NCBI GenBank assembly: GCA_043757545.1
Contig: JAYVPG010000069.1
Span: forward strand, 9,427 to 73,426
DNA length: 64,000 nt
Reading direction: 5' to 3'
Source of the DNA: Pseudobdellovibrionaceae bacterium
GTDB taxonomy: Bacteria; Bdellovibrionota; Bdellovibrionia; Bdellovibrionales; UBA1609
The notes under the pieces are model-generated. The model saw only the letters and a list, made by a program, of their open reading frames with translations, was not told the DNA's origin and did not search any database. Both the position numbers and the translations under genes were made by a program. Positions 1 to 64,000 of this stretch are shown here, in pieces (the first letter of the stretch is position 1; the number at the start of each line of letters is the position of its first letter).

Positions 1-194
1 AAATTGATTCTTCATCCGCATTGAAAGATGACACCACGACCATGGGCCCAAGCTTGAGCGTCGGATTGCTTTGGCAGTTGACTCCCGCTTTTGCTGTAGG
101 ATTTGAAAATGCGCGCTACTGGGTTTGGTTCTCGAGTGACTACGCAGGCCAGCTGCGCGACGACATGTCGATCAAAGGTCGATTTTCATTCTAA
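1..194 (+). CDS. 3' end of a CDS entering from upstream; probable outer-membrane beta-barrel protein C-terminus
   Basis: The frame is open from the window edge to TAA at 192-194. The translation ...GFENARYWVWFSSDYAGQLRDDMSIKGRFSF* has an alternating aromatic/hydrophobic pattern and a terminal Phe, like an OMP beta-signal. It is absent from the ORF track because it is truncated. Confidence 0.4.
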   Translation, partial: IDSSSALKDDTTTMGPSLSVGLLWQLTPAFAVGFENARYWVWFSSDYAGQLRDDMSIKGRFSF

Positions 195-198
195 GAGT

Positions 199-2022
199 TT
201 AAGCGGCCCGCTTCAGGTTGGCGGTCCAATCCGTAAGGCGTGAGAGCACGCTTTGCGGAGCTTTTTCGAACGCCACACCATAGGCTTTGTTGGCCGCAGA
301 CCATACCACTCGACCTGCGACCTCGACTTTTTCTTGCCCGTCGGGCGAGGAAATGCAAAGCGTGACCAGTCCGCCATCTTGCAGGAGTGCACTCGTATTG
401 ACTTGCGCGCCTCCGAGCGAGAGTGAGCTGACTGAACCGACCAATTCACGATCGCCGACGCTAATTCGCACATCTGAGTTGATCGCAAAGCGCTCGTGCA
501 TGCGCCGATTTTTCGGATCACGCATGCGCACCGAGAGTAAAATCGCGACAGGCAACAACAACAAGACAACGACGACTGAAGCCGTACCGAACGGTGGCTC
601 ACCGTTCTCCGCCAGCGCATTCACTGTTCCACAACCACCGCCACCGGCGATGTTCGAGGCCAGCTCCCGATCCGCTTGATAAGACATGGTGTAAACGGGT
701 TGCGAAGTATCCACTGATGCCGTTTTTGAATAGTTCACGGCATTGTTGGAGTTCAAACGGCCACCGCTAGAGACTTTTCCGTTGAGTTGAGTGATGGCCA
801 CAGTTTGCGCGAGCAAAATCGCGCGCATTTGATGGGGCAACATACTGGGCGACTCCACTTTCATTTGCGCGGCAGTGCCCGAAATAAAGGGAGCCGCCAT
901 ACTGGTGCCCGACGAGGTCCCAAAAGTGTTATTAGGAATCGTACTTAATATATAAACTCCGGGGCTACCGATATGTACCGAAGTCGAACCATAGTTTGAA
1001 AACGAAGCGAGATAGTCATAGTCGGTTGTCGCCGCAACTGAAATCACGTTGGGGACATCGTAGTTTGCAGGATACATTGCCGTTTGATCGTTGCTCGCTC
1101 CGTTGTTCCCTGCCGCCACAACAAAGAGCGCACCTTTATTGTAAGAATATGCGACGGCCTCATTCAAAGCGGCACTATAACTTGGACCACCCCATGAATT
1201 ATTGATGACCGACGCTCCGTTGTTCGCGGCGTAATAGATCGCGCGGATCGCGTTCGAAGTCGTACCGACACCTGAGCCATTTAAAAACTTCAACGGCATA
1301 ATCTTGATCTTCGCTTCTTGTAGCGGAGTCGTATAAATATTTTGGTCGATACTTAAGATAATCCCGGTGACATGGGTTCCGTGATTGTCGTCGTCGTACA
1401 TCGTTGGAGAATTGTCGACAAAGTTCCAGCCGTGGATATCGTCTATATATCCGTTGCTATCATCGTCTATTCCGTTGCCCGGAATTTCGCCGGGGTTAGT
1501 CCACAAGGCCTGTGTGCCTGTGATCACAGAGTGATTGGTATCAAGGCCCGTGTCCACGACGGCGACGATAGGCTTCACTACAGGCACACCGCTACTCGAT
1601 GACCAGACCGATTGAACTCCTATATTTGCGCTGGTCGCTAGATACGCCGACTGAGATTGCACCGCGGCCGCATGTATTTCTTCGCTGCTAAACGTTTGCT
1701 GGATTCCAGTATCGGCGGTTTTATTCAGAATGTAGTTCGGTTCGGCATAGAGAACGTTGGGATCGTGCTTAAGGTCCGTGACTGCCGCCTCTACTGATTG
1801 GCCCTTTTTTAGAGCGTAATGGTAGAGGGACATTTTCCCCCAGGAATTCTTTAACACCATTTCTTTGTCGGATTGAGCTTTGCCCATGAAGGCATAGGAC
1901 TCTGCAGATCCTTTTTGACTCTTGAGTTTGACGATAACTTCGCCTGGAACGTAATCTTGCGCAGACGCCATCGAGCCGACAAAGGCCAATAGCAGTCCTG
2001 AAATAATTGATCGCAAGGTCAC
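199..2022 (-). CDS. Secreted subtilisin-like serine protease (peptidase S8) with C-terminal TM helix and PilZ-like cytoplasmic tail
   Basis: Signal peptide MTLRSIISGLLLAFVGSMASA. S8 motifs: VVDTGLD (Asp), HGTHVTG (His), NNSWGG (oxyanion Asn), GTSMAAPF (Ser). The C-terminus has GGGGCG, then helix VVVVLLLLPVAILL, then RMR, then a tail of about 105 aa carrying RRMHER (RxxxR) and SLSLGG (DxSxxG-like). GTG start with GGAGG upstream. Confidence 0.85.
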   Translation of the reverse strand: MTLRSIISGLLLAFVGSMASAQDYVPGEVIVKLKSQKGSAESYAFMGKAQSDKEMVLKNSWGKMSLYHYALKKGQSVEAAVTDLKHDPNVLYAEPNYILNKTADTGIQQTFSSEEIHAAAVQSQSAYLATSANIGVQSVWSSSSGVPVVKPIVAVVDTGLDTNHSVITGTQALWTNPGEIPGNGIDDDSNGYIDDIHGWNFVDNSPTMYDDDNHGTHVTGIILSIDQNIYTTPLQEAKIKIMPLKFLNGSGVGTTSNAIRAIYYAANNGASVINNSWGGPSYSAALNEAVAYSYNKGALFVVAAGNNGASNDQTAMYPANYDVPNVISVAATTDYDYLASFSNYGSTSVHIGSPGVYILSTIPNNTFGTSSGTSMAAPFISGTAAQMKVESPSMLPHQMRAILLAQTVAITQLNGKVSSGGRLNSNNAVNYSKTASVDTSQPVYTMSYQADRELASNIAGGGGCGTVNALAENGEPPFGTASVVVVLLLLPVAILLSVRMRDPKNRRMHERFAINSDVRISVGDRELVGSVSSLSLGGAQVNTSALLQDGGLVTLCISSPDGQEKVEVAGRVVWSAANKAYGVAFEKAPQSVLSRLTDWTANLKRAA

Positions 2023-2120
2023 GTATCCTCCGTATTACATTCTGGCCGCGTGTACTTATAATCTTATCGGACGAAGGTCCTAATGACTTAGACAATTTTC
2101 TCAAATTCCAACCTTGAACC

Positions 2121-2164
2121 AGAGAAAAATAGAGCGTCTCAGGGTGAGACACTCACTCTGAGAC
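2121..2164 (-). terminator. Candidate rho-independent terminator downstream of the ppiD-like gene
   Basis: GTCTCAG-G-GTGAG / CTCAC-T-CTGAGAC hairpin at 2136-2164 (12 bp plus one mismatch, 3-nt loop). On the minus strand it is followed by GCTCTATTTTTCTCT. Confidence 0.5.
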
Positions 2165-2216
2165 AGTCGGTCGAATTCTGCCAAATTTGCTTTACGTTTT
2201 TTTTATTTTTCGAATT

Positions 2217-3749
2217 TTACTGGAGGATTCTGGGATTGCGCTGCACGGTCGATCCCGCTTCGACTTCCTTCGACCAAGTCTCAATCAGGTCCGAGGATTT
2301 GCGGAAAGCAACAGCTCGATCCGCTCCTTCTGAGGCCGGAGTGGGGGCCGCGGCTTGCTTCCAAGACAAAACGTCGACAATCAAATGACGATCGCGTGTG
2401 CTGATGAGCGTGGGAACAATTCCACCTTGCTTGCCATGCTTCATAACCGCAGCAATCACGTCCTGGCTATCACCGAGCTTGGGAACGGCAGGCGATGAAA
2501 GATCGAACTCGCCACTCTCTTGCCATTTTAAGCCGGCCTTAGCGATCCACGCCTCGACGTCTTTGCGACTCGATTTTTCGAGCATACCGCGCGCTTTTGC
2601 CAGAACTTCATTTTGCTTGGTGCGCAGGATCAGCTTACGCGCAATATCGTTTTGTACAGATTCAAGCGAGGCCATTCCACCTGATGTTTTCTTTTCGGAA
2701 AATATCAAATGATAGCCAAAATTCGTTTTCACCGGCTCGCTGATTTGGCCCGATGACAGCGCGAATGCTGCCTTTTCAAACTCAGGGAGCATCCGGCCTT
2801 TTTCAAACTCACCCAAATCCCCGCCTTTGGCTTTACTGCCGGGATCGTCGCTATTCTGCATCGCAAGTTTGGCAAAATTTTGCGCCGTAGCTTGTTTTTT
2901 TAGGGCCGTCGCGACTTTCAAAGCCTCGGACTCGGTTCGTTTTTCATCGACTCGGATCAGAATATGACGGGCATGAACCTTCTCATTACTGGTGAATTCG
3001 ATAGGGTTGGCTCTATAGTAGGAGTCGATCTCCGACTTACTCACTTTTAGAAACTGCGCCACCTCTTCATCGCTCAAAAATCCCGGGCGTTTAAGATCGT
3101 CGCCAGCGATTTCGACGTACCGTAGGTTCACCTTCTGCGAGCTCAACACGCGCGCGCGACTCAGCTCCTCTTGGGTTGGCGCGGCGGAACCAACAAAGAG
3201 ATCTTGTAACTTCTGCCCGACGATTTGCTTACGAACTTGGCGTTCAAAGTCCTCTGTGCGCAGATTCATATTTTGCAAAAACCCGCGATAACGCTCTTTC
3301 ATAAAACGACCGTTTTCCTGCAAAAAACCAATCTGTAGAATGTAATCGCGAACTTCGGCATCAGTCGCCGCTACTCCACGCTTTTCAGCGGCCTGAAAAA
3401 CCACCTCACCCATGATCAGCTCTTCTAAAGCTCGGCGGCGTAACTCTTGCGAAAACGCCCGGCGCTGCGCCTCTGGAAACTGATCAAATCGCATCTTGGC
3501 ATTCTTTTCGATGCTTTCAACACGGCCACGATATTCGGCCAGTGAGATTGCAGAATCATTGACGACCGCCGCGACCGCACCTGTATTTTGCCCGTACCGA
3601 TCGGGATTCAACCCCATTAACGCAAAGACGACGATAATTGCCGCAAACATGGTCACTGCGATCCAGTGCTTCATGGTTTTTTTAGTCTTTTTGGTAACGG
3701 CACTTGAGGCTTTGGTCGGCGCGCTCGATTTACGAGTTTTGTCGTTCAT
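2217..3749 (-). CDS. ppiD: PpiD-like periplasmic chaperone / parvulin-type peptidyl-prolyl isomerase, membrane anchored
   Basis: The ORF-track 601-aa ORF is trimmed to Met92 (MNDKTRK...). The Lys-rich tail is followed by TM anchor HWIAVTMFAAIIVVFALMG and a SurA-N-like region. Parvulin core: ARHILI...GGDLGEF...FGYHLIF. Confidence 0.8.
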   Translation of the reverse strand: MNDKTRKSSAPTKASSAVTKKTKKTMKHWIAVTMFAAIIVVFALMGLNPDRYGQNTGAVAAVVNDSAISLAEYRGRVESIEKNAKMRFDQFPEAQRRAFSQELRRRALEELIMGEVVFQAAEKRGVAATDAEVRDYILQIGFLQENGRFMKERYRGFLQNMNLRTEDFERQVRKQIVGQKLQDLFVGSAAPTQEELSRARVLSSQKVNLRYVEIAGDDLKRPGFLSDEEVAQFLKVSKSEIDSYYRANPIEFTSNEKVHARHILIRVDEKRTESEALKVATALKKQATAQNFAKLAMQNSDDPGSKAKGGDLGEFEKGRMLPEFEKAAFALSSGQISEPVKTNFGYHLIFSEKKTSGGMASLESVQNDIARKLILRTKQNEVLAKARGMLEKSSRKDVEAWIAKAGLKWQESGEFDLSSPAVPKLGDSQDVIAAVMKHGKQGGIVPTLISTRDRHLIVDVLSWKQAAAPTPASEGADRAVAFRKSSDLIETWSKEVEAGSTVQRNPRILQ

Positions 3750-3882
3750 TGTGTTTTCACTCCGTGGATTTGAATGCCCCCCAGATTCCAAAGTTTTCCG
3801 CAGTTTTTCAAGAAGATTGTTCCGTGTTTTCTCATTCGATCGACGCTGGACATTCGGCGCAAGTCGCCCTAGCCTATTTTCA

Positions 3883-4731
3883 ATGAACTTTTTCACCTTT
3901 GATTTGCGCAAAGTCTTCCTGATTGTCGCCTTGGTCGTCGTCCCCTTGATGGCCATTAACATGCAGCGGAAATCAGAAGAAGAACTCTGGTTTACCAAGC
4001 CCTTCACCTTTGCTGGAGCCATGATGCAGCGGAGCTTCTCGGGTTTTAGCTCAGGGGTGCGCGGGACGACGGCGCTTTATATGGATCTGATCAACGTGAA
4101 AAAGATCAATCAAGACCTCAAAAAGCAGCTAGCAGAACTCAACGCCCAGCTGGGGGCCATGACGGAGCTCAAAATGGAAAACGAGCGGCTCACGCAGCTG
4201 CTGGGATTCCACCACGCTTCGAAAATGACGCTTTTGGCGGCTAGAGTCATTGCGCGCGATCTGCTCCCCGATCACCATACAATCACCGTCGATCGCGGAC
4301 TTTCCCACGGCGTGCAAAAGAACATGGCCGCTCTGACTATCGGTGGCGTGATTGGCTACACCTTCCGCGTCGAGAACGACTCTTCGCAGATTTTACTGCT
4401 GACTGACCGCTATGCGGTTATTGACGCGATTGTCCAACGATCGCGTGCACGGGGTCTTGTGGAGGGATTTAGTCGAAGTGACACCAAACTGCGCTACCTG
4501 AAGCGCAGTGACGACGTCAAAGTGGGCGATCTAGTCGTCACTTCAGGCCTGTTTAATATTTTTCCTAAGGGTTTTCCCATTGGAACGGTGACCTCGATCG
4601 ACAAGAGCAAATACGGGATGACCCAAGAGGTAGAAATCAAACCGGCCGTTGAACCGCTGAATTTAGAGGAGCTCTTTATTGTCCTCAACGCCAATCACCA
4701 GGATATGACTCCGACTGGAGCCGACGAGTGA
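3883..4731 (+). CDS. mreC: Rod shape-determining protein MreC
   Basis: The ORF-track 411-aa ORF is trimmed to ATG 3883 (MNFFTFDLRK...), because the upstream part overlaps the divergent ppiD-like gene. N-terminal TM, coiled-coil LKKQLAELNAQLGAMTELKMENERLTQLLGF, and a C-terminal beta-rich domain. It sits upstream of mreD-mrdA-rodA. Confidence 0.9.
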   Translation: MNFFTFDLRKVFLIVALVVVPLMAINMQRKSEEELWFTKPFTFAGAMMQRSFSGFSSGVRGTTALYMDLINVKKINQDLKKQLAELNAQLGAMTELKMENERLTQLLGFHHASKMTLLAARVIARDLLPDHHTITVDRGLSHGVQKNMAALTIGGVIGYTFRVENDSSQILLLTDRYAVIDAIVQRSRARGLVEGFSRSDTKLRYLKRSDDVKVGDLVVTSGLFNIFPKGFPIGTVTSIDKSKYGMTQEVEIKPAVEPLNLEELFIVLNANHQDMTPTGADE

Positions 4732-5267
4732 AGATCCCATGGTATTGGCTTTTGGGATTGGGCCTGATGACGATGACGGCCTTGATTCTGGCCGCCGCGC
4801 AGACCTCACTTTGGTTTCTAGTGTTTGGGCGATTTCCCTCACCGATGTTTTGGTTGATCATTCTTGTTTACGTCAGCGTGACACGCCCTCTTTGGGAGGC
4901 CACTCTGGTCACCTATTTACTTTGCGCAGTCACTGCCCCTTATACGGTTTTTCCTTTTGAGGCTCTGCTGGTCTACTGCCTAAGCCTGATGGTACTGATG
5001 GTTTTGATTCGCGAGCGCGTGTTTTGGGGCGGGCCCACTTATTTTATGTTGATGGTTGCGGCAGCTTCAGTTTCAGCACCAGTTTTATTTTGGATCACAT
5101 CGCGAGTCATCGACAAAAGTCCGCTCTCGTTCCCAAATATTTTTGATTGGCTGATCTCGGGTTGTTTAACTACGCTGTGCTGCTTACCTATTTATCGATT
5201 GTATCAGTGGTTTGATGTCATAGCCTCGCAAGATGCGGGCGCGGAGAGTCGCGTGGGCCCGCGATGA
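4728..5267 (+). CDS. mreD: Rod shape-determining protein MreD (polytopic membrane protein)
   Basis: 179 aa with multiple hydrophobic helices. It has 4-nt overlaps with mreC and mrdA, the canonical mreCD position. Confidence 0.8.
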   Translation: MKIPWYWLLGLGLMTMTALILAAAQTSLWFLVFGRFPSPMFWLIILVYVSVTRPLWEATLVTYLLCAVTAPYTVFPFEALLVYCLSLMVLMVLIRERVFWGGPTYFMLMVAAASVSAPVLFWITSRVIDKSPLSFPNIFDWLISGCLTTLCCLPIYRLYQWFDVIASQDAGAESRVGPR

Positions 5268-7267
5268 GCGATTTTCTTCAGACCTCAGAAGATGAAGCGA
5301 AGGATTTTCTACCCCGCTATAAAATGCTCTACATTACAATTATCCTGGGCTGCTCGCTGATCGCGGGGCGTTTATGGTTCTTGCAGATTATGCAAGGTTC
5401 GGAGCTGCGCCAGTTCTCTGAGAAGAATCGGGTCAAAGAGACTAAACTGCCGGCACCGCGGGGATTATTTTTAGATCGAGAAAATCGTGTGTTGGTCGAC
5501 AACCTGCCGGGCTTCGATGCCTCGATTCGTCCACAGTACGCAAAGAAGCTCGATGAGACCTCGGACGCGATCGGTGAAATTTTGGGCCAACCCGGTCGAC
5601 GCATTTCCGATGATGTGCGCAAGGCTCAGCGGCGCGACGGTCCATTTCGACCAGTACGAATTCGCGACAACCTTTCGCTCGATCAAGTTTTTCGCCTAAA
5701 ACTGCTGCGCTGGGATCATCCCAGCTTAAGTATCAACGAAGATATTTTACGCTATTATAATTTGGCGGAAAATGGGGCGCAGCTGTTTGGCTATGTCGCG
5801 GAGATCTCGAAAGAGCAAATTCCAAAGTTCAATGAATTCTACCAAGGCAAATTCACTTTTGATCAAGGCGATATTATCGGCAAAAGTGGTCTAGAGGAGA
5901 TGTGGGACACAACGGTCCGCGGACGCGATGGCATCTCTTATGTGGAAGTAGATGCGCGTGGTCGCGAAGCGGTTGGCGAAAAGAGCAGCTATCTTGGCTT
6001 TGAGCCGCTCCCCGCGATTCCCGGTTACAATATGGTCTTGACCATCGACAAAGACATTCAAGAGGCCGCTTACAAAGCCATGCAGCGAACCGATTCGATC
6101 GGACCGCGCATTGGCGGCGTGGTGGTGATGAAATCCAATGGTGAGATTCTGGCATGGGTGAGCACACCGTCCTACGACCCGAATAATTTCTCGACTGGAA
6201 TTCCACCCCAAGTTTGGGCGCAACTGATCAATGACCCGTTTCGCCCTTTGCGCAATAAAGTGATTCAAGATCACTTTTCGCCAGGCTCTACATTTAAACC
6301 GATTGTTGCGCTAGCGGCCTTGCAGGAAAAAATAATTACACCCACAACATTGGTGAGTGCGCCGTCGAGCTTGCGTTTTGGTCGACGGGTCTATCACGAT
6401 CACAGTGAGCATGGTCACGGCAACATCAACGTCATCAAAGCGCTCGAGCTTTCCAGCAATATATTTTTTTATCGAATGGGAATCGCTCTGGGATTTGATC
6501 GCATCGCCCCGTATGCCAAGCTGGTCGGTTTGGGACAAAAAACAAATATCAGTCTGACTCATGAAGTGTCGGGGTTGATCCCGACCTCTGAATGGAAACT
6601 GAAAAAACTAGGTGAGGAGTGGCAGCCCGGAGAAAATCTCTCCAATGCCATCGGCCAAGGTTTCGTTTTAGTCACTGCCCTGCAAATGGCTTTGGCTTAC
6701 AACACGATCGGACTTGAAGGCCAGGTTGTGAAGCCGTTCTTGATCAAAAAAATTCTCAATCAAGACAGCAAAGTCATTCAAGAGTTCGAACCCTCGATTT
6801 TGCGTGACGCCACTCAGCCCAACGAGTTCGGAGTCACCATCGACACGGCCACGTTTAAAACCGTGAAGCAGGGAATGCGTGAGGTGGTCAGCGGCGAAAG
6901 CGGAACCGCCCACCGCGCCCGCGTACTCGGGGTGGATATGGCGGGAAAAACCGGAACCACCCAAGTTCGCTCCTTTTCTGCTGACGAAATTTATAAACGC
7001 TGCGATTCGCGGCCGGTTTTTCAACGTCACCACGGGTGGTTTGTGGCCTTCGCGCCCTATGATAAACCCGAAGTGACGGTCGCTGTTTTGGCCCAGCACG
7101 CCTGCTCGGGAGCAGTGGGCGGCGCGCCTGTCGTGCACGATATTATGCAGGCCTATTTTGAAAAATATCATCCGGAAATGTTGAAAGCCGCCGCCGAGAA
7201 AAAGATTAAGCTCAAACCCGTTGAGTCTGAAAAACCTCCAGCAGCGGTGATCGAGGGGGACGAATGA
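5264..7267 (+). CDS. mrdA: Penicillin-binding protein 2 (elongasome transpeptidase)
   Basis: N-terminal TM. Transpeptidase motifs: STFK (SPGSTFKP), SSN and KTGTT. Located between mreD and rodA. Confidence 0.92.
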   Translation: MSDFLQTSEDEAKDFLPRYKMLYITIILGCSLIAGRLWFLQIMQGSELRQFSEKNRVKETKLPAPRGLFLDRENRVLVDNLPGFDASIRPQYAKKLDETSDAIGEILGQPGRRISDDVRKAQRRDGPFRPVRIRDNLSLDQVFRLKLLRWDHPSLSINEDILRYYNLAENGAQLFGYVAEISKEQIPKFNEFYQGKFTFDQGDIIGKSGLEEMWDTTVRGRDGISYVEVDARGREAVGEKSSYLGFEPLPAIPGYNMVLTIDKDIQEAAYKAMQRTDSIGPRIGGVVVMKSNGEILAWVSTPSYDPNNFSTGIPPQVWAQLINDPFRPLRNKVIQDHFSPGSTFKPIVALAALQEKIITPTTLVSAPSSLRFGRRVYHDHSEHGHGNINVIKALELSSNIFFYRMGIALGFDRIAPYAKLVGLGQKTNISLTHEVSGLIPTSEWKLKKLGEEWQPGENLSNAIGQGFVLVTALQMALAYNTIGLEGQVVKPFLIKKILNQDSKVIQEFEPSILRDATQPNEFGVTIDTATFKTVKQGMREVVSGESGTAHRARVLGVDMAGKTGTTQVRSFSADEIYKRCDSRPVFQRHHGWFVAFAPYDKPEVTVAVLAQHACSGAVGGAPVVHDIMQAYFEKYHPEMLKAAAEKKIKLKPVESEKPPAAVIEGDE

Positions 7268-8406
7268 AAATCGCCGGCGATTTGTTGGGCACCGGCCTAC
7301 AGGTTGAGGAGCGTGGTCGATTTTCACGCCTCGACTTGAATTTTGCGTTTGTGATTCTGGCGCTGAATTTGATTGGATTAATTAATTTATACAGCGCCAC
7401 TCATGGACTTTTTTCTAAAGACAAAATGGATTTATTTTGGATGCAGTTAGTCTGGCTGAGCCTTGGCTGGGGAATTTATCTCGCGATCACTATGATCGAC
7501 TATAAGATTTTTATTCGCGTGGCTTATGTTCTCTATGGACTTAATCTTGGAGCTCTTGCTGCGGTGATGGTCGTCGGAAAAACCTCGCTGGGCGCCACGC
7601 GCTGGCTGGACCTTGGCTTTTTCCGCTACCAACCGTCTGAAACCATGAAACTTATTTTGGTTATGGTGATCGCCAAAATATTTTCTCAACGCGACAGTCG
7701 ACAGGGGCTGGGTATTGTCCAACTCATTCTGCCCGGATTGCTATTTTTTGTTCCGTTTGTGCTAACCGTGAAACAGCCGGATTTAGGAACTGCCCTACTT
7801 CTTACCGCCATCACACTGAGTATGTTGGTTTTTGTGGGAGTGAAACGCGGAATTTTAATTTTCGCGATCATCACTGCCGCGATTGCAGCTCCGATTGTGT
7901 GGAATTTTGGATTAAAAGAATATCAGAAAAATCGAGTCCTTACTTTTCTCTCTCCCGGTCGCGATCCACGCGGCGCAGGCTACAACTCGATTCAAAGTAA
8001 AATTGCCGTAGGCAGCGGAAAAGTATTGGGCAAAGGTTTCCGCAAGGGCACCCAGTCTCAGCTCGAGTTTTTGCCTGAACGCCACACCGATTTTATTTTT
8101 AGCGTTTTAAGTGAAGAACACGGCTTTATAGGAAGCGTCACTACCCTTGGATTATTTTTAATTCTATATTTGATGTCAGTTCGAATCGCCATCCAAGCCC
8201 GCGACAAAATGGGCGCTCTGATCGTGGTAGGGGTTCTTAGCTATATGTTTTGGCATATGTTCGTGAATATGGGGATGGTCATCGGACTAATGCCGATTGT
8301 CGGTGTTCCGATGCCGTTACTCTCTTACGGCGGCTCGAGTATGCTTTCGACAATGACGGGGCTTGGCCTGATTTCGTCGGTGGCGTATCGCCGGTATCTT
8401 TTCTAA
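7264..8406 (+). CDS. rodA: Peptidoglycan glycosyltransferase RodA (SEDS family)
   Basis: FtsW/RodA/SpoVE signature: QSKIAVGSGKVLGKGF...LPERHTDFIFSVLSEEHGFIG. Polytopic. 4-nt overlap with mrdA. Confidence 0.92.
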   Translation: MKIAGDLLGTGLQVEERGRFSRLDLNFAFVILALNLIGLINLYSATHGLFSKDKMDLFWMQLVWLSLGWGIYLAITMIDYKIFIRVAYVLYGLNLGALAAVMVVGKTSLGATRWLDLGFFRYQPSETMKLILVMVIAKIFSQRDSRQGLGIVQLILPGLLFFVPFVLTVKQPDLGTALLLTAITLSMLVFVGVKRGILIFAIITAAIAAPIVWNFGLKEYQKNRVLTFLSPGRDPRGAGYNSIQSKIAVGSGKVLGKGFRKGTQSQLEFLPERHTDFIFSVLSEEHGFIGSVTTLGLFLILYLMSVRIAIQARDKMGALIVVGVLSYMFWHMFVNMGMVIGLMPIVGVPMPLLSYGGSSMLSTMTGLGLISSVAYRRYLF

Positions 8407-8516
8407 CCTCTGGCTCTGGCTCTTCCTCGGTCTCTTATCTCTCCCACTTACCTCTTTCTCCTACCTCAGGTTCCGCAGCAAGAGGCCGAGACGGAGGGTG
8501 AGATCCGAGGAAGATT

Positions 8517-8846
8517 TTAGGAGTATTTTTTGATCATCGCGATAATATTTTCTTTCGGATGATTGCCGACGATTTGATCGACTTCTTTTCCATCTTTAAA
8601 GAGAATCAGGGTCGGAATTCCGCGGACTCCGTATTTTGCGGGGCTCGAGGGATTTTCGTCGACGTTAACTTTTGCGATTTTCACTTTGTCTTTGAGTTCG
8701 CTGGCGATTTCCTCAAGCTTTGGACCGAGTGCTTTGCAGGGACCGCACCATTCCGCCCAAAAATCGACAAGCACCGGTACTGACGCTTGCAGTACATCTT
8801 TATCAAAGGATGAATCAGTCACGGGGGTCGTATTTTGGCCAGCCAT
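8517..8846 (-). CDS. trxA: Thioredoxin
   Basis: 109 aa with the WCGPC active site in a typical Trx context (VDFWAEWCGPCK). Confidence 0.93.
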   Translation of the reverse strand: MAGQNTTPVTDSSFDKDVLQASVPVLVDFWAEWCGPCKALGPKLEEIASELKDKVKIAKVNVDENPSSPAKYGVRGIPTLILFKDGKEVDQIVGNHPKENIIAMIKKYS

Positions 8847-8977
8847 TGGGGGGTCTCCTTAAAGGGACATGTCTTTGGTCCTGACCCTAAAATACAACCG
8901 GCGGCTCCTCGGGAGCAAGTACAGTTGAATTGACCCTATGCATCACTAGCCCGACGTCCGTCAACTTAGAGGGCGAA

Positions 8978-10861
8978 ATGACCGATGAGAAGCTAATGAT
9001 TAAGTCTCGCATAAATGTCCTTATTATCGAAGACGACCTTACTCAGGGCCGAGCCCTACTTGAGGCCTTCAAGCGAGATGGCTACTCCGCTGTGCTCGTC
9101 GATTCGACCGTTAAGGCCCTTGCCGTCACTCAACGCACAGAATTTCAATGCATGATCGTGGATTGCATGTTGCCGACAATGAACGGTGTCGATTTGATCC
9201 TCGAGATTCTCCCCACACTTCCCCATAGTCCGAAGATCTTTTTGGTCACGGGAATCTACAAAGATCGTAAATTCATCAAAGAGGCGATGGCTCGCACCAA
9301 GGCCGAGTCCTTCTTCATAAAGCCGTTTAAAGTGGAAGATCTACTCGCACAAATGGAAGAGGTCTTTGCGGAAAGCGAAGACCCTGAACGGCCGACGGCA
9401 ATTGGGCTCTATGGCGCCGATTTGATGATAGATCATGAGCTTGTGGGCCTGATGGCCAAAGAGTCCACGCTGCACGCGTTTCATTTGCCGAAACTTTACC
9501 AGTGCATTCAAGACACGAAGTTGAGTGGAGCGCTCACCTTGATTTCCGCAATCGGTGAAATCAGTTCCGTTGGCTTTTTTGAAGGGCGAGTTTTTTCCGT
9601 AAAAACTCCGGACAAAGAATCCTTTTTTGGCGGAATAGCCGTCAGCCAAGGTTTCGTCTCACCCGAAGAAGTACTTGAAGCATTAAAACATCCGGACGGA
9701 AAGCTACTCGGCGAAAAATTGATTGCCTCAATGACTCTAAGTCCCCATGCCATTCAAGTTATACTCGAGGAACAACTCGCCTTGCGCTTAAGTCAGACAA
9801 TCCGAAACGATGTTGTCACCTTGCAATGGGAAACGCAGAAGCCTGCGAAACCAAAACACACTCTTGCCAGCAAACGGCTCGATCACTTGATTGAAGATTG
9901 GTTAGAATCAAAAATTACTCCAGACTGGTTGAAGTCGACTTTGATGCAATGGGGAGCTTATCTTTTAGAAGGTGAATACCACCCGCGCATTCACGGGTCA
10001 TTTACCATTGGCGAAGTTTTTGGCGACCTCGGTTTCCAATTGGACAAAGATCTCGTGCCGATGTTTAGAGCATTGATTAAAAATCTGGCCTCTATCGGAG
10101 CCCGCGGCGACAGTTCGCAAGACTTTACGTTTTTGGAATCGCGACTCGACAAGATGGCCGAGGACTTCCAACATCAAAACTACTTCCAGTTTCTCGGCGT
10201 TGGCGAAAAAGCTCAGCAGCGCGAAGTCAGCAAAGCCTTTGAGGGCTTCAAAGAGTCCTTCAATCCCGAAAGTCTTCCTGCCGCCTGCCCTCCGGAAGTG
10301 GTTGTGAAATGCAATTCTGTTTTTGTTATGCTGCAAAAGGCCTACGACACGCTCTCCAATGAAGTCGAGCGCCAACGCTATTTAAATCTGCTGCAAAGTC
10401 GTCGTTCTCAGGAAATGTTGGACGCTGAACCTATTTTTCGAGCCGCTATCACTGAAGTCACCAGTGGCCATGCAAAGGACGCTGCAAAGAAGTTCCAGGC
10501 GCTGATCGATCGCAAACTTGAATTTAAAGATTTGCGCGCTTACCGCATCTGGGCCGGAATAAAATGCGATCGAACGTACTCAGCGATTCGTTTGGATCAA
10601 ATTCCTCCAGAAGAACGCCATTCAGCCCCCTATATGATGGCAAAGGGTGTATTCTACCGTCGCAACGGTCAGTACAAAAAAGCTCTCGACTCATTCCGCA
10701 CAGCGCACATTTTGGATCCTCGCCTAGAGATTGCCAGACATGAGTTAAAACAGCTGGGTTCTGAACTCCAAAAAAAGAAGGCGCAAAATCGCGAGATGTT
10801 CAACGAAGTCACCAGTGTCTTTGAGAATCTTTTCGGTCGATCTGCGCGTCGAGGCGCTTAG
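8978..10861 (+). CDS. Response regulator with receiver, DUF4388/PATAN-like, degenerate J-like and TPR-like regions
   Basis: ATG 8978 is preferred over TTG 8930. The REC domain looks intact (IEDD, VDCMLP phospho-Asp, LVTG, IKPF). DUF4388-like segment: LSGALTLISAIGEISSVGFFEGRVFSV. J-domain-like segment YFQFLGVGEKAQQREVSKAFEGFKESFNPE has NPE where HPD is expected. The C-terminus is helical and TPR-like. Confidence 0.7.
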   Translation: MTDEKLMIKSRINVLIIEDDLTQGRALLEAFKRDGYSAVLVDSTVKALAVTQRTEFQCMIVDCMLPTMNGVDLILEILPTLPHSPKIFLVTGIYKDRKFIKEAMARTKAESFFIKPFKVEDLLAQMEEVFAESEDPERPTAIGLYGADLMIDHELVGLMAKESTLHAFHLPKLYQCIQDTKLSGALTLISAIGEISSVGFFEGRVFSVKTPDKESFFGGIAVSQGFVSPEEVLEALKHPDGKLLGEKLIASMTLSPHAIQVILEEQLALRLSQTIRNDVVTLQWETQKPAKPKHTLASKRLDHLIEDWLESKITPDWLKSTLMQWGAYLLEGEYHPRIHGSFTIGEVFGDLGFQLDKDLVPMFRALIKNLASIGARGDSSQDFTFLESRLDKMAEDFQHQNYFQFLGVGEKAQQREVSKAFEGFKESFNPESLPAACPPEVVVKCNSVFVMLQKAYDTLSNEVERQRYLNLLQSRRSQEMLDAEPIFRAAITEVTSGHAKDAAKKFQALIDRKLEFKDLRAYRIWAGIKCDRTYSAIRLDQIPPEERHSAPYMMAKGVFYRRNGQYKKALDSFRTAHILDPRLEIARHELKQLGSELQKKKAQNREMFNEVTSVFENLFGRSARRGA

Positions 10862-11574
10862 GCCTTTTTCTTATTAAAAAGATGTTCGACAAAGGCTTTG
10901 CGCTCACGTTCCAGATCCGCAAGATCCGTCGTCGCTTCCAGTTTGCGCAGATTGCGCACCTGCTCAGCGACCTCTTTTACCGCAAAGCCGTGCTCTTTAG
11001 GTGGAGCTTCTTTTAAAAACTTAGCATAACGATCTTGGCGCTCATTCGCGGGCATCGTCGAAGATTTAAGCGTGGACTCAGTCGCTCCACCGCCAAAGTT
11101 CCCGCCATGGCCGGCGACCTTTTCCATAACGGCTTCAGGCGGCATATTTGTTTTGAGTGTGCGAATCTTTTCTTCTTCGATTTCTTTCAATGAAAACTTA
11201 GAGAGCTTTTCCTGAAGGACTTGTTTATTCAATCCTGCCACATCCGCAATCATGTCCAAAAGGTTCGCCGCCGTGACCGGGCTTTCGAGCCAACCTGCCA
11301 CGCTATGGTCAGCCTCAACGGCCGAGCCCGCGGCGCGGATCAAAACCGTATGCGGTAGGCCACGCACTCGTCGCAATCCTCGACTGAGATCAAGGCCCTT
11401 CACGCGTTTTCCATGCGCAGTCATCACCACGACGTCAGGATTCATGGTCAAAACACTGTCTGAAAAAATGCGCGGATTTTGAATGCCATCGACGTCAAAG
11501 CCGATTTTCTTCAAGACCGTCTGAAGAAACATCAATTCGCCATAATCTTCGAGTACCATTAAAACGCGTAACAT
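10858..11574 (-). CDS. Receiver-like (probable pseudo-receiver) domain protein
   Basis: The N-terminal ~115 aa has the CheY-like pattern MLRVLMVLEDYGE...PDVVVMTAHG. It has Thr where the phospho-acceptor Asp is expected and EDY instead of DD. The C-terminal half is charged and helical. Its stop codon overlaps that of the convergent regulator gene. Confidence 0.45.
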   Translation of the reverse strand: MLRVLMVLEDYGELMFLQTVLKKIGFDVDGIQNPRIFSDSVLTMNPDVVVMTAHGKRVKGLDLSRGLRRVRGLPHTVLIRAAGSAVEADHSVAGWLESPVTAANLLDMIADVAGLNKQVLQEKLSKFSLKEIEEEKIRTLKTNMPPEAVMEKVAGHGGNFGGGATESTLKSSTMPANERQDRYAKFLKEAPPKEHGFAVKEVAEQVRNLRKLEATTDLADLERERKAFVEHLFNKKKA

Positions 11575-11682
11575 CTTGATTTTAGTATCGCTTCGCCAGG
11601 GCAGGGGGTCAACTCGACCTGGACAGTAGGCCGAAACCTGATATGCTCTTGGCCGTTAGCCCCAAAAAAGGAATGTGAGTCC

Positions 11683-12600
11683 ATGGCCGATGCGATCAAT
11701 AAAACTCGTCAAGAAACCGTTGAACTCCCCGTGCGTCGCTTTGTCGTCGAGGGCGGAAGAACTCCCATCGTCGTTGGCGACGGCCAGCCCCTTGCGCTAA
11801 TCGCTGGCCCTTGCGTGATCGACTCGAAGGAGCTGATTTTCGAGGCGGCCAAACGCCTGGTCGAAATCACTCAGCGTGTGGGCATTGGTTTGATTTTTAA
11901 ATCGTCTTACGAAAAAGACAATCGTGGCAGTGAGAAGAACTGGCGCGGTCCGATGGCCAATGAAGGATTAAAAGTTTTAAAAAGCGTACGCGAGGAGTTT
12001 GGCTGCCCGGTCTTGACCGATGTGCATCGCCACGAAGACATTCAGATGGTCGCCGATCATGTCGACGTTCTGCAAATTCCGGCTTACATGTGCCAGCAGA
12101 CTTCTTTGGTCTTGGCCTGCGGTCAAACGGGCAAAGCGGTCAACATCAAAAAAGGTCAGTTTCTGGCTCCTGAAACTATGGACAGCGCGGTTAGTAAAAT
12201 TCGCTCAACCGGAAATAAAAATCTTTTACTCACTGAGCGCGGCGCTTGCTTTGGTTACAATCGTTTGGTCGCCGATATGCGGTCGATTCCCGTGATGCAG
12301 ATGCTTGGAGCTCCAGTTTGTTTTGACGCCACTCACGTGGTTCGTCTGTATGGAATCTCCAGCTCGGATCCCGCCGGGGGCGAGCCGCGTTTTGTTCCGC
12401 ATCTAACCTTGGCCGCAGTTGGCGCCGGTGCCGATGCTTTGTTTCTGGAGTCCCATCCTCGCCCGATGACGGCGAAGTGTGATGCGGCCTCGCAACTCCT
12501 GATGGACAACTTGGAGCCGTTGCTAAAAATGGCAATTGCAGTACGTAAGGCCATTGGTTCACCGGAGAATGTTGGGACATTCAACGCTAAGCACCTCTAG
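11683..12600 (+). CDS. kdsA: 3-deoxy-8-phosphooctulonate (KDO-8-P) synthase
   Basis: LIAGPCVIDSKE, FKSSYEKDNRGS and QIPAYMCQQTSL are typical KdsA blocks. Confidence 0.9.
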   Translation: MADAINKTRQETVELPVRRFVVEGGRTPIVVGDGQPLALIAGPCVIDSKELIFEAAKRLVEITQRVGIGLIFKSSYEKDNRGSEKNWRGPMANEGLKVLKSVREEFGCPVLTDVHRHEDIQMVADHVDVLQIPAYMCQQTSLVLACGQTGKAVNIKKGQFLAPETMDSAVSKIRSTGNKNLLLTERGACFGYNRLVADMRSIPVMQMLGAPVCFDATHVVRLYGISSSDPAGGEPRFVPHLTLAAVGAGADALFLESHPRPMTAKCDAASQLLMDNLEPLLKMAIAVRKAIGSPENVGTFNAKHL

Positions 12601-12620
12601 CACCAGTTAGGATTTCAACG

Positions 12621-13718
12621 TTGCGCGGACTGCAGGCGATTCGCTACATCTTCTTTGAAACACTGCCCGCTTTTTTGATGGGCGTAGTTGTCTTTGTCTC
12701 CATACTTTTAATGTTTCAGGCGCTACGCTTAACTGAATTCGTCTTGATTCACGGCGTGGGTTTGCGCACGATTGCCCAGATTATGCTCTTTTTGAGCGTG
12801 AGCTTTCTGCCCGTGATCTTGCCGATGAGTCTTCTGTTCAGCGTATTACTCACCTACAATCGACTTTCCAACGACTCGGAAATCGTGGCGTTCAAGGCTT
12901 TGGGTTTGAGTATGGCCCAGCTCACCGTTCCCGCGGTCCTGCTCTCGGTTGCAGCAACTCTGATGTCCGCACAGACTTCTTTTTACCTTGGCCCTTGGGG
13001 AAATCGAAAGTTTGAAGTCTTGATGAATGAGCTTGGCCGGCAAAAAGTCGGCGCGACCTTAAAAGAAGGGGTTTTTTCAGAGGGGTTTTTCGATTTGGTA
13101 GTTTACGCCAATCACGTCAACTCGAAAGAGGGCTCACTAAAAGACGTTTTTATTTATGATGAACACGATCCCAAGGCGCCAGTAACGATCATTGCAAAAA
13201 CTGGTCACTTAATTCAAGAAAAGCGCTCCACCGGCCATGCGGCACTGTTGCGTTTGAACAATGGAAACATTCATCATACCCACCAGAGCACGTACACCAA
13301 AGTCGACTTTGATTCCTATGACATCAATCTCTTCGATCCCTTTGAGATTTCTGAAAAGAAAAAGTCAGGACCGTCGATGACCATCGATGAGCTTTCAGTA
13401 GAATTGAAAAAACCGGATCTGGATCCGTTGGATCGACGCAAACTCGAGTCCGAGTATCATCGCCGTTGGTCCCTCTCTGGCGCCTGCTTAATCTTTGCCC
13501 TGCTCGGGGTTGGATTGGGAACGGTTTCCAATCGCCGATCCTCGCGCGGCGCAGGTTTCGTGATTTGCTTAGGCGCACTGATCTCCTATTGGATTCTCTA
13601 TGTCTCGGCCAACAACGTCGCCGCCAACGGTTGGCTACCGGCTTCAGTCAGCTTGTGGATGGTCAATATTTTGTTCCTGCTCTTTGCGCTGCACAGTTTG
13701 AAAAGATCCTTCGCTTAG
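12621..13718 (+). CDS. LPS export ABC permease, LptF/LptG (YjgP/YjgQ) family
   Basis: N-terminal block IRYIFFETLPAFLMGVVVF...LPVILPMSLLFSVLLTYNRLSNDSEIVAFKALGLS, a periplasmic middle domain, and C-terminal TM helices. TTG start. Confidence 0.8.
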   Translation: MRGLQAIRYIFFETLPAFLMGVVVFVSILLMFQALRLTEFVLIHGVGLRTIAQIMLFLSVSFLPVILPMSLLFSVLLTYNRLSNDSEIVAFKALGLSMAQLTVPAVLLSVAATLMSAQTSFYLGPWGNRKFEVLMNELGRQKVGATLKEGVFSEGFFDLVVYANHVNSKEGSLKDVFIYDEHDPKAPVTIIAKTGHLIQEKRSTGHAALLRLNNGNIHHTHQSTYTKVDFDSYDINLFDPFEISEKKKSGPSMTIDELSVELKKPDLDPLDRRKLESEYHRRWSLSGACLIFALLGVGLGTVSNRRSSRGAGFVICLGALISYWILYVSANNVAANGWLPASVSLWMVNILFLLFALHSLKRSFA

Positions 13719-14597
13719 ACAATCCCAAAACGTAATTAAGTCCCGATGGTCGCGCAGCATGGTGGCACCCGCTTCTAAAAGGTCCAAGTTTCCCAAGCCT
13801 TGGGTTGCTGTTGGAAAAACGGGAAGAGTCGCCACTTCGCGGTTTTCTTCGATGCAAAGTTTAGCCGTCAGCAACGATCCACTGCGGCGATTGGCCTCGA
13901 CGACCACGCAACCGGGAGAAAGTCCGGCAATCCAACGATTGCGGATATGAAAAAAACTTTTGCGCATCGGTTCGCTCAGTCCGCACGTACTCATCATACA
14001 CCCTCCTTTGCCGACGACTCGCTTCCACAGATCCTCATGGCGGTCGGGATACGGATTGAGAAGTCCCGAGGGCAATACGCAAACTGTTGGTTGACCACAG
14101 TCTAGCGAGAGTCGATGGGCCCACTGGTCCACGCCGCGTGCGCCACCACTGACCACTCCCACTTTGCGCTGATGCAGAAATTCACTGAGCTCACGTTGCA
14201 TCCAAAGCAGACTGTCGCTTGCAGGCGTGCGACTTCCGACCACTGCCAAAAGCGGCGTCGTCTGCCAACAAGCCTCACCCATGTAACTGAATATGACGGG
14301 TCGACTCCTGAGGTCGAACCAACTCGCCGGATAGTCGTGATCGCCCATGCTTGACCAGCGAATCCCATGTTGATCGCTCTTTGCCAGTATCGCGCGCGCG
14401 GTTGCGATCCAATCGGCATTTTTCTGACAGTAAACTCGCGCGGCCTCCGTCTTAAGAGCGCCAAGCACGCTCCCAATTGAGAACGGATCAAGTTCGGGTG
14501 CCAGCAACCGCTCAAGGTCCACGCTTTCAAGCTTAAGGCCGATCGGAACATGTAAAAAAAGAAGGTTTCGTATATTCATACACGGTCCGCAATGCAA
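13644..14597 (-). CDS. dprA: DNA-processing protein DprA (Smf)
   Basis: Rossmann-like core: VVGSRTPASDSLLWMQRELSEFL...VVSGGARGVDQWAHRLSL...TVCVLPSGLLNPYPDRH. An alternative ATG lies at 14579. The 3' end overlaps the convergent lptF/G gene by 75 nt. Confidence 0.85.
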   Translation of the reverse strand: MHCGPCMNIRNLLFLHVPIGLKLESVDLERLLAPELDPFSIGSVLGALKTEAARVYCQKNADWIATARAILAKSDQHGIRWSSMGDHDYPASWFDLRSRPVIFSYMGEACWQTTPLLAVVGSRTPASDSLLWMQRELSEFLHQRKVGVVSGGARGVDQWAHRLSLDCGQPTVCVLPSGLLNPYPDRHEDLWKRVVGKGGCMMSTCGLSEPMRKSFFHIRNRWIAGLSPGCVVVEANRRSGSLLTAKLCIEENREVATLPVFPTATQGLGNLDLLEAGATMLRDHRDLITFWDCLSEGSFQTVQRKEQEQNIDHPQAD

Positions 14598-14651
14598 ACC
14601 GCGTCGGGGTTGACTGTCGATTGAGTTCGAGATGAGCGACTAAACGATCCT

Positions 14652-16019
14652 CTATTCGGACAAATCCAGGTCCGGACTATCGCCGATCGGCTCTGGCTCA
14701 AGCGGGGCTTCGAAATCTTCTTTGACCGGAGTGTTGAGATCCAGATCCTGACTCTTTTCCGCACGCGATTGTTGCTGAGCTCGGTCACCCTGCAAAACGC
14801 TATCGACCGCACTTAAAACAACAGCCGTTGCACAATGATTATCGACTTTAACGACTTTCACCGAGCCCGCAGGCTTAGTTGAAAAAGCCACCGCAGTTCT
14901 GGGCTCACGTAGCACGCGATCGGCAAAAAGGTCCAAGAGTTGCCCAGTCGCAACACCATCTTGACTGCCCTTATTTAGAAAGACGATGTCACCCGGACCA
15001 TAGAGCGCACTAGTGACATCTTTCGAAGACCCGATGACCTGAGCAACAACGCTACCACTTGGGCCACTCGCACTCAAATCCACAAAGTCCACTTTTCCAG
15101 GAACCAAATCGTAGTTTAAAATACTGAGACTGAACGCATGAGTAATCAATGCACGATAGACATCGAATTTCTCTTTGTCCGGTCCGTTCTTGACGGGTTC
15201 AGCGGTCTCAACAATCTCAATATCGCCAAAAACTTCAATAAAGCGGGCTTTGATGTCCCCTTCGACCTGATAATTGAGCTTATGCAAAATTCCGTGATCC
15301 TTCACGATCAACATTTTTTGCCCTATATGTCCCATTCCCTTTTTGATTTTAATAAAAATATACTGCATCGCCACTGGCAGACCCGACTCGTTTTCGTTTT
15401 CCAAAAAGGAGCCATATGCATCCAACTCACCATCTTGCACGTATCCGCTGACGAAGATTTTATCTGGAATACGATTTCGCTTGAACAACAGTTTGCTATC
15501 GTCAATTTCGAAATCATCCTTCCTGCTGTGGTAAACCTCTTGCCAGTCCGGAAAGCTGCTGGGAATCTTCAAGACCGGGCGAGGCGAAATTTCAGGTGGT
15601 GGCACTTCAACCTGGGATCCGCCGGGGACCTGCGCGGCCGCGAGCTCAATACCACTGTCGTCACTTTCCGAAAACCGAAACGCGGGGGTCTGATCTTCTG
15701 AGCCCAGCATCAGCTGAAGAGTGTGACCCGGTCGAACCAAATGCGGATTGGTGATGCTTTTATTCTGCGCCCAAACCTTTGGCCAATAAGCGCCGTCACC
15801 ATAGAGCATCTGGCTTAATCCCCAAAGACTCTCGCCTTTTTGCAGACGATAGCTCTCCATCAAACCTTCCGATGGAGTTTCTGCCCGTTGTTTAGGGTCG
15901 ACCACTTGAACATAATTGCGATGCAGCTGATCCTCCAAATTTAAATCCGGAGGATCGAAATGAGTGGCCCACACGGGAGCCGCAACAAGGCCTATGAAAA
16001 CGAGACTGTATTTTAGCAT
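14652..16019 (-). CDS. Secreted LysM domain (peptidoglycan-binding) protein
   Basis: Signal peptide MLKYSLVFIGLVAAPVWA. LysM motif: YRLQKGESLWGLSQMLYGDGAYWPKVWAQNKSITNPHLVRPGHTLQL. The tail is acidic. Confidence 0.7.
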   Translation of the reverse strand: MLKYSLVFIGLVAAPVWATHFDPPDLNLEDQLHRNYVQVVDPKQRAETPSEGLMESYRLQKGESLWGLSQMLYGDGAYWPKVWAQNKSITNPHLVRPGHTLQLMLGSEDQTPAFRFSESDDSGIELAAAQVPGGSQVEVPPPEISPRPVLKIPSSFPDWQEVYHSRKDDFEIDDSKLLFKRNRIPDKIFVSGYVQDGELDAYGSFLENENESGLPVAMQYIFIKIKKGMGHIGQKMLIVKDHGILHKLNYQVEGDIKARFIEVFGDIEIVETAEPVKNGPDKEKFDVYRALITHAFSLSILNYDLVPGKVDFVDLSASGPSGSVVAQVIGSSKDVTSALYGPGDIVFLNKGSQDGVATGQLLDLFADRVLREPRTAVAFSTKPAGSVKVVKVDNHCATAVVLSAVDSVLQGDRAQQQSRAEKSQDLDLNTPVKEDFEAPLEPEPIGDSPDLDLSE

Positions 16020-16046
16020 AACTAGAACATCCTTGTTCCGTATGTG

Positions 16047-16556
16047 TTAACGCTGAACCGACGGCCTAATCTTTTGCTTCGCGATCTGCAAATGCATCCA
16101 TGCGCGCTGAGACTCGGGACTTCCCGGGTACTCAGTGACTACTCTTTGAAAAACTCGTTGTGCCTGTGGAGCTAAATTCAATCGTTGATAGGTGATCGCC
16201 GTCGCAAATAGTGCACTCGGGCGCTTATTACTTTTCGTGTAGCGATCGCGGACCACATCGAAATCCTTCAATGCCTCGCCAAGACGGTTGTTTTGAAACT
16301 CGAGCATGCCGGATAAATAGTAGGCGTTGTCCAGATGAATGCTTTTCGGATAGTTCCGCTCCAGAACAATGCGCTGTTTGACGACTTCATCGAGTTGAGC
16401 GCGACGAAAGGCTTCGACAAGTCGCGTGTAGACCAAACGCTCGCCTTCAGGAAAGGCAGAAAGCTGTTTTGGGGTCGCGGCGTGCGCCACAAGGCCAGTC
16501 AAAAAGCAGCTCACCGCAGCGGCGCAAAATAGAACTATGACGGATTGCTTCTTCAT
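16047..16556 (-). CDS. Periplasmic TPR protein, YbgF/CpoB- or BamD-like
   Basis: Signal peptide. TPR-like repeats with the ...YP.S... pattern (ERNYPKSIHLDNAYYLSG; VTEYPGSPESQRA). Confidence 0.5.
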   Translation of the reverse strand: MKKQSVIVLFCAAAVSCFLTGLVAHAATPKQLSAFPEGERLVYTRLVEAFRRAQLDEVVKQRIVLERNYPKSIHLDNAYYLSGMLEFQNNRLGEALKDFDVVRDRYTKSNKRPSALFATAITYQRLNLAPQAQRVFQRVVTEYPGSPESQRAWMHLQIAKQKIRPSVQR

Positions 16557-16685
16557 CGTGATCCTCCCACTTCCCTAATGATAGTGGACTGTGCTGTTTT
16601 TGCAATATTTGTTGAAAGATCAAGCATGTATCTGACCTTCGAAAGTCGCAATGTGCCTCGTCATTAGGAATCCGTTAAGAATTAT

Positions 16686-16713
16686 CCACAGGAAATGTGC
16701 ACATCCCCTGTGG
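16686..16713. repeat. 28-bp near-perfect palindrome in a 350-bp AT-rich intergenic region (function unknown; possible operator)
   Basis: CCACAGG-AA-ATGTGCACAT-CC-CCTGTGG. The outer 7-bp arms and the inner 10-bp palindrome are perfect. It overlaps a consensus DnaA-box 9-mer, TTATCCACA, at 16682-16690. Confidence 0.3.
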
Positions 16714-16906
16714 TCACATGCCTAGACTTCTGTACAGACAAGGGTTTCAGCGATTTGCACAACCATTGAGCATATGTAAATACCTAATTTTAAATGTGAA
16801 AGTTGAAAAACGAGGATTTGATTTTACCGCCGTTACACGTTCTTAAATTCGAAACGCGGATCCACTGTAAGGCGAGTTCAGATTTGAGGGGGCTCTTCCC
16901 CTGACT

Positions 16907-17791
16907 TTGGGATTGCAGCGGGCCCAGACCATGCTGACCCTGCTGATTTTTTTAACATCCACCCGCTTTGCGCAGCTTTGGTCGCCCAATGGCATCCTGC
17001 GACAAGGTCCGTTCTTGTGTCGATCGGTTCTTCCACCCACTACATATGTGAATTTGTACGACGCGCTGGTGTGTGGAGCGAATCTTCCTCCAGGTCTTGA
17101 AAAGCAGATGTTCATCGATACGGGATTGATCCACCTCATGGTGGTCTCAGGATCTCACTTGGTGTTTATCGAAATGTTACTCGCCTGGATGCCGAATCGA
17201 CCGCGCTTGGCTCTGCTCGGAGCCTATTGCTACATCGTCGGTTTTCAAGCGCCAGTGGTTCGCGCGTTCTTGCGGCGAACAATTGCTCCCGTGTTAAGCA
17301 TAGGTTCAGGCTTGACCGCTTTGCAGGTGGAGGCCGCGGCCGTTGCACTTGCACTCTTTATATATCCGCCCTGGATTCTCTCACGATCGTTTCTGATGAG
17401 TTGGATGTGCGGGCTCGCACTATGTGCGCCGCGAATGATTCCACGCTATCCACATTTGGATCAAGCCGTGAAGAGCTACTTCTTTCTTCTGCCGTTTTGC
17501 TTCGCCTCACCTATGAGTATTGCGTGGAATACTTTGCTGGCACCATTTGTGGGTTTAATTCTATTCCCGGCCTGCGTGGCCTCGGTTGTCATTCCTCCCT
17601 TCCATATAGTAGTCGACCAGTTGTGGCGGGCGTTTCTGGGAATTTTGAATCTTGGCCCACAGGCCGCGCAGTTTCCGATTTTCTTATCGAGTGAGCAGCT
17701 TTGCTTACTGCCTATCGTGGTTCACGCTTTTTTACTGGTGATGGAGGTCCGATGGCGGCGCTCGTTGGCGTTTTCTTACTCGTCTTCTTAA
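16907..17791 (+). CDS. comEC: ComEC/Rec2 competence-channel membrane domain (first of two ORFs; lacks N-terminal OB/DUF4131 region)
   Basis: Polytopic. Competence-domain signature: DTGLIHLMVVSGSHLVFIE. It ends at 17791 in a different frame from the downstream MBL-domain ORF. Confidence 0.75.
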   Translation: MGLQRAQTMLTLLIFLTSTRFAQLWSPNGILRQGPFLCRSVLPPTTYVNLYDALVCGANLPPGLEKQMFIDTGLIHLMVVSGSHLVFIEMLLAWMPNRPRLALLGAYCYIVGFQAPVVRAFLRRTIAPVLSIGSGLTALQVEAAAVALALFIYPPWILSRSFLMSWMCGLALCAPRMIPRYPHLDQAVKSYFFLLPFCFASPMSIAWNTLLAPFVGLILFPACVASVVIPPFHIVVDQLWRAFLGILNLGPQAAQFPIFLSSEQLCLLPIVVHAFLLVMEVRWRRSLAFSYSSS

Positions 17792-18471
17792 TCGGCAGCC
17801 AAGGTGCCCGTGAATCTCATTCCGAATTGATTGTGTGGAATGTTGGACAGGGACAATGGGCGACGGTGATCGATGAAACCGCGTGCTGGCATTTGGATAT
17901 GGGCGGCGAGTTTGCGCCATGGCAGGAAATTATGGCCGCTTGCCGCAAGCGCCCCAACCGAGTTTCACTCAGTCACTGGGATGTTGACCATATTTCATTC
18001 GTTTCCAAAGCGCGCATGAATCTGCCAGATATTTGCTTGCTCAATCGGCCCGAGGGACCAGGTTCGCCCCACAAAGAGAGAACGCTAGCGCCACTCTCCC
18101 GCTGTCACCAACTTTCGCCGTTTGAACAATGGTCGGATCCTTTGGGCAAGACGGCCAACGGAAAAAGCTGGGTGGTCCTATGGAATGGAATTTTAGCGCC
18201 CGGCGATTCCCCCCGCATCGAAGAGAAAAAATGGATTCCATATTTTCGCGGTTTTCCGAGCGTGCGCTTTTTGATTCTAGGCCATCATGGCAGTCGAACG
18301 TCGACATCGAAGGAATTGCTGGAATCGCTGCCAAAACTGCAGCTCGCGATTTCAAGCGCTCGCGTTCGCCGTTACGGACATCCTCATAGTGAAGTTGTTC
18401 GGGAGTTGAGTGAGGCGCACGTTCCGTTGTTAAGGACGGAGGAGTGGGGGACGATACACATCGAGTTATAA
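17701..18471 (+). CDS. comEC: ComEC C-terminal metallo-beta-lactamase-fold domain protein (second ORF; probable start ATG 17752)
   Basis: VWNVGQGQWATVID..., LSHWDVDHISF and ILGHHGSRTSTS are ComEC MBL blocks. GGAGG at 17743-17747 precedes ATG 17752. The N-terminal hydrophobic anchor is MAALVGVFLLVFLIG. Confidence 0.75.
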   Translation: MLTAYRGSRFFTGDGGPMAALVGVFLLVFLIGSQGARESHSELIVWNVGQGQWATVIDETACWHLDMGGEFAPWQEIMAACRKRPNRVSLSHWDVDHISFVSKARMNLPDICLLNRPEGPGSPHKERTLAPLSRCHQLSPFEQWSDPLGKTANGKSWVVLWNGILAPGDSPRIEEKKWIPYFRGFPSVRFLILGHHGSRTSTSKELLESLPKLQLAISSARVRRYGHPHSEVVRELSEAHVPLLRTEEWGTIHIEL

Positions 18472-18489
18472 TATGGGAAACGCACTTCA

Positions 18490-18517
18490 CGGTTCCAGTT
18501 TTAATTCACTGGAACCG
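18490..18517. terminator. Perfect 10-bp hairpin between convergent comEC and ald; candidate bidirectional terminator
   Basis: CGGTTCCAGT-tttaattc-ACTGGAACCG. There is no clear U-tract on either strand. Confidence 0.45.
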
Positions 18518-18542
18518 AAAACCGGGCTACGCTCGTTGCAAA

Positions 18543-19652
18543 TTACGAGGGTCGATAGGCTCGGTACTCAAGTCCCAAATCTTTTGCAACCGGCTCGTAC
18601 GTCACGTGCCCGCCGTAAACATTGAGTCCTTTGAATAGGCACGGATCTTTTGCAATCGCTTCTTCGACTCCAAGTTCGGCCAAAATGGATGCGTATTTAA
18701 TCGTCGCGCTGGTGAGAGCGTAAGTCGACGTACGCGCCACGACTCCTGGCATATTGGGTACGCAATAGTGAATGACTCCGTCCACTTCATAAGTCGGATT
18801 GGTGTGGCTAGTCGGGCGGCAGGTTTCAATGCAGCCACCTTGATCCACCGCAACGTCGACCACAACACTGCCGGGCGCCATGGTTTGTACCATTGCGCGC
18901 GTCACAAGTGTCGGAGCTTTATGACCGGTGATCAAAACCGCGCCAACGAGCAGATCGCAATTGGCGACCGTCTTTTCAATGTTGCCGACGTTTGAGTAAA
19001 GCGTACTCACGCGTCCTTGGAAAATATGATCCAAGTATTCCATGCGCGCGCGATTCACATCTAGGATCGTGACCTCGGCACCAAGACCGATGGCCATTTG
19101 AGCGGCGTTCACACCGACAATCCCGCCGCCGATGATGGCGACTTTGCCGCGCTTCACTCCGGTGACTCCGCCGAGAAGGATGCCTTTGCCGCCATGATCT
19201 TTTTGTAAGTAGTAAGCACCGACTTGAGTCGCCATTCGGCCAGCCACTTCACTCATCGGAATCAGCAACGGCAAAGAGCCGTCGGCCAACTGAATAGTTT
19301 CGTAGGCGACCGACTTCACTTTGCGCTCCATCAGGACGCGCGTCAGTTTCGGCTCTGCGGCCAAATGCAAATATGTATAGAGGATCTGATTTTCTTTGAG
19401 CAGCTCATATTCATCGGGAAGCGGCTCTTTCACCTTAATAATCATTTCCGCTTTCGCGTAGATCTCTTTTTTGGTGGGAAGAATTTTGCCGCCTGAGCGC
19501 TCGAAATCTTCGTTGGTGATTCCGCTGCCAAGACCTGCATCTTTTTCGATGTAAACGGCGTGACCTTCTTTAGTCAGCTGCTTTACACCGGCCTCGGTCA
19601 AACCGACGCGGTTCTCACTGATTTTGATTTCCTTGGGGACACCAATGATCAT
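18543..19652 (-). CDS. ald: Alanine dehydrogenase
   Basis: [24 protein letters not shown]-terminus and NAD-binding segment [14 protein letters not shown]. The length of 369 aa is typical. Confidence 0.9.
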
Positions 19653-19715
19653 CTTATTAGCTCCTGTTGTCGTGAAGGGACTGTTTTAGCCTTCGCCAAC
19701 TGAGCCGTCAAATGA

Positions 19716-20621
19716 TCAGTCGTTCATCCATTGGGATTGGGAGTCGAAGTGATTCGGCAAGTCGGCGCCTAGCTCGATGTGCCGGTAACGATCCGGGGAC
19801 TCGAGAATCTTACGCACCAAGCGATTCATCATATCGTGGCCCGCGCGATGTAAGACGACGTGTCCCATAAGCGGGATACCCAAGGTCACCAGGTCGCCAA
19901 GCGCATCGAGCACCTTATGTCGGACAAACTCATTGTCCCAACGCAAACCCTCGGGATTTAAGATCTCGGTATGGTCCAGGACGACGGCGTTCTCCAAGCT
20001 ACCGCCGCGGGCTAAACCTTTTGCGCGCATCGCCTCTACATCCTTTAGAAAGCCAAAGGTGCGGGCGCGGGCAATTTCGCGGGCGAAAGACTGTTCGGTG
20101 ACGTCGATATCGAAGGTTTGCAGACCGATACATGGGTGAGAGAACTCGATAGTCGCGCTGATGCGAAGACCATTGTAGGGCACCACGTAGGCGTGTTTAT
20201 CATGATCGCCCTGGAAGATCGGCTGAGTGATGTAAGCATATTTGCGGGCTTGGCTTTGTTCCGCAAGGCCGGCCGAGAGAATGGCCTCGAGGAAGGGAGC
20301 CGCGCTGCCGTCGCCAATGGGAATTTCGGGACCGTCGAGCTCAATAAAAAGATTGTCGATTCGCAGCGCCGCGAGAGTCGATAGGCAATGCTCAACCGTC
20401 GACACACTGAACGCGTCACCGCCAAGAGTGGTCGCCATCGTGGTCGCGGTGACTCGGTCGACTTGCGCTGATATCGCGGGGCTGCCCGGAAGGTCACGTC
20501 GGACGAAGTAAATACCCGTGCCTTCGGGGGCGGGGCAAAAGGTAAGACGCGCAGGCTCGCCGGTGTGCAGGCCAATGCCTTCAACGCTGACTCTTTGCCG
20601 AATGGTTCTTTGCAGGAACAT
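19716..20621 (-). CDS. lpxC: UDP-3-O-acyl-N-acetylglucosamine deacetylase
   Basis: QRTIRQRVSVEGIGLHTGEP, TVEHCLSTLAALRIDN, FVRHKVLDALGDL and HRAGH blocks. Confidence 0.92.
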   Translation of the reverse strand: MFLQRTIRQRVSVEGIGLHTGEPARLTFCPAPEGTGIYFVRRDLPGSPAISAQVDRVTATTMATTLGGDAFSVSTVEHCLSTLAALRIDNLFIELDGPEIPIGDGSAAPFLEAILSAGLAEQSQARKYAYITQPIFQGDHDKHAYVVPYNGLRISATIEFSHPCIGLQTFDIDVTEQSFAREIARARTFGFLKDVEAMRAKGLARGGSLENAVVLDHTEILNPEGLRWDNEFVRHKVLDALGDLVTLGIPLMGHVVLHRAGHDMMNRLVRKILESPDRYRHIELGADLPNHFDSQSQWMND

Positions 20622-20821
20622 GAATTCACCTCTAGTACTTCAATACATACAACGTTCGTGCCGCTCTAGGGACCTCGAAATACGTCCTAACTAACTGCGC
20701 TAAGTGACTAGAATAACTGTGCATCGACAATTGTCCAGGGCTCAGTGCCGAGTGCTTTTTTACAACAACTGTTGTGAATTAAGCGCATTGCATGAGCCTT
20801 TTCGCATGATAAACTGAAGAG

Positions 20822-21085
20822 GTGAAGAGTGTGTTTTTAATTCTAATTTTGGCGACTGCGACTGGATGTGCGACTTCGGATGGGTGGTTGATGCCCTATG
20901 GAGATGAAAATGCGCATCCCGTCGCCGCCGCTTACGGAAATGAAACGTTCTCAGTCCGTAAGCCGATGCCTCACCGCCCAGAGAATGTTCGGCCCTATGA
21001 GTTCTTTTATAAACATTGCTCGATGAACGGGGATGAGGCGGTCTATTCAAAGACCGCTTATGATTGCGCAGGCCCGGCGTTTTAA
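20822..21085 (+). CDS. Small hypothetical lipoprotein
   Basis: 87 aa. Lipobox-like signal MKSVFLILILATATGC. GTG start. No recognisable domain. Confidence 0.45.
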   Translation: MKSVFLILILATATGCATSDGWLMPYGDENAHPVAAAYGNETFSVRKPMPHRPENVRPYEFFYKHCSMNGDEAVYSKTAYDCAGPAF

Positions 21086-21090
21086 ATGCG

Positions 21091-22095
21091 TTAGAAAGTT
21101 TCGTCCAACGCCTTCAAATGCGCGCGGCTGAGTTCGGTGATGATTCGGCCGCGAGGGGTTTTTTGCAACAAGCCTTCTTGCAGAAGAAATGGTTCGTAAA
21201 CTTCTTCTAAGGTATCGACCTCTTCGCTCAATGCCGCCGACAATGTGTCGATGCCGACCGGGCCACCTGCGAATTTATTGTGTATCAGCCAGAGAATTCG
21301 GCGATCCATTGGGTCGAGACCGAGTTGATCGACCTCCAGCTGATCCAAAGCATACGCCGCAAGCTTCGCGGTGATGACTCCATCGCCGTGCACATCCGCG
21401 TAGTCGCGCACGCGCTTTAACAAACGATTGGCGACCCGTGGAGTCCCGCGTGACCGGCGTGCGATTTGTTCCGCGCCGTCGCCGAGTAATTCGATATTTA
21501 ATAATTGTGCCGAGCGGGAAAGAATCGTGATCAGCGATTCACGATCATAAAACGAAAGTCGCTCGACGATCCCAAAGCGATCGCGAAACGGGGCCTTCAA
21601 GAGGCCCGCGCGAGTGGTGGCGCCGACCAGCGTGAACGGATTCAACTGAAAGCGCATTGAGCGGGCACCTAAGCCGTCACCAGTGACGATGTCTATGTAG
21701 AAGTCCTCCATTGCGCTGTAAAGATACTCTTCGACATCGCGACTTAAACGATGAATTTCGTCGATAAAAAATATTGAGCCTGGCTTAAGACTGGTGAGAA
21801 TCGCAGCCAGATCGCCTTTGCGGTGAAGCGCGGGACCACTGGTGGATTTAAAATCAACCTCTAAAGCCGAGGAAAGAATGTGTGCGAGCGTGGTTTTCCC
21901 CAGCCCCGGAGGCCCACAAAACAACGTATGATCCATTGGCTCGCCACGTTTTTTCGCGGCTTGAATAAATACCTTTAATTTATCTTTAACCTTATTTTGA
22001 CCAGGAAATTCTGCGAAAGTTTTTGGACGTAGACTGATCTCGGCACTGATGTCGCCTTCTGTCTTCTCCCCTGAAATCGCGCGTTCGGTTTCCAT
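21091..22095 (-). CDS. ruvB: Holliday junction branch-migration helicase RuvB
   Basis: Walker A GPPGLGKTTLA, the FIDEIHRL box, and a winged-helix C-terminus. Located in the ruvCAB array. Confidence 0.95.
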   Translation of the reverse strand: METERAISGEKTEGDISAEISLRPKTFAEFPGQNKVKDKLKVFIQAAKKRGEPMDHTLFCGPPGLGKTTLAHILSSALEVDFKSTSGPALHRKGDLAAILTSLKPGSIFFIDEIHRLSRDVEEYLYSAMEDFYIDIVTGDGLGARSMRFQLNPFTLVGATTRAGLLKAPFRDRFGIVERLSFYDRESLITILSRSAQLLNIELLGDGAEQIARRSRGTPRVANRLLKRVRDYADVHGDGVITAKLAAYALDQLEVDQLGLDPMDRRILWLIHNKFAGGPVGIDTLSAALSEEVDTLEEVYEPFLLQEGLLQKTPRGRIITELSRAHLKALDETF

Positions 22096-22108
22096 ATTTC
22101 GCTTTCCC

Positions 22109-22678
22109 CTATGTCGTCAACGCGGTCAGTCCCTGGCGCAGGCCGCCCTCGAGATCGGTTTCTGCGGGCATGCGATCGACCACTTTTTCCACATCGCCGA
22201 TGCGGAAGCCCAAGTTCACCAGCGCTGAAACAATCTGTGAGCGCGCGCCGAAACGTTGCGCACTCCCCGCCTCACCACCGCGCACCAGCTTGCCTTGCAA
22301 GGTGAGTACGATTTGCTCTGCACTTTTTTTGCCGACCTTGGGCAATTTAGTCAACGCACCCACATTCGCGTCATCGATCCACTGCACGATCTGCTTGGTC
22401 GGCGCGCCAGAAATAATATTCAGCGCCGACTTCGGACCGATGCCGTTCACCTTGAGCAAAGATAAAAACAGCGCCTTCTCAAGCTCCGTCGAAAAACCAA
22501 AAAGTTGCAAAGCATCTTCACGCACATGGGTGTAAACCCAAACTTCAATAAATGCTTTTCCGTCTAAATCCGTAAGTGTCTGCACCGAGCAGCTGAGTTC
22601 GTAGCCCACGCCCTGCACCAGTAAAATTAAATTGTCGAGGCCCATGCGTAAGGGGCGACCTTGTAAATATCCAATCAC
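22109..22678 (-). CDS. ruvA: Holliday junction DNA-binding protein RuvA
   Basis: MIGYLQGRP N-terminus and HhH region LLKVNGIGPKSALNI. Located between ruvC and ruvB. Confidence 0.92.
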   Translation of the reverse strand: MIGYLQGRPLRMGLDNLILLVQGVGYELSCSVQTLTDLDGKAFIEVWVYTHVREDALQLFGFSTELEKALFLSLLKVNGIGPKSALNIISGAPTKQIVQWIDDANVGALTKLPKVGKKSAEQIVLTLQGKLVRGGEAGSAQRFGARSQIVSALVNLGFRIGDVEKVVDRMPAETDLEGGLRQGLTALTT

Positions 22679-23190
22679 AGGGAACCCTCCATCATCTTCT
22701 TTAAGCGCAGGTTCGTTTCACGCACGCGGGCGTGGCAAACAGCTAATGACAAGGCGTCGGAGGCGTCAAACACTAACTTTCCGGGTTGAATGCGCAGCTG
22801 GTTGAACACGGCGATTTGCACATGCTCTTTGTCGGCACCACCGTTGCCGGTCAATGCCTTCTTAACGTAGCGAGCCGCGTACTCGTCGACACTCGCACCG
22901 TTTTGCGCAGCCACCAGAACACAAACGCCGCGCGCGTGCCCGAGCTTAAACGCACTGTCGGCGTTTTTGCCGAAAAAAATCTTTTCGACGACAGATGAGG
23001 TTGCAGGATATTTGCCAAATAGTTCAGAGAGCTCCTGGTGCAAAACGCGCAAGCGTTCCGCCATTGGCCAGGTGCTTTTTAGATGGATCACGCCGTGGGC
23101 GACATGAGTAAGCTCGTCACCATGAACTGCGATGACGCCGAATCCGGTTTGTAGACTACCGGGGTCTAACCCTAAAATTAGATCTTTCAA
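22675..23190 (-). CDS. ruvC: Holliday junction resolvase RuvC
   Basis: ILGLDPGSLQTGFGVI N-terminal catalytic block. 171 aa. 4-nt overlap with ruvA. Confidence 0.9.
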   Translation of the reverse strand: MKDLILGLDPGSLQTGFGVIAVHGDELTHVAHGVIHLKSTWPMAERLRVLHQELSELFGKYPATSSVVEKIFFGKNADSAFKLGHARGVCVLVAAQNGASVDEYAARYVKKALTGNGGADKEHVQIAVFNQLRIQPGKLVFDASDALSLAVCHARVRETNLRLKKMMEGSL

Positions 23191-23239
23191 TACGGATTTG
23201 CCTCCCCCACTCTTGCCCTGCTCAAATTATGGTGGGAAG

Positions 23240-24046
23240 ATGAATGCGATGCAAGAAATCCAGCCCGAATTGATCGAAAAATATCAAATCCTTCTGCAGA
23301 AGGATCCCAAGTCCCAAGTTTTTGCGCCACTCACCGAGGCCTATCGTAAAATGGGACTGCTAGAGGAGGCTTTTCGCATTGCTGTACGCGGCGTTCAGTT
23401 CAATCCACAGTTCGGCGGCGGACGCATGGCATTAGCCAAGGTTTTCATCGATCGCGACAATGTGTCCGGTGCTCTGGAAGAACTTGAGCGCGCCGTGGAT
23501 CTTTCACCCGACAATATTCTTGCGCATCTTTTGCTTGGCGAATGCTATCTAAAGACGAAGCGACCAAAGGATGCTCTGCGCTCGTTCAAAATGGTGCTGT
23601 TCTTGGCGCCGAATAACGAAAAGGCGCTCAAAGCCGTACGCAAACTCGAATCGCTCACCGCGGATGAATACGAAGAGGATCTTTTCGAGATGAAGCAATT
23701 GCCGCAAGCCGGTGAACTTTCGTCAGAGAAAATCACGGCCCTTAAACCTATCGCACACGGTGGACTCACCAGCGAACTCGAGCGTGTTTTGTCACTTAGC
23801 GATGCCTACATTGTGCGCGGAGATATGGACAAAGCGCTCGAAGTTCTTAAGCGCGGTGAGGATAGCTTTGCGGCGCACCCCGAGCTAGTCAAACGCTTAA
23901 AGCTAGTCAATCAACGCGGCATGGATTCCAGTGAGATAGAGGCCGACTCTCCGGCCGTGCCGCTGCCCAATCGACAAATGCAGGCAGTTGAAGGCAAAAT
24001 AGATCTGCTTGAGCGCCTACTAAAACGCCTGCGGGCTGAAACTTAA
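23240..24046 (+). CDS. TPR repeat protein
   Basis: Trimmed to ATG 23240, because the longer ORF overlaps the ruvC 5' end. Repeated TPR-like A..Y...G....A helices (LTEAYRKMGLLEEAFRIAVRGVQFNP; LLGECYLKTKRPKDALRSFKMVLFLAPNN). Confidence 0.65.
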   Translation: MNAMQEIQPELIEKYQILLQKDPKSQVFAPLTEAYRKMGLLEEAFRIAVRGVQFNPQFGGGRMALAKVFIDRDNVSGALEELERAVDLSPDNILAHLLLGECYLKTKRPKDALRSFKMVLFLAPNNEKALKAVRKLESLTADEYEEDLFEMKQLPQAGELSSEKITALKPIAHGGLTSELERVLSLSDAYIVRGDMDKALEVLKRGEDSFAAHPELVKRLKLVNQRGMDSSEIEADSPAVPLPNRQMQAVEGKIDLLERLLKRLRAET

Positions 24047-24110
24047 GTTTACATAAGCGCAAACTTCTACTATCAAAATAGACTCCACCCGAGCTCTAGA
24101 GGTTATTTAA

Positions 24111-24677
24111 ATGTATGATTTAAGTGATTTTAAAAAAGGCTTAAAAGTTTTGATCGATGGCCAGCCGTATTCGGTCGTCGACTTTCAACACGTCAAACCG
24201 GGCAAGGGCAACCAGTTCACACGCACCAAACTTAAACACTTGCTCAACGGCAGCAACTTGGAGCGCACGTTCAAATCCGGCGAGAAATTTGAAATTCCCG
24301 ATGTCGTATTTAAAGACATGAATTTTCTCTACAAAGATGAATCCGGTTTTAATCTTATGGACCAAAGTTCGTACGAGCAAGTCTCACTCAATCCCGAGCT
24401 GGTCGGTGAAGCCGCCAATTTTTTGACGGAAAATCTGCCCGTGAAGGTCATCTTTTTCAATGATCGCGCTGTCGGGCTTGAAGTCCCGAAGTCGGTAAAC
24501 TTAAAAGTCACACAGACTGACCCTGGTTTTAAAGGCAATACGGTCAGCAACACCTATAAAGCCGCCACTCTCGAGACTGGTTTTGTGGCCCAAGTGCCAT
24601 TGCATATCGCCGAGGGCGATTTGTTGAAAATCAACACGACGGATGGGGCTTTTGTCGAGCGTGTGAATCTGAAATAA
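24111..24677 (+). CDS. efp: Translation elongation factor P
   Basis: 188 aa with the VVDFQHVKPGKGNQFTRTKLK loop and the three-domain length. Confidence 0.93.
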   Translation: MYDLSDFKKGLKVLIDGQPYSVVDFQHVKPGKGNQFTRTKLKHLLNGSNLERTFKSGEKFEIPDVVFKDMNFLYKDESGFNLMDQSSYEQVSLNPELVGEAANFLTENLPVKVIFFNDRAVGLEVPKSVNLKVTQTDPGFKGNTVSNTYKAATLETGFVAQVPLHIAEGDLLKINTTDGAFVERVNLK

Positions 24678-24751
24678 GGTCATTTACAGCGCGCCAGGTC
24701 AGGCCTCGCGGCTTTTCGAATTCCCTAACATAATTAAAAAGTTAGGTAGAA

Positions 24752-25828
24752 TTGGGAAGGGTGAGCCGCGCTTTGGAAACGATCAACGAACTCGAGCTCC
24801 GCAAATTTTTAAAAGCCAAGATTGCGGGGCAGGAACTCGTCAGTAAAATTTTGCGACGTTTGGTCGATCCATCATTATCATGGGAAGAAAAACGCCCATT
24901 TTGGAATTTTCTTTTTAACACCGGGCGTGAAGACACGTTATGTGCGGCACTTTCCCTGACCTTGGAATCTAAACAGCGCATTCCCTTTGATCTGTACATC
25001 GCAATGTGTGCTCGCGCGAATCTGCAGCCCAACAAAAGTATCTTAGAGAGTTTAATCAAGGGGTTAAAAAAACAAAAGGCCCATGAAGATATTCTGGCGT
25101 GCAAGGGTTGGGACAAATGGGACCCGCGGTTTGGGCGAGCGCGCGCCGAACTGCTCGAACAAAAACTCCGCGAGCAAAGACAGCAAAAAGAAAACTTAAA
25201 AGAAAAATTTCATTTTCTAAAAAATCAACGGATGACCGAGCAGGCCGGCCGTGTTTTACGACGCATGCTCGAACTTTACCCAGATGACGGCGAACTCAAG
25301 GCCTTCAAGAGTGAGTTCGATGAGCAATGGGCGCGCGACGTTCTCTCCACTCATATTTCAACACTGCAATCCGAAGGGATGGACCGCACACAAACTGAGC
25401 CGTCGAGCGGTGACAAAGAGATGATCCAACGCTTGATGATCGAGGGCGAAAAAATCTCGTTCGAGCATCGTGCGTTCGCGTTCGATTTAGCCGTCGCCTT
25501 CTGGTTCATGGAAGACTATAATCACGCTCTGGATATTTTGGCGTGGGCCGAAATCGGCAGTTCGTCGGATTGGATGCGTGCTGAACTTTTATTTGCCTCT
25601 CGGCGTTTTTTAGAGGCGCTTGAGCATTTGAATCAAATGGAGATTAAATACATCGAAGATCCCGAGACCACGTTCTCAGTCTCCTACCTACGCGCGCAGT
25701 GCCTATGGGCTCTTGGACAAAAAACGTTGGGCCTTGAGATCATGCAAAGCATCGTGCGAGTGCGCTCCAACTATCGTTCGGCTCACGCGTTGATTCTGAA
25801 GTGGGCGGAAGGCGTCAGTTGGGAATAA
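24752..25828 (+). CDS. Hypothetical all-helical protein upstream of tamB-like gene
   Basis: Long ORF with coding-like composition. Helical-repeat character with a TPR-like C-terminus. No catalytic motif recognised. The start is uncertain (TTG 24752 or GTG 24761). Confidence 0.5.
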   Translation: MGRVSRALETINELELRKFLKAKIAGQELVSKILRRLVDPSLSWEEKRPFWNFLFNTGREDTLCAALSLTLESKQRIPFDLYIAMCARANLQPNKSILESLIKGLKKQKAHEDILACKGWDKWDPRFGRARAELLEQKLREQRQQKENLKEKFHFLKNQRMTEQAGRVLRRMLELYPDDGELKAFKSEFDEQWARDVLSTHISTLQSEGMDRTQTEPSSGDKEMIQRLMIEGEKISFEHRAFAFDLAVAFWFMEDYNHALDILAWAEIGSSSDWMRAELLFASRRFLEALEHLNQMEIKYIEDPETTFSVSYLRAQCLWALGQKTLGLEIMQSIVRVRSNYRSAHALILKWAEGVSWE

Positions 25829-28800
25829 ATATCACCCGACGCACGGTCGCTAAACTTATTCTATTGGCGGTTTCCGGCTTCTCCTTAGGCTTTGCCTACA
25901 ACTATCACCTGCCACGCATTGAAGCCTATTTGCTCGGTGAAGTTGAACGCGTGAGCCAGGAACGCTCTCCGATTCGCATTTGGGCTCAACGTTTACATTT
26001 TCACTTGGTCCCATTGGGCGTCAGTCTTGAAGAGGTTCGTCTTCTCGCGCAAGCGCCGTTGGATAAATATCTAGCTCCCGCGACGTTGCACGAAGTCGGC
26101 GCGCATTTGGCGCTCTTGCCGCTGCTGCGCGGAGAATTGCGTTTGAGTCAGGTGTATATTCGAAACTCTGAACTCAATTTGTTTTTGCGTTCCGATTTAT
26201 TTACCGATAAAAAAGGTCCGGAAAAGTTACGCCTTGATTTTGACCAACTCTACCAGCTCCCCATCGACGAATTCTTGCTCGAAGACGTGCAGATTCAAGG
26301 CCGTCTTGAGCCACAGAACGTAGTGTTTCGGGTTACAAATCTAAATGTCACCATTGAAAATCGCTACCGCTCGATTTTTGTCGAAGTGAACGCACCGCGA
26401 GTAATGGTGAAACCGAGCGGGCCAGTGCATCCTCTGAACGCTCAACTGGAACTTCGCACTCTAATTGAAGCCAGTGAAATGCAAGTTTCTGCGTTCAAGC
26501 TTAAAGCCGGCGATAGCTTTGTCGTGGCGAGTGGCAAATTCAATGGTGACCTGGCAGTCGGACGTTTTGATACGGGGATGTTTGAAGCGCGATCCAGACT
26601 GGATCTGGAGGATATCAATGCTTGGGAGAATATTTTTTATCTCAAGCCTCGCATTCCCCGATTGGAAGGCCGTGCCGAAATGGATCTGGGAATTGAGCTG
26701 CAAAAGAAGAAAGGCTACAAGTTCGACGTCGACGTGAAGACTACGGGAGTCGAAATAGATAAATATACCGTTGGTCAAATTCAAGGCCATCTCACCTCAA
26801 ATTTAAAATCGATTTCCAGCGATGTTATGCATTTGTCGAACAATTCAGGAAAAGTAGATCTAATAAAATTAACTATCAATCTTGAACCTAAGACGACGAT
26901 TTCGGCGGTCGTGAAGGTTCCGGGGATCGAAGTGCACGAGCTACTCGAGAACCTCGACGTCAAACATGTCCCTATTATGGTTCCTATCAAGGGCGAAGCG
27001 GAGTGTCTTGCGGTTCTTGGGGATTCACCTGAGGTGAACTGCAGCGGCGGGTTTAGTGCGGCAAAAATTCATGTCGACACAGGTCGTCCCAAGTTTTCAA
27101 CGATCGTCGAGGCCGTCGACGTACGCGCGAAAGGCCAGGTTAAAGTCACGGCAAAAGACGTGAGCTATAAGGGCGATCTGGCGCTTGGAAGAAATTCTGC
27201 CGGGCACTCCGATGGGGTTATCAACTACGACAAGGGATTTAAAATCAACTACCAAGCTGACAACTTGGATTTCGCCGAGGTGAAGAATCTCGTGAATCTA
27301 AAATTCGAAGGTGCGATGAAAATAAACGGGAGCACAACGGGAACTTCACATTGGGCGACCATCGACATGAGCATCGACGGCAAAGACCTCTGGCTCGAGG
27401 ACTATCCGCTTGGCTCTGCGACTTCAAAAGTTAACTACAAGGCCGGTCATTTGAATTTCAGTGCGCTGCAGGGGCAATTTGAAGTTACCCGCTATACAGG
27501 CCAGGTGGATTTGGATCTCGATAAGGATCGTATTCGCATGAGTGGTCAAATTCCGTTTATGGACCTTAAAGACGTGCAAAGTTTATTTAAACGCAAAGTC
27601 ACGCTACCTATTGCGATGTCGGGAACCGGAACTGGTCGACTTGAGGCTGAAGGACCGTTGCGTTTTCGCGATATGAGCTACGACTTTCGCTCCAGCTTCT
27701 TTCGCGGACAAATGGCTGGCGAGTCGTTCGATGAGTTTGTCTTTCAGGTCAAAGCCAAAGATGGATTGGTAAAATCGGAAAAAATCACGTTGTCTAAATC
27801 GAGTGGGGTTGTCGACGTCAAAGGTCAGATTACGCCCAAAGGAGAGATGGACTGCGTCGCCGTCGGCCGCAGCATGCGCCTTGAGCAATCGGAAAATATT
27901 TTGTCCATGGGTCTCGACTTGCAAGGCCTAGCCGATTTCACCGTTTTGGTGCGCGGCCAACTTCCCCATCCGCGGGTCGAGCTCAACGGGCGACTGAGCA
28001 AAGTGGTACTCGGTGACATCGCCGCCGAGGACTCGGTGTTCAAATTGAATTTTCTAGATGATCGCATGGAGGGTTCGGGTCAGTTTTTGGGCACAACTCT
28101 GGTCAGCGACTTCACGTTTCCCTATACGTCAGAAGCCCCGTTTCGTTTTAAATTAAAAACCAAAAAATGGGATTTCATTACGTTATTTTCTTTGCTCTCC
28201 CGATCCGCCCGACAAATCGACTTTAATACCTCTGTAACCATGGACGTCAACCTCAGCGCGGATCACGGCGGACTTTGGGCATCGAGTGGACGCGTGGATC
28301 TGTCGGAATTCGTGATCCGCAAGGGCAGCAAAAGTATGGCGGCTGAAAAGCCAATGATCTTTATCGTTAAGCAGGGCGTGGTGAACTCCGACAATAGCGT
28401 GATCTCCGCCGGTGACAGCTATTTGAAACTGGATGTCGCAGGCCTGACCAAAAATGCGCTGAATGCCTCGCTCAATGGCAAAGTGGATTTAAGTTTACTG
28501 GGCCTGTTCACGCCCTTTATTTCAGATCTGCGTGGCAATATGGCCGTCTCGATGGACCTGAAAGGGACAGCCGAGAAACCATTTGTCAGTGGCTCGGCCT
28601 ATATTGATCGCGGCTACGCCAAATTTTCCGATTTTTATCATCCCGTCTCGAACGTTCGCGCCGATATTTTATTTAACGACAATCAAATACTTTTGAATAC
28701 CATTCGCGGAGATATCGCCGGCGGAAAACTTTCCGGAGACGGCAAAATCACTTTTTCAGGAAAATCGCGACCCATTGATATTAAAGGCTCCTTCAGCGAC

Positions 28801-29814
28801 GTGAAACTCAATATTCCAGACGGCTTTCACACGCAAGGTTCCGGAACGGTGGCCATTCGTGGCGATGCCTTTCCCTACGTCATGGACCTGACCTATGACG
28901 TGAGCGGAGGCGAAGTCGTCTCGGAGTTTGGGGAAAACTCTTCAGGCAACTCGTCGGTAAAGGCAAGTGCATTTTTACCTCACTTTTTAGATCGCGAGAC
29001 TTTTCATCCATTTGATTTTTTACTCGATATCGGTTTAAAAAATCCAATTCTGGTGAACAATTCGCTAGTTCAGGCCTCGTGGACTGGACACATTCGGGCC
29101 AATGGAACTCCCGATCACCTGCTGCTCAATGGCTCACTCACTCCGGTCCCTGGTGGGAAGGTCTTTTTCAATGATGTCGCGTTCGATATTGGGTCGGCTT
29201 ATGTGGAATACTCGGGAAACCCGCCCGGCGATCCCAAAATTTATCTGACTGGAACTGCGCATGTGATCGAAAACGTAGTCGACGACAAGGGGGCAAGTGC
29301 CAACCAGTATGACGTGAGCTTGCTGGTTCAAGGACATGCGCAAGATCCACAGTTGAATTTGACCTCGCAGCCTCCGCTCGCCCAACGAGAAATCGTTTCA
29401 CTGCTCGCACTCGGAGTCACCGGTGCAGTTAGCGAGGAACGCAAAACCGGTGAGAATCAAACGGCAAACACATCTGCGGCGCTCGGCGCGGCCATTTTAA
29501 AAAAGGCCGGTGGCAAACGCGTGAAGGAATCATTCGGCGTTGACGTCAAACTGTCTTCGTCCCAATCCACAGTCGACACTGCTGCTTCTCCAAAAGTCAC
29601 TTTAAGCAAGCAGTGGACGCCAAAATTTGGCGCATCGGCATCGAGTACCCTCGAGTCAAATCCCAACAACAATGTGAAGCTCGAATACAAAATGAATAAG
29701 AGCGTTTCAGTGATCGGCTCATGGGACGGTCGAGAGACCCTGCATGACCAACAAAAAGATACGACTAAAAATATTTTGGGTCTAGACTTACAATACAAGG
29801 TGCCTTTTAAGTAA
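25801..29814 (+). CDS. tamB: TamB/AsmA-like translocation and assembly module protein (DUF490 C-terminus)
   Basis: 1337 aa. N-terminal anchor VAKLILLAVSGFSLGF, then a long beta-rich body. The C-terminal block YDVSLLVQGHAQDPQLNLTSQPPLAQREIVSLLALGVTG is typical of TamB. An Omp85 gene follows directly. Confidence 0.8.
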   Translation: MGGRRQLGINITRRTVAKLILLAVSGFSLGFAYNYHLPRIEAYLLGEVERVSQERSPIRIWAQRLHFHLVPLGVSLEEVRLLAQAPLDKYLAPATLHEVGAHLALLPLLRGELRLSQVYIRNSELNLFLRSDLFTDKKGPEKLRLDFDQLYQLPIDEFLLEDVQIQGRLEPQNVVFRVTNLNVTIENRYRSIFVEVNAPRVMVKPSGPVHPLNAQLELRTLIEASEMQVSAFKLKAGDSFVVASGKFNGDLAVGRFDTGMFEARSRLDLEDINAWENIFYLKPRIPRLEGRAEMDLGIELQKKKGYKFDVDVKTTGVEIDKYTVGQIQGHLTSNLKSISSDVMHLSNNSGKVDLIKLTINLEPKTTISAVVKVPGIEVHELLENLDVKHVPIMVPIKGEAECLAVLGDSPEVNCSGGFSAAKIHVDTGRPKFSTIVEAVDVRAKGQVKVTAKDVSYKGDLALGRNSAGHSDGVINYDKGFKINYQADNLDFAEVKNLVNLKFEGAMKINGSTTGTSHWATIDMSIDGKDLWLEDYPLGSATSKVNYKAGHLNFSALQGQFEVTRYTGQVDLDLDKDRIRMSGQIPFMDLKDVQSLFKRKVTLPIAMSGTGTGRLEAEGPLRFRDMSYDFRSSFFRGQMAGESFDEFVFQVKAKDGLVKSEKITLSKSSGVVDVKGQITPKGEMDCVAVGRSMRLEQSENILSMGLDLQGLADFTVLVRGQLPHPRVELNGRLSKVVLGDIAAEDSVFKLNFLDDRMEGSGQFLGTTLVSDFTFPYTSEAPFRFKLKTKKWDFITLFSLLSRSARQIDFNTSVTMDVNLSADHGGLWASSGRVDLSEFVIRKGSKSMAAEKPMIFIVKQGVVNSDNSVISAGDSYLKLDVAGLTKNALNASLNGKVDLSLLGLFTPFISDLRGNMAVSMDLKGTAEKPFVSGSAYIDRGYAKFSDFYHPVSNVRADILFNDNQILLNTIRGDIAGGKLSGDGKITFSGKSRPIDIKGSFSDVKLNIPDGFHTQGSGTVAIRGDAFPYVMDLTYDVSGGEVVSEFGENSSGNSSVKASAFLPHFLDRETFHPFDFLLDIGLKNPILVNNSLVQASWTGHIRANGTPDHLLLNGSLTPVPGGKVFFNDVAFDIGSAYVEYSGNPPGDPKIYLTGTAHVIENVVDDKGASANQYDVSLLVQGHAQDPQLNLTSQPPLAQREIVSLLALGVTGAVSEERKTGENQTANTSAALGAAILKKAGGKRVKESFGVDVKLSSSQSTVDTAASPKVTLSKQWTPKFGASASSTLESNPNNNVKLEYKMNKSVSVIGSWDGRETLHDQQKDTTKNILGLDLQYKVPFK

Positions 29815-32676
29815 ATGATGATCAATCGGATGGCTCTATTCACTGCGATGCTTTTCACCTTCCCAAGTTGGGCAACATCGCTGCATTTTCGCGATCTAAA
29901 TCCCAAAGACGAAGAGACCTTAAAGAAGGAATTGCCCCGTCTGTTCAAAGGTGAACCCGAACTTTCCACATTTGACGATGCGATTCGCATATTAATGCGC
30001 GACGGAACCTACGAAAATGTGTTTGTTGAGCGAGTCGGTGAAAACAGCTATGAGCTAATCGGCAAACCACTGCGCAAGGTGCAAGAGATTCGTTTTAGTG
30101 GCGTGCACGAGGTCTCGGAATCGGAACTTCGCGATTTGGTCGACTTTAAAACTGGTGATCGATTTGATCGCAAGCGAGCCGTGGCCTCTGGCGAGAAGAT
30201 GAAGAACTACTATGGTGAACATGGGTTCTTCAATACGGTCATTGAACTTGGCTTCCAGAAGACAGATTCCAAGGACATCCGCTTAGTCTTTGATGTTCAA
30301 GAAAGGCCTCCCTGCGTAATCAAGGGGCTGGAATTCGACACCCCCAATACCGACCTTAAGGCCCTCCTGCAAATGAAGTTCAAAAGTGTTTTGAATAGAC
30401 CGCTGACCACGGATCGAGTGCGGACAATGATGAAAGATCTCGATGAACAGCTAGTGGAAAGCCGCTACCTGGCCACCGAAGTCGTTGGACCAGACGCAAA
30501 ATACAATCCGGATAAAACCGAAGCTTACATGAAAATCGAAGTGCGTGAGCCGTACAAATCAGAATTCTATTTTGAGGGCAATAAGTACTTCACCTCTGTC
30601 GATGTTTATCGCGCACTCGATCTGCGCAATCGTGAGCGTAAAAACGTGGACCCCGCGAGTGAAGGTGCAGAACGCTTGCGTCGGGCTTATCTGGAGCGTG
30701 GATTTCCAAATATTCAAATCGAAACAAAGGTCAACAATGCAACAGGCTCGTTTCTTAAGCGGATTTACTACACGATCAATGAGGGTGCACGCGTTCGCAT
30801 TAGGGCCATCGAAGTGCAAGGGCGGATTTCGCGCGCCTCAAGTTACTATCAGGATTTTATCCTGAAAAATAGTTCCGATCTGATCGCGAAGGGGTTCTAC
30901 AATCGGCAGGATCTAGACAATGGCTTTAAAAATATGGTGACCGAACTACGCAATCAGGGATTTTTGCGCGCTCGCGTACTTTCTTCACGTATAGAGTACT
31001 CAGACAATAAAGACAAAGTGAGCGTTATTCTACTGCTTGAAGAGGGCCCACAGACTCAGATTCGGGGTTTAGATTTTACCGGCAATAAATTCTTCTCGAG
31101 CTTCGAACTCGCGAAAGTGACTGAGTTAGAGACCAACACCCCGCTACATTTAAACGATTTTGAACAAAGTCTGGAAAAGTTAAAGGCATTCTATCGCGAG
31201 CAGGGCTTTCTTGAAATGAAATTGCTCAACGAGAGTGAAGATCTCATCAAATACAACGACAAGGGAACCCAAGCGCGACTCACATTCCAAATCTACGAAG
31301 GTCCGCGCGTTCGCGTTCACGCCATCGTGGTGGACGGAAACCAAATGACTAAAACGTCGGTCATTTTGAAGGAGGCCGACTTCAGTTTGGGAGAGATCTT
31401 AACGCCACAAAAAATTGACGATGCGACAGCCCGCCTAAATAAATTGGGATTATTTTCTCGCGCCGACGTGCGCACTTTAGAAGAAGGGACAACGGTCAGC
31501 GAGCGCACTCTCGTAATCTCGGTTACCGAACGCGATCCCGGCGTATTTACGTTCGGTGGAGGCGTGACCAATGAGCGAAATCTGACTTTGCGCGGATACT
31601 CTGGCGCCAGCTACAACAACCTTTGGGGCACAGCCCGCGCCATCAGTCTACGCGGTGAATTGCGCTCGAATGTCGCCGAAGTAAAGTATCCTGAAAACGA
31701 AGTCACCGCCGGGTACTTGGAACCATTTTTGTTCAATACGCGCACTCGCGGACGGGTCAATCTGACGCGATCGGAATACGTCTTCGATTACGTCGCGCAG
31801 CCTGATCAATACACTGAGATCGTGGTTAAAAATCGAGTCGACCTCTTGATTGAGCGCGATCTCACTCAGCACACCAAACTCACCTACAAAGCCTGGAGTT
31901 TAGAGTCGCGTAAAGACTTTGAACGTTATGACCGCTGCCTTCCCGATCCGACTGCGCTAGCAGGCAGTCCCGAATCGAAATTCGATCCAAAGCGAGGACT
32001 ATGTTCACCCAAAACGATGCAAGTCGCGACCGTCGGTCCGCAACTCGACGTCGACTATCGCGACAATCCTTTTCTGCCCACTAAAGGATCCTTTACCCGA
32101 TTTTTCGTGGACTACTCGAACCCCGCAATCGCAAGCTCGAAAGGCGTTGAGTTTGTTAAAACAGATTTAGAAGTGCGCTACTATCAACGCCTGGGATCAC
32201 CCCGCTATATTTGGGCAAATGCGGTCCGAGGCGGCTACCTAAAAAACTTGAGTCGCGACGCCGACAGCGGAGTCCCGACCGATTGGGCCTATGTTCTCGG
32301 AGGCATTTACACGGTTCGTGGATTCGATTTATCGAGTCCCAAAGAGCGAATTCCCAAAGATGGGAATGGTGGATTCAAACTTGGTCAAGCCAACGAAAAG
32401 TTAATCAAAGACGAATCGAATTTCTATCTAGTCAAATCCGAATTTCGCTTTCCGATTTATGGCGATTTCGGTGGCGTGGTTTTCTACGATGGTGGTTCCG
32501 TGAAAATCGTCGGCTACAAGGGCTACGACCTCCATCGCCCCTATCGTGATGCGGCTGGTTTTGGGTTTCGACTCAATACTCCGGTCGGGCCGGTCGCACT
32601 TGATTTTGCATTTAAGATTCGCCCTGAAGAGGGTGAAGAGAGCATGCGCTTTCACTTTTCAATCGGAACTTTCTAG
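29815..32676 (+). CDS. bamA: Omp85-family outer membrane protein assembly factor (BamA-type, long POTRA region)
   Basis: 953 aa. Signal peptide, then a region of about 550 aa of repeated POTRA-like units (VQEIRFSGVHEVSESELRDLV; IKGLEFD; IRAIEVQGRI; IRGLDFTGNKFFS; VHAIVVDGNQMTK). The C-terminal barrel ends in ...MRFHFSIGTF*. Confidence 0.88.
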   Translation: MMINRMALFTAMLFTFPSWATSLHFRDLNPKDEETLKKELPRLFKGEPELSTFDDAIRILMRDGTYENVFVERVGENSYELIGKPLRKVQEIRFSGVHEVSESELRDLVDFKTGDRFDRKRAVASGEKMKNYYGEHGFFNTVIELGFQKTDSKDIRLVFDVQERPPCVIKGLEFDTPNTDLKALLQMKFKSVLNRPLTTDRVRTMMKDLDEQLVESRYLATEVVGPDAKYNPDKTEAYMKIEVREPYKSEFYFEGNKYFTSVDVYRALDLRNRERKNVDPASEGAERLRRAYLERGFPNIQIETKVNNATGSFLKRIYYTINEGARVRIRAIEVQGRISRASSYYQDFILKNSSDLIAKGFYNRQDLDNGFKNMVTELRNQGFLRARVLSSRIEYSDNKDKVSVILLLEEGPQTQIRGLDFTGNKFFSSFELAKVTELETNTPLHLNDFEQSLEKLKAFYREQGFLEMKLLNESEDLIKYNDKGTQARLTFQIYEGPRVRVHAIVVDGNQMTKTSVILKEADFSLGEILTPQKIDDATARLNKLGLFSRADVRTLEEGTTVSERTLVISVTERDPGVFTFGGGVTNERNLTLRGYSGASYNNLWGTARAISLRGELRSNVAEVKYPENEVTAGYLEPFLFNTRTRGRVNLTRSEYVFDYVAQPDQYTEIVVKNRVDLLIERDLTQHTKLTYKAWSLESRKDFERYDRCLPDPTALAGSPESKFDPKRGLCSPKTMQVATVGPQLDVDYRDNPFLPTKGSFTRFFVDYSNPAIASSKGVEFVKTDLEVRYYQRLGSPRYIWANAVRGGYLKNLSRDADSGVPTDWAYVLGGIYTVRGFDLSSPKERIPKDGNGGFKLGQANEKLIKDESNFYLVKSEFRFPIYGDFGGVVFYDGGSVKIVGYKGYDLHRPYRDAAGFGFRLNTPVGPVALDFAFKIRPEEGEESMRFHFSIGTF

Positions 32677-33461
32677 TCGGCAGTCTTCTCTAAAACACTT
32701 GAATATATCGGTCCACAGCCGCTGGTGTCGGGCAGAACAATCCACCCATGTCGCGTGGCCTCGCCCATCGCTTCAGCAACAGGAACTATGCGAAAAAGTC
32801 CCTCTCGACTCTTCAACAGCTTGTCGATCACACCATCGTTCTCAAGCGGAGAAATCGAACACGTTGAATAAACCGCACGGCCGCCGACGCGCAGACAATC
32901 GATCGCCGAACATAAAAGTGCATTCTGCCGCACAGCTAAGCGTTTACTTCCTTTCGCCGACCAGCGCGCGAGTTCTTTTGCTGATTGCAGAAGATGGCGC
33001 TCGCCCGAGCACGGCGCATCGACTAAGATTTTATCGAACTCACCGGGATAGCGGCGCCCCCAGAGACTGGCGTCGCCGCGACTAAATCGGACCTTGGCCA
33101 GAATCTCTTTGGGCAGACAGTCGTGAAACACCGCCTTCAGTCGAGTCACTCGAGCTGGAGAAAGGTCATTGCAATACCAGTCCGCCTGACCACGTAAAGT
33201 AAAGATCGCGCTCAATGCTTTGCCGCCTGGACTCGCGCAGAAGTCAGCCACGCGCTCGCCGGCTTGGATCTCTAGGAGTTTCACCGGGCCAAGTGAGGCC
33301 TCATCTAAAGTGTAGGCTTGATAGGGCTCGCCGAAAGGATTTTGCAGCGTGGCCTTGCGTGCAGAGCTCAATAGCGCCGAGCGCAGCGAGCTCCACCGAG
33401 CCCCATAAATCTCAGTGAAGTAGTTGTCGAATTCCTGCTCCGCAGACTCTCGTTTTTTCAC
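32673..33461 (-). CDS. RsmB/RsmF-like RNA m5C methyltransferase (NOL1/NOP2/Sun family)
   Basis: SAM and catalytic motifs: DFCASPGGKA, ILVDAPCSGE, VYSTCS. Confidence 0.85.
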   Translation of the reverse strand: MKKRESAEQEFDNYFTEIYGARWSSLRSALLSSARKATLQNPFGEPYQAYTLDEASLGPVKLLEIQAGERVADFCASPGGKALSAIFTLRGQADWYCNDLSPARVTRLKAVFHDCLPKEILAKVRFSRGDASLWGRRYPGEFDKILVDAPCSGERHLLQSAKELARWSAKGSKRLAVRQNALLCSAIDCLRVGGRAVYSTCSISPLENDGVIDKLLKSREGLFRIVPVAEAMGEATRHGWIVLPDTSGCGPIYSSVLEKTAD

Positions 33462-33589
33462 GCTTTATACCTTGGCCTACATTTCATCTAGTGCGAACGA
33501 ATTTTACACGCAAGTTTAACCACACCCTTAGAATAAAGGGAAGCCGAGTGCCAGGAAGACGCTCGACCGATCTCCAGGAGGGATTTTTT

Positions 33590-34456
33590 ATGCGCCGGCT
33601 GCTTGGTTCGTTGAGCCTACTAGGCGCCCTCTCACTCTCGCTTCATCTCGCTTTGGCCACGGAACGACCCAAGGTTATCTACGGTAAAGACAATCGACTC
33701 GACTACTACCAAGTCAGCGAAGACCCTATCAAACGGCTGGCGGATTCAACCGTTGCCCTGATTCGCGCTGCGGATTTAAGTACCATCGGGTCCGACACGG
33801 GAATTCACACTGTACCCTACGGGAGTAAAAACGCACTTTGCTCAAGTGAGCCATTTTACAATCAAGGAACGGCCGCCAATTGCTCTGGATTTCTGGTCTC
33901 ACCCGATCTCGTTGTCACTGCCGGGCACTGCATGTTCAGTCAAACTCAATGCGACGAAACTCGTTTTGTCTTTGGCTTTCAAATTCAGAAAGAAAACATC
34001 ATGCCGACATCTGTTCCGACCTCTTTGGTTTTCAAATGTAAAGAGCTGGTGAAAACGACTTCGCGGGTGAAGGATGATGATTTTGCAGTGATCCGCTTAG
34101 ATCGGCCAGTGACTCACACGCTCCCACTTCCCTATCGACAGATTGGTTCGGTGGCAGTCGGAGATAGTCTATCGGTGATCGGATATCCTTATGGACTGCC
34201 GGTGAAGATTGCCGGAGGCGCACAAGTGCGAGCGCTTCAGGCAAAATATCTAACTGCAAATCTTGACACCTACAATGGAAACTCGGGTTCGCCGGTGTTC
34301 AATGCGGTCACTGGAAATGTGGAAGGAATTTTGGTCAACGGAGAAAAAGATTTTCAACTGCAAAATGGCTGCTATGTCTCAAATCTTTGCCCCGACGACG
34401 GCTGCAAAGGCGAAGACGCGACTCTGATTGAGCGCGTCCTACCATTCTTAAAATAA
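33590..34456 (+). CDS. Secreted trypsin-like serine protease (S1 family)
   Basis: Trimmed to ATG 33590, with AGGAGGG upstream. Signal peptide MRRLLGSLSLLGALSLSLHLALA. Catalytic triad context: VTAGHC, DFAVIRLD, GNSGSPV. Confidence 0.85.
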   Translation: MRRLLGSLSLLGALSLSLHLALATERPKVIYGKDNRLDYYQVSEDPIKRLADSTVALIRAADLSTIGSDTGIHTVPYGSKNALCSSEPFYNQGTAANCSGFLVSPDLVVTAGHCMFSQTQCDETRFVFGFQIQKENIMPTSVPTSLVFKCKELVKTTSRVKDDDFAVIRLDRPVTHTLPLPYRQIGSVAVGDSLSVIGYPYGLPVKIAGGAQVRALQAKYLTANLDTYNGNSGSPVFNAVTGNVEGILVNGEKDFQLQNGCYVSNLCPDDGCKGEDATLIERVLPFLK

Positions 34457-34457
34457 T

Positions 34458-35936
34458 CTACGGACAACCGTGGTACTTTCCGGCTTTGCAATGTTGGCTA
34501 ATAATCTGGGTGCTCAGCGCAAACAGACTGGGTCCATATTTGCCTTGCACATCAGAGGCTGGACCACGACTTGCACTAGCTGCTGACGTCGTACCACCAG
34601 TGCCCGCCACTTCACGACCACTGCCGACTGAACTGACTTGGTAGTTCGAACCACCGGCACTCGCGCCCGCAGCAGAAGAGCTGCTGCCTAGACTCGCGCC
34701 TTCACGAACCGCGGCTCCCGCTACAGATCGTACAACCGTGGCACCGCCACTCACTGCCACGCCCGAGCCCGGAACAACAACGGGAGCTCCACTCACTCCA
34801 CCGCCGCCGAGCGGTACTCCGGAGGCTGCCGCGGATGAACCAGGACTTCCTCCTCCAGGCAAAATCACGGGAATTCCAGTCGCCACTTGGCCGGGAACCT
34901 GAGCTCCGCCGCCATTGGCATAGTTAGGATTCGAAAACGCCGGATCGGTAGGACAAGAGACCTTTGCGTTGGCGATTTGATCCGGAGAATTTTGCGCCAA
35001 ACAAAGTGCCGGATTAGCGACACAGGCTTGGCTTTGACTCGCGCTCAAATGTAAACAGCTCGGACATGATTCACGTCCCGAAGTCTTACAGAAATTTCCC
35101 GCAACTATATTTTGGCAATAGGGAGTCCCAAGTCCCGTGCCACTTCCCGCCAAATTGATTTGCACAACCGCGCCACTACCCAACTTCTTTTCTGTCTGCG
35201 TTCCTGTAGTCGTCGTCCCCGCACAATACCGTTCGTTGAACGCAGAGCAGTTCGCAGAGACGGTTGTTGAGGTCGCACTACTTGCACACGTCGACGATAG
35301 ATATTGATCACAATCTGAATATTTCGCGGCATCTCTTTTACTGCAATCAATGGAACCGTTGGGTTGCAACGCTCCACCTTCGTCTTTATCTTTATTCGCA
35401 TTCTTGCCCAACATGTAGCCGAGCAGACCAGCGCCCGCCGCCATAGCTAAGGGCGCGATCATTCCCATTCCGTCTCCAGACCCTGAATTGGTCGCCGTAT
35501 TTCCCGCATCCGTCGACTGCTGATTGAAGGCATCGGACTGACCGCCAAAATCATCGGCGCGAGCTTGGACGGCATCTTCGCAACTCGAAACATCCTTTTG
35601 GCTACATTTCGTTTTGCATTCAGACTTTTTGCCCTCACAAGCCTTGGCAGCATCAGCAAACCCTTTGGCACCAGCAGCGGTGCTTCCCGATAGGCCCGCG
35701 GCGGCGCCGTTCATGCCTTGTTTTGCGGCGTCGCCCATACCAGCCTGAACGCCAGCCGCGGTAGCTCCGCCAAGTTTATCGCACTCTTTGATAATCGGTT
35801 TTGCGCAACTCGGAGCCTCGGCATTGGCGCCGTTCTCCGCGAGTGGCGCGATCGCCATCGCAAAAGCGACAGCCAAGTGAATTGAAAAACGTTGGGGATG
35901 GAACATGGCACACCTCTTTTTATTTAAAGACTTCAT
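34458..35936 (-). CDS. Secreted cysteine-patterned, Gly/Ser/Ala-rich protein (paralog B)
   Basis: ATG 35936 overlaps the upstream TGA (ATGA). The signal-like N-terminus ends ...PLAENGANA-EA. I count about 20 Cys after the signal. It shares with paralog A the blocks RYC, CPSC.H.S, DPAF.NP and the C-terminal GPS.F..S..IS..C..G...(H/G)CP. It has long GGxS/A tracts. Confidence 0.7.
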   Translation of the reverse strand: MKSLNKKRCAMFHPQRFSIHLAVAFAMAIAPLAENGANAEAPSCAKPIIKECDKLGGATAAGVQAGMGDAAKQGMNGAAAGLSGSTAAGAKGFADAAKACEGKKSECKTKCSQKDVSSCEDAVQARADDFGGQSDAFNQQSTDAGNTATNSGSGDGMGMIAPLAMAAGAGLLGYMLGKNANKDKDEGGALQPNGSIDCSKRDAAKYSDCDQYLSSTCASSATSTTVSANCSAFNERYCAGTTTTGTQTEKKLGSGAVVQINLAGSGTGLGTPYCQNIVAGNFCKTSGRESCPSCLHLSASQSQACVANPALCLAQNSPDQIANAKVSCPTDPAFSNPNYANGGGAQVPGQVATGIPVILPGGGSPGSSAAASGVPLGGGGVSGAPVVVPGSGVAVSGGATVVRSVAGAAVREGASLGSSSSAAGASAGGSNYQVSSVGSGREVAGTGGTTSAASASRGPASDVQGKYGPSLFALSTQIISQHCKAGKYHGCP

Positions 35937-37297
35937 TTTAATTTTCCAGGGCAATGTAAAAACCGACCATTGCGACATCGGGCTGAAATCACTTCACTCG
36001 AAATCATAAACACACTTGGACCGGTTCCCTTGGAGGCGACATCCGTCACACTCTGCTGCATCCCATTGTCGCCGACCGACGCCATCGCGCGTTTACCTCC
36101 GGCAAAGGATGCGGAAAACCGACTATTGTCTCCGCCAGAGTCTGAGTTCTGCGCGGAGCCTCCGCCGCCACCACCACCGTCGACGCCAAGTCCAGAAACC
36201 GCGTGGAAGGCACCGTCATTCGCCGCATTCGCATTCTTATTACCGGCCGCACCAGTCGCCGCAACGGAAGCGCTCGATCCCATTCCTGAACCACCACCCG
36301 AGCCGCCGCCTCCGCCGCCCGCACCGGCGACAGCACTCCCAAGCTTGTTCGCGATTTCAGGATTTGCAAACGCCGGGTCATTGGCGCAGATCTCGGGAAG
36401 CTGAACTCCAGGAGCAGGCGATTCATGTGAGCAGCTTGGACATTTCTGTGCCTCAGGATTGCGTTCACAAAAATCACTGGCGATTGTCGTCGTACAAAAT
36501 GAACTCGTTTTTCCTTCACCGGCCTTGAGTGCACCCGCAGAACTTTGCCCCGAGCTCCCCTGCCCTTTGCAGTAGCGCGCCGTGAAGCTTTCGCAAACCG
36601 GAGTTCGCTTGGCGTTGCCAACACAATTTTTCATCAACTGATCTGCACATTGATCAAACAGGTAGGCGTTTTCACTATCGCAACTGGTTTTCGTATTCAC
36701 TGCCGCCGTCGGCATCACATCCTTGGCAGGAAGTTCAGGAGTCGTCGTTGATTCTGGAGCAGGACTGTCCGCGGCTGGTGAAGCCTGAGGCATCTGTGGC
36801 GCTTGCGCCTGTTGACTGGAGTCTTTTGCTTGATCCGAATTTTTACTTAGACCTTTTGCGGCCGCCTCGTGCTTCGCGATTTCAGGATCGAGTTTTGAAT
36901 CACAACTTTGTTGGATATTTTTTGCGGTCGCGCTGTCTGGACTGCAGGTCACGGCGGCACAGGGTGAATCACAATAATTTTGTTTAGCCTGGCGACAGGA
37001 ATTCGCGGCAGCTTGGGCGGCTTGGGCACCTGAGGACGCGACCCCACTTAAATTTTGCCCATTTGATGATATTCCGCCAGTCGGTGCGGCTTGGCTTGCG
37101 GTCGCGGCCATCTTACTTTCAATGCCCTCAGCAAGCTTACCCGCCGCTTTGCACGCGGGCTCCGCCTTCTGACTTTCCTGCCGACACTTTTGTAGTGGAC
37201 CCGGATCACAGCCCATTGCGTGCGCATCCGGCACACAAAACGACGTGAGCAAAAGGCTCAATAGAATAAGGGCGGGCCGTTGGGACAAAACCGGCAT
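35933..37297 (-). CDS. Secreted cysteine-patterned, Gly/Ser/Ala-rich protein (paralog A)
   Basis: Signal peptide MPVLSQRPALILLSLLLTSFCVPDAHA. I count about 20 Cys after the signal. Poly-Gly tracts (GGGGGGSGGGSG, GGGGGGGS). The C-terminal GPSVFMISSEVISARCRNGRFLHCP matches paralog B. Confidence 0.7.
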   Translation of the reverse strand: MPVLSQRPALILLSLLLTSFCVPDAHAMGCDPGPLQKCRQESQKAEPACKAAGKLAEGIESKMAATASQAAPTGGISSNGQNLSGVASSGAQAAQAAANSCRQAKQNYCDSPCAAVTCSPDSATAKNIQQSCDSKLDPEIAKHEAAAKGLSKNSDQAKDSSQQAQAPQMPQASPAADSPAPESTTTPELPAKDVMPTAAVNTKTSCDSENAYLFDQCADQLMKNCVGNAKRTPVCESFTARYCKGQGSSGQSSAGALKAGEGKTSSFCTTTIASDFCERNPEAQKCPSCSHESPAPGVQLPEICANDPAFANPEIANKLGSAVAGAGGGGGGSGGGSGMGSSASVAATGAAGNKNANAANDGAFHAVSGLGVDGGGGGGGSAQNSDSGGDNSRFSASFAGGKRAMASVGDNGMQQSVTDVASKGTGPSVFMISSEVISARCRNGRFLHCPGKLK

Positions 37298-37501
37298 ATC
37301 TATATATTATGCCTCTATAAATACCGAGTTCTCGAGGCAAAATCGAAGTCTCTTCCGAAGATCAAATACTTACGGAGGTCGCCGTCTCACCTTGAGACAT
37401 GACGCAGCGGCACTCAAGCGGGGGCGACAGCAACTTTATTTGAGGTATAAGTCATTTTGATCGGACCTTGACGGTGCTGAAATCGGCTTCAAATTTCAAG
37501 T

Positions 37502-39895
37502 ATGAAGAATCAAAATATTTTTCCCACAACAGCAATACCCGTCATACCGATGCGGAATATGGTTATTTTTCCGGGTCAAACTCTACCAATCGTGGTCGGC
37601 CGCGCACGCAGCCGAAACGCATTCGAAGCCGCGCTGAAAGCCGACTCTGAATGGGTTTTATTTGTGGCGCAAAAACACGATCTCGAAAATCTCGAGCCCG
37701 GGCCAGAAGATTTATTTAAAGTCGGAGTCTTGGCACGCGTGGATCGACATGAGGTCACGCCCGAGCGCGCCTATCAATTGGTCATCACCAGTCAAATGCG
37801 TTTTGCGGTGAGCCGCTATGAAGAGGGCAAAGGATATTTGCAAGCCTACGGGGTTCCCCAAGACGACATTCGCGACGTGGATCCAGAAGCACTCGCCAGT
37901 CTCATGCGTAACGCGAAAAATTTAGGCAGCGAAATTTTCGAATTGCTTCCGGCCAACTTAGAGCGACTTTCCAATCTGGTTATGGCGATTGAAGATCCGA
38001 TCTTGCTCACGCATGTCGTTTCACAAAACCTCGACCTTAAGGTGAGTAAAAAGCAGGAACTGCTTGAAATGACGTCACTAAAGAGTCGCCTTCTTTCTCT
38101 TTTGGAGCAGATGGTGACGTTTCGCGAGCAGCTTAAACTGCAACGCGAGTTGAATCAGAAACTGACCTCACGCATGGGCAAACAACATCGCGATGCGATC
38201 CTGCGCGAACAGATCCGCACGCTACAAGAGGAGCTCGGCGAAAAATCCGGCAAGGACAAGAGCGACTACCACGAAAAAATTGAAAATGGCGGCATGCCCG
38301 AAGATGTGAAAAAGGCGGCACTCGAACAGCTAGATCGTTTGGAGTCTCTTGGCCAACAATCACCTGAAACTTCAGTGATCCGAAACTATCTCGACCTACT
38401 CGTAGCCCTGCCGTGGGACGTGAGCTCCAGCGCCGATATTGATTTGGAACAAGCCCGCCGTGTGCTCGATGGCGATCACTACGGGCTTGAGAAAATCAAA
38501 ACTAGAATTTTACAACATTTGGCGGTTTTGAAAATCAAACAGAAAAAAGGCAGCATCCTACTCTTTGTCGGCCCCCCGGGAGTGGGTAAAACCAGCTTAG
38601 GCAAAAGTATCGCCAAAGCCATGAAACGCAAATTTGTACGCGTCAGTCTCGGTGGAGTCCGCGACGACGCCGAGATTCGCGGGCATCGCCGCACCTATGT
38701 GGGCGCACTCCCTGGACGCATTGTCGATGGGATCAAACGCGCTGGTGAAAACAATCCCGTGTTTATGCTCGATGAAATCGACAAAATGACTCGCGGTTGG
38801 GGCGGCGATCCGGCCGCAACGATGCTCGAAGTTTTAGATCCGGAACAAAATAATAAATTCCTGGATCACTACCTCGACGTGCCCTTTGATTTATCCAATG
38901 TGTTTTTTATCGGCACGGCCAATACGCTCGATACGATTCCGCCCGCACTTTTGGATCGTATGGAGGTCATTCACCTCTCCGGCTACACCACGCCCGAGAA
39001 ACTGCATATCTCGCGCACTCATTTGGTGCCGAAACAGCTCGAAGACCACGGTGTAAAACCTGAGCAACTGGAGATCAGCGAAGCCGCACAGCTGCGCATG
39101 ATCAGCGCCTACACGAGAGAAGCGGGCGTGCGCGAACTGCAACGTCATGTCGGCGCCGTCGTGCGCGCAAAAACCGAAAAAGTTTTGACCAATACGAGCG
39201 CTGAACCCGTGCGTGTGGACGTCGCGGACTTGGATGAGATATTGGGCGCCGAGAAGTTTATTCAAGAGCAGGTCGGTGCGGAAAATCCTCCGGGAGTGGT
39301 GACGGGCCTGGCGTGGACCCCGCTCGGCGGTGAAATTTTATTTATCGAATCGAGCCATATGCCGGGCAAAGGTGGGCTCTTGCTCACTGGACAGTTGGGC
39401 GAGGTGATGCGCGAGAGCGCTCAGATCGCAATGACTTTGGTGCGCTCGCGCCTTGCTGGCGCGATAGCGAACTATTCCTATGACCGCGAAGATGTCCATC
39501 TGCATGTTCCTGCCGGTGCCGTCCCCAAAGACGGACCGTCGGCCGGAGTGGCCATGCTCTCGGCCATTGCGAGTCTGCTGCTCAAGCGGTCCGTGAGCTC
39601 AAAGATCGCCATGACTGGGGAAATCACCTTGCGAGGTGCGGTGACCCCGGTGGGTGGAATCAAAGAAAAAGTTTTGGCCGCGCATCGGGCCGGAATTAAG
39701 AAAGTGCTCTTGCCGAAACGCAATGAGCGCGACCTGAAAGAGGTCCCGGATGAAGTTAAAAAGGACCTGGAGTTTGTTTTTGCAGAGACCGTCGAAGAGG
39801 CTCTTCACCATATATTGGGTTTAGAGCCCGCCGATTGGGCTGCACTCAAGACAACACCACCATCTGGATTGACTGCGGACCTGGATAGTCATTAG
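37502..39895 (+). CDS. lon: ATP-dependent Lon protease
   Basis: LON N-domain, Walker A GPPGVGKTS, protease Ser in PKDGPSAGVAM and Lys in KEKVLAAHRAGIK. 797 aa. Confidence 0.95.
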   Translation: MKNQNIFPTTAIPVIPMRNMVIFPGQTLPIVVGRARSRNAFEAALKADSEWVLFVAQKHDLENLEPGPEDLFKVGVLARVDRHEVTPERAYQLVITSQMRFAVSRYEEGKGYLQAYGVPQDDIRDVDPEALASLMRNAKNLGSEIFELLPANLERLSNLVMAIEDPILLTHVVSQNLDLKVSKKQELLEMTSLKSRLLSLLEQMVTFREQLKLQRELNQKLTSRMGKQHRDAILREQIRTLQEELGEKSGKDKSDYHEKIENGGMPEDVKKAALEQLDRLESLGQQSPETSVIRNYLDLLVALPWDVSSSADIDLEQARRVLDGDHYGLEKIKTRILQHLAVLKIKQKKGSILLFVGPPGVGKTSLGKSIAKAMKRKFVRVSLGGVRDDAEIRGHRRTYVGALPGRIVDGIKRAGENNPVFMLDEIDKMTRGWGGDPAATMLEVLDPEQNNKFLDHYLDVPFDLSNVFFIGTANTLDTIPPALLDRMEVIHLSGYTTPEKLHISRTHLVPKQLEDHGVKPEQLEISEAAQLRMISAYTREAGVRELQRHVGAVVRAKTEKVLTNTSAEPVRVDVADLDEILGAEKFIQEQVGAENPPGVVTGLAWTPLGGEILFIESSHMPGKGGLLLTGQLGEVMRESAQIAMTLVRSRLAGAIANYSYDREDVHLHVPAGAVPKDGPSAGVAMLSAIASLLLKRSVSSKIAMTGEITLRGAVTPVGGIKEKVLAAHRAGIKKVLLPKRNERDLKEVPDEVKKDLEFVFAETVEEALHHILGLEPADWAALKTTPPSGLTADLDSH

Positions 39896-39931
39896 AGTCA
39901 TTCTTTTTAACCTTTACCTGAGGTCTTAAGA

Positions 39932-40465
39932 ATGAAGCAAATGACTCCCAAGTCCTGGTTGCTGGCGGCGTTAATGATCTTAGCTGGAGTCGTGAGCCGC
40001 TGGGTTCCGCATCCTGCGAATTTTTCAGCCCTGCTTGCGGTTGCGGTTTATGCGGGCTTTGCGTTCCCCGGTACCATTGCGCTTGGCATCCCCTTAGCGA
40101 GCGCCTTTCTGGGCGACTTATTTCTTGGATTTCATGACTTGATGGCGGTTGTTTACCTAAGCCTTCTAGCACTGGTGGCGATCGGCCGTTGGCTCCCCGA
40201 TCTCGATATGAGCGCACGCAAGCTGCCAAGCTGGATGCTCACCGGATTGCTCGGCTCGATACTTTTCTTTATTACGACAAACCTCGCGGTCTGGTGGACC
40301 TCGGGCATGTACCCCCACACTCAAGAGGGATTGACGGCTTGTTTTATCCTCGCCATTCCGTTCTTCCATAATTCGGTGGTTTCAACTTGGCTGTTTATGG
40401 GTGCTTTTGAGCTCGTTCGCCACTTTGCCTTTGCCGGTGAGCGCGAAGCCAGTCACCAAAGCTAA
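39932..40465 (+). CDS. Small polytopic membrane protein (possibly DUF6580/ECF-S-like transporter component)
   Basis: 177 aa with 5-6 hydrophobic helices. The N-terminal SRWVPHPANFSALLAVAVYAGFAF resembles the R..P.NF.P..A pattern I recall for DUF6580. The family call is tentative. Confidence 0.35.
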   Translation: MKQMTPKSWLLAALMILAGVVSRWVPHPANFSALLAVAVYAGFAFPGTIALGIPLASAFLGDLFLGFHDLMAVVYLSLLALVAIGRWLPDLDMSARKLPSWMLTGLLGSILFFITTNLAVWWTSGMYPHTQEGLTACFILAIPFFHNSVVSTWLFMGAFELVRHFAFAGEREASHQS

Positions 40466-40540
40466 TCAGTTGGCTTTCAGATTTGAGGGGCCTTAGCACT
40501 TCTGTTGTGCATTGCTTCAGAAACTGTCATCTTGGCCCCT

Positions 40541-41077
40541 ATGTTTTACAAGCGAAGCGCCCTACTTTTGCCCACACTCTTGCTCGGCCCAGTGATTCCC
40601 CATGAATCCTATGCGGCGATTTATTTAAGCGAAGCCCAGGCGGCCTCGGTGATTTTCCCCGGCGAAACGTTTTCCAAAATTACTCTGCAGCTCTCTTCAG
40701 AGGAGCAAAGCAAAATCAAATCGGCCGCGGCGGATGACTCAGTCCATTCTGAAGCCCAGATATTCAAGGCCAAATCCGGTGACTGCGTGTTTATCGACCG
40801 CGTGATTGGAAAACATGAATTGATCACTTATGCCGTCGGCATTTCCCGGCAGGGAAAAATTAAGGGAGTCGAAATTCTCGAGTACCGTGAGTCCTATGGC
40901 CATGAGATCCGCGGCGAAAAGTGGCGCGCCCAGTTTATCGGTAAGGATGGTAAATCGTCACTGAAGATGAATGACGACATAATGAATATCAGTGGCGCCA
41001 CACTCTCGTCGGCCCACATCACCAGCGGCGTACGCCGCCTTTTGCAAACTTATGATGTTATCAAAGCAAGAATTTAA
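40541..41077 (+). CDS. Secreted FMN-binding domain protein (NqrC/RnfG-type FMN_bind)
   Basis: Trimmed to ATG 40541. Signal peptide MFYKRSALLLPTLLLGPVIPHESYA. The C-terminal ISGATLSSAHITSGV contains the SGAT flavinylation-type motif. Confidence 0.7.
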   Translation: MFYKRSALLLPTLLLGPVIPHESYAAIYLSEAQAASVIFPGETFSKITLQLSSEEQSKIKSAAADDSVHSEAQIFKAKSGDCVFIDRVIGKHELITYAVGISRQGKIKGVEILEYRESYGHEIRGEKWRAQFIGKDGKSSLKMNDDIMNISGATLSSAHITSGVRRLLQTYDVIKARI

Positions 41078-41891
41078 ACGCGCACGCCCGGCACTCGGCA
41101 CCATTCTCACCTTCCGCTTAGAGGGGCCGACGACTTTGGACACTGTGCAAGTCGACGAGCAGCTCTCACTTGCTTTTGATTTCTGCGAGGACTTGGAACA
41201 GAAATTTTCTAAGTTTCGTGAAATGTCCGATGTCAGTCGTTTGAATCAGGCATCACTCGCTACGGATATTCCAGTAAGTCCTGAGTTTGCTCGGATTTTT
41301 CCATTGGCTGAAAAGATTTGGCAGGTCTCGGAAGGCGCGTTTGATCCGTTTGCCGGTCTCTCTCTCTCTAGAGGCGACTGCCCGATCCTTTTACGCGCGG
41401 ACGGAACGCAACATTTCGCCCGCCGAACACGCGATTGCCAGTTGGACCTTTCTGGAATTGCCAAGGGATTTATTGTCGATGAACTCACTGATTTTCTACT
41501 GGCACGACTGCCGGGACTCTCAGGCGTGGTAAATGCCGGTGGGGATTTGCGATTTTTCGCCACTCAACAACGACTGGCCGACATTCGCCTGACGACCCCC
41601 GAGCGAAAATTTCAGCGACTAAGTATTAATCAAGACGGACTGGCCACTTCGGCACAGACTCCGGCTAGCGATGATCCGCTCTCCACAACGCAGTATCATC
41701 AAACTCCCCGCAGTGGTCTTGGTGCGACCGATGCGGTGACTGCGGTCGCTGGCACTTGTGCGCTGGCCGACGCTCTGACCAAGGTCGGCTGGTTTGCACC
41801 CGCTTCCATCTGCCAACGCACGGTCGAAAAATTTGCCGCCGAGATCTTAGTTTTTGACTCCACGGGCATTGTTCGCGAGAAATTTATTTAG
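41052..41891 (+). CDS. apbE: ApbE-family FAD:protein FMN transferase
   Basis: Start at ATG 41052 (MMLSKQEFKRARPALGTILTF). The LSGIAKGFIVDE and VNAGGDLRFF blocks are typical of ApbE. It overlaps the FMN-binding gene by 26 nt. Confidence 0.8.
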   Translation: MMLSKQEFKRARPALGTILTFRLEGPTTLDTVQVDEQLSLAFDFCEDLEQKFSKFREMSDVSRLNQASLATDIPVSPEFARIFPLAEKIWQVSEGAFDPFAGLSLSRGDCPILLRADGTQHFARRTRDCQLDLSGIAKGFIVDELTDFLLARLPGLSGVVNAGGDLRFFATQQRLADIRLTTPERKFQRLSINQDGLATSAQTPASDDPLSTTQYHQTPRSGLGATDAVTAVAGTCALADALTKVGWFAPASICQRTVEKFAAEILVFDSTGIVREKFI

Positions 41892-42308
41892 ATGAAACTG
41901 ACTCTCCGCTTAAAATGGATCGTTATCTCGACTCTGCTCGGACTCTACGTCACGGGCGTAGCGTTTTGGGTGATGAGCCATTGGTTTATGGTCAATATCG
42001 GATTTGGCCCTGAGCGCTCCCCGATCGCCACGCTCTGGTTACAGCTCCATTCCACGGTCGGACTATGGTTTATGGTTTTATTTGGCTATCTGTTTCAGGC
42101 TCACGTGATGCCGTCTTGGAAAAAAGGCAAACGCTTGCGCAGCGGAACGACCCTCACCGCAGTCAGTATCTTCTTAATTGCGACGGTGCCGGGGCTTTTC
42201 TATATTAGCAATGAAACGATGAAAGCAAACGTCGCTTGGGTCCACACCTATGTGGGGCTAGCGACCTTAGTGATATTTCTGATCCATTATTTTTCTAAAA
42301 AAACCTAA
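41892..42308 (+). CDS. Four-helix membrane protein with conserved-looking His residues (cytochrome b-like / DUF4405-like)
   Basis: 138 aa. It begins 1 nt after the apbE stop. Four hydrophobic helices carry His residues (SHWF, LQLHS, QAHV, WVHTY, LIHYF). Confidence 0.4.
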   Translation: MKLTLRLKWIVISTLLGLYVTGVAFWVMSHWFMVNIGFGPERSPIATLWLQLHSTVGLWFMVLFGYLFQAHVMPSWKKGKRLRSGTTLTAVSIFLIATVPGLFYISNETMKANVAWVHTYVGLATLVIFLIHYFSKKT

Positions 42309-42318
42309 AACGCGTGCC

Positions 42319-42885
42319 CTAATGAAGCGCGCGCATCAGACGAAGGGCTCCTGGATTGGCTTGCGATTGCATGCGCTCGAAGTCACGACGTAGCGAGGAA
42401 TACTTTTCTTGTACGCGCTTGGCATTGATCAAACAAAGCGCCTGAGCCTGCTCCGTTCCGTTGCGATCAGCGACGCAACCCTCGAGTTCACGAAAGAAAC
42501 TCTCGGCGTTGGATTGCGACTTCATCGCCTCTTGCTGTTTGGCATAGAGCTCGAGCGTAAAGCGAATCATAATTTCAGGGGGAGAATGCGGGTTCGCAGT
42601 CACAGCCGCACGCAAGGCCTCGCGACTGGGCATCAACTCAATCACGGGGCGAGGATTAGCTGTATGAACTGAGTCCGCAGCGGTTCCCGGAGCCGCCGGC
42701 GTCGGCACCACCATAGTGGGCGAAGGTTCAAAGCTTGGTTCAGCACTAAGATTGCCCAGAATTTTGGCCGCAATAACTTCGGCGTCTTGAGCCGGTGATG
42801 AAGCTGGCGAGTTCCTCTTGAAAACTAAAAAGATCGCGCCCACGACTAGCACACCCAGTAGGAACGCAAGAATTCGAGAATTCAT
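42319..42885 (-). CDS. Hypothetical membrane-anchored periplasmic protein
   Basis: N-terminal anchor MNSRILAFLLGVLVVGAIFLVF and a helical C-terminal domain. It lies 1 nt downstream of the HExxH lipoprotein gene. Confidence 0.45.
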   Translation of the reverse strand: MNSRILAFLLGVLVVGAIFLVFKRNSPASSPAQDAEVIAAKILGNLSAEPSFEPSPTMVVPTPAAPGTAADSVHTANPRPVIELMPSREALRAAVTANPHSPPEIMIRFTLELYAKQQEAMKSQSNAESFFRELEGCVADRNGTEQAQALCLINAKRVQEKYSSLRRDFERMQSQANPGALRLMRALH

Positions 42886-42886
42886 A

Positions 42887-43843
42887 TTATTGAAGGCCCG
42901 AGCTCGACATGTCGGGAGCGCCTAATCGACCATCGAGCATCGCCGAAGAATCGACAAGCAAACGGCTAGCCGTATCGATGACCATATAGTCAACAATCGC
43001 GCGATCCTGCCCCGAATAGCTATCGACCAACGCTTTGATGAAGACCAGCTCAATTCCATAGGCTCCCCACGCGTGACCGTCACAGGCCGTGATTCCTTTT
43101 AAGTCGCCAGAGGTACAAAATGCATGAAGATGTCCGCATTCTGCCTTCTTAAATCCCGCCATCGTCTCGGGCATGCTTTTTGAAGTTTTGAGAAAGGCAA
43201 TATCATCCGCTGTAATTCCACCCGTGCAATCTGAATGTCGAGCCTCATGCACCAAAGTTGCTTGACGATAAACGGGCGGCAATGCGATCACCTGCCCTTT
43301 ACCCGTCGTGACCGTCGAGCGATAGCCCGCACCAATGACCATAATTCCGATCCTAGGAGATTCGATCGGAAAAGAATCTTTGCCATGGTACAAGGTTATT
43401 GAAACGTTATTCACAATTCCCATATACCAAAGTGAAGTCCCCGCGTTGTAAGCGCCCACTTCACCACCCGCATCCTTTAACTTTTTATCTGCATCCGGAT
43501 CTTCGAAAAAGGCCTTGATCGAAACGTCCGACGGAACCGTACGAAAGGAGTCAGTCTCTTCCGGAGTCAGATAAAACTGAATACGCTGAGCCATATACTG
43601 TCGAATCGCCGAGCCCGAAGTTCCGCCAAAGATCTTACTGAATAAACCGTTCGAACTCTGATCATAGGTGTTAAGAGTCATTACGTTTAAACTTCCAAGC
43701 CCCTTTAAATCCGCAGCCAGCTGAGCCTTCGGGCTTGTCCCCGGGGAATCCTGGGTCTTTTTACCGGGGTTACAACCCGTAAGAAATAAGCTCCCGGCAA
43801 TAAGAACGGCGATGAGTTTAAGCGGACGGACAGCGGCAACCAT
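42887..43843 (-). CDS. Lipoprotein with HExxH motif (putative zinc metallopeptidase)
   Basis: Trimmed to ATG 43843. Lipobox GSLFLTGC. HEARH lies within ATLVHEARHSDCTGG. There are several Cys/His downstream (ECGHLHAFC, ACDGHAWG). Confidence 0.5.
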   Translation of the reverse strand: MVAAVRPLKLIAVLIAGSLFLTGCNPGKKTQDSPGTSPKAQLAADLKGLGSLNVMTLNTYDQSSNGLFSKIFGGTSGSAIRQYMAQRIQFYLTPEETDSFRTVPSDVSIKAFFEDPDADKKLKDAGGEVGAYNAGTSLWYMGIVNNVSITLYHGKDSFPIESPRIGIMVIGAGYRSTVTTGKGQVIALPPVYRQATLVHEARHSDCTGGITADDIAFLKTSKSMPETMAGFKKAECGHLHAFCTSGDLKGITACDGHAWGAYGIELVFIKALVDSYSGQDRAIVDYMVIDTASRLLVDSSAMLDGRLGAPDMSSSGLQ

Positions 43844-43934
43844 GTTCGACTCCTGAAAAGGTTCACGATCAGGAGAGCATAATTTAAGCCAGGCTAGAAT
43901 GGACCTGGATTGAAACTGGGTTCCCAAATCAATG

Positions 43935-43965
43935 AAAAAACTGCCGAATAGGCGAAAAACGGCAG
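43935..43965 (-). terminator. Candidate rho-independent terminator after the gpmA operon
   Basis: The minus strand reads CTGCCG-tttttcgcctatt-CGGCAG followed by TTTTTT. Confidence 0.5.
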
Positions 43966-44085
43966 TCGTTAGACCCGGAAAAAATGAAAAGGCCAAAGAA
44001 AATCTACGTAACAGGGCCGTTCGCTCACTGAAGAAAGCCGGTCACCGCCTATCCGACTCTTCACCCACTCACTAAATTTTAAGAC

Positions 44086-44838
44086 TTACTTCGCTCGGCC
44101 CTGGCTGGCTACCGCAGCCTGGGCGCGAGCTATCTCTTCGGCATCGCCGAGATAGCGCTTACCAATCACCTTTAAATTCTCATCCAGCTCGTACACCAAC
44201 GGTATACCCGTCGGAATATTGATCTCCATAATCTGCTCTGCAGAAAGACCTTCTAAATGCTGCACAAGTGCGCGCAGTGAATTGCCGTGAGCCACGAGCA
44301 AAACTTTTTCGCCATTTTTAATGCGGGGAGCGATGTCACCGGTCCACAACGGCATAAGCCGAGCCAAAGTCGACTTCAATGTTTCACCGCGCGGCTGTTC
44401 TGTTGCTCCGATCGAAGAGAAGCGTGGATCTTTTTGTTGATGTTTAAAATCCTCATCGTTCAATGGCGGTGGAGGAGTGTCGTAACTGCGACGCCAGATT
44501 TTAACCTGGGCTTCGCCATATTTATTCGCCGTCTCAGTTTTGTTCAGACCCTGGAGCGCACCGTAATGCCGTTCGTTCAACCGCCACGAGGTCAATACCG
44601 GCAAATACATCGCGTTCATTTCTTCAAGTGCAATCCACAATGTGCGAATCGCTCGCTTCAGAACAGACGTGTAGACGATGTCGAATTGAAAACCTTCCGC
44701 GCGCAACAACTGCCCCGCGCCCTTGGCCTCGCTACGGCCCTTTTCGCTAAGGTCAATATCAACCCAGCCGGTAAAGCGATTCTCTTCGTTCCACTGGCTC
44801 TGGCCGTGACGAACTAAAACTAGTCGATGACGAATCAT
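44086..44838 (-). CDS. gpmA: 2,3-bisphosphoglycerate-dependent phosphoglycerate mutase
   Basis: [20 protein letters not shown] and HGNSLRAL motifs. 250 aa. Confidence 0.93.
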
Positions 44839-45464
44839 TTGGGACTCGCCTTGTTTTCAATCTTCACTGGGCGAATGGTGTCGGCACCCAAGATCCGGCT
44901 GGCCAGAAGGTGAAAGTGCAATTCGAAATCGGGTTTGGATTTGGCGATCAGACCTCCCGCGACTTTGGGTGGCGAGATCTCAAAATCTGCGAAGCGAACT
45001 TTTGCCAGCCCGTCGACTTCAGCATTGTCCGAAGTCTCTGTGTAGTGTGAAGAGACCTTCAGCGGATAAGATTTGTCGCCAATCGAGAGCTCACCATCCA
45101 AAGAAAATTCAGACCGCGCAAACAGCTCCCGCCACTGGTTCGCCGTCATAGACCGGCTCTTAAATAGAATCTCGGGCCTGACGTCCGCCTTCAGTGTTTT
45201 CATCACATCTTGATCGCGGGCCTCTTCGCCACTTTGAAAGGCGCGAATGGGTACACCGACCTCAATCCGGTAGAGCCCACCGAGTTCCGGCAACACCTGC
45301 GCCGAAACGTCGCAGTTTTTACCGATCACGTAGCTGGAACTCACCAGCAGCATCACTTTTTCAACTTTATAGCCGACGCAGTGGGTGCCCTCTTCAAAAA
45401 GAGAATCCGTTGTCGCGCCCCAAGCCGAGTGAACAAAAAGTAAGAAAAGACTACTCAGCAGCAC
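44835..45464 (-). CDS. YceI-like periplasmic protein
   Basis: Signal peptide. YceI-like blocks: [48 protein letters not shown]. Confidence 0.55.
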
Positions 45465-46026
45465 TCGATGCGCCTTCCTTCTTAGCTTTCAATCCCGCAT
45501 CGCAAATCTCAAGTTTTTCCTCATACTCGTCCTGACGCTTGAGTAAAGCCGTGCGATATTTATTAAAGCGTGAGATGCGATCTTTTAGAAATTCATCGGT
45601 CACTCCGACCAAACGCTCATTCTCATCAATGCCGATATTGAATTCCTCTTCTTTGTCGGTGACGCGATCGACAGGCTCCGTCCACGTCAATTTTCCATCG
45701 CCACCGAGTTTTTTAGAAACAGCTTCGGCGCGGCAATCTTTAAGCGCTCCATACAGACCCTTCGATCCGTATTTACGATTGCCGTACACTTTGTCCTCGA
45801 GCTCATAGACCTCGTATTGCAAACGACGCAGCTCTTCGTTCATGGCGACTTTTTTCTGCACGATCATATTGCCATTTTTTACGCCGACCTTTTCATCGCC
45901 GGTCACCTGATCACCTTGACTCATTTTGGTGTCGATTTTTTCAGCCTTGTGCGGATTGGTTTTACATCCCGACAAAAAACTTGCCGTCAAAAGTACAAGA
46001 ATCATCTTTGTGCGAATTCCAATCAT
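45451..46026 (-). CDS. Hypothetical lipoprotein with coiled-coil character
   Basis: Lipobox LTASFLSGC. The body is charged and helical. No domain recognised. Confidence 0.5.
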   Translation of the reverse strand: MIGIRTKMILVLLTASFLSGCKTNPHKAEKIDTKMSQGDQVTGDEKVGVKNGNMIVQKKVAMNEELRRLQYEVYELEDKVYGNRKYGSKGLYGALKDCRAEAVSKKLGGDGKLTWTEPVDRVTDKEEEFNIGIDENERLVGVTDEFLKDRISRFNKYRTALLKRQDEYEEKLEICDAGLKAKKEGASSAAE

Positions 46027-46043
46027 ACGTTCTCCCCGGCCGA

Positions 46044-46733
46044 TCAGGCCTCAATGTGACCGCTCATTATAGGGTCGGAGTGGACCAGGAGATATTCATG
46101 ACTCCCTAGGTCAATTCGTAGGCGCCCTAAGCACTCAATCGATTTCCGCAAGGTCTCGAACAACTGGCGGCTCCAAACGTTTAAATCCGGGTTCTGCGGC
46201 GCTTGATTGAAGAAAACTTCACGGACCTTATCAATCACATCGGCCCGCCCCAAACTCAATCCAGTCTCAGAGTTCACAGGATTTTGGCAGTCCAGCGTCA
46301 GATTGAAGAGCTTAAATTTAAGTTCGGTCGCGGCCGGCGAAAAGTAGTGCGTGCAGGCCAACCGTTCCGTCTCCCAAACCGTCAGACTCTGCCATTTCCC
46401 TTGCTCGGGAGGCCTGAGCGCCAGCTCCCGAGCCAATTCCTGAGTGATGTTCTCAAGCGTTGGGGGCTGTACGCCAAAGGGCGGCAAAAACAAGCACTGA
46501 TGATCCACCTTAGCCTTCAGGTGCGCCAATGCGCCGGTCACGGCTATTTCAGAGGAGTCCGATGCCCCGACCAGTGTAATTTCGATACGCATATTGCTGC
46601 CAATTCCCTCACTCGACGCATCGGCACCATAAATTTGCACATTTTTTTCATCACTCCATTGCTCGTTCCAATAGCGATGAGCGACACTAACGTAGACAAA
46701 CTTTGTACATTTCAGGTTTTCGTTCTGGGACAT
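46044..46733 (-). CDS. 6-pyruvoyl-tetrahydropterin synthase (PTPS/QueD)-fold protein with degenerate active site
   Basis: VSVAHRYWNEQWSDEKNVQIYGADASSEGIGSNMRIEITLVG parallels the PTPS block SA.HRL....LSDEEN...FGKC....GHGHNY.V.V.V.G. However, the catalytic Cys (GKC to GAD) and HGH (to IGS) are replaced. At 229 aa it is longer than single-domain PTPS. Confidence 0.5.
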   Translation of the reverse strand: MSQNENLKCTKFVYVSVAHRYWNEQWSDEKNVQIYGADASSEGIGSNMRIEITLVGASDSSEIAVTGALAHLKAKVDHQCLFLPPFGVQPPTLENITQELARELALRPPEQGKWQSLTVWETERLACTHYFSPAATELKFKLFNLTLDCQNPVNSETGLSLGRADVIDKVREVFFNQAPQNPDLNVWSRQLFETLRKSIECLGRLRIDLGSHEYLLVHSDPIMSGHIEA

Positions 46734-46768
46734 GAGCCCGTTATGCCGTGAAGCAAGGGAGAGCGCAA

Positions 46769-48442
46769 ATGCAAAAGCCGTGGTTCAAACACTATCCCCC
46801 TGGAGTGCCCCACACCATTGATCCGTCGCGCTTCGATTCGATCACTGATTTATTCGAAGAGAGTGTGCACCGCTATCGTGACAAAACAGCGTTTATGAAT
46901 ATGGGCGCGGAGCTGAGTTTCGAAGATTTAAATTACCTCTCTGCCGACTTTGCAGCATTTTTACAAAATGTCGCCAAGCTTAAAAAGGGCGATCGCATCG
47001 CACTGATGATGCCCAATCTCTTGCAATACCCCATCGTGATGTACGGCGCTTTGCGTGCGGGCTTAGTCATTGTGAATACCAATCCGCTTTACACCTCGCG
47101 CGAAATGAAAAATCAATTCAAGGACAGCGGCGCCAAAGCGATTGTTATTTTGGCGAACTCGGCCCACTGCTTAGCGGAAATTATTGACGAGACCGATATT
47201 GAGACAGTGGTGGTAACCGAGGTCGGAGATATGCTCGGATTTCCCAAGAGTCTGCTGGTCAATAGTGTTGTGAAATACGTGAAGAAGATGGTGCCCAGCT
47301 ACAATTTGCCGAATGCCTATTCTTTTTATGCGGCCATGGACCTTGGCGCGGACTGCAGCTTCAAGCCTGAGTCTTTAAAGGGCGACGACATCGCGTTTTT
47401 ACAATACACCGGCGGGACTACCGGCGTTTCAAAGGGTGCGGTTCTCACGCACGCGAATATTATCGCCAATATGCTACAAATTGGCGAATGGATGCGACCG
47501 CTTTTGATTGAGGGCGAAGAGATCGCCGTTTTGGCGTTGCCTCTTTATCATATTTTTTCGCTCACCGTGAACGCGCTGACCTTTCTGCATTTCGGCGGCG
47601 CCAACTTGATGATCACCAATCCACGCGACATCCCAGGCTTTATCAAAACCCTCAAGCAGCATAAATTTACTGTCTTCACTGGACTGAACACCCTCTACAA
47701 CGGACTGATGAATCATCCGGATTTTGCCAGTGTAGATTTCAGTAATTTAAAAATCAGCGTCGCCGGAGGGATGGCTTTGCAGCGTGCAGTTGCCGAACGG
47801 TGGGCGAAATTCACCGGCACTCCCCTGGTGGAGGGCTACGGCTTGACCGAAACTTCGCCCGTGGCCTCGTGCAATCCGATCGACGGGACGGATCGGGTGG
47901 GCACCATTGGCCTGCCTCTACCCTCGACCGATATGAAATTATGCGATGATTCCGGCCAAACCGTGAAGCAAGGTGACTCGGGTGAGATCTATATCTCTGG
48001 CCCGCAAGTCATGCGTGAGTATTGGAAACAGCCCGAAGAGACCGCCAACGTTATTACCCATGACCGCTGGCTAAAGACCGGCGACATAGGCATCTGCGAT
48101 ACAGAGGGATTCATTCGCATCGTCGACCGCAAGAAAGACATGATTTTGGTGTCTGGCTTTAACGTCTACCCAAATGAAATCGAAGATGTTGTCGCCCACC
48201 ACCCCAAGGTTCTCGAAGTTGCCGCCATTGGCGTACCGGACACAAAGTCGACAGAGGCTGTAAAAATTTTCGTGGTCCCGCGCGATCCTTCGCTGACCGT
48301 GGACGAGCTAATGGACTTCTGTAAACAAAATCTGACCGGATATAAGCTGCCGAAACATATCGAGTTTCGCAAGGAACTCCCCAAGAGCAATGTGGGTAAA
48401 ATCTTGCGCCGGGAGCTACGGCAGACAGAAGTCCCCACCTAG
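46769..48442 (+). CDS. fadD: Long-chain fatty acid-CoA ligase
   Basis: ATG 46769 with AAGGGAGAG upstream. N-terminus MQKPWFKHYPPGVP. AMP-binding motifs YTGGTTGVSKGA, GYGLTE, TGD and the C-terminal KLPK...GKILRREL. Confidence 0.9.
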   Translation: MQKPWFKHYPPGVPHTIDPSRFDSITDLFEESVHRYRDKTAFMNMGAELSFEDLNYLSADFAAFLQNVAKLKKGDRIALMMPNLLQYPIVMYGALRAGLVIVNTNPLYTSREMKNQFKDSGAKAIVILANSAHCLAEIIDETDIETVVVTEVGDMLGFPKSLLVNSVVKYVKKMVPSYNLPNAYSFYAAMDLGADCSFKPESLKGDDIAFLQYTGGTTGVSKGAVLTHANIIANMLQIGEWMRPLLIEGEEIAVLALPLYHIFSLTVNALTFLHFGGANLMITNPRDIPGFIKTLKQHKFTVFTGLNTLYNGLMNHPDFASVDFSNLKISVAGGMALQRAVAERWAKFTGTPLVEGYGLTETSPVASCNPIDGTDRVGTIGLPLPSTDMKLCDDSGQTVKQGDSGEIYISGPQVMREYWKQPEETANVITHDRWLKTGDIGICDTEGFIRIVDRKKDMILVSGFNVYPNEIEDVVAHHPKVLEVAAIGVPDTKSTEAVKIFVVPRDPSLTVDELMDFCKQNLTGYKLPKHIEFRKELPKSNVGKILRRELRQTEVPT

Positions 48443-48517
48443 ACGCTGCATTGCTCTTGCGGAATTCTTAAGGCGGCTGTAGAAGACGGCCACCCACTTT
48501 CCCATAAGGACTTTGCG

Positions 48518-49114
48518 ATGAAACTTTTAATCTTGGCTCTCACTCTCAGCTTCCAAACCCATGCCTTTGCCCAATCCGCAGAAGCTTCCGCGATTGCAGC
48601 GGTCAGCGGCGACGTCAAAAAATTAAGCGACATTCTTAAGATGGGTTCGGAGCCTGCCAAAATTCGCAGCCTCTGTCAGCTGGTCAAGACGCGTGTGGGT
48701 CTATCGACGATGGCTAGCGAACTTCTTGGATCGTTCGGGAAACTCTCACGTGATAACACCGGGATCAATCAGTTCGCGGCGCTCCTGCCTTCCATCATGG
48801 TTTCGGACTTTTACTCAATGCTCACCAGTGGTGCGGAATATTTTGTCGACGAAGCAAGCACAACTCGCCGCGGATCAGGCCGAATTGGCGTGCGCGTACA
48901 GTGGGGGAATAAACCTCTGGTCGTCGTCGTAAGCTCGCCCAACAATAAAATTCTCGACATCGAGTGGAACGGCGCAAGTCTGATCAAGACCAAACGCAGT
49001 GATTTTCAAAAAGATCTCTTGAACTACTTCAATGCGGACAAAGATCTCTCGATGCCAGTAACGCAATTGATTCAAGGCTTGAAGACCTCGGGCGCACTGG
49101 TTCGCTGCGACTAG
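48518..49114 (+). CDS. Secreted protein, possibly MlaC/Ttg2D-like lipid-binding
   Basis: Signal peptide MKLLILALTLSFQTHAFA. Loose resemblance to the MlaC block order (LLG....LS......F..L.......Y..., ...ILDIEWNGASLIKTKRSDF). Tentative. Confidence 0.35.
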   Translation: MKLLILALTLSFQTHAFAQSAEASAIAAVSGDVKKLSDILKMGSEPAKIRSLCQLVKTRVGLSTMASELLGSFGKLSRDNTGINQFAALLPSIMVSDFYSMLTSGAEYFVDEASTTRRGSGRIGVRVQWGNKPLVVVVSSPNNKILDIEWNGASLIKTKRSDFQKDLLNYFNADKDLSMPVTQLIQGLKTSGALVRCD

Positions 49115-49119
49115 AGTCT

Positions 49120-49950
49120 TTACAAAGTCAGTTCGAAAAATTCTAAAATTCGGCTCTGCTCACAGAGCCAGGTCTTTACGATGGTTGGGATGTGTCCCCA
49201 ATTGGATTCGATGACGAGCGATGGGTTCCAGGCATTTTTTAAAATGATCTGATTGCGCGTCGGCACTGTTCCATCGCTATTCGAAATCACCATGCCAAAA
49301 TGTTTAGGTAGCTTTGCCGGGTTTATTTCCAACGGTTCGAAGGGGATTACCTTTTTTAAAGCCACCTCGTACTCGTCAGTTGAACGAAAGCCATAGATTT
49401 TAAAACGCGCTGCTTTGGCATCGGCCAATATTTTCTGGTCAGACGTGGCAAGTAGAGTGGAAATCGGCGCTCCCCCGACGATGAGGAAAATAGAGTCGAT
49501 GCGATCCGTTCTTTGTTCGGCAATGGCCGCGTGTAAAGCCCCAACACTTGTGCCAAGAATACCGATTTTACGTTCCCAAGAATTGGCCAAAACTAAATCC
49601 AACGCCCTCTGAGCCCGCCGATAGTAGCGATCATGGATGGAAAGCTCAAGATTGTACTCCTGATCATCCGTCCATCGATTCACCACAAGCGAAGCAATAC
49701 CTCTTTTGCAAAACTCTTCCCCGTAAGACAGGTCAATCCGCGTCGTCCCGCCCGTGGGAGGAACCACAATCACCAACCTATCGGAAACTTTCGCAGGTAT
49801 ATACCTAGTGACCCCCACTTCAAAATCCACATCACGCAAGACTTCCACAGTCGCCACACAAGCTATCACATTCGGAACTGCAGTCGCCAGCGGCACAGCG
49901 AACAACCCAAACACAATCAAAACAATCATCGCATACTTTCTAAACGACAA
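49120..49950 (-). CDS. Membrane-anchored/secreted alpha/beta-hydrolase-like protein
   Basis: N-terminal hydrophobic anchor and nucleophile-elbow-like GTSVG (ILGTSVGALHAA). 276 aa. Confidence 0.45.
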   Translation of the reverse strand: MSFRKYAMIVLIVFGLFAVPLATAVPNVIACVATVEVLRDVDFEVGVTRYIPAKVSDRLVIVVPPTGGTTRIDLSYGEEFCKRGIASLVVNRWTDDQEYNLELSIHDRYYRRAQRALDLVLANSWERKIGILGTSVGALHAAIAEQRTDRIDSIFLIVGGAPISTLLATSDQKILADAKAARFKIYGFRSTDEYEVALKKVIPFEPLEINPAKLPKHFGMVISNSDGTVPTRNQIILKNAWNPSLVIESNWGHIPTIVKTWLCEQSRILEFFELTL

Positions 49951-50075
49951 AATTCACTATATTCATCTTCATCTTCGACGATTTTTCCAACCAATTCTCA
50001 AACCGTCCTACCACACGAAATTCAATTCCCCAAGTCCGCTAATTTGCGCCTCTTCGCACTGGCTTCAGTCACATT

Positions 50076-50220
50076 GATCGTCTCCGTCTCAGGGGGCTCA
50101 GTTCTTCACGCAGGGACTCGGGCAAGCGTGATGCGTTCGCGCCACCAGGCGCGATGCCGGCGAGGGCAAGGAGCCCGAGTCCCTGCGTGAAGAACTGAGC
50201 CGCCTGAGACGGAAACGATC
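50076..50220. repeat. 145-bp palindromic element: 48-bp inverted-repeat arms (46/48 complementary) around a 49-nt spacer
   Basis: Left arm, 50076-50123: GATCGTCTCCGTCTCAGGGGGCTCAGTTCTTCACGCAGGGACTCGGGC. The reverse complement of the right arm (50173-50220) is GATCGTTTCCGTCTCAGGCGGCTCAGTTCTTCACGCAGGGACTCGGGC. The spacer contains its own 7-bp hairpin, TCGCGCC-acca-GGCGCGA. It lies in a divergent intergenic region. Confidence 0.85.
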
Positions 50221-50299
50221 ACGAGAATGACGTCATACGCAGAGGCCTAAAAGAGCTCCGCATTTGACATTTCATTCCCCCAGTCTGGATAATATCCAA

Positions 50300-51700
50300 A
50301 TGGTAGAACTACGCGACTACAGCCCCTCTAAGAAAGCTCTGCAAATCAATTTGGACGACTCAATCTACGGCACGTTTGCTGAGATTGGGGCAGGACAAGA
50401 GGTCGCCCGTCATTTTTTCCAAGCGGGTCGGGCCTCGCACACCATCGCGAAGAGTATTTCGGCATATGACATGACTTTTAGTGACGAGATCTATGGCAAA
50501 GAAAGTCGCTATGTTTGCGAGCCTCGGCTGATCAAAATGCTCGATCATGAATTTACTCTTTTGCAAGAGCGTTTGACGGCCCAACGGGGGACGACGACTC
50601 GGTTTTTCGCATTTGCCAATACGGTTGCGACGGCTTCCCAGGATGATGGCATTAGCAAATCTCATGGCTGGATGGGGATTCGTTTTCAAGCGAAACCGGG
50701 TGGTGCGTTTAACGATATTATTTTGCATTTGAAATTATGGGATCGTTTTCGCTTGCAGCAGCAAGAGGCGTTGGGAATTTTGGGCGTCAATTTGGTGCAT
50801 ATGGCGTTTTTCCCTTCTGCAAAGCCCGAAGAGCGTATCGCGCAGCTGATCGACAGTCTGAATACCAAGCGCATCGAAGTGAATATGATTCGCTTCAATG
50901 GACCTGACGTGCATCATCTGGACAATCGAATGCTCAGTCTCGAGTTGGTGAAGCAACATCTGACAGAGGCCGTGCTATTCGCGCCGAATGGTGATGTTTT
51001 GCATGCCGCCGATGCGCTTTTTCGCCAGCCCGTTTTGATTCAACGGGGCACTTATCGGCCGGTGACCAACTCCGATGTGGAAATTCTAGATAAAGTCCAC
51101 GGCCAATTCAAAAAACATCCACTGGCCAAAGGTGTCGACCCGCGCGTGCTTTTTGAAGTCACAATTAACAACCTGTCACAAAAAGTAGAAGTTAACGATG
51201 AGGACTTTCTTCATCGCATCGATACGCTCTCTGCACTTGGACACGAAGTCTTGTTCTCGAACTTCAGGCTGTTTTATCATATGAAGAGCTTTTTGCGTCA
51301 GTGCACCTCCGAGATGATTGGTATCGTTGTCGGCGCATCGCTTCTGCCAAAAATGTTTGAAGAACAGTTTTATAAAGAGCTACCCGGTGGAATTTTAGAG
51401 GGTATGAGTCGCTTGTTCGATGACAACACTCGTGTCTTTGTCTTTCCTCATAAGACCGACAAACTTTGCTCGACGGCGCAGACTTTTTCACCCGAGCCGA
51501 AGCTTCAATATTTATACAAGCATTTGCTGGCCAACGATTGGATCACGGACGTTTTGCAATGCGACGATGTGGATGCGACGATTCAATCCGCCGAAGTCCG
51601 CAAAATGCTCGAGGCTCGTGATCCACGTTGGAAAAAATTAGTTCCTGAAAAAGCGCGGCGCTTGATTGAGGAACGCCAGCTTTTCGGTTACCGACCTTAG
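50300..51700 (+). CDS. Conserved-looking hypothetical protein (467 aa from ATG 50300)
   Basis: Long ORF with coding-like composition. TTG 50264 is an alternative start. The C-terminal tail IQSAEVRKMLEARDPRWKKLVPEKARRLIEERQLFG resembles the ISST.IR....G..W..LVP..V..YI....LY tail of NadD-type nucleotidyltransferases. The rest is unrecognised. Confidence 0.5.
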   Translation: MVELRDYSPSKKALQINLDDSIYGTFAEIGAGQEVARHFFQAGRASHTIAKSISAYDMTFSDEIYGKESRYVCEPRLIKMLDHEFTLLQERLTAQRGTTTRFFAFANTVATASQDDGISKSHGWMGIRFQAKPGGAFNDIILHLKLWDRFRLQQQEALGILGVNLVHMAFFPSAKPEERIAQLIDSLNTKRIEVNMIRFNGPDVHHLDNRMLSLELVKQHLTEAVLFAPNGDVLHAADALFRQPVLIQRGTYRPVTNSDVEILDKVHGQFKKHPLAKGVDPRVLFEVTINNLSQKVEVNDEDFLHRIDTLSALGHEVLFSNFRLFYHMKSFLRQCTSEMIGIVVGASLLPKMFEEQFYKELPGGILEGMSRLFDDNTRVFVFPHKTDKLCSTAQTFSPEPKLQYLYKHLLANDWITDVLQCDDVDATIQSAEVRKMLEARDPRWKKLVPEKARRLIEERQLFGYRP

Positions 51701-53166
51701 CGCGCGACGGTTTTTAGCCATTGCGCCAATCCTAAAACCGACTGCCCGCTGCCTCCGGCGTCTAAAAACGCACCTTCACTGGAATCTTTCCAAGCGTAAA
51801 TATCCAAATGAGCCCAAGGCAAATCGTGCACAAATTTTTCTAAGAACAATGCGGCAGTGACCGCCCCACCAAATCCATCGGTTGCATTGACCATATCGGC
51901 GAACGAAGACGTCAGTTGAGCCGCGTAACGTTTAAAGAGCGGCATGGCCCAGACCAAATCGCCCGCCTGCTGACCCGATGTCGCAAGTGCCTGGCTCAAG
52001 CGCGCATCGTTCGAAAACAATCCCGCAATATGCGAACCAAGCGCCACTTTAATTGCGCCGGTCAAAGTCGCCACATCAATCAGGTAGCGCGGCTTTTCGC
52101 TTTGCGTGGCGGCTACATCGAGTGCATCGGCCAAAACTAAGCGGCCCTCGGCATCGGTGTTGTGGATTTCAACGCTTTGACCGTTGCGCGAGGTCAAGAT
52201 ATCACTTGGGCGAAAACTATTCCCATTGATCGAGTTCTCCGCGAGAGCCAGGTAAATATCTAGCGGCGCGGAATAGCCCGTCAGCGTAGCCCAAAGACCA
52301 AGACCGACGAGCGCCGCCGAGCCTCCCATATCTTTTTTCATCAAGCGCATTCCCGCAGCAGGTTTGATATCCAAACCTCCGCTGTCAAAGGTGATGCCCT
52401 TACCGACAAAGGCAATCGGAGCTTTGCGCGCTTTGGCTGCGGGTCGATAACGGATATGCACCAGACGCGGAGGAGTGTCAGATCCCTGCCCCACCGCCAA
52501 GTGCAAACCCATGTTTTCTTTTGCTAGTCGTTTCTCGTCCCAAACCTCGACACTCACACCTTTGCGGCCCGCAAAAATGTTCTTAACGGCGTCCGCATAG
52601 GTCACCGGATTCAAAATATTCGGAGGCAAATTGACTAAGTGCCGCGCCAGATTGACCGCCACTCCACCGGCGACGGATTGCCCGATGGTTTTTTCCGAAA
52701 CTACTTTGCCTTTGTTGCGAATGCTGAGCCCAAGATTCGAAACTTCGCCCTTATAGGAGCGTTTGAAACGGTAGAGCGCGATCTCAAGTCCCAAAATCGC
52801 CGCCTCCAAAGCTGGAGGCTCTAAGTTAAAGTCATACTCCGCCCACATCACGTCCATTCGCTCCAACTGGCCAAGCGTCGCTCCGACCGCGTCTCGCATT
52901 CGAACCAAGGGGTTGGTTTTCAAGCGCGAGTCGTTTTCATTCTCGCTGCCCGAGAGCGGCGCTAGAAAAATCTCGATTCCATCTGCGCCTTCAACGGTGC
53001 GCGAGATCGCCTCACTCTTTTTGATCGCTGTGACGTGCACCCTAGCGAATTTCTGACCAACCTTGCGCTCACCCTGCAAGTGTTGCAGAAGCAATGATTC
53101 TAGGGAAAAACCCCATAATTTCGACGACGATTTTTTAGGCGCCTTTTTTTTCGATTTTGTGGCCAT
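51697..53166 (-). CDS. pepA: Leucyl aminopeptidase (M17)
   Basis: VGKGITFDSGG and NTDAEGRLVLAD metal-binding blocks. The N-terminus is Lys-rich. Confidence 0.9.
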   Translation of the reverse strand: MATKSKKKAPKKSSSKLWGFSLESLLLQHLQGERKVGQKFARVHVTAIKKSEAISRTVEGADGIEIFLAPLSGSENENDSRLKTNPLVRMRDAVGATLGQLERMDVMWAEYDFNLEPPALEAAILGLEIALYRFKRSYKGEVSNLGLSIRNKGKVVSEKTIGQSVAGGVAVNLARHLVNLPPNILNPVTYADAVKNIFAGRKGVSVEVWDEKRLAKENMGLHLAVGQGSDTPPRLVHIRYRPAAKARKAPIAFVGKGITFDSGGLDIKPAAGMRLMKKDMGGSAALVGLGLWATLTGYSAPLDIYLALAENSINGNSFRPSDILTSRNGQSVEIHNTDAEGRLVLADALDVAATQSEKPRYLIDVATLTGAIKVALGSHIAGLFSNDARLSQALATSGQQAGDLVWAMPLFKRYAAQLTSSFADMVNATDGFGGAVTAALFLEKFVHDLPWAHLDIYAWKDSSEGAFLDAGGSGQSVLGLAQWLKTVAR

Positions 53167-53181
53167 TGGCTCCCCTTATGT

Positions 53182-54198
53182 GTGAATCCCCGCTATAATA
53201 TTCACATGTACGGGGTTAGGCCAAATACTTTCAAAATCGTCCAGCTCAATGCCGAAAATCTTTTCCTATTTTTGGATGATTTAAACGCTCACGAATGGCG
53301 AAAGATGTCTGAAAAGGACTGGCAACGTCTGTCGAACTCGACTGTGACCAATAAGTCGTTGATCAAGAGTCTTTGGCTGGCCGAGAGCTTGCTCCATATC
53401 GCGCCCGATATCATCTGTATGAACGAGGTCGGAGGCCTAGAGTCGCTGACTATTTTTGCTCAGCATTTTTTGGGCGGCCAGTATGTCGCGCATATGATCG
53501 AGGGCAATTCAGATCGAGGCATCGACATCGGCTATCTGGTGCGCAAAGACTTTCCCCTGCGCGCCGAGTTGCACACGCATAAGGAACGCCCTCTGGGTTT
53601 TCAATACCCACATGAAGTTGGAACAGCTAAGAAAACTTTTTTCTCACGCGATTGCGCCGAGCTTCGCCTTTACAATGGCGCGAGCACCCGACCTGAGCTC
53701 GTACTTCTATTGGTACATTTGAAATCGAAGTTGGACCCCGAAAACATGGACCCCATGGGCCGCGAGCGGCGAAGAGCGGAATTCAATACGCTGGTCGACA
53801 TCTACAACGAGGTGCGAGCCGAATTCACACCCAAGGTTCCAGTCGCCATCGCCGGAGATTTCAACGGTTGTGCGCGCCCCGATCAGCTCAGTGAAGAATT
53901 TGAGAAACTTGGCACAACAGATTGGTCTAGCGTCGTTGAACTCGCCGGAATTTCCGATGAGAACGCCGCCACCCAAGTTCAATTCACGCGTGGGGGGAAA
54001 ATTAATTATCTGCAGATCGATTATATTTTTATCTCCCCAGAGCTAAAACCACATTTAGTTTTGGAGGCTGTTGGAGTCTATCGCTATCATAGCGATCTCA
54101 AGGTCGAGCTGAAACTGCCCAAGACTCTTGAGCAGCGCACGTATATGCCGTCAGATCACTATCCAGTGATCGCGACATTTAAAAGATTTTGGAAGTAG
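53182..54198 (+). CDS. Endonuclease/exonuclease/phosphatase (EEP) family protein
   Basis: IVQLNAENLF, CMNEVGG, GDFN and PSDHYPVIATF motifs. GTG 53182, or ATG 53206. Confidence 0.75.
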   Translation: MNPRYNIHMYGVRPNTFKIVQLNAENLFLFLDDLNAHEWRKMSEKDWQRLSNSTVTNKSLIKSLWLAESLLHIAPDIICMNEVGGLESLTIFAQHFLGGQYVAHMIEGNSDRGIDIGYLVRKDFPLRAELHTHKERPLGFQYPHEVGTAKKTFFSRDCAELRLYNGASTRPELVLLLVHLKSKLDPENMDPMGRERRRAEFNTLVDIYNEVRAEFTPKVPVAIAGDFNGCARPDQLSEEFEKLGTTDWSSVVELAGISDENAATQVQFTRGGKINYLQIDYIFISPELKPHLVLEAVGVYRYHSDLKVELKLPKTLEQRTYMPSDHYPVIATFKRFWK

Positions 54199-54201
54199 AG
54201 C

Positions 54202-54933
54202 TTATTTCTTCTTCGGAGGCGCCGACGGTGCATGTGTCGTCGCCTTACCCGCAGGCTTCACATCGACCAACTCGACGTCGAAAATCAAAACCGCATTGGG
54301 TGGAATGTTCTGTCGTGCGCGGTCTCCGTAGCCAAGCTGAGGCGGGACAAAAAATATGGCCTTCCCGCCCTTCTTAAGCAACTTCAACCCTTCCGTCCAT
54401 CCGGGAATTACACCATTCAAAGGAAACTCGGCTGGCGCGTTACGCTTGTAGCTCGAATCAAATTCTTTGCCGTCAATTAAAGTTCCCTTGTAGTTCACGA
54501 CTACGATGTCGTCGCCTTTAGGAGATGCGCCACTGCCCGGCGAAAGCATGTTGTACTGCAAACCACTCGTCGTTTCTTTCATCCCCTCGACCACGCGGTT
54601 GCGTGAAAGAAACTCGTCGGCTTCGATTTTGTTCTTCTCGGCCAAGACATGCATTTCTTTTTGCCGGTCTTCATTGAGCTTGAGCATTGCGTTTTGCATC
54701 TCTTCATCGGTCAACTCAAGTTTGCCATCGGCTTTCAGGCCGTCTTCAATCCCGTGGGCAACATGCTTGTCAACAAGATCCAGATTTTGCGCTCTTAAGC
54801 TCTTTCCAAATTGAGCGCCAATGGCATAGCTGACTTGATCCTTTTGGGATTTTGGTTTGCGCGAGCAGGCCGTGAAAATAAAGCTCAGAGCCAACAGAAT
54901 CACCCAAACAGCGCGCGATAGCTGCAAATTCAT
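54202..54933 (-). CDS. FKBP-type peptidyl-prolyl isomerase lipoprotein (FkpA/Mip-like)
   Basis: Lipobox LSFIFTAC. Helical dimerisation arm. FKBP core: VVVNYKGTLIDGKEFDSS...GVIPGWTEGL...IPPNAVLIFDVELV. Confidence 0.88.
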   Translation of the reverse strand: MNLQLSRAVWVILLALSFIFTACSRKPKSQKDQVSYAIGAQFGKSLRAQNLDLVDKHVAHGIEDGLKADGKLELTDEEMQNAMLKLNEDRQKEMHVLAEKNKIEADEFLSRNRVVEGMKETTSGLQYNMLSPGSGASPKGDDIVVVNYKGTLIDGKEFDSSYKRNAPAEFPLNGVIPGWTEGLKLLKKGGKAIFFVPPQLGYGDRARQNIPPNAVLIFDVELVDVKPAGKATTHAPSAPPKKK

Positions 54934-55019
54934 AGTTCCTCCGATAGGGAAATGTACATTAAATGCTATCCAGTCTAGCCCCTTGACACAAGCTCTTTAC
55001 TCACGCACTTTGACCCACC

Positions 55020-55403
55020 ATGTTCGAAGCAACCACTAGCAATATCTCGATTGAAGTTGAACCCTCCTATGTTCAAGAGCAGTCCGATCCGCTTCAATCC
55101 TATTATTTTTTTTCCTATCGCGTGCGCATTTCGAATAAAGGGAAATCGAAGATTCAACTGGTCAGTCGACACTGGATTATCACCGATGGTTTCGGTCAGG
55201 TCGAGGAAGTCGCAGGTCCGGGAGTGGTCGGCATGCAACCGACGCTTGGACCCGGCGAAAGTTTTGAATACGAGAGTTTTTGCCCTCTCGCTACCCCGAC
55301 TGGCTCGATGCAGGGCACGTTTTCCATGCTGGACGGCAAGGGCGACAAGATCGAGGTCCAGATCCCGATGTTTATTCTGGCCGAACCCAATCATTATCAC
55401 TGA
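55020..55403 (+). CDS. apaG: ApaG (DUF525) protein
   Basis: 127 aa. YFFSYRVRISNKG, SRHWIITDG..., GPGVVGMQPTLGPGESFEYES. Confidence 0.88.
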   Translation: MFEATTSNISIEVEPSYVQEQSDPLQSYYFFSYRVRISNKGKSKIQLVSRHWIITDGFGQVEEVAGPGVVGMQPTLGPGESFEYESFCPLATPTGSMQGTFSMLDGKGDKIEVQIPMFILAEPNHYH

Positions 55404-55473
55404 CCGGAATCCGACAGTAGCTTGACAGGACACTGACCCAATTCGTTAGGTGGCTTTGCTAAACTGAAGCCAT

Positions 55474-56232
55474 ATGATGTTGTGCGATTTTCATATTCAT
55501 TCCACCTTTAGCGACGGGCGAATGAGCATCCCCCAGCTGGTGGACTTTTACGGCTCACGCGGCTTTGGGGCCATTGCGATCACCGATCACCTTTGCGAGG
55601 AACACACATTCCTCGGCAGAACCGCACACTTTTTCGAGCGCACACTCACTCGCCGCAATTTCGATAAATACCTAGAAACGATCGCCGAACAAGCCGAGCG
55701 AGCGTGGAAGAAATATCGCATGCTCGTAATTCCCGGCTATGAACTCACCAAAAACGCCATCGTCAATCATCGCTCCGCCCATATCGTTGTTGTGGGTTGC
55801 AATCAGTATTTGAGCGCCGATCAGGATATCGAAATACTACTGAAACAAGTGCGCAGCCACGGCGCGCTTTCGATCGCAGCCCATCCGGTGAACACCGGAG
55901 CCTTTGAGGCACAGACGTATTTTCTGTGGTCCAGACGCGAGGAACTCAAACACTATTTCGACGCCTGGGAAGTGGCCTCGGGAGCAAAACTTTTTGATCA
56001 GGTTCTGCACAGCGGACTACCGATGATCGCGAACTCAGACCTACACCATCCACGACAAATTAATTCTTGGAAAACCAAGCTCAGTTGTGAGCGCAGCAAA
56101 GACGCGGTTTTTGACGCCATTCGCAATCAAGATGTTGAATTTGTTTACTACGCCGACTCAGTTTCATTGGCGCAAAATATTCTTAGCGGTTTAAAAATTT
56201 CTTGTACTCCTATGAAAAAGGCGCAAGCGTAA
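55474..56232 (+). CDS. PHP-domain metal-dependent phosphoesterase
   Basis: N-terminal CDFHIHSTFSDG and further His-rich PHP blocks (AITDH, AAHP, SDLHH). Confidence 0.75.
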   Translation: MMLCDFHIHSTFSDGRMSIPQLVDFYGSRGFGAIAITDHLCEEHTFLGRTAHFFERTLTRRNFDKYLETIAEQAERAWKKYRMLVIPGYELTKNAIVNHRSAHIVVVGCNQYLSADQDIEILLKQVRSHGALSIAAHPVNTGAFEAQTYFLWSRREELKHYFDAWEVASGAKLFDQVLHSGLPMIANSDLHHPRQINSWKTKLSCERSKDAVFDAIRNQDVEFVYYADSVSLAQNILSGLKISCTPMKKAQA

Positions 56233-56236
56233 TCGG

Positions 56237-56947
56237 ATGTCCGAATTTGCGCCAAATCGAAAACTCATGCCATTTCTGGCCAAAGTCATCACTGGGTTTG
56301 GCGAGCTCTACAACAGCTATAAAGTGCAGGGACTCGAGAATATTCCCAAAGAGGGCGGGGCACTTTTGGTTCTTTATCACGGCCTAGTGCCATTGGACTT
56401 TTGGTATCTTGGACTAAAGATTTATCTTGAGACCGGGCGCGAACCTTGTGCCTTGGCCGATCGTTGGGTGATGAACACCCCCGGACTTTCGTGGCTCGCG
56501 AAATCGGTCGGCGTTGTCGAAGCCGATCCAAAGCTCGCGCTGAAACTTCTTAAAAAGGGCGTCTTAGTGGGCGTCTCGCCGGGCGGTGTGCGTGAGGCCA
56601 TTTCGGGCGCTGACAACAACTACAAATTGTTGTGGGGCGAGCGCAAAGGCTTCGCAAAAATCGCTCTTGAAGCGGGAGTTCCCATCATTCCCGGATTTAC
56701 TGAAAATGTAGAGGGACTCTATAAAGCTCCACTTGCCGGCCACCCGTTTTTTCAAAACCTATACAATAAAACGCGGCTCCCTCTCGTCCCGATTGTGGGC
56801 CTTGGCCCGCTCCCCTTTCCCGTCGCACTGACTACCTGGCTGGGACCGCCTCTGAAGCCTAAAAAGGATGACACTGCCGATACTCTTGCGCAGCGAACCC
56901 GGGAAGCCATTCAATCTCTGATCGCTCAACACCAAAAAAATAAGTAG
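56237..56947 (+). CDS. Acyltransferase (lysophospholipid/DAGAT-like family)
   Basis: ENIPKEGGALLVLYHGLVPLD (HxnD-type block) and SPGGVREA block. 236 aa. Confidence 0.6.
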   Translation: MSEFAPNRKLMPFLAKVITGFGELYNSYKVQGLENIPKEGGALLVLYHGLVPLDFWYLGLKIYLETGREPCALADRWVMNTPGLSWLAKSVGVVEADPKLALKLLKKGVLVGVSPGGVREAISGADNNYKLLWGERKGFAKIALEAGVPIIPGFTENVEGLYKAPLAGHPFFQNLYNKTRLPLVPIVGLGPLPFPVALTTWLGPPLKPKKDDTADTLAQRTREAIQSLIAQHQKNK

Positions 56948-57026
56948 GTTTTCCATAGCTCTGCAAAGGCCTTGACCGAAAGTTTACGGGCGTGGGACCA
57001 ATCGTGGCTCGGGAGGAGGGGGATTT

Positions 57027-57368
57027 ATGCGCAGTTTAATATCATTGATTCTATTGGCGATGCTTTTCTCGCTTTCCGCGCGGGCGGTTCCTCCCATCTT
57101 GAGCACTGAGGAGTGTGGCCTTTACCAAGCTGAGGATTTTGGCGACACCATTGTTTACTCACTGATCGACACACTCTCGATCCCACAGCGAACTGTCACT
57201 TTTACGATTAGCAATCCGAAATCTGAAACCGTTGCGCAAATGCTGAATTTACGCTGCTACTGTGTCGTAGGCTCGGTCCGATCCGATCCGGAATTTCGCG
57301 ATTCTCTATTCAAATTGATCCGCATCGACCGAGTCTCATCGGGGCCTTATATGGGCTGTAATCCCTAG
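57027..57368 (+). CDS. Small secreted hypothetical protein
   Basis: 113 aa. Signal peptide MRSLISLILLAMLFSLSARA. 4 Cys. No domain recognised. Confidence 0.45.
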   Translation: MRSLISLILLAMLFSLSARAVPPILSTEECGLYQAEDFGDTIVYSLIDTLSIPQRTVTFTISNPKSETVAQMLNLRCYCVVGSVRSDPEFRDSLFKLIRIDRVSSGPYMGCNP

Positions 57369-57427
57369 CCGAGTGACATAATTTGTCACTTTGTCGAGCC
57401 CTAAGACAAGCAACGGGCTGCTGAGCC

Positions 57428-57443
57428 CGGCACGTACATTGCC
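57428..57443 (+). promoter_or_regulatory. Candidate sigma-54 (-24/-12) promoter upstream of the Glt-like cluster
   Basis: cGGCACGtacaTTGCc matches the RpoN consensus TGGCACG-N4-TTGC(A/T) with GG-N10-GC spacing. It ends 25 nt upstream of ATG 57468. Confidence 0.4.
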
Positions 57444-57467
57444 TGTAAACACCTTTTCGTGGGGTGT

Positions 57468-60452
57468 ATGATGAACGTTTTCCGTTCTGCAATATTTACT
57501 TTTCTTATATTGTCGCAAGCTGCGTCTGCCGTGAAAATGGATGAGACGACGCATGACATGGTTATTCAACGCCTTGAGTATGGCTTGGATGGCATGGAGA
57601 AAAGCTTTCCCGAACGCACGGGAATTTTACTTCGCCTAGCCGATCTCTATGCCGATCGCGCACGTTTAAAAGCAATGAATGAAGCCGAGAGTAACTGCAA
57701 GGACTGCAAAGGCGCCCTCAACGATCGCAAAAAGGCAATTGCCAGCTACCAAGAGGCTATGCCGAAAGCGGAAAAAGAAGACCGTGGTCGTCTGAGCCTT
57801 CAAATTGCACACTTGTATGCGTTAAACGACGAAACTAAAAAATCGAATGAATTATATATCTCTATTCTTAAAGCCAAAAAGAATAGCTACCCCTCAGACG
57901 TCCGAGCGATTGCCTTTGCGAGCGTCGCAGAGCAGAAGTTTCGCAATGGTGATTTCAAAGGTGCATTGAAAGACTTTGAATCCGCACGCAAAGAGAACGT
58001 TAAGAATCGCGCTTTAGTGGAATTCCGCATTGCTTGGTGCCAGTTGAATTTGGGGCAAAATGAAAAAGCCACGAAAACTCTAGTCCACTTGTTAAAGACT
58101 CCTGAGCTTCTTGCTACACAGACCACCGACGGCAAAACTGTGGACGCTGGCTTCGTGACTGATATTTCCCATGACCTGGCGATTTTCTTGGCCCGCTCGA
58201 ACGTCGGCCCAAAAGAAATCGACCTGCTCAAACAACTGAGCCCGCAAGCGAATCGCAAAGAAAACCTGCATATGTTGGCGACTGAAACCGATCGTCAGGG
58301 CAAAAAAGCCAGCTCGCTCATCGTATGGGCGGCCTATGTCGACGAAGGCGACGTGCAGCCGGGCGAGAAATTAGAAGTCCAAACTCGTGTGGCGCAAATT
58401 TATTATGACATGAATCGACAGGAACTCGCCGCCAATGCCTATGAGAAGGCTTTGGATTTATGGACGAAGCTCGGCTGCAAAGACGCTACCCTCTGCGATG
58501 ATCTGAAAGCTCGTTTGCGCAAATTTGTGACCGCATGGAACAAGTCGCAGAAAATCAATCCGACTGAAAATCTGCTGCGCATCTATATCAGCTACACTCG
58601 CGTTTTCCCGACCGACACGGAAATGTTGCATTGGGGTGGAATCGTCGCGCGTGACCGCAAGAATACCAAACAGGCCATCGCCCTCTTTCACCAAGCCGCC
58701 ACTCAGTCCTATCAAGAGCTGCAAAAGAATCCCTCCAACAAGACCATGCAAAATATCTTTGAGGGTTCATTGTTAGCTGAAATCGAAATGGCAGAGACTT
58801 CTAAAGACACGAAGGCGCAGGAAGCCGCTTATAACTTCTATTTGCAGCTCAATCCGAACGGCGGCAAATCTTTTGAGATTCGCTATCAACGCGCGCACCT
58901 TTACTATAGTAGCAATCGTTTCCAAGAGTCGTTCTCGGAATTTCACTATCTTGCATCGATGCCCTCTAAGGAACATAGAGATCTAAGCATTAAGTCTGCA
59001 GATCTCTCACTTGATAGTTTGGTCGCACTGAAAGATGATAAAAACTTGCAAGTGCGTAGTCTCGAGTATGCACGCTTCTTCCCTGAACGAAAAACTGAAT
59101 ATTTAAAGATTTCACGTAAAGCCACAATGAATATTGTGGCTGCGGATCTGGCAAAAGCTGGGAATGCCGATCGTACCGACTACCACGCAAGCCTTGTGGC
59201 CCTGAACGCTGTCAATATGGACGGCGCCGATGACGTTGAAAGAATCAAATTCTATAAAAACAAGATCGTGATCGCAGAAAAAGCCTTGGACGTTGGCGCA
59301 GTTAAAGACTCTTCTGCAAGTCTACTGGGGATTAAGAAACTTTCCGCTGAAGACAAAGAGTGGACCATGACTCAGCAAGTATGGGCCGCCCAACTTGAGT
59401 TGAACTTTGCCCTCGCCTATCGCCTGAGCAAACAAATGAAACTGGCAGAGCTCTCAAAGGCCGATCGTGAACTGCGTCTTGCACTATTGCTGGAGCTCTC
59501 AGGACAAAATCCTCGCGTGCACAACGAAAACTATTTAAAACTTGCCGGCAACACTCGCTCGGCGAATCTTGTACGCGTAACGATGATTAAAAATTCGTCG
59601 GCGCAATGGAAAGAGCTCGATAAGCAGCTTCCGCACCTAAGACAAACTCCGGATCTCTTGGCCGGATTGACTCTCGAGGTCTTTGCCGCCCATCAAGACT
59701 ATAAAAAAGCGGAGCATATGTTGAAAACGACGAACATCAGTCGGTATGCTGCTGGACAGACCTTGCAACGCCACTTGGACTTGAAAGAGTTCTCGGCATT
59801 TGATCGCAAAATTCGCGCTCACAGGATTTATGGATTCAGTGACCATGCGATGCAAAAGACTCTGAAAGAGCGCATGAAGCTTTTAAATCAAAGCGAGAAG
59901 TACGCACAGAGCGCATTCAAACGTCACGACTGGACTCTGCAGACCTTGGCACTCACTAGCCTGGCCCGTGAGAACCGTCGTCTGTATCACGATATTCAAT
60001 CTCTCCCCGTTCCCAGTCGCCTCAGCGCCATTGAAAAGCAGAAGTATCAGCAGCTGTTGAAAAATCAAAGTCTCCCGTACCTAACTCGTGCTGAGAAGAT
60101 CGAACGTGAAGTCAGCGATAGCTGGAGCGAATCCAATTCCGTACAAAATCTGCAGGCTGCCTACATGACTGCGACTCCTGAACTGCAACGTTTGTATCGC
60201 GATGAAATCATCCCGCTTGCTGTAAATGCGCCTTCAGGTGCCAAAAATCGGCTCGACGGCTTACTCAACACTCCCTATCGTCGTCCGTCACAAAAGGACA
60301 TTTTACTGGCGCGCCAAGAGCTGCAAAGTCACCCGTTTGACATTTCGAAAGCCGAACGCTTACGCGAACTTGAGAGCCACGGCGGACGCCCGGCGATGGT
60401 TGTTTATCTGGATGAACGAATCTCGCAATTGAAAAAAGGAAAGTCTTTATGA
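57468..60452 (+). CDS. Large secreted TPR/helical-repeat protein (GltD/AgmU-like position in a Glt-type cluster)
   Basis: About 995 aa. Signal peptide MMNVFRSAIFTFLILSQAASA. Helical-repeat composition throughout. ATGA overlap with the next gene. Confidence 0.6.
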   Translation: MMNVFRSAIFTFLILSQAASAVKMDETTHDMVIQRLEYGLDGMEKSFPERTGILLRLADLYADRARLKAMNEAESNCKDCKGALNDRKKAIASYQEAMPKAEKEDRGRLSLQIAHLYALNDETKKSNELYISILKAKKNSYPSDVRAIAFASVAEQKFRNGDFKGALKDFESARKENVKNRALVEFRIAWCQLNLGQNEKATKTLVHLLKTPELLATQTTDGKTVDAGFVTDISHDLAIFLARSNVGPKEIDLLKQLSPQANRKENLHMLATETDRQGKKASSLIVWAAYVDEGDVQPGEKLEVQTRVAQIYYDMNRQELAANAYEKALDLWTKLGCKDATLCDDLKARLRKFVTAWNKSQKINPTENLLRIYISYTRVFPTDTEMLHWGGIVARDRKNTKQAIALFHQAATQSYQELQKNPSNKTMQNIFEGSLLAEIEMAETSKDTKAQEAAYNFYLQLNPNGGKSFEIRYQRAHLYYSSNRFQESFSEFHYLASMPSKEHRDLSIKSADLSLDSLVALKDDKNLQVRSLEYARFFPERKTEYLKISRKATMNIVAADLAKAGNADRTDYHASLVALNAVNMDGADDVERIKFYKNKIVIAEKALDVGAVKDSSASLLGIKKLSAEDKEWTMTQQVWAAQLELNFALAYRLSKQMKLAELSKADRELRLALLLELSGQNPRVHNENYLKLAGNTRSANLVRVTMIKNSSAQWKELDKQLPHLRQTPDLLAGLTLEVFAAHQDYKKAEHMLKTTNISRYAAGQTLQRHLDLKEFSAFDRKIRAHRIYGFSDHAMQKTLKERMKLLNQSEKYAQSAFKRHDWTLQTLALTSLARENRRLYHDIQSLPVPSRLSAIEKQKYQQLLKNQSLPYLTRAEKIEREVSDSWSESNSVQNLQAAYMTATPELQRLYRDEIIPLAVNAPSGAKNRLDGLLNTPYRRPSQKDILLARQELQSHPFDISKAERLRELESHGGRPAMVVYLDERISQLKKGKSL

Positions 60453-60760
60453 GAGCGATTCTATTGTTTCTAACGTTTGGATTGGTAGTTGCAAGTTCTT
60501 CCCAAGTTGCACTAGCTGCGACCACAAAAGCGAAGAGCAAGAAGGCTCAAGCGCATAAGGTTGCAAAGAAAGTAGCGCCAAGGAAGGAATCAGCAGAGCT
60601 TTCGACCGACGTCAAGTTCGGTGACCTCGCTCTGCACGGTCAATATCAGACTCCTGATGAAGCCTTGGCAAAAGTAGAAAATGAAAAAGGGTTGAGCGAT
60701 TTACTTGGGGTTCGCAAGCACTTTAAAGACCGCCTGGCAACAGCAGCCGAGCAAGAGTGA
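60449..60760 (+). CDS. Small secreted Lys-rich protein (GltF-like position)
   Basis: 103 aa. Signal peptide MRAILLFLTFGLVVASSSQVALA. It is translationally coupled (ATGA) to the upstream TPR gene. Confidence 0.5.
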   Translation: MRAILLFLTFGLVVASSSQVALAATTKAKSKKAQAHKVAKKVAPRKESAELSTDVKFGDLALHGQYQTPDEALAKVENEKGLSDLLGVRKHFKDRLATAAEQE

Positions 60761-60764
60761 GGGT

Positions 60765-62006
60765 ATGAATATGGGTTTGGGGAAATTCGTTCTAGAAAAT
60801 CGTAAAGGCGAAGTGGTACGAACATTTTCGTTCGGTTCCGACACTCTTTTTCTTGTCTATCGTCATGACACTCGTCGCGTCGAAGTGGTCACTACCTTAA
60901 ATGAACTCGAAGATCAGGAAATTTCCTATGACTTACTTAAAAAAACCTCAGCGTCAGCCGTTAAGAAACATGCTGTTAGCTTTAACAATGGTGCAAACCT
61001 CCGCTACCTCGGTACGGTTGAAAAAATCACGAAGAGCGTCAACATTGCCGACGACTCCCAGGAGCAAGAGAACGCTATCTATAAGTACACGGCCTACACT
61101 CAGATCGGCGCCATCGTTCTTATCTTTATCATTGGTCTTCTGATCGAACCCTTACTTTATCCTAAAAGAGAAGAAGCCGTCGTTACAGTGATCCCGCAAG
61201 AATTCGTACAGAAAAAAGAAGAGGTCACAGTTAAAGCTGCCGAACACAAAATCGATCCGGTTAAAAAAATCGCGAAGAAAAAAGTCGAAAGCCATGTCAA
61301 AGAAGTCGTTAAGACGCTGACCGCGAAAGTGAAGAGCCCGCGTAAAGAGAACGCTCCGCTTAGAACCAAAGTTCAAGTTGAAAACGTGGGTGCGCTTGGC
61401 GTTCTAGGTGGAATGAAAAACGGATCACGAAATTCCTCTGGTTTTAATATGAATGCGAAGAACGATTCACGTGGCACGAGCTGGAATGGTGCTGGCGCCG
61501 GCGGCGTCGGCGGCATGGAGCGCGCAATTCCTGGAAAAGGACTTGTGGCAGCGACTATGGGCCAAGGCGCGCAAATCGAAGGCGGCGGAGGCTACGGCAC
61601 TCGCGGTAAAGCGGGCGGCGGTCGCCCCGGTTACGGATCAATGAACATGGGTGGAACAGCAGCATCGTATTTCGAACCCGTTCAAGAAGAAGCGTTAGTT
61701 GAAGGCGGACTCGATCGCGATCAAATCGCGGCAGTGATCGCGCGTCATCAAGGTGAAGTGATTTATTGCTACGAAAAGGGATTGCAAGTTCAGCCGGGCT
61801 TAAGTGGACGCGTTGGCATTCGCTGGGTCATCAATGGCGCGGGTAATGTGAGCACCGCAGCCGTCGAGTCCTCTTCATTGAAGAGCGCACAAGTCGAAGG
61901 TTGCATCGTCAACCACTTGCGCAGCTGGAAATTCCCAAAACCGGTTGGTGGCGTAAACGTTAAAGTTTCATTTCCCTTTGTTTTAAAGAGATTGAACCAT
62001 GGATAA
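60765..62006 (+). CDS. Bitopic protein with AgmX/PglI-type TonB-like C-terminal domain (GltG/GltJ-like)
   Basis: Trimmed to ATG 60765. Cytoplasmic N-domain, TM helix IGAIVLIFIIGLLIEPLLY, a Lys-rich linker and then a Gly-rich linker. The C-terminal GGLDRDQIAAVIARHQGEVIYCYEKGLQVQPGLSGRVGIRWVINGAGNVS...VEGCIVNHLRSWKFPKPVGGVNVKVSFPFVL matches the AgmX/PglI C-terminal pattern I recall. Confidence 0.65.
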   Translation: MNMGLGKFVLENRKGEVVRTFSFGSDTLFLVYRHDTRRVEVVTTLNELEDQEISYDLLKKTSASAVKKHAVSFNNGANLRYLGTVEKITKSVNIADDSQEQENAIYKYTAYTQIGAIVLIFIIGLLIEPLLYPKREEAVVTVIPQEFVQKKEEVTVKAAEHKIDPVKKIAKKKVESHVKEVVKTLTAKVKSPRKENAPLRTKVQVENVGALGVLGGMKNGSRNSSGFNMNAKNDSRGTSWNGAGAGGVGGMERAIPGKGLVAATMGQGAQIEGGGGYGTRGKAGGGRPGYGSMNMGGTAASYFEPVQEEALVEGGLDRDQIAAVIARHQGEVIYCYEKGLQVQPGLSGRVGIRWVINGAGNVSTAAVESSSLKSAQVEGCIVNHLRSWKFPKPVGGVNVKVSFPFVLKRLNHG

Positions 62007-62016
62007 GGAGCAAGTC

Positions 62017-62595
62017 ATGAAGCCTTCAGTTTATATTTTCGCTGCGGCATTCGCCCTAGTGATTATGGGTTGTCAGGGACAAGATCCCACAAAACGACAA
62101 AGCGACCCGGTTGCAGACTATCCAAACCTTTATAAAAAGGAAAACACGCAACCCTATGGCGACGGAACTCACAAAGAGATCCCGCCTGGTCCCGTTCCCG
62201 ACAATTCACAAGAATATTGCGCGCAACCGATGCAAGTTAAAGTTGAAAAGGCAATGGGCAACACTCTTTTAGTTTTCACGGAAGGTGTGCAAGCCACATA
62301 CAATATTTCGGTTCGCAGCATGCTCCCCGGTAAGTTTGCAGTTCGCGCAAAAGGCTTTGATCAAGGTCCTCAATTGAAACTGATCAAAACCGTCGGTAAC
62401 ACCGCGACGTACACCTTGAGCTGGACACCGGTTATCTTAAAGAACGACGACTACACGTTTAAAGCTGTGACCTTACAGTACGCCAACGATCTCGGCGAAA
62501 AATGTGGCACAGGAACTTCTGTTGTTTTGAATCTTTTTATCAATAAATCCAAAGATGCGGCAGCTCAAGACACTGCGCAGGGGACGACTCCATGA
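62017..62595 (+). CDS. Hypothetical lipoprotein within Glt-like cluster
   Basis: AAGGAG RBS at 62005-62010. Lipobox ALVIMGC. The body is beta-rich. Confidence 0.55.
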   Translation: MKPSVYIFAAAFALVIMGCQGQDPTKRQSDPVADYPNLYKKENTQPYGDGTHKEIPPGPVPDNSQEYCAQPMQVKVEKAMGNTLLVFTEGVQATYNISVRSMLPGKFAVRAKGFDQGPQLKLIKTVGNTATYTLSWTPVILKNDDYTFKAVTLQYANDLGEKCGTGTSVVLNLFINKSKDAAAQDTAQGTTP

Positions 62596-63308
62596 AACAC
62601 TTAAGTTTAATTCTTATCGCGCTCTTCACGATGAGTACTTGGGCGGCGGACCTGACTCAAGAGATGGACGCACTAGGTGCCAACAAAGATTTGATGAGCA
62701 AGGCAAAAGCAATCGATCCGCACAACCGCGTTCGCGTTGTGCAAAATCGCGAAGTCAGTCGCACCATGCGCCTGGAACTCGGTGTAAACTACGGAATGGC
62801 CAATGGCGGCGACCCGTATGTAAATAGCAATTTGCTCGGCGGCCAACTCGATTTCCATATCACGCCCCACTATTCCATCGGCGCACGTTATTATAACATC
62901 AGTAACTCGCTCAACGCCGAAGGCAAGAGTGTTACTGATGCCGCGGCCACGCAACAAAACAACGGAAACAATAACTATCGCATTCCCGGAATCGACTACG
63001 CGAAAGATTCTTGGCTCGTAGTTGGTAATTGGTATCCCATCTACGGAAAAATGAGTTTGCTCGACACAGCCGTTTCGCAATTTGACGTTTATCTTTTGGG
63101 TGGAGCAGGACAGATTCGCTTGGCCTCTGGAGCGGCTCCTCTCTACACCGCGGGTGGCGGAATTGGAATGTGGATGACTCAGCATTTTGCGACTCGCCTT
63201 GAGGCGCGTTGGCAGGGTTACAAAGAAAAGCCGTGGGACGGAACTTCTTATGTAGACCGCAATATCAACCAAACGATTTTGATGATGACGGTATCCGTTC
63301 TCCTTTAA
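62592..63308 (+). CDS. Small outer-membrane beta-barrel protein (GltH-like)
   Basis: ATGA overlap with the upstream gene. Signal peptide ...LFTMSTWA. Alternating beta-strand pattern (RLELGVNYGM, LDFHITPHYSIGARYYN, FDVYLLGGAGQ, ATRLEARWQGY). Confidence 0.6.
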   Translation: MKHLSLILIALFTMSTWAADLTQEMDALGANKDLMSKAKAIDPHNRVRVVQNREVSRTMRLELGVNYGMANGGDPYVNSNLLGGQLDFHITPHYSIGARYYNISNSLNAEGKSVTDAAATQQNNGNNNYRIPGIDYAKDSWLVVGNWYPIYGKMSLLDTAVSQFDVYLLGGAGQIRLASGAAPLYTAGGGIGMWMTQHFATRLEARWQGYKEKPWDGTSYVDRNINQTILMMTVSVLL

Positions 63309-63320
63309 GGGGTAAGACTT

Positions 63321-64000
63321 ATGTTGCGCAAACTTTCACTGTTGATTCTCATGACGATTTCACTGCACGCGGTGGCCGGAAATTTTGCTTTCCTACCTGC
63401 TAACACAGGCACGGAGAAGGAATTTCGCACGCTGATGGAAAGCGGCGACTATTCACACGCGATGATGGCGTGGGGCAATGCACATCGCGCGACTGCATTT
63501 GGACAATCGCATAGCGGTGTCGCGACTTGGTCCTATTTGCTTTTGCAAAACGGAATGCCTTTCACAGCACTTGAGACCCTGATCGGTCGCACGGATCCTG
63601 CAAAAATGGATTCTCAATTAGTTAAAATGTGGACGACCGAGTTAAAGAACTCAGCGTTGATCCAAAAAGGCTTCATCGCAACTAGCGGCGGATGGACGAA
63701 GATCGTAAATAACGAAGTCACTAGCGTGAAACTAAAGAGCAAAGCCGATATCGTTCGTGCGTTTGCACGTGCCAACGCGACTCCAAAAGATAATCCGAAC
63801 GCCAAAGCTCGCATTTTGTGGCAGATCGCCACTCAAGCTCCGCAATTTGGCGACACGGATTCAAGCTTAAAGGCGATCAAACTGATGCGTGAATCTGGGC
63901 AGAACGTGATTGCTGCAGACCAAATCATCATCAATCAAGCTCGCGTTCTTTACCAAAAGGGTGAAGTCGACGCCGCTTTGAACATTTACGCGCAGATTCC
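63321..64000 (+). CDS. 5' part of a secreted TPR-like protein continuing past the window end
   Basis: ATG 63321. The frame is open to the window edge, so it is not in the ORF track. Signal peptide MLRKLSLLILMTISLHAVAG. It ends ...ARVLYQKGEVDAALNIYAQI (TPR-like). Confidence 0.6.
   Translation, partial: MLRKLSLLILMTISLHAVAGNFAFLPANTGTEKEFRTLMESGDYSHAMMAWGNAHRATAFGQSHSGVATWSYLLLQNGMPFTALETLIGRTDPAKMDSQLVKMWTTELKNSALIQKGFIATSGGWTKIVNNEVTSVKLKSKADIVRAFARANATPKDNPNAKARILWQIATQAPQFGDTDSSLKAIKLMRESGQNVIAADQIIINQARVLYQKGEVDAALNIYAQI

Follow-up and report, generated by a model that had tools for sequence, protein, structure and literature searches.

The 64-kb window analyzed here (meaning the whole stretch of DNA) carries, on its minus strand at 199..2022, a complete gene for a 607-aa protein, with a GTG start at 2022-2020 and the stop codon at 199-201 in the list of open reading frames. 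According to that list and to the Pfam architecture, the product joins an S8 subtilase, a transmembrane helix and a PilZ domain in a single chain, the full order of parts being signal peptide, propeptide, S8 domain, GCGxV motif, transmembrane helix, Arg-rich cluster and PilZ domain. Every feature quoted for the protease in an earlier, sequence-only reading of this DNA is present in the ORF, and their co-occurrence is far beyond chance. The span given in that reading, 199..680, corresponds to the C-terminal part alone (approximately residues 448-607).

The gene is placed after mreC and a ppiD-like gene, and appears to be equipped with its own expression signals. A Shine-Dalgarno sequence, GGAGG (2027..2031, minus strand), lies 4 nt 5' of the GTG start, and a sigma-28 (FliA)-type attack-phase promoter-like element at 2065..2091 (minus strand) consists of cTAAG (2091-2087), N16 and CCGATA (2070-2065), in agreement with the Bdellovibrio bacteriovorus attack-phase consensus TTAAG-N16-CCGATA (PMC3627812). 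CCGATA is found upstream at 37 of 69 orthologous loci, against a background of 5%. A scan of the intergenic region for sigma-70 promoters found none on the correct strand. Behind the upstream ppiD-like gene, a consensus scan identifies a terminator-like hairpin and T-run (2122..2154, minus strand; 10-pair stem with 5 GC pairs, tail TATTTTTCTC), which suggests that the protease gene is its own transcription unit. Membership in an operon with the ppiD-like gene was considered and is unlikely, given the hairpin and separate sigma-28-type promoter between the two and the monocistronic transcript of the ortholog Bd2545.

The N-terminal portion is that of a secreted subtilase. A signal peptide at residues 1-21 (1960..2022, minus strand) was assigned by inspection from R4, a hydrophobic core and A-S-A before Q22, and the AlphaFold2 (AF2) model has a helix at residues 2-17 within this putative segment. 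It is followed by a Fervidolysin_NPro-like subtilase propeptide (residues 19-96; 1735..1968, minus strand; Pfam, 4e-10) which Foldseek aligns to pro-subtilisin structures, implying that the protein is made as a zymogen. The peptidase S8 catalytic domain (PF00082, residues 151-407; 802..1572, minus strand; 1.6e-50) scores 172.5 bits against a cut-off of 21.8 bits, and is modeled by AF2 as a subtilisin alpha/beta fold with pLDDT >90 across the domain; among solved structures, deseasin MCP-01 comes closest (3vv3; 40% identity, TM 0.84, E 1.7e-29, Foldseek). The catalytic residues D157, H217 and S374, in the Asp-His-Ser order, and the oxyanion residue N306 are invariant in 44 orthologs. The complete S8 catalytic set first noted from the sequence is borne out.

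Beyond the catalytic domain there is a single transmembrane helix at residues 480-498 (529..585, minus strand), the sole internal Kyte-Doolittle peak (2.75) in the protein; the AF2 helix extends over residues 478-501, and contains a proline (P491) kept in 43 of 44 orthologs. Lys and Arg are absent from the 15 residues preceding the helix and number six in the 15 residues after it, forming a basic cluster that runs into an RRxxxR motif (R499...R506-R507-xxx-R511; 490..528, minus strand), assigned from K/R counts and conservation and standing 8-12 residues past the membrane. A hydrophobic helix with this positive-inside charge distribution supports a predicted N-out, C-in topology, with the protease on the outer side of the inner membrane and the PilZ domain on the inner side, as had been proposed. 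The description of the protease as “extracellular” needs amending: the predicted topology makes it periplasmic and anchored in the inner membrane.

The C-terminal tail is a genuine PilZ domain of six beta-strands and a C-terminal helix (residues 505-599; 226..510, minus strand), as judged by Pfam, AF2 and Foldseek. The Pfam match (PF07238) has an E-value of 9.5e-15, reaches 55.2 bits where the gathering cut-off is 22.5, and covers profile positions 1-99 of 102, so that Peptidase_S8 and PilZ models both match above their cut-offs. An AF2 model built from a tail-only alignment has a mean pLDDT of 90, with six strands and a C-terminal helix at residues 590-600, whereas the full-length model has low confidence at residues 451-550. 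The top 31 Foldseek matches of the tail model in the PDB are PilZ domains, and the best of them are all c-di-GMP-binding PilZ structures (MotI, Alg44, VCA0042, BcsA, MapZ).

Both motifs that define the ligand site in PilZ domains could be located. The first, RRMHER (residues 506-511), is followed by F-A-I, consistent with the pattern RxxxRhxh, and aligns with QRRKEPR in VCA0042; of its arginines, R507 and R511 never vary among the orthologs, and R506 is kept in 40 of 44. The second, 22 residues after R511, is a variant: S533-L-S535-L-G-G538 (SLSLGG, residues 533-538; 409..426, minus strand), in which [S/T]hSxGG replaces [D/N]hSxxG. Within it S535, G537 and G538 are invariant and position 534 is L or I in the 44 orthologs. 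Position 533, which corresponds in the alignment to the Asp that opens DLSRSG in VCA0042, is occupied by Ser in 37 of these and by Thr in seven, in neither case the canonical Asp/Asn; across approximately 150 family members about two thirds have Ser and one third Thr. The Ser in place of Asp/Asn is thus present as first read, but it belongs to a Ser/Thr state found in almost the whole family and is not a one-off substitution. Canonical forms (DISAGG, DISTSG, or N at this position) occur in divergent relatives only, indicating descent from a canonical binder.

That the fusion is an artefact (misassembly, a frameshift, or read-through of two genes) was considered; nothing was found in favor of this, and the evidence leaves virtually no room for it. 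The S8-TM-PilZ architecture is common to >120 full-length homolog clusters in a protein cluster search, and an exhaustive search of cluster representatives finds the PilZ tail, in the same continuous ORF, kept in >150 protein clusters; a word-index search with the tail only returned truncated fragments alone, and it is the exhaustive search that makes the family visible. Complete genomes of cultured strains of both Bdellovibrio and Pseudobdellovibrio contain the family, as found by genome scan with full-length alignment. Of ten shorter matches examined, nine extend past the tail region, and all nine are truncated fragments of the S8-PilZ fusion. The HD100 protein Bd2545 has itself been detected through 13 unique peptides, and its transcription start site (TSS) mapped. 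Between them, clusters, complete genomes, peptides and TSS already refute the artefact: the fusion is genuine and widely conserved, and this PilZ subfamily is found solely as a fusion to S8.

In B. bacteriovorus HD100 the window gene has its ortholog in Bd2545 (NP_969350.1, UniProt Q6MK66), which is annotated as “subtilisin like serine protease” and is 628 aa long, compared to 607 aa here. Orthology was judged through locus L041 of strain Bd16, from a full-length identity of approximately 45% together with the mgtE/DUF502 flanks. Bd2545 has the same architecture, with GGCGxV, helix, RxxxR and an [S/T]hSxGG motif in the form TISEGG, and a FliA-type promoter with attack-phase expression, the same promoter element as in the window. 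Its neighborhood differs, lying between DUF502/471-aa genes and mgtE; the family as a whole occupies two syntenic contexts across the Bdellovibrionales. Another HD100 protease, Bd2692 (BspE), was rejected as the ortholog, being 53 kDa with no extra domain.

The architecture had been thought undescribed, and on this point the earlier reading was mistaken. A listing from 2008 (PMC2605481) already gives “Subt-PilZ” for NP_969350.1 of B. bacteriovorus, and Bd2545 was counted among pilZ genes in 2010, when its transcript was also found to drop on exit from attack phase (PMC2797640). It was mapped in 2013 as monocistronic with a FliA-type attack-phase TSS (PMC3627812), and its protein is flat in abundance to 1 h and down at 3-5 h (PMC12546842, supplement, the source of the peptides above). 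The literature searched yielded no functional characterization of Bd2545: the S8-PilZ architecture is catalogued but functionally unstudied, and what has been achieved at present is its correct recognition. Three features were not found reported elsewhere: a single invariant periplasmic Cys, the existence of PilZ-less relatives, and a PilZ domain as conserved as the catalytic domain.

The last of these bears on whether the tail does anything. Pairwise identity among orthologs is 0.69 for the PilZ domain and 0.70 for the catalytic domain, while helix and spacer fall to 0.33-0.35, which points to selection for some function in the tail. Most likely the PilZ domain still binds c-di-GMP, with Ser/Thr standing in for Asp/Asn. 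The D/N residue of the second PilZ motif touches guanine in solved complexes, and its replacement throughout the main clade counts against binding and against control by c-di-GMP. Another possibility, then, is that the domain is degenerate, binds no c-di-GMP and acts in the cytoplasm as an adaptor between proteins, placing the protease at a pole or next to a machine, for instance. The fixed D/N to S/T change in the main clade speaks for this, non-binding PilZ adaptors are documented (Xanthomonas proteins and Pseudomonas aeruginosa PA2960, for example; 10.1101/814665), and the closest PDB chains in a plain sequence search are non-binding Xanthomonas PilZ domains, weakly at E ~0.005. Against this, canonical PilZ domains with bound ligand head the Foldseek ranking, in which the Xanthomonas type comes much further down, and non-binders are typically without the RxxxR loop, whereas here RxxxR, hSxGG and the hydrophobic h positions are all invariant. 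Ser also occupies the D/N position in P. aeruginosa PA2989, which has been found experimentally to bind c-di-GMP, and PilZ domains in fusion proteins keep binding according to Galperin and Chou (10.1101/814665). PA2989, the only precedent for the Ser variant, is a soluble, stand-alone protein of the tetramer-forming tPilZ class with a two-helix insert, unlike the window protein. A non-binding adaptor seems rather unlikely.

A further feature of the family is the periplasmic juxtamembrane motif [GA][GA]G-C-G-[TLM]-V, which in the window protein is GGGGCGTV (residues 460-467; 622..645, minus strand), identified from ortholog conservation. All 44 orthologs keep G463, C464, G465 and V467; C464 is the sole conserved Cys in the protein, and in 153 of 155 family members the motif region contains one Cys and no more. 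Regional identity is 0.70 for the motif, compared to 0.35 for the spacer after it, whose length from Cys to helix varies between 8 and 28 residues. In three relatives (L018, L074 and L075) the PilZ domain is missing and the chain stops a few residues beyond helix and basic cluster, so that protease and anchor can evidently function without the sensor, which counts against control by c-di-GMP.

These observations raise the possibility that the segment is a cleavable sorting element, cut near the invariant Cys, perhaps itself modified, by a membrane protease: the subtilase would be released, or re-anchored and exported to the surface, leaving a helix-PilZ stub, and c-di-GMP could gate the cut. 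Its three elements (a Gly-rich motif with a single invariant Cys, a helix, an Arg-rich cluster) resemble in composition those of published Cys-type tripartite signals such as MYXO-CTERM, and the near-invariant P491 recalls the invariant Pro in the Synerg-CTERM helix (10.1101/2023.06.07.544157). Conservation of the motif equals that of the catalytic domain, which spacer and helix do not reach, and the three PilZ-less relatives terminate at the classical signal position, just past the basic cluster; one of them, L018, has a convergent rhomboid-like gene 67 bp downstream. Set against this, the variable spacer keeps Cys and helix apart here, where motif and helix in Synerg-CTERM have none between them, and the survey of myxosortases makes no mention of Bdellovibrio (10.1101/2023.06.07.544157); the segment is internal in nearly all members, with some 105 residues of folded PilZ domain after it in the window protein. 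Neither the whole protein nor, at E up to 10, the segment on its own is matched by an NCBIfam CTERM model; the sole match is GVDTG_CTERM in L018 at 13 bits against a cut-off of 29. The window ORFs scanned include no sortase-like gene and none for CPBP, rhomboid or type II secretion proteins, and the rhomboid-like gene is unique to L018. What survives of the sorting-signal likeness proposed earlier is the Cys-type composition and the relatives that end there; neither the CTERM profiles, nor the spacing of Cys and helix, nor the window ORFs scanned for a cognate enzyme support it. Cleavage of this kind is possible but unlikely. It would be compatible with the explanation preferred below, as one specific output of it.

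That explanation, to which we assign a probability of about 0.6, is that the protein is a type I inner-membrane subtilase zymogen, whose cytoplasmic, c-di-GMP-binding PilZ domain controls the periplasmic protease. The Sec signal peptide would direct the zymogen (propeptide and S8 domain) to the periplasm, and one stop-transfer helix would hold the protease at the inner membrane while the approximately 100-residue PilZ domain stays in the cytoplasm, its c-di-GMP-binding RRxxxR loop beginning only some 8 residues past the membrane. Ligand binding may then order this juxtamembrane loop and dock or dimerize the PilZ barrel, changing the state of the protease across the membrane. Possible outputs include oligomerization, zymogen trans-activation, cellular localization, and exposure of GCGxV and the spacer to cleavage: in each case, inside-out control on a single polypeptide. 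Transcription would be from the gene's own sigma-28 (FliA)-type promoter in the free-swimming attack phase of the predator, and it is this promoter that assigns the protein to that phase. In Bdellovibrio c-di-GMP controls prey entry, gliding and growth mode, so that a FliA-driven, attack-phase, membrane-tethered subtilase could plausibly be an effector in the hunting state. Architecture, PilZ fold, motif conservation, charge- and hydropathy-based topology, orthology and the promoter element are what the analysis shows; that the tail binds its ligand and acts on the protease is what we infer, and some points weigh on the other side. Conformational signals are poorly transmitted by a single helix, which counts against coupling, and no diguanylate cyclase or phosphodiesterase is found nearby in the family contexts or among the window ORFs scanned, which counts against control by c-di-GMP. 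A conserved functional partner was also sought by synteny, and none was found: the two contexts are unrelated and the rhomboid-like gene is confined to one locus.

A more speculative extension, which we consider quite unlikely, is a one-piece switch in which c-di-GMP at the PilZ domain would decide whether the GCGxV Cys is cut or modified, and with it whether the protease is kept at the inner membrane or is shed or exported during attack phase. If so, the Cys element would amount to a new signal of the Cys type, for sorting or shedding, with a cytoplasmic second-messenger checkpoint, and the PilZ-less relatives would be its ungated form. The invariant Cys motif together with those relatives offers a tractable handle on second-messenger control of a sorting-type element.

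Several known systems share parts of this arrangement. In the mycosins of type VII secretion a C-terminal helix likewise holds an S8 domain to the cytoplasmic membrane, on its outer side, and T7SS_mycosin (TIGR03921) is the best NCBIfam match of the 607-aa protein, at 103.4 bits against an equivalog cut-off of 278.75 bits that it does not reach; the window protein, however, stands in no type VII context, and a cytoplasmic sensor domain is absent from mycosins. The P. aeruginosa alginate co-polymerase Alg44, whose PilZ domain (4rt0) is among the closest structural matches to the tail in Foldseek, combines a cytoplasmic c-di-GMP-binding PilZ, a single helix and a ligand-dependent periplasmic domain; this precedent, in which the effect of a PilZ domain in the cytoplasm reaches a periplasmic domain by way of one helix, supports control of the subtilase by its tail. 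Alg44 differs in that its PilZ domain is N-terminal, reversing the order, with a canonical DxSxxG, and in that its periplasmic part is a membrane-fusion (HlyD-like) domain and no enzyme. In the LapD-LapG system of Pseudomonas and others, cytoplasmic c-di-GMP sensing governs a periplasmic protease across the inner membrane (PMC10333796). The likeness here is one of possible mode of action only, with no homology to the window protein: LapD and LapG are two proteins, the sensor is a degenerate EAL/GGDEF protein with a HAMP relay, and LapG is a Cys protease that is sequestered rather than tethered. If the PilZ tail does bind c-di-GMP and alter the protease, it would be the simplest known second-messenger route to proteolysis beyond the membrane, with a single chain performing the job of the two proteins LapD and LapG.

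The protease gene (window 199..2022, minus strand) is the sole long ORF over the reported span in the ORF listing, begins with GTG and encodes 607 aa; the span 199..680 named in the sequence-only reading is just its 3' part, approximately residues 448-607, and every string quoted there was found in the ORF with the spacing described. Pfam recognizes a Fervidolysin_NPro-like subtilase propeptide (residues 19-96, 4e-10), Peptidase_S8 (151-407, 1.6e-50) and, in the tail proposed to be PilZ-like, a near-full PilZ domain (505-599, 9.5e-15), which scores 55.2 bits where the cut-off is 22.5 and covers profile positions 1-99 of 102. The N-terminus reads as a typical signal peptide, with R4, then a hydrophobic core and A-S-A preceding Q22, and hydropathy gives only one internal membrane helix (480-498, peak 2.75), with no Lys or Arg in the 15 residues ahead of it versus six in the 15 behind, an asymmetry common to 44/44 orthologs examined. 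The single helix and the charge asymmetry predict a type I protein, N-out and C-in, with a periplasmic protease and, as had been proposed, a cytoplasmic tail; PilZ domains are receptors for a cytoplasmic nucleotide, which agrees with this placement. We regard this architecture and topology as very likely correct, with one amendment: the enzyme had been called extracellular, and it is predicted to lie outside the inner membrane, but the supported location is periplasmic and inner-membrane anchored.

The complete S8 catalytic set claimed for the protease is borne out by D157, H217, S374 and the oxyanion residue N306, invariant in 44 orthologs. Among solved structures the nearest is that of deseasin MCP-01, a collagenolytic subtilase (3vv3; 40% identity, TM 0.84), and the top NCBIfam match, a membrane-anchored T7SS mycosin, is far under its cut-off (103 vs 279 bits). 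Pro-subtilisin structures align across the propeptide region, and the protein is therefore made as a zymogen.

AF2 modeling of the whole protein gave pLDDT >90 for the S8 part and low confidence for residues 451-550; modeling of the tail alone, from an alignment of 52 diverse tails, gave a mean pLDDT of 90, with a helix at 478-501, six strands, and a further helix at the C-terminal end (590-600). The top Foldseek matches of this tail model in the PDB (best E-value 3e-6, probability 1.0) are exclusively PilZ domains, most of them c-di-GMP complexes: MotI (5vx6), Alg44 (4rt0), 4xrn, VCA0042 (2rde), BcsA (4hg6), MapZ (5xly) and YcgR (5y6g). The domain observation is thus correct, far beyond chance. 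In the family profile alignment, RRxxxR corresponds to QRRKEPR of VCA0042 and position 533 to the D of DLSRSG. R507, R511, S535, G537 and G538 do not vary across the 44 orthologs, 40 of which also have R506; the h residue at 534 is Ile or Leu. Both ligand motifs noted from the sequence are therefore present, but the Ser in the second is not a lone substitution: position 533 is Ser in 37/44 orthologs and Thr in 7/44, or roughly two-thirds and one-third across ~150 members. Because divergent relatives hold the canonical residue (DISAGG in L070, DISTSG in L072, N in P0225), the tail derives from a canonical binder, with Ser/Thr then fixed in the main clade. P. aeruginosa PA2989, with Ser at the D/N position, binds c-di-GMP experimentally, and the PilZ domains of fusion proteins keep binding (Galperin and Chou, 10.1101/814665). 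Orthologs share pairwise identities of 0.69 in PilZ and 0.70 in the catalytic domain, but just 0.33 in the helix and 0.35 in the spacer; judged from these alignments, selection on the tail is as strong as on the enzyme. Binding of c-di-GMP by the tail is thus probable, and a PilZ acting as a non-binding adaptor improbable.

The segment preceding the helix contains an invariant G463-C464-G465-x-V467 among orthologs. The pattern in 155 family members is [GA][GA]G-C-G-[TLM]-V, with exactly one Cys there in 153/155, and many members are without any further Cys. A weakly conserved Gly/Pro-rich spacer of 8-28 residues follows, then the helix (P491 in 43/44 orthologs) and the basic cluster. One possibility, compatible with c-di-GMP control, is that this is a cleavable sorting element: Haft's Cys-type tripartite signals likewise join a motif of invariant Cys to a helix and an Arg cluster, and the Synerg-CTERM helix contains an invariant Pro, where P491 is near-invariant here (10.1101/2023.06.07.544157). 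Three PilZ-less relatives (L018 10001-11518, L074 152-1687, L075 10001-11521) end a few residues past the basic cluster, after Cys motif, helix and cluster. Unlike in the known sorting families, however, the Cys is set apart from the helix and the segment is internal; NCBIfam CTERM models matched neither the window protein nor the isolated segment, the one sub-threshold match being GVDTG_CTERM for L018; and no CPBP protease, rhomboid or type II secretion component was found among the window ORFs scanned with Pfam. The sorting-signal likeness thus holds for composition but not for position or model match, and a cleavable element is unlikely. An equally simple reading is that the lone conserved periplasmic Cys could form an intermolecular disulfide and hence a covalent dimer, which would suit a receptor of intercalated c-di-GMP dimers.

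Because the L018 protein (505 aa, 58% identity) is nearer the window protein than the B. bacteriovorus ortholog is, its lack of PilZ suggests secondary loss. At the same locus, alone among those compared, a convergent zinc-ribbon plus rhomboid-like gene (11469-12497, GASGGISG motif) lies at the protease 3' end, and is given both as 67 bp downstream and as overlapping it.

All of the best 120 full-length homolog clusters (53-100% identity), from Bdellovibrionales metagenome bins, have S8 plus PilZ; an assembly artefact as the source of the fusion is excluded. An exhaustive tail search yielded 209 representatives (E <=1e-3), ~45 of them 596-680 aa long with the tail C-terminal. Nine of ten matches checked were S8 plus PilZ, as were nine of ten more (nine short, one full-length), the tenth keeping the tail region only; from these checks, the PilZ subfamily appears to occur just in the S8 fusion. 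Searching species-representative genomes placed the family in the cultured B. bacteriovorus Bd16, Bdellovibrio sp. HCB337, Bdellovibrio sp. HCB290 and Pseudobdellovibrio sp. HCB154, along with many bins assigned to Pseudobdellovibrionaceae and Bdellovibrionaceae. Bdellovibrio-type protease genes with their neighbors also stand under unrelated taxa (L065, a Streptomyces griseus MAG; P0086, Nitrospira sp.), probably by binning contamination.

The gene occurs in two contexts: in 31 loci, the window among them, it comes after mreC and then a ppiD-like gene; in 26 loci, B. bacteriovorus among them, it stands between DUF502 plus a 471-aa gene on one side and mgtE on the other. Homologs of the Bd2545 flanks (the 471-aa protein, an M17 aminopeptidase and an endonuclease/exonuclease/phosphatase; 50264-54198) lie 48 kb from the window protease gene, indicating that it moved between lineages. 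Directly upstream in the same direction is the ppiD-like gene (2217-3749, minus; SurA_N plus PPIC rotamase), with mreC divergent beyond it, a layout kept in the 31 loci even at 25-35% PpiD identity. Convergent with the protease gene, 3-70 bp from its stop, is a gene for a 170-aa outer-membrane beta-barrel protein (PF13505; 1-190, plus, partial; counterpart at L001 4704-5216), kept in at least nine loci at 26-46% identity. In B. bacteriovorus Bd16 a 129-aa stand-alone response-regulator receiver gene (L041 12027-12416) follows the protease gene after 155 bp, ahead of mgtE, a position it occupies in 2 loci only. Elsewhere in the window, 8930-10861 (plus) encodes 643 aa with an unusual signaling-chaperone mix (response-regulator receiver, DUF4388-like, DnaJ J-domain, TPR repeats); TamB-like (1337 aa) and Omp85/POTRA (953 aa) genes at 25801-32676 (plus) are probably a TAM-type outer-membrane assembly pair, with a trypsin-like peptidase (33491-34456) and Lon (37502-39895) nearby. 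Pfam gives no match at E <=1e-4 for five long ORFs (433-506 aa): 14652-16019, 34458-35978 and 35933-37297 (minus), and 50264-51700 and 60705-62006 (plus).

The architecture had been thought undescribed; the literature corrects this, since "Subt-PilZ" was catalogued for B. bacteriovorus NP_969350.1 (Tripathi and Sowdhamini, 2008; PMC2605481) and the model-organism ortholog has expression data. From the flanking mgtE (Bd2544) and DUF502 (Bd2546) genes we assign Bd2545 (Q6MK66; 628 aa, annotated "subtilisin like serine protease") as the ortholog in HD100. Lambert et al. included Bd2545 among pilZ genes, its transcript dropping on exit from attack phase, the free-swimming hunting state (PMC2797640); Karunker et al. 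mapped its attack-phase TSS, classed its promoter as FliA-type and its transcript as monocistronic, and took it as a marker for qPCR (PMC3627812). In a 2025 time-course proteome the protein is low-abundance, at ~5.0-5.2 log units from attack phase to 1 h and 3.7 at 4 h, with partial recovery by 7 h (PMC12546842 supplement). No function is reported in searchable papers.

In the window, a terminator-like hairpin (2154-2132) plus T-run parts the ppiD-like and protease genes, followed on the same strand by cTAAG (2091-2087), N16, CCGATA (2070-2065), GGAGG (2031-2027) and GTG at 2022. The spacing and 10/11 bases of the promoter-like element agree with TTAAG-N16-CCGATA, the FliA consensus of attack-phase B. 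bacteriovorus (PMC3627812). Within the 260 nt ahead of the start, CCGATA occurs in 37/69 orthologous loci versus 5% of random windows, and the full pattern in 8/69 versus 0.3%. Given the hairpin, the FliA-type element and this enrichment, the gene is most likely transcribed separately as a sigma-28-dependent attack-phase gene, like Bd2545. The gene joins a known but functionally unstudied fusion. Four features were not found reported in our searches: the motif with its single invariant Cys, the presence of Ser or Thr throughout the family at the D/N position of the second PilZ motif, the relatives that lack PilZ and stop at the basic cluster, and the two syntenic contexts.

The earlier interpretation, taken as a whole, is partly supported. 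The explanation we favor, with a probability of roughly 0.6, is inside-out control of a tethered protease: a secreted subtilase zymogen is held at the inner membrane, and its cytoplasmic PilZ has an intact ligand loop starting ~8 residues past the helix; c-di-GMP binding would order the juxtamembrane RRxxxR loop and dock or dimerise the barrel, and this change would shift the state of the periplasmic enzyme. Possible outputs are a change of oligomeric state, by which the zymogen could be trans-activated; the protein's position in the cell; or protease access to the GCGxV/spacer segment, that is, shedding. For a regulatory effect of PilZ on the protease, taken by itself, the odds are about even. 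Two known systems offer precedents, neither of them homologous in arrangement: in Alg44 a PilZ acts on a periplasmic domain by way of one helix, and in LapD-LapG c-di-GMP controls periplasmic proteolysis.

Follow-up and report, generated by a model that had tools for sequence, protein, structure and literature searches.

The window, i.e. the whole stretch of 64,000 nucleotides from a Pseudobdellovibrionaceae bacterium that was analysed, contains two adjacent minus-strand genes, here called A and B, both recovered as open reading frames as originally predicted, together with a convergent gene for an exported serine protease:

33590..34456, plus strand: exported trypsin-like serine protease, convergent (Pfam Trypsin and Trypsin_2, E=2.8e-16)
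34458..35936, minus strand: gene B, the B-type paralog, 492 aa plus stop, with its ATG at 35936
35911..35917, minus strand: Shine-Dalgarno-like AGAGGTG ahead of an alternative start of B (GAGGTG at 35916-35911)
35933..37297, minus strand: gene A, the A-type paralog, 454 aa plus stop (open reading frame list)

While the longest open reading frame of B spans 34458..35978 on the minus strand, the start at 35936 generates an ATGA overlap with A at 35933-35936, which was verified in the sequence. The translational coupling deduced from this overlap in the original prediction is uncertain, as an ATG at 35906-35904, preceded by the Shine-Dalgarno-like element, is also a candidate start yielding 482 aa and is the one used by the public gene call P0006. 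Whichever start is used, the two genes are closely coupled, 0-26 nt apart. Besides, several overlapping antisense open reading frames of 140-190 aa are present in this region.

By BLASTP, A and B share 27% identity over about 300 residues (E=5e-13), in an alignment containing the RYC, FC..CPSC and DPAF.NP blocks as well as the C-terminal module already recognised as common to both. An exhaustive profile search of 1.84 billion proteins returned 331 clusters at E<=1e-3, of which the few with a named source all correspond to Bdellovibrionales/Pseudobdellovibrionaceae MAGs. Homologs number in the hundreds and, although only 25-45% identical, keep the Cys and the motifs unchanged. B has 23 close homologs, and those of A comprise P0002-P0005 plus the upstream genes in loci L003, L006, L008, L010, L012, L013 and L017. 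The tandem of A (with a Pro-rich linker) then B (with a Gly/Ala/Met-rich glycine-zipper helix) keeps this order across at least nine lineages, namely the window, L003, L006, L008, L010, L012, L013, L014 and L017; L002 lacks A, and in L011 no A-type gene was detected. A and B are real, conserved genes. Regarding known families, which the original prediction had been unable to assign, neither full-length protein matched Pfam at E<=1 or PADLOC, the sole NCBIfam match, at 12.6 bits, lay far below its cut-off of 1700, and the PDB gave no significant sequence, profile or fold match. Taken module by module, the three-helix bundle of A retrieved only generic helical-bundle matches with Foldseek (E>0.3), the Cys-rich domain of A had no match in Pfam or the PDB and that of B none with Foldseek, the PDB or Pfam, and 20 sequences of this C-domain gave scattered single Pfam matches only (E>0.03). 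On this evidence, A and B go back to an ancient duplication within a protein family not described before and so far known from the Bdellovibrionales, i.e. predatory bacteria, only.

Both proteins are predicted to follow a common plan, that is a signal peptide, a disulfide-stapled three-helix bundle, a linker, a Cys-rich helical domain, a spacer and a C-terminal tag, with the following modules, all on the minus strand:

37217..37297, minus strand: A, putative signal peptide, residues 1-27, MPVLSQRPALILLSLLLTSFCVPDAHA with MG after the cleavage point (read from the sequence)
36803..37201, minus strand: A, three-helix bundle, residues 33-165, 8 Cys (AF2)
36686..36802, minus strand: A, Pro/Ala/Gln-rich linker, residues 166-204 (alignment A1, columns 200-300; low pLDDT)
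36329..36685, minus strand: A, Cys-rich helical domain, residues 205-323, 10 invariant Cys including CPSC
36017..36328, minus strand: A, Gly/Ser/Ala-rich disordered spacer, residues 324-427 (pLDDT <50)
35936..36016, minus strand: A, C-terminal tag, residues 428-454, GPSVFMISSEVISARCRNGRFLHCPGKLK, helix plus Cx7C (tag HMM E=2.4e-16)
35814..35936, minus strand: B, putative signal peptide region, residues 1 to ~41 (sequence and aligned homolog signal peptides)
35481..35813, minus strand: B, three-helix bundle, residues 42-152, Cys 44, 52, 100, 107, 111 and 119 (AF2)
35397..35480, minus strand: B, glycine-zipper hydrophobic helix and flanks, residues 153-180, GDGMGMIAPLAMAAGAGLLGYMLGKN, conserved in B-type
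34899..35381, minus strand: B, Cys-rich helical domain, residues 186-346, 12 Cys (AF2)
34566..34898, minus strand: B, Gly/Ser/Ala/Val/Pro-rich disordered spacer, residues 347-457 (pLDDT <50)
34461..34565, minus strand: B, C-terminal tag, residues 458-492, GPASDVQGKYGPSLFALSTQIISQHCKAGKYHGCP (tag HMM E=1.3e-20)

In the AF2 models, the bundle of A comprises helices 33-69, 76-114 and 121-165 with a pLDDT mostly of 87-98 (78 at the lowest in the 71-80 loop, 74 where the bundle ends), and that of B comprises helices 43-71, 74-102 and 116-151 with a pLDDT of about 81-96 between residues 41 and 140 that decreases towards the C-terminal end. The linker of A sits where B carries its glycine zipper. The Cys-rich domain of B (pLDDT mostly 83-95, but 76 around residues 311-320) contains a B-specific insert, ACxxNPALCLAQNSP. 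Within the spacers, column statistics reveal the conserved short motifs LPxVVLPQS, REG and RExAS in B, and no tandem repeat was found in the DNA encoding that of A. The tag, modelled as an amphipathic helix (429-442 in A, pLDDT ~79; 471-484 in B, pLDDT ~80) closed by a Cx7C pair, was matched in an HMM search of 284 kb solely where family members end; the tail of A ends in LHCPGKLK, and A has no internal hydrophobic segment.

By eye, both signal peptides present a basic n-region, a hydrophobic core of 10-15 residues and a small-x-small site, as is usual for Sec-type export and in agreement with the secretion originally predicted for the two proteins; they end in AxA-type signal peptidase I sites, and the L-x-x-C lipobox of lipoproteins is absent. 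In B, cleavage likely occurs after ANA, near residue 39, judging from the sequence. Conservation in both subfamilies strengthens the case for export, as the homologs of A retain the N-terminal signal peptide and a crude script recovered one in 110 of 140 homologs overall, the failures resembling truncated gene calls; the public call P0001 begins at M28 of A and so lacks it. The cleavage, membrane topology and disulfide geometry described for A and B are those that we infer.

As counted originally, A and B each have 20 Cys after the signal peptide, and 21 in total. Over 140 homologs, Cys is invariant in 11 columns and present in at least 90% of sequences in another 7, and the C-terminal module, with F472, C483 and C491 among its residues, is likewise kept, which shows that the pair is not low-complexity noise. 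The number of Cys is even in every module (6+12+2 in B, 8+10+2 in A) and the total is even in 102/138 homologs. In addition, the variable Cys columns are gained and lost in pairs (r=0.88 for 52/100, 0.92 for 89/137 and 1.0 for 94/134), a pattern compatible with the antiparallel three-helix bundle that AF2 predicts. Such paired behaviour and even counts make disulfide stabilisation, proposed from the Cys count in the first place, likely. Several helices of B would carry two Cys in Cx7C spacing (44/52, 111/119, 209/217, 230/238 and 483/491). This arrangement recalls the twin-CX9C (CHCH) hairpins, in which helices with two spaced Cys are stapled by disulfides to a neighbouring helix; the placement of Cys about two turns apart is similar, but spacing, compartment (here the bacterial periplasm) and fold differ, and no Pfam CHCH match was obtained. 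C-terminal disulfide-loop elements are also known from the Rana box of frog peptides and the D-region of pilins, to which the tag bears a formal resemblance only; here the element terminates a large protein and, in the 284 kb searched, was found in family members only.

The Gly/Ala-rich hydrophobic stretch pointed out in B at the outset is kept in B-type homologs. Across 88 such segments, the composition is 26% A, 22% G, 20% M and 18% L (A+G+M, 68%) with 4% I+V+F, which is atypical for inner-membrane helices, and the mean Hessa dG is +2.7 kcal/mol (range +1 to +5). The motif [GAS]xxxGxxx[GAS] occurs in 75/88 segments, with a conserved GAAxG core. The segment of the window matched neither PF13488 (Gly-zipper_Omp) nor PF05433 (glycine zipper 2TM); homolog segments resemble both families weakly, three of six scoring 16-22 bits against PF13488, under the 25-bit cut-off.

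Two further elements were found ahead of A:

37306..37312, minus strand: -10-like box GCATAAT, its end 8 nt upstream of the A start codon; pattern unique in the window
37384..37398, no strand assigned: palindrome GTCTCA-N3-TGAGAC, candidate operator in the lon/A divergent intergenic region

No Shine-Dalgarno sequence precedes A, as noted originally together with the CATAAT box, which ends 8 nt before the ATG. The leaderless mRNA then suggested for A now has comparative support, since the same box lies 6-8 nt ahead of the A-type ATG in L003, L006, L008, L010, L012 and L014 and, over the seven loci including the window, reads GCATAAT or GCATACT without a Shine-Dalgarno sequence. The palindrome, which is specific to the family, occurs twice in the window (0.06 matches expected) and precedes almost every family gene, 24 of the 25 matches in the 291,568 nt searched being upstream of one; it was not found upstream of the protease gene. 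Regarding attack-phase expression, the FliA consensus of B. bacteriovorus is TTAAG-N16-CCGATA (PMC3627812). FliA-type sites matching TWARG-N16-CCGATA lie ahead of B-type genes in L002, L006, L010, L016 and L017, which would suggest a function in the free-swimming cell that seeks prey, and in L020 such a site closely follows the family gene. The window has none close to A or B, even with one mismatch allowed.

The protease belongs to the S1 trypsin-like group, with the His-Asp-Ser triad, TAGHC and GNSGSP motifs and an S1 Asp. This Asp, six residues before the catalytic Ser, corresponds to Asp189 in the alignment with a venom protease, and none of 12 orthologs deviates from it. The stop codons of the protease gene and of B are 1 nt apart, and in all loci examined the protease gene is the convergent neighbour, from a 4-nt overlap with B (L003-L005) to a gap of about 137 nt (L008). 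The description of the system as only two genes therefore falls short, given the conserved dedicated palindrome upstream and the convergent protease gene adjacent. The neighbourhood is syntenic across the order over a 20-kb region, so that adjacency to the protease or to TamAB is no proof of a functional link.

Taken as a whole, these data are best explained, in our view with moderate confidence, by A and B being a pair of exported proteins of the envelope or cell surface, stabilised by disulfides, in which B would be membrane-associated. Their activity may be structural or adhesive, as the original prediction had it, or membrane-active. Both proteins would cross the inner membrane entirely, and the 20 Cys of each could form about ten disulfides, so that the folded modules would resist proteases. 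Once exported, B would associate with a membrane or oligomerise via its glycine zipper while A would stay soluble, and the two may act together in the envelope or at the cell surface, perhaps joined via their homologous bundles or C-terminal tags. The mode of B would be closer to that of glycine-zipper outer-membrane lipoproteins than to a classical inner-membrane anchor. The SlyB/Pcp and YfgH-type lipoproteins are likewise exported, membrane-associated and oligomerising, with a Gly/Ala-rich small-xxx-small helix; unlike them, B has no lipobox and a single helix instead of a two-transmembrane hairpin, its zipper is one part of a Cys-rich protein of 490 aa with several domains, and its partner A has no zipper. 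As for expression, a dedicated DNA-binding regulator may recognise the palindrome, A could be translated from a leaderless or near-leaderless mRNA with translation of B coupled to it, and in many relatives a FliA (sigma-28) attack-phase promoter would additionally drive B.

A second reading, rather unlikely in our estimate, is that A and B are secreted predation effectors, B being a glycine-zipper protein inserting into the prey envelope and A its soluble partner or chaperone, with disulfides guarding both from the predator's own proteases and the neighbouring protease possibly activating them by a cut in the spacer. A precedent exists in CdzC/CdzD of Caulobacter, two-protein contact-dependent bacteriocins in which glycine zippers drive membrane insertion and toxicity (PMC5380434). 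Like these, A and B are encoded by two adjacent related genes, B has the glycine-zipper chemistry, and contact killing, as by the surface/membrane-associated CdzC/CdzD, would suit a predator. The host lineage is predatory, the B-type genes of relatives have attack-phase promoters, a paralog with a hydrophobic segment is paired with one that has none, the exported protease alongside has its invariant Asp at the S1 position, and many sequences have an Arg or Lys-Arg some 50 residues ahead of the C-terminus. On the other hand, this Arg site is kept in only 73/131 aligned sequences, the protease gene lacks the family palindrome and neither protein matches a toxin family. The Cdz proteins themselves are 84-86 aa long, consist mostly of zipper repeats, and have a dedicated type I system and an immunity gene, the criteria for Cdz-like systems being a size of 5-10 kDa, zippers without Cys or Pro, an immunity gene and a T1SS no more than 10 kb away (PMC5380434). 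In contrast, A and B are Sec-dependent proteins of 454 and 492 aa with 20 Cys and one short zipper helix, in B only, neither a dedicated secretion system nor an immunity gene lies nearby, and the neighbours in the window and 12 loci include no T1SS.

Pushed further, and with lower probability still, the pair could be a two-component contact-dependent predation device, in which attack-phase cells would display B for insertion of its zipper helix into the membrane of the prey, its retention or release would depend on A and the C-terminal helix/Cx7C tag, and the palindrome-binding regulator would serve as the switch. If so, it would represent a new kind of contact-dependent device, protected by about ten disulfides. 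A variant on the same footing would be a disulfide-stabilised envelope layer specific to the extracellular form, with a function analogous to that of the Cys-rich outer-membrane complex of chlamydiae. These bacteria alternate between an extracellular non-growing and an intracellular growing form, and the disulfides of their Cys-rich envelope proteins OmcA and OmcB stabilise the extracellular form. A and B have no sequence or Pfam relationship to OmcA/OmcB, and the even number of Cys in every module suggests intramolecular pairs, not an intermolecular lattice.

The topology of B raises a third explanation, a slim possibility, i.e. a type I inner-membrane protein which, once its signal peptide is cleaved, would have a periplasmic bundle, a Gly/Met-rich helix across the inner membrane, and its Cys domain, spacer and tag in the cytoplasm, where the Cys would be metal-bound or reduced, A being a periplasmic ligand or partner of this bundle and the two forming a trans-envelope sensor or tether. 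The segment of B is indeed 19-22 residues long with a mean Kyte-Doolittle hydropathy of 1.3-1.9, is helical in AF2, bears a GxxxG-type motif typical of dimerising transmembrane helices, and has a Gly-rich uncharged upstream flank (0.5 K+R per 12 residues) against 3.2 downstream, where a conserved Lys-Lys and a charged patch follow. It thereby resembles a stop-transfer anchor, which would place the C-domain in the cytoplasm and counts against full export. This is difficult to reconcile with A-type proteins, in which the same ten C-domain Cys and both tag Cys are also invariant: having a signal peptide and no hydrophobic segment, they should export their C-domain, which would therefore work in the oxidising periplasm. 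Besides, a single CxxC makes the Cys spacing unlike zinc-finger sites, and the helix is nearly devoid of I, V and F, with a positive predicted insertion free energy.

Very unlikely, in turn, is that the pair regulates, inhibits or serves as dedicated substrate of the adjacent protease in a self-protection or maturation module. Protease inhibitors commonly contain disulfide-rich domains, and the protease gene is immediately adjacent and convergent throughout; yet synteny of the whole 20-kb region makes this adjacency weak evidence, A and B are far larger than known inhibitors and match no inhibitor family, and the palindrome was not found before the protease gene. Finally, chance reading frames in G+C-rich, Gly-codon-rich DNA, to which the long Gly/Ser/Ala tracts and the overlapping antisense frames might have pointed, have next to no probability and were rejected, this low-complexity artefact being refuted by the conservation of Cys and motifs in hundreds of homologs, by the confident AF2 models of the folded modules and by the conserved synteny and promoter elements.

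Both reading frames of the tandem pair are present in the ORF list where the original prediction had placed them, and the ATGA by which they were said to overlap, at 35933-35936, is present in the sequence as ...aaaATGAag...:

35933..37297, (-) strand: gene A, 454 aa
34458..35978, (-) strand: gene B as longest ORF; 492 aa from the ATG at 35936

The paralogy is borne out by BLASTP (E=5e-13, 27% identity), every shared block originally listed falling inside the alignment, as is the count of 20 Cys per mature protein, A and B each containing 21 Cys of which 20 follow the signal peptide. The proposed translational coupling via the ATGA stands in part: the distance from A to B is 0-26 nt, depending on the B start, and this close spacing makes coupling likely as far as sequence can tell, but the overlap start is uncertain, since B has another in-frame ATG, at 35906-35904, which follows a Shine-Dalgarno (SD) sequence (GAGGTG at 35916-35911) and is where public gene calls begin B (P0006, 482 aa). 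The public model of A (P0001, 427 aa) begins at M28 and lacks the signal peptide (window 37217-37297); because this peptide is retained in A-type homologs (the public proteins P0002-P0004 and those of the relatives' loci L006 and L008), the longer, SD-less start is to be preferred. It is preceded at 6-8 nt by a -10 box, GCATAAT, with no SD, in the window, L003 (variant GCATACT), L006, L008, L010, L012 and L014, and the box pattern has a single occurrence in the 64-kb window. The box and the SD absence being kept in seven loci, there is comparative support for the earlier suggestion that the A mRNA would be leaderless or near-leaderless, i.e. with a very short leader at most. A TGGCAT box was also considered as a sigma-54 element and rejected, the -12 element being absent. 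Within window 35970-36624, on both strands, several ORFs of 140-190 aa overlap A, either antisense to it or in other frames; their richness in Pro and Arg is what Gly/Ala/Ser codons give when read out of frame, and they are almost certainly not genes.

Sequence searches of A and B against Pfam, NCBIfam, PADLOC and PDB gave no match. Word-seeded searches retrieved 4 A-type and 23 B-type relatives, and a genome scan with a B-only alignment found only 7 loci, while 1.84 billion cluster representatives, searched exhaustively with a profile, yielded 331 proteins at E<=1e-3, of which 172 at E<=1e-30; a third round of homolog searching, with a profile built from 140 sequences, brought in no further members. 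The few members with a named source are from Bdellovibrionales or Pseudobdellovibrionaceae MAGs, the NCBI family Pseudobdellovibrionaceae taking in Bdellovibrio. The alignment of 140 sequences has 11 invariant Cys columns and 7 further ones that are at least 90% Cys, and the C-terminal motif (Y/F)GPS(L/V)FxxSSxxIxxRCxxGxLxxC is kept up to the final residues. The view of A and B as an unrecognised family thus stands, with no match to a known family and with the Cys pattern and C-terminal module both conserved. A lead towards Lipocone/Wnt, from a paper naming Bdellovibrio and cysteine-rich proteins, proved irrelevant, Rfam gave nothing credible at the locus, and no DNA tandem repeats were found behind the Gly tracts. 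The C-terminal tag, i.e. the C-terminal helix plus Cx7C, was found on no protein outside the family in 284 kb, and its candidacy as a general sorting signal was dropped on this sample, which is too small for exclusion. Together, the family HMM and GTCTCANNNTGAGAC would serve as search patterns for delimiting the family's taxonomic range and its regulon in complete Bdellovibrionales genomes.

AlphaFold2 models of B and A agree on one module plan, with signal peptides assigned by eye:

B 1 to about 41, A 1-27: signal peptide
B 43-151, A 33-165: three-helix bundle, pLDDT about 80-98 in the core
B around 153-185, A 166-204: linker, low confidence
B 190-345 (with a small beta-hairpin), A 205-323: Cys-rich, mostly helical domain, pLDDT about 72-95
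B 351-466, A 325-427: Gly/Ser-rich segment, pLDDT below 50
B 471-484, A 429-442: C-terminal helix, pLDDT about 80

The final two Cys (Cx7C) are positioned at and just past the C-terminal helix. Foldseek against PDB returned generic helical bundles only for the N-domain and no match for the C-domain, the profile of which matches nothing in PDB or Pfam; given this lack of a match among solved structures, the C-domain may be a new fold. The family and its C-domain fold are unclassified; the workings envisaged for them (Sec export, disulfide stapling, glycine zipper) are known principles.

The Cys number is even in each module (6+12+2 in B, 8+10+2 in A), and even totals are found in 102 of 138 homologs with a crude signal-peptide cut. 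Besides, variable Cys columns are gained or lost in pairs, namely 52/100 (r=0.88), 89/137 (r=0.92) and 94/134 (r=1.0), which map to adjacent antiparallel helices in the bundle model and so lend independent support both to that model and to disulfide bonding; the pair 305/312 co-occurs too, but lies within a B-specific insert and is uninformative. The A-type C-domain is expected to be exported, since a signal peptide is present and a hydrophobic segment absent, and its 10 Cys are shared invariantly by B-type proteins.

HMM scans of the window and of the relatives' loci place an A-type gene before a B-type gene in the window, L003-5, L006, L008, L010, L012, L013, L014 and L017. L002 and L011 have one B only, L008 (3360-4451) a third, tag-less paralog whose Pro/Gly-rich linker is very long, L016 (8001-11735) two B-like copies with a small HTH_37 gene (9747-10004) between them, and L015 (2-2454) two copies of a third subtype, in which the tag is prolonged to ...NNCGPRS.... 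The gene order common to all loci is EF-P, TPR protein, TamB, TamA, RsmB-like methyltransferase (in most loci), trypsin-like protease (convergent to B), B, A, nucleoside transporter (in some) and Lon. The neighbours in the window are:

24111-33461: EF-P, TPR protein, TamB (1337 aa), TamA/Omp85 (953 aa) and RsmB/F-like methyltransferase
37502-41891: Lon, DUF6580, FMN_bind protein and ApbE

As the order EF-P, TamB, TamA, Lon is kept in the Bdellovibrionales loci examined and the whole region is syntenic, adjacency alone is no proof of a functional link; DUF6580 recurs in L003 only, and FMN_bind and ApbE are found in the window only. The trypsin-like protease has the S1-position Asp in 12/12 orthologs. 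Its stop codon and that of B are 1 nt apart in the window (34456-34458) and overlap by 4 nt in L003 (8846-8849), which leaves no room for a terminator between them, so that the transcripts of both genes must overlap at their 3' ends.

A palindrome, GTCTCA-N3-TGAGAC, is observed twice in the window for 0.06 expected and, allowing up to one mismatch over 291,568 nt, 24 of its 25 occurrences are upstream of family genes, before A and, wherever B has an upstream region to itself, also before B:

37384-37398: window copy, between the divergent lon and A
Relatives: L002 9866; L003 6117; L006 8431, 9935; L008 3245, 4468; L010 494, 1992
Further relatives: L011 3469; L012 1843; L013 605; L014 851; L017 6170, 7786; L020 1405

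By our own estimates, the centre of the palindrome and the -10 box are separated by distances that cluster near 48, 67 and 80 nt. The half-sites are conserved from locus to locus and the spacer is variable, which, together with the divergent intergenic position, points to a protein-binding site, probably the operator of a regulator. An intrinsic terminator or RNA hairpin upstream of A was discarded in view of the divergent genes, the lack of a T-run and the lack of compensatory changes. In several relatives, T(A/T)A(A/G)G-N16-CCGATA precedes the B-type gene, the L020 site lying just downstream of its family gene:

L002 9957-9983; L006 9950-9976; L010 2007-2033; L016 10070-10096; L017 7949-7975; L020 3209-3235: FliA-type sites

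These sites match the consensus for FliA attack-phase promoters in B. bacteriovorus (PMC3627812). Relatives with such sites before B have a separate A-B intergenic region; no FliA-type promoter was found near A or B in the window, nor in other tight-operon loci.

The linker of B holds a hydrophobic helix made up, over 88 B-type proteins, of A (26%), G (22%), M (20%) and L (18%), with I+V+F only 4%; a small-xxx-G-xxx-small motif is found in 75 of these 88 segments and their mean Hessa dG is +2.7 kcal/mol. It is flanked by Gly-rich sequence upstream and by KK plus acidic residues downstream, and the A-type counterpart is a Pro-rich linker. Pfam Gly-zipper_Omp scores 16-22 bits (cut-off 25) in 3 of the 6 homologs tested and gives no score for the window's own B segment. 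The segment can be read as a glycine zipper that would engage the membrane or oligomerise after export. We take B-type segments (e.g. AMGAGLIGAVAGGLLGYMLGKK in P0007; window 35397-35480, B residues about 153-180) to resemble closely the hydrophobic core of the mammalian prion protein, presumably through convergent glycine-zipper chemistry.

The most coherent reading is that A and B would both be exported and disulfide-stabilised, B membrane-associated via its zipper and A soluble, and would act jointly on the predator's surface or in its envelope. The pair would be controlled by a dedicated regulator, with attack-phase control as well in many relatives. The main rival of this reading is a prey-directed, membrane-active pair, to be compared with CdzC/CdzD (PMC5380434). 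A classical type I membrane topology of B is another rival, which the KK flank of the zipper keeps alive. A protease-linked module is a further rival. Processing of family proteins by the neighbouring protease is conceivable but a minor, weakly supported possibility, since no more than 73 of 131 aligned sequences have the candidate Arg and the family palindrome is absent before the protease gene. Returning to a joint envelope or surface role, proteins specific to Bdellovibrionales in these locations must underlie prey recognition, attachment and entry and, to our knowledge, very few of them have known functions. An order-wide family missing from all curated libraries, predicted to be exported and heavily disulfide-bonded and linked in many relatives to the attack-phase sigma factor, would be a candidate, both concrete and tractable, for an envelope component specific to predation, and it offers two regulatory handles that are easy to test: the start-codon-abutting -10 box and the private 15-bp palindrome. 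Were it only a housekeeping envelope protein of the order, the gain would be mainly that a new family is defined and a start site corrected.

The second window palindrome (2136-2150) is followed by a T-run and may double as terminator of the upstream PpiD-like gene. About 45 nt downstream of it comes a FliA-type promoter, CTAAG-N16-CCGATA (2065-2091, (-) strand). Behind this promoter, the gene at 199-2022 (-) encodes a subtilisin-like protease of unusual architecture, combining a Fervidolysin-type prodomain and an S8 domain with a hydrophobic stretch and, at the C-terminus, a PilZ domain.
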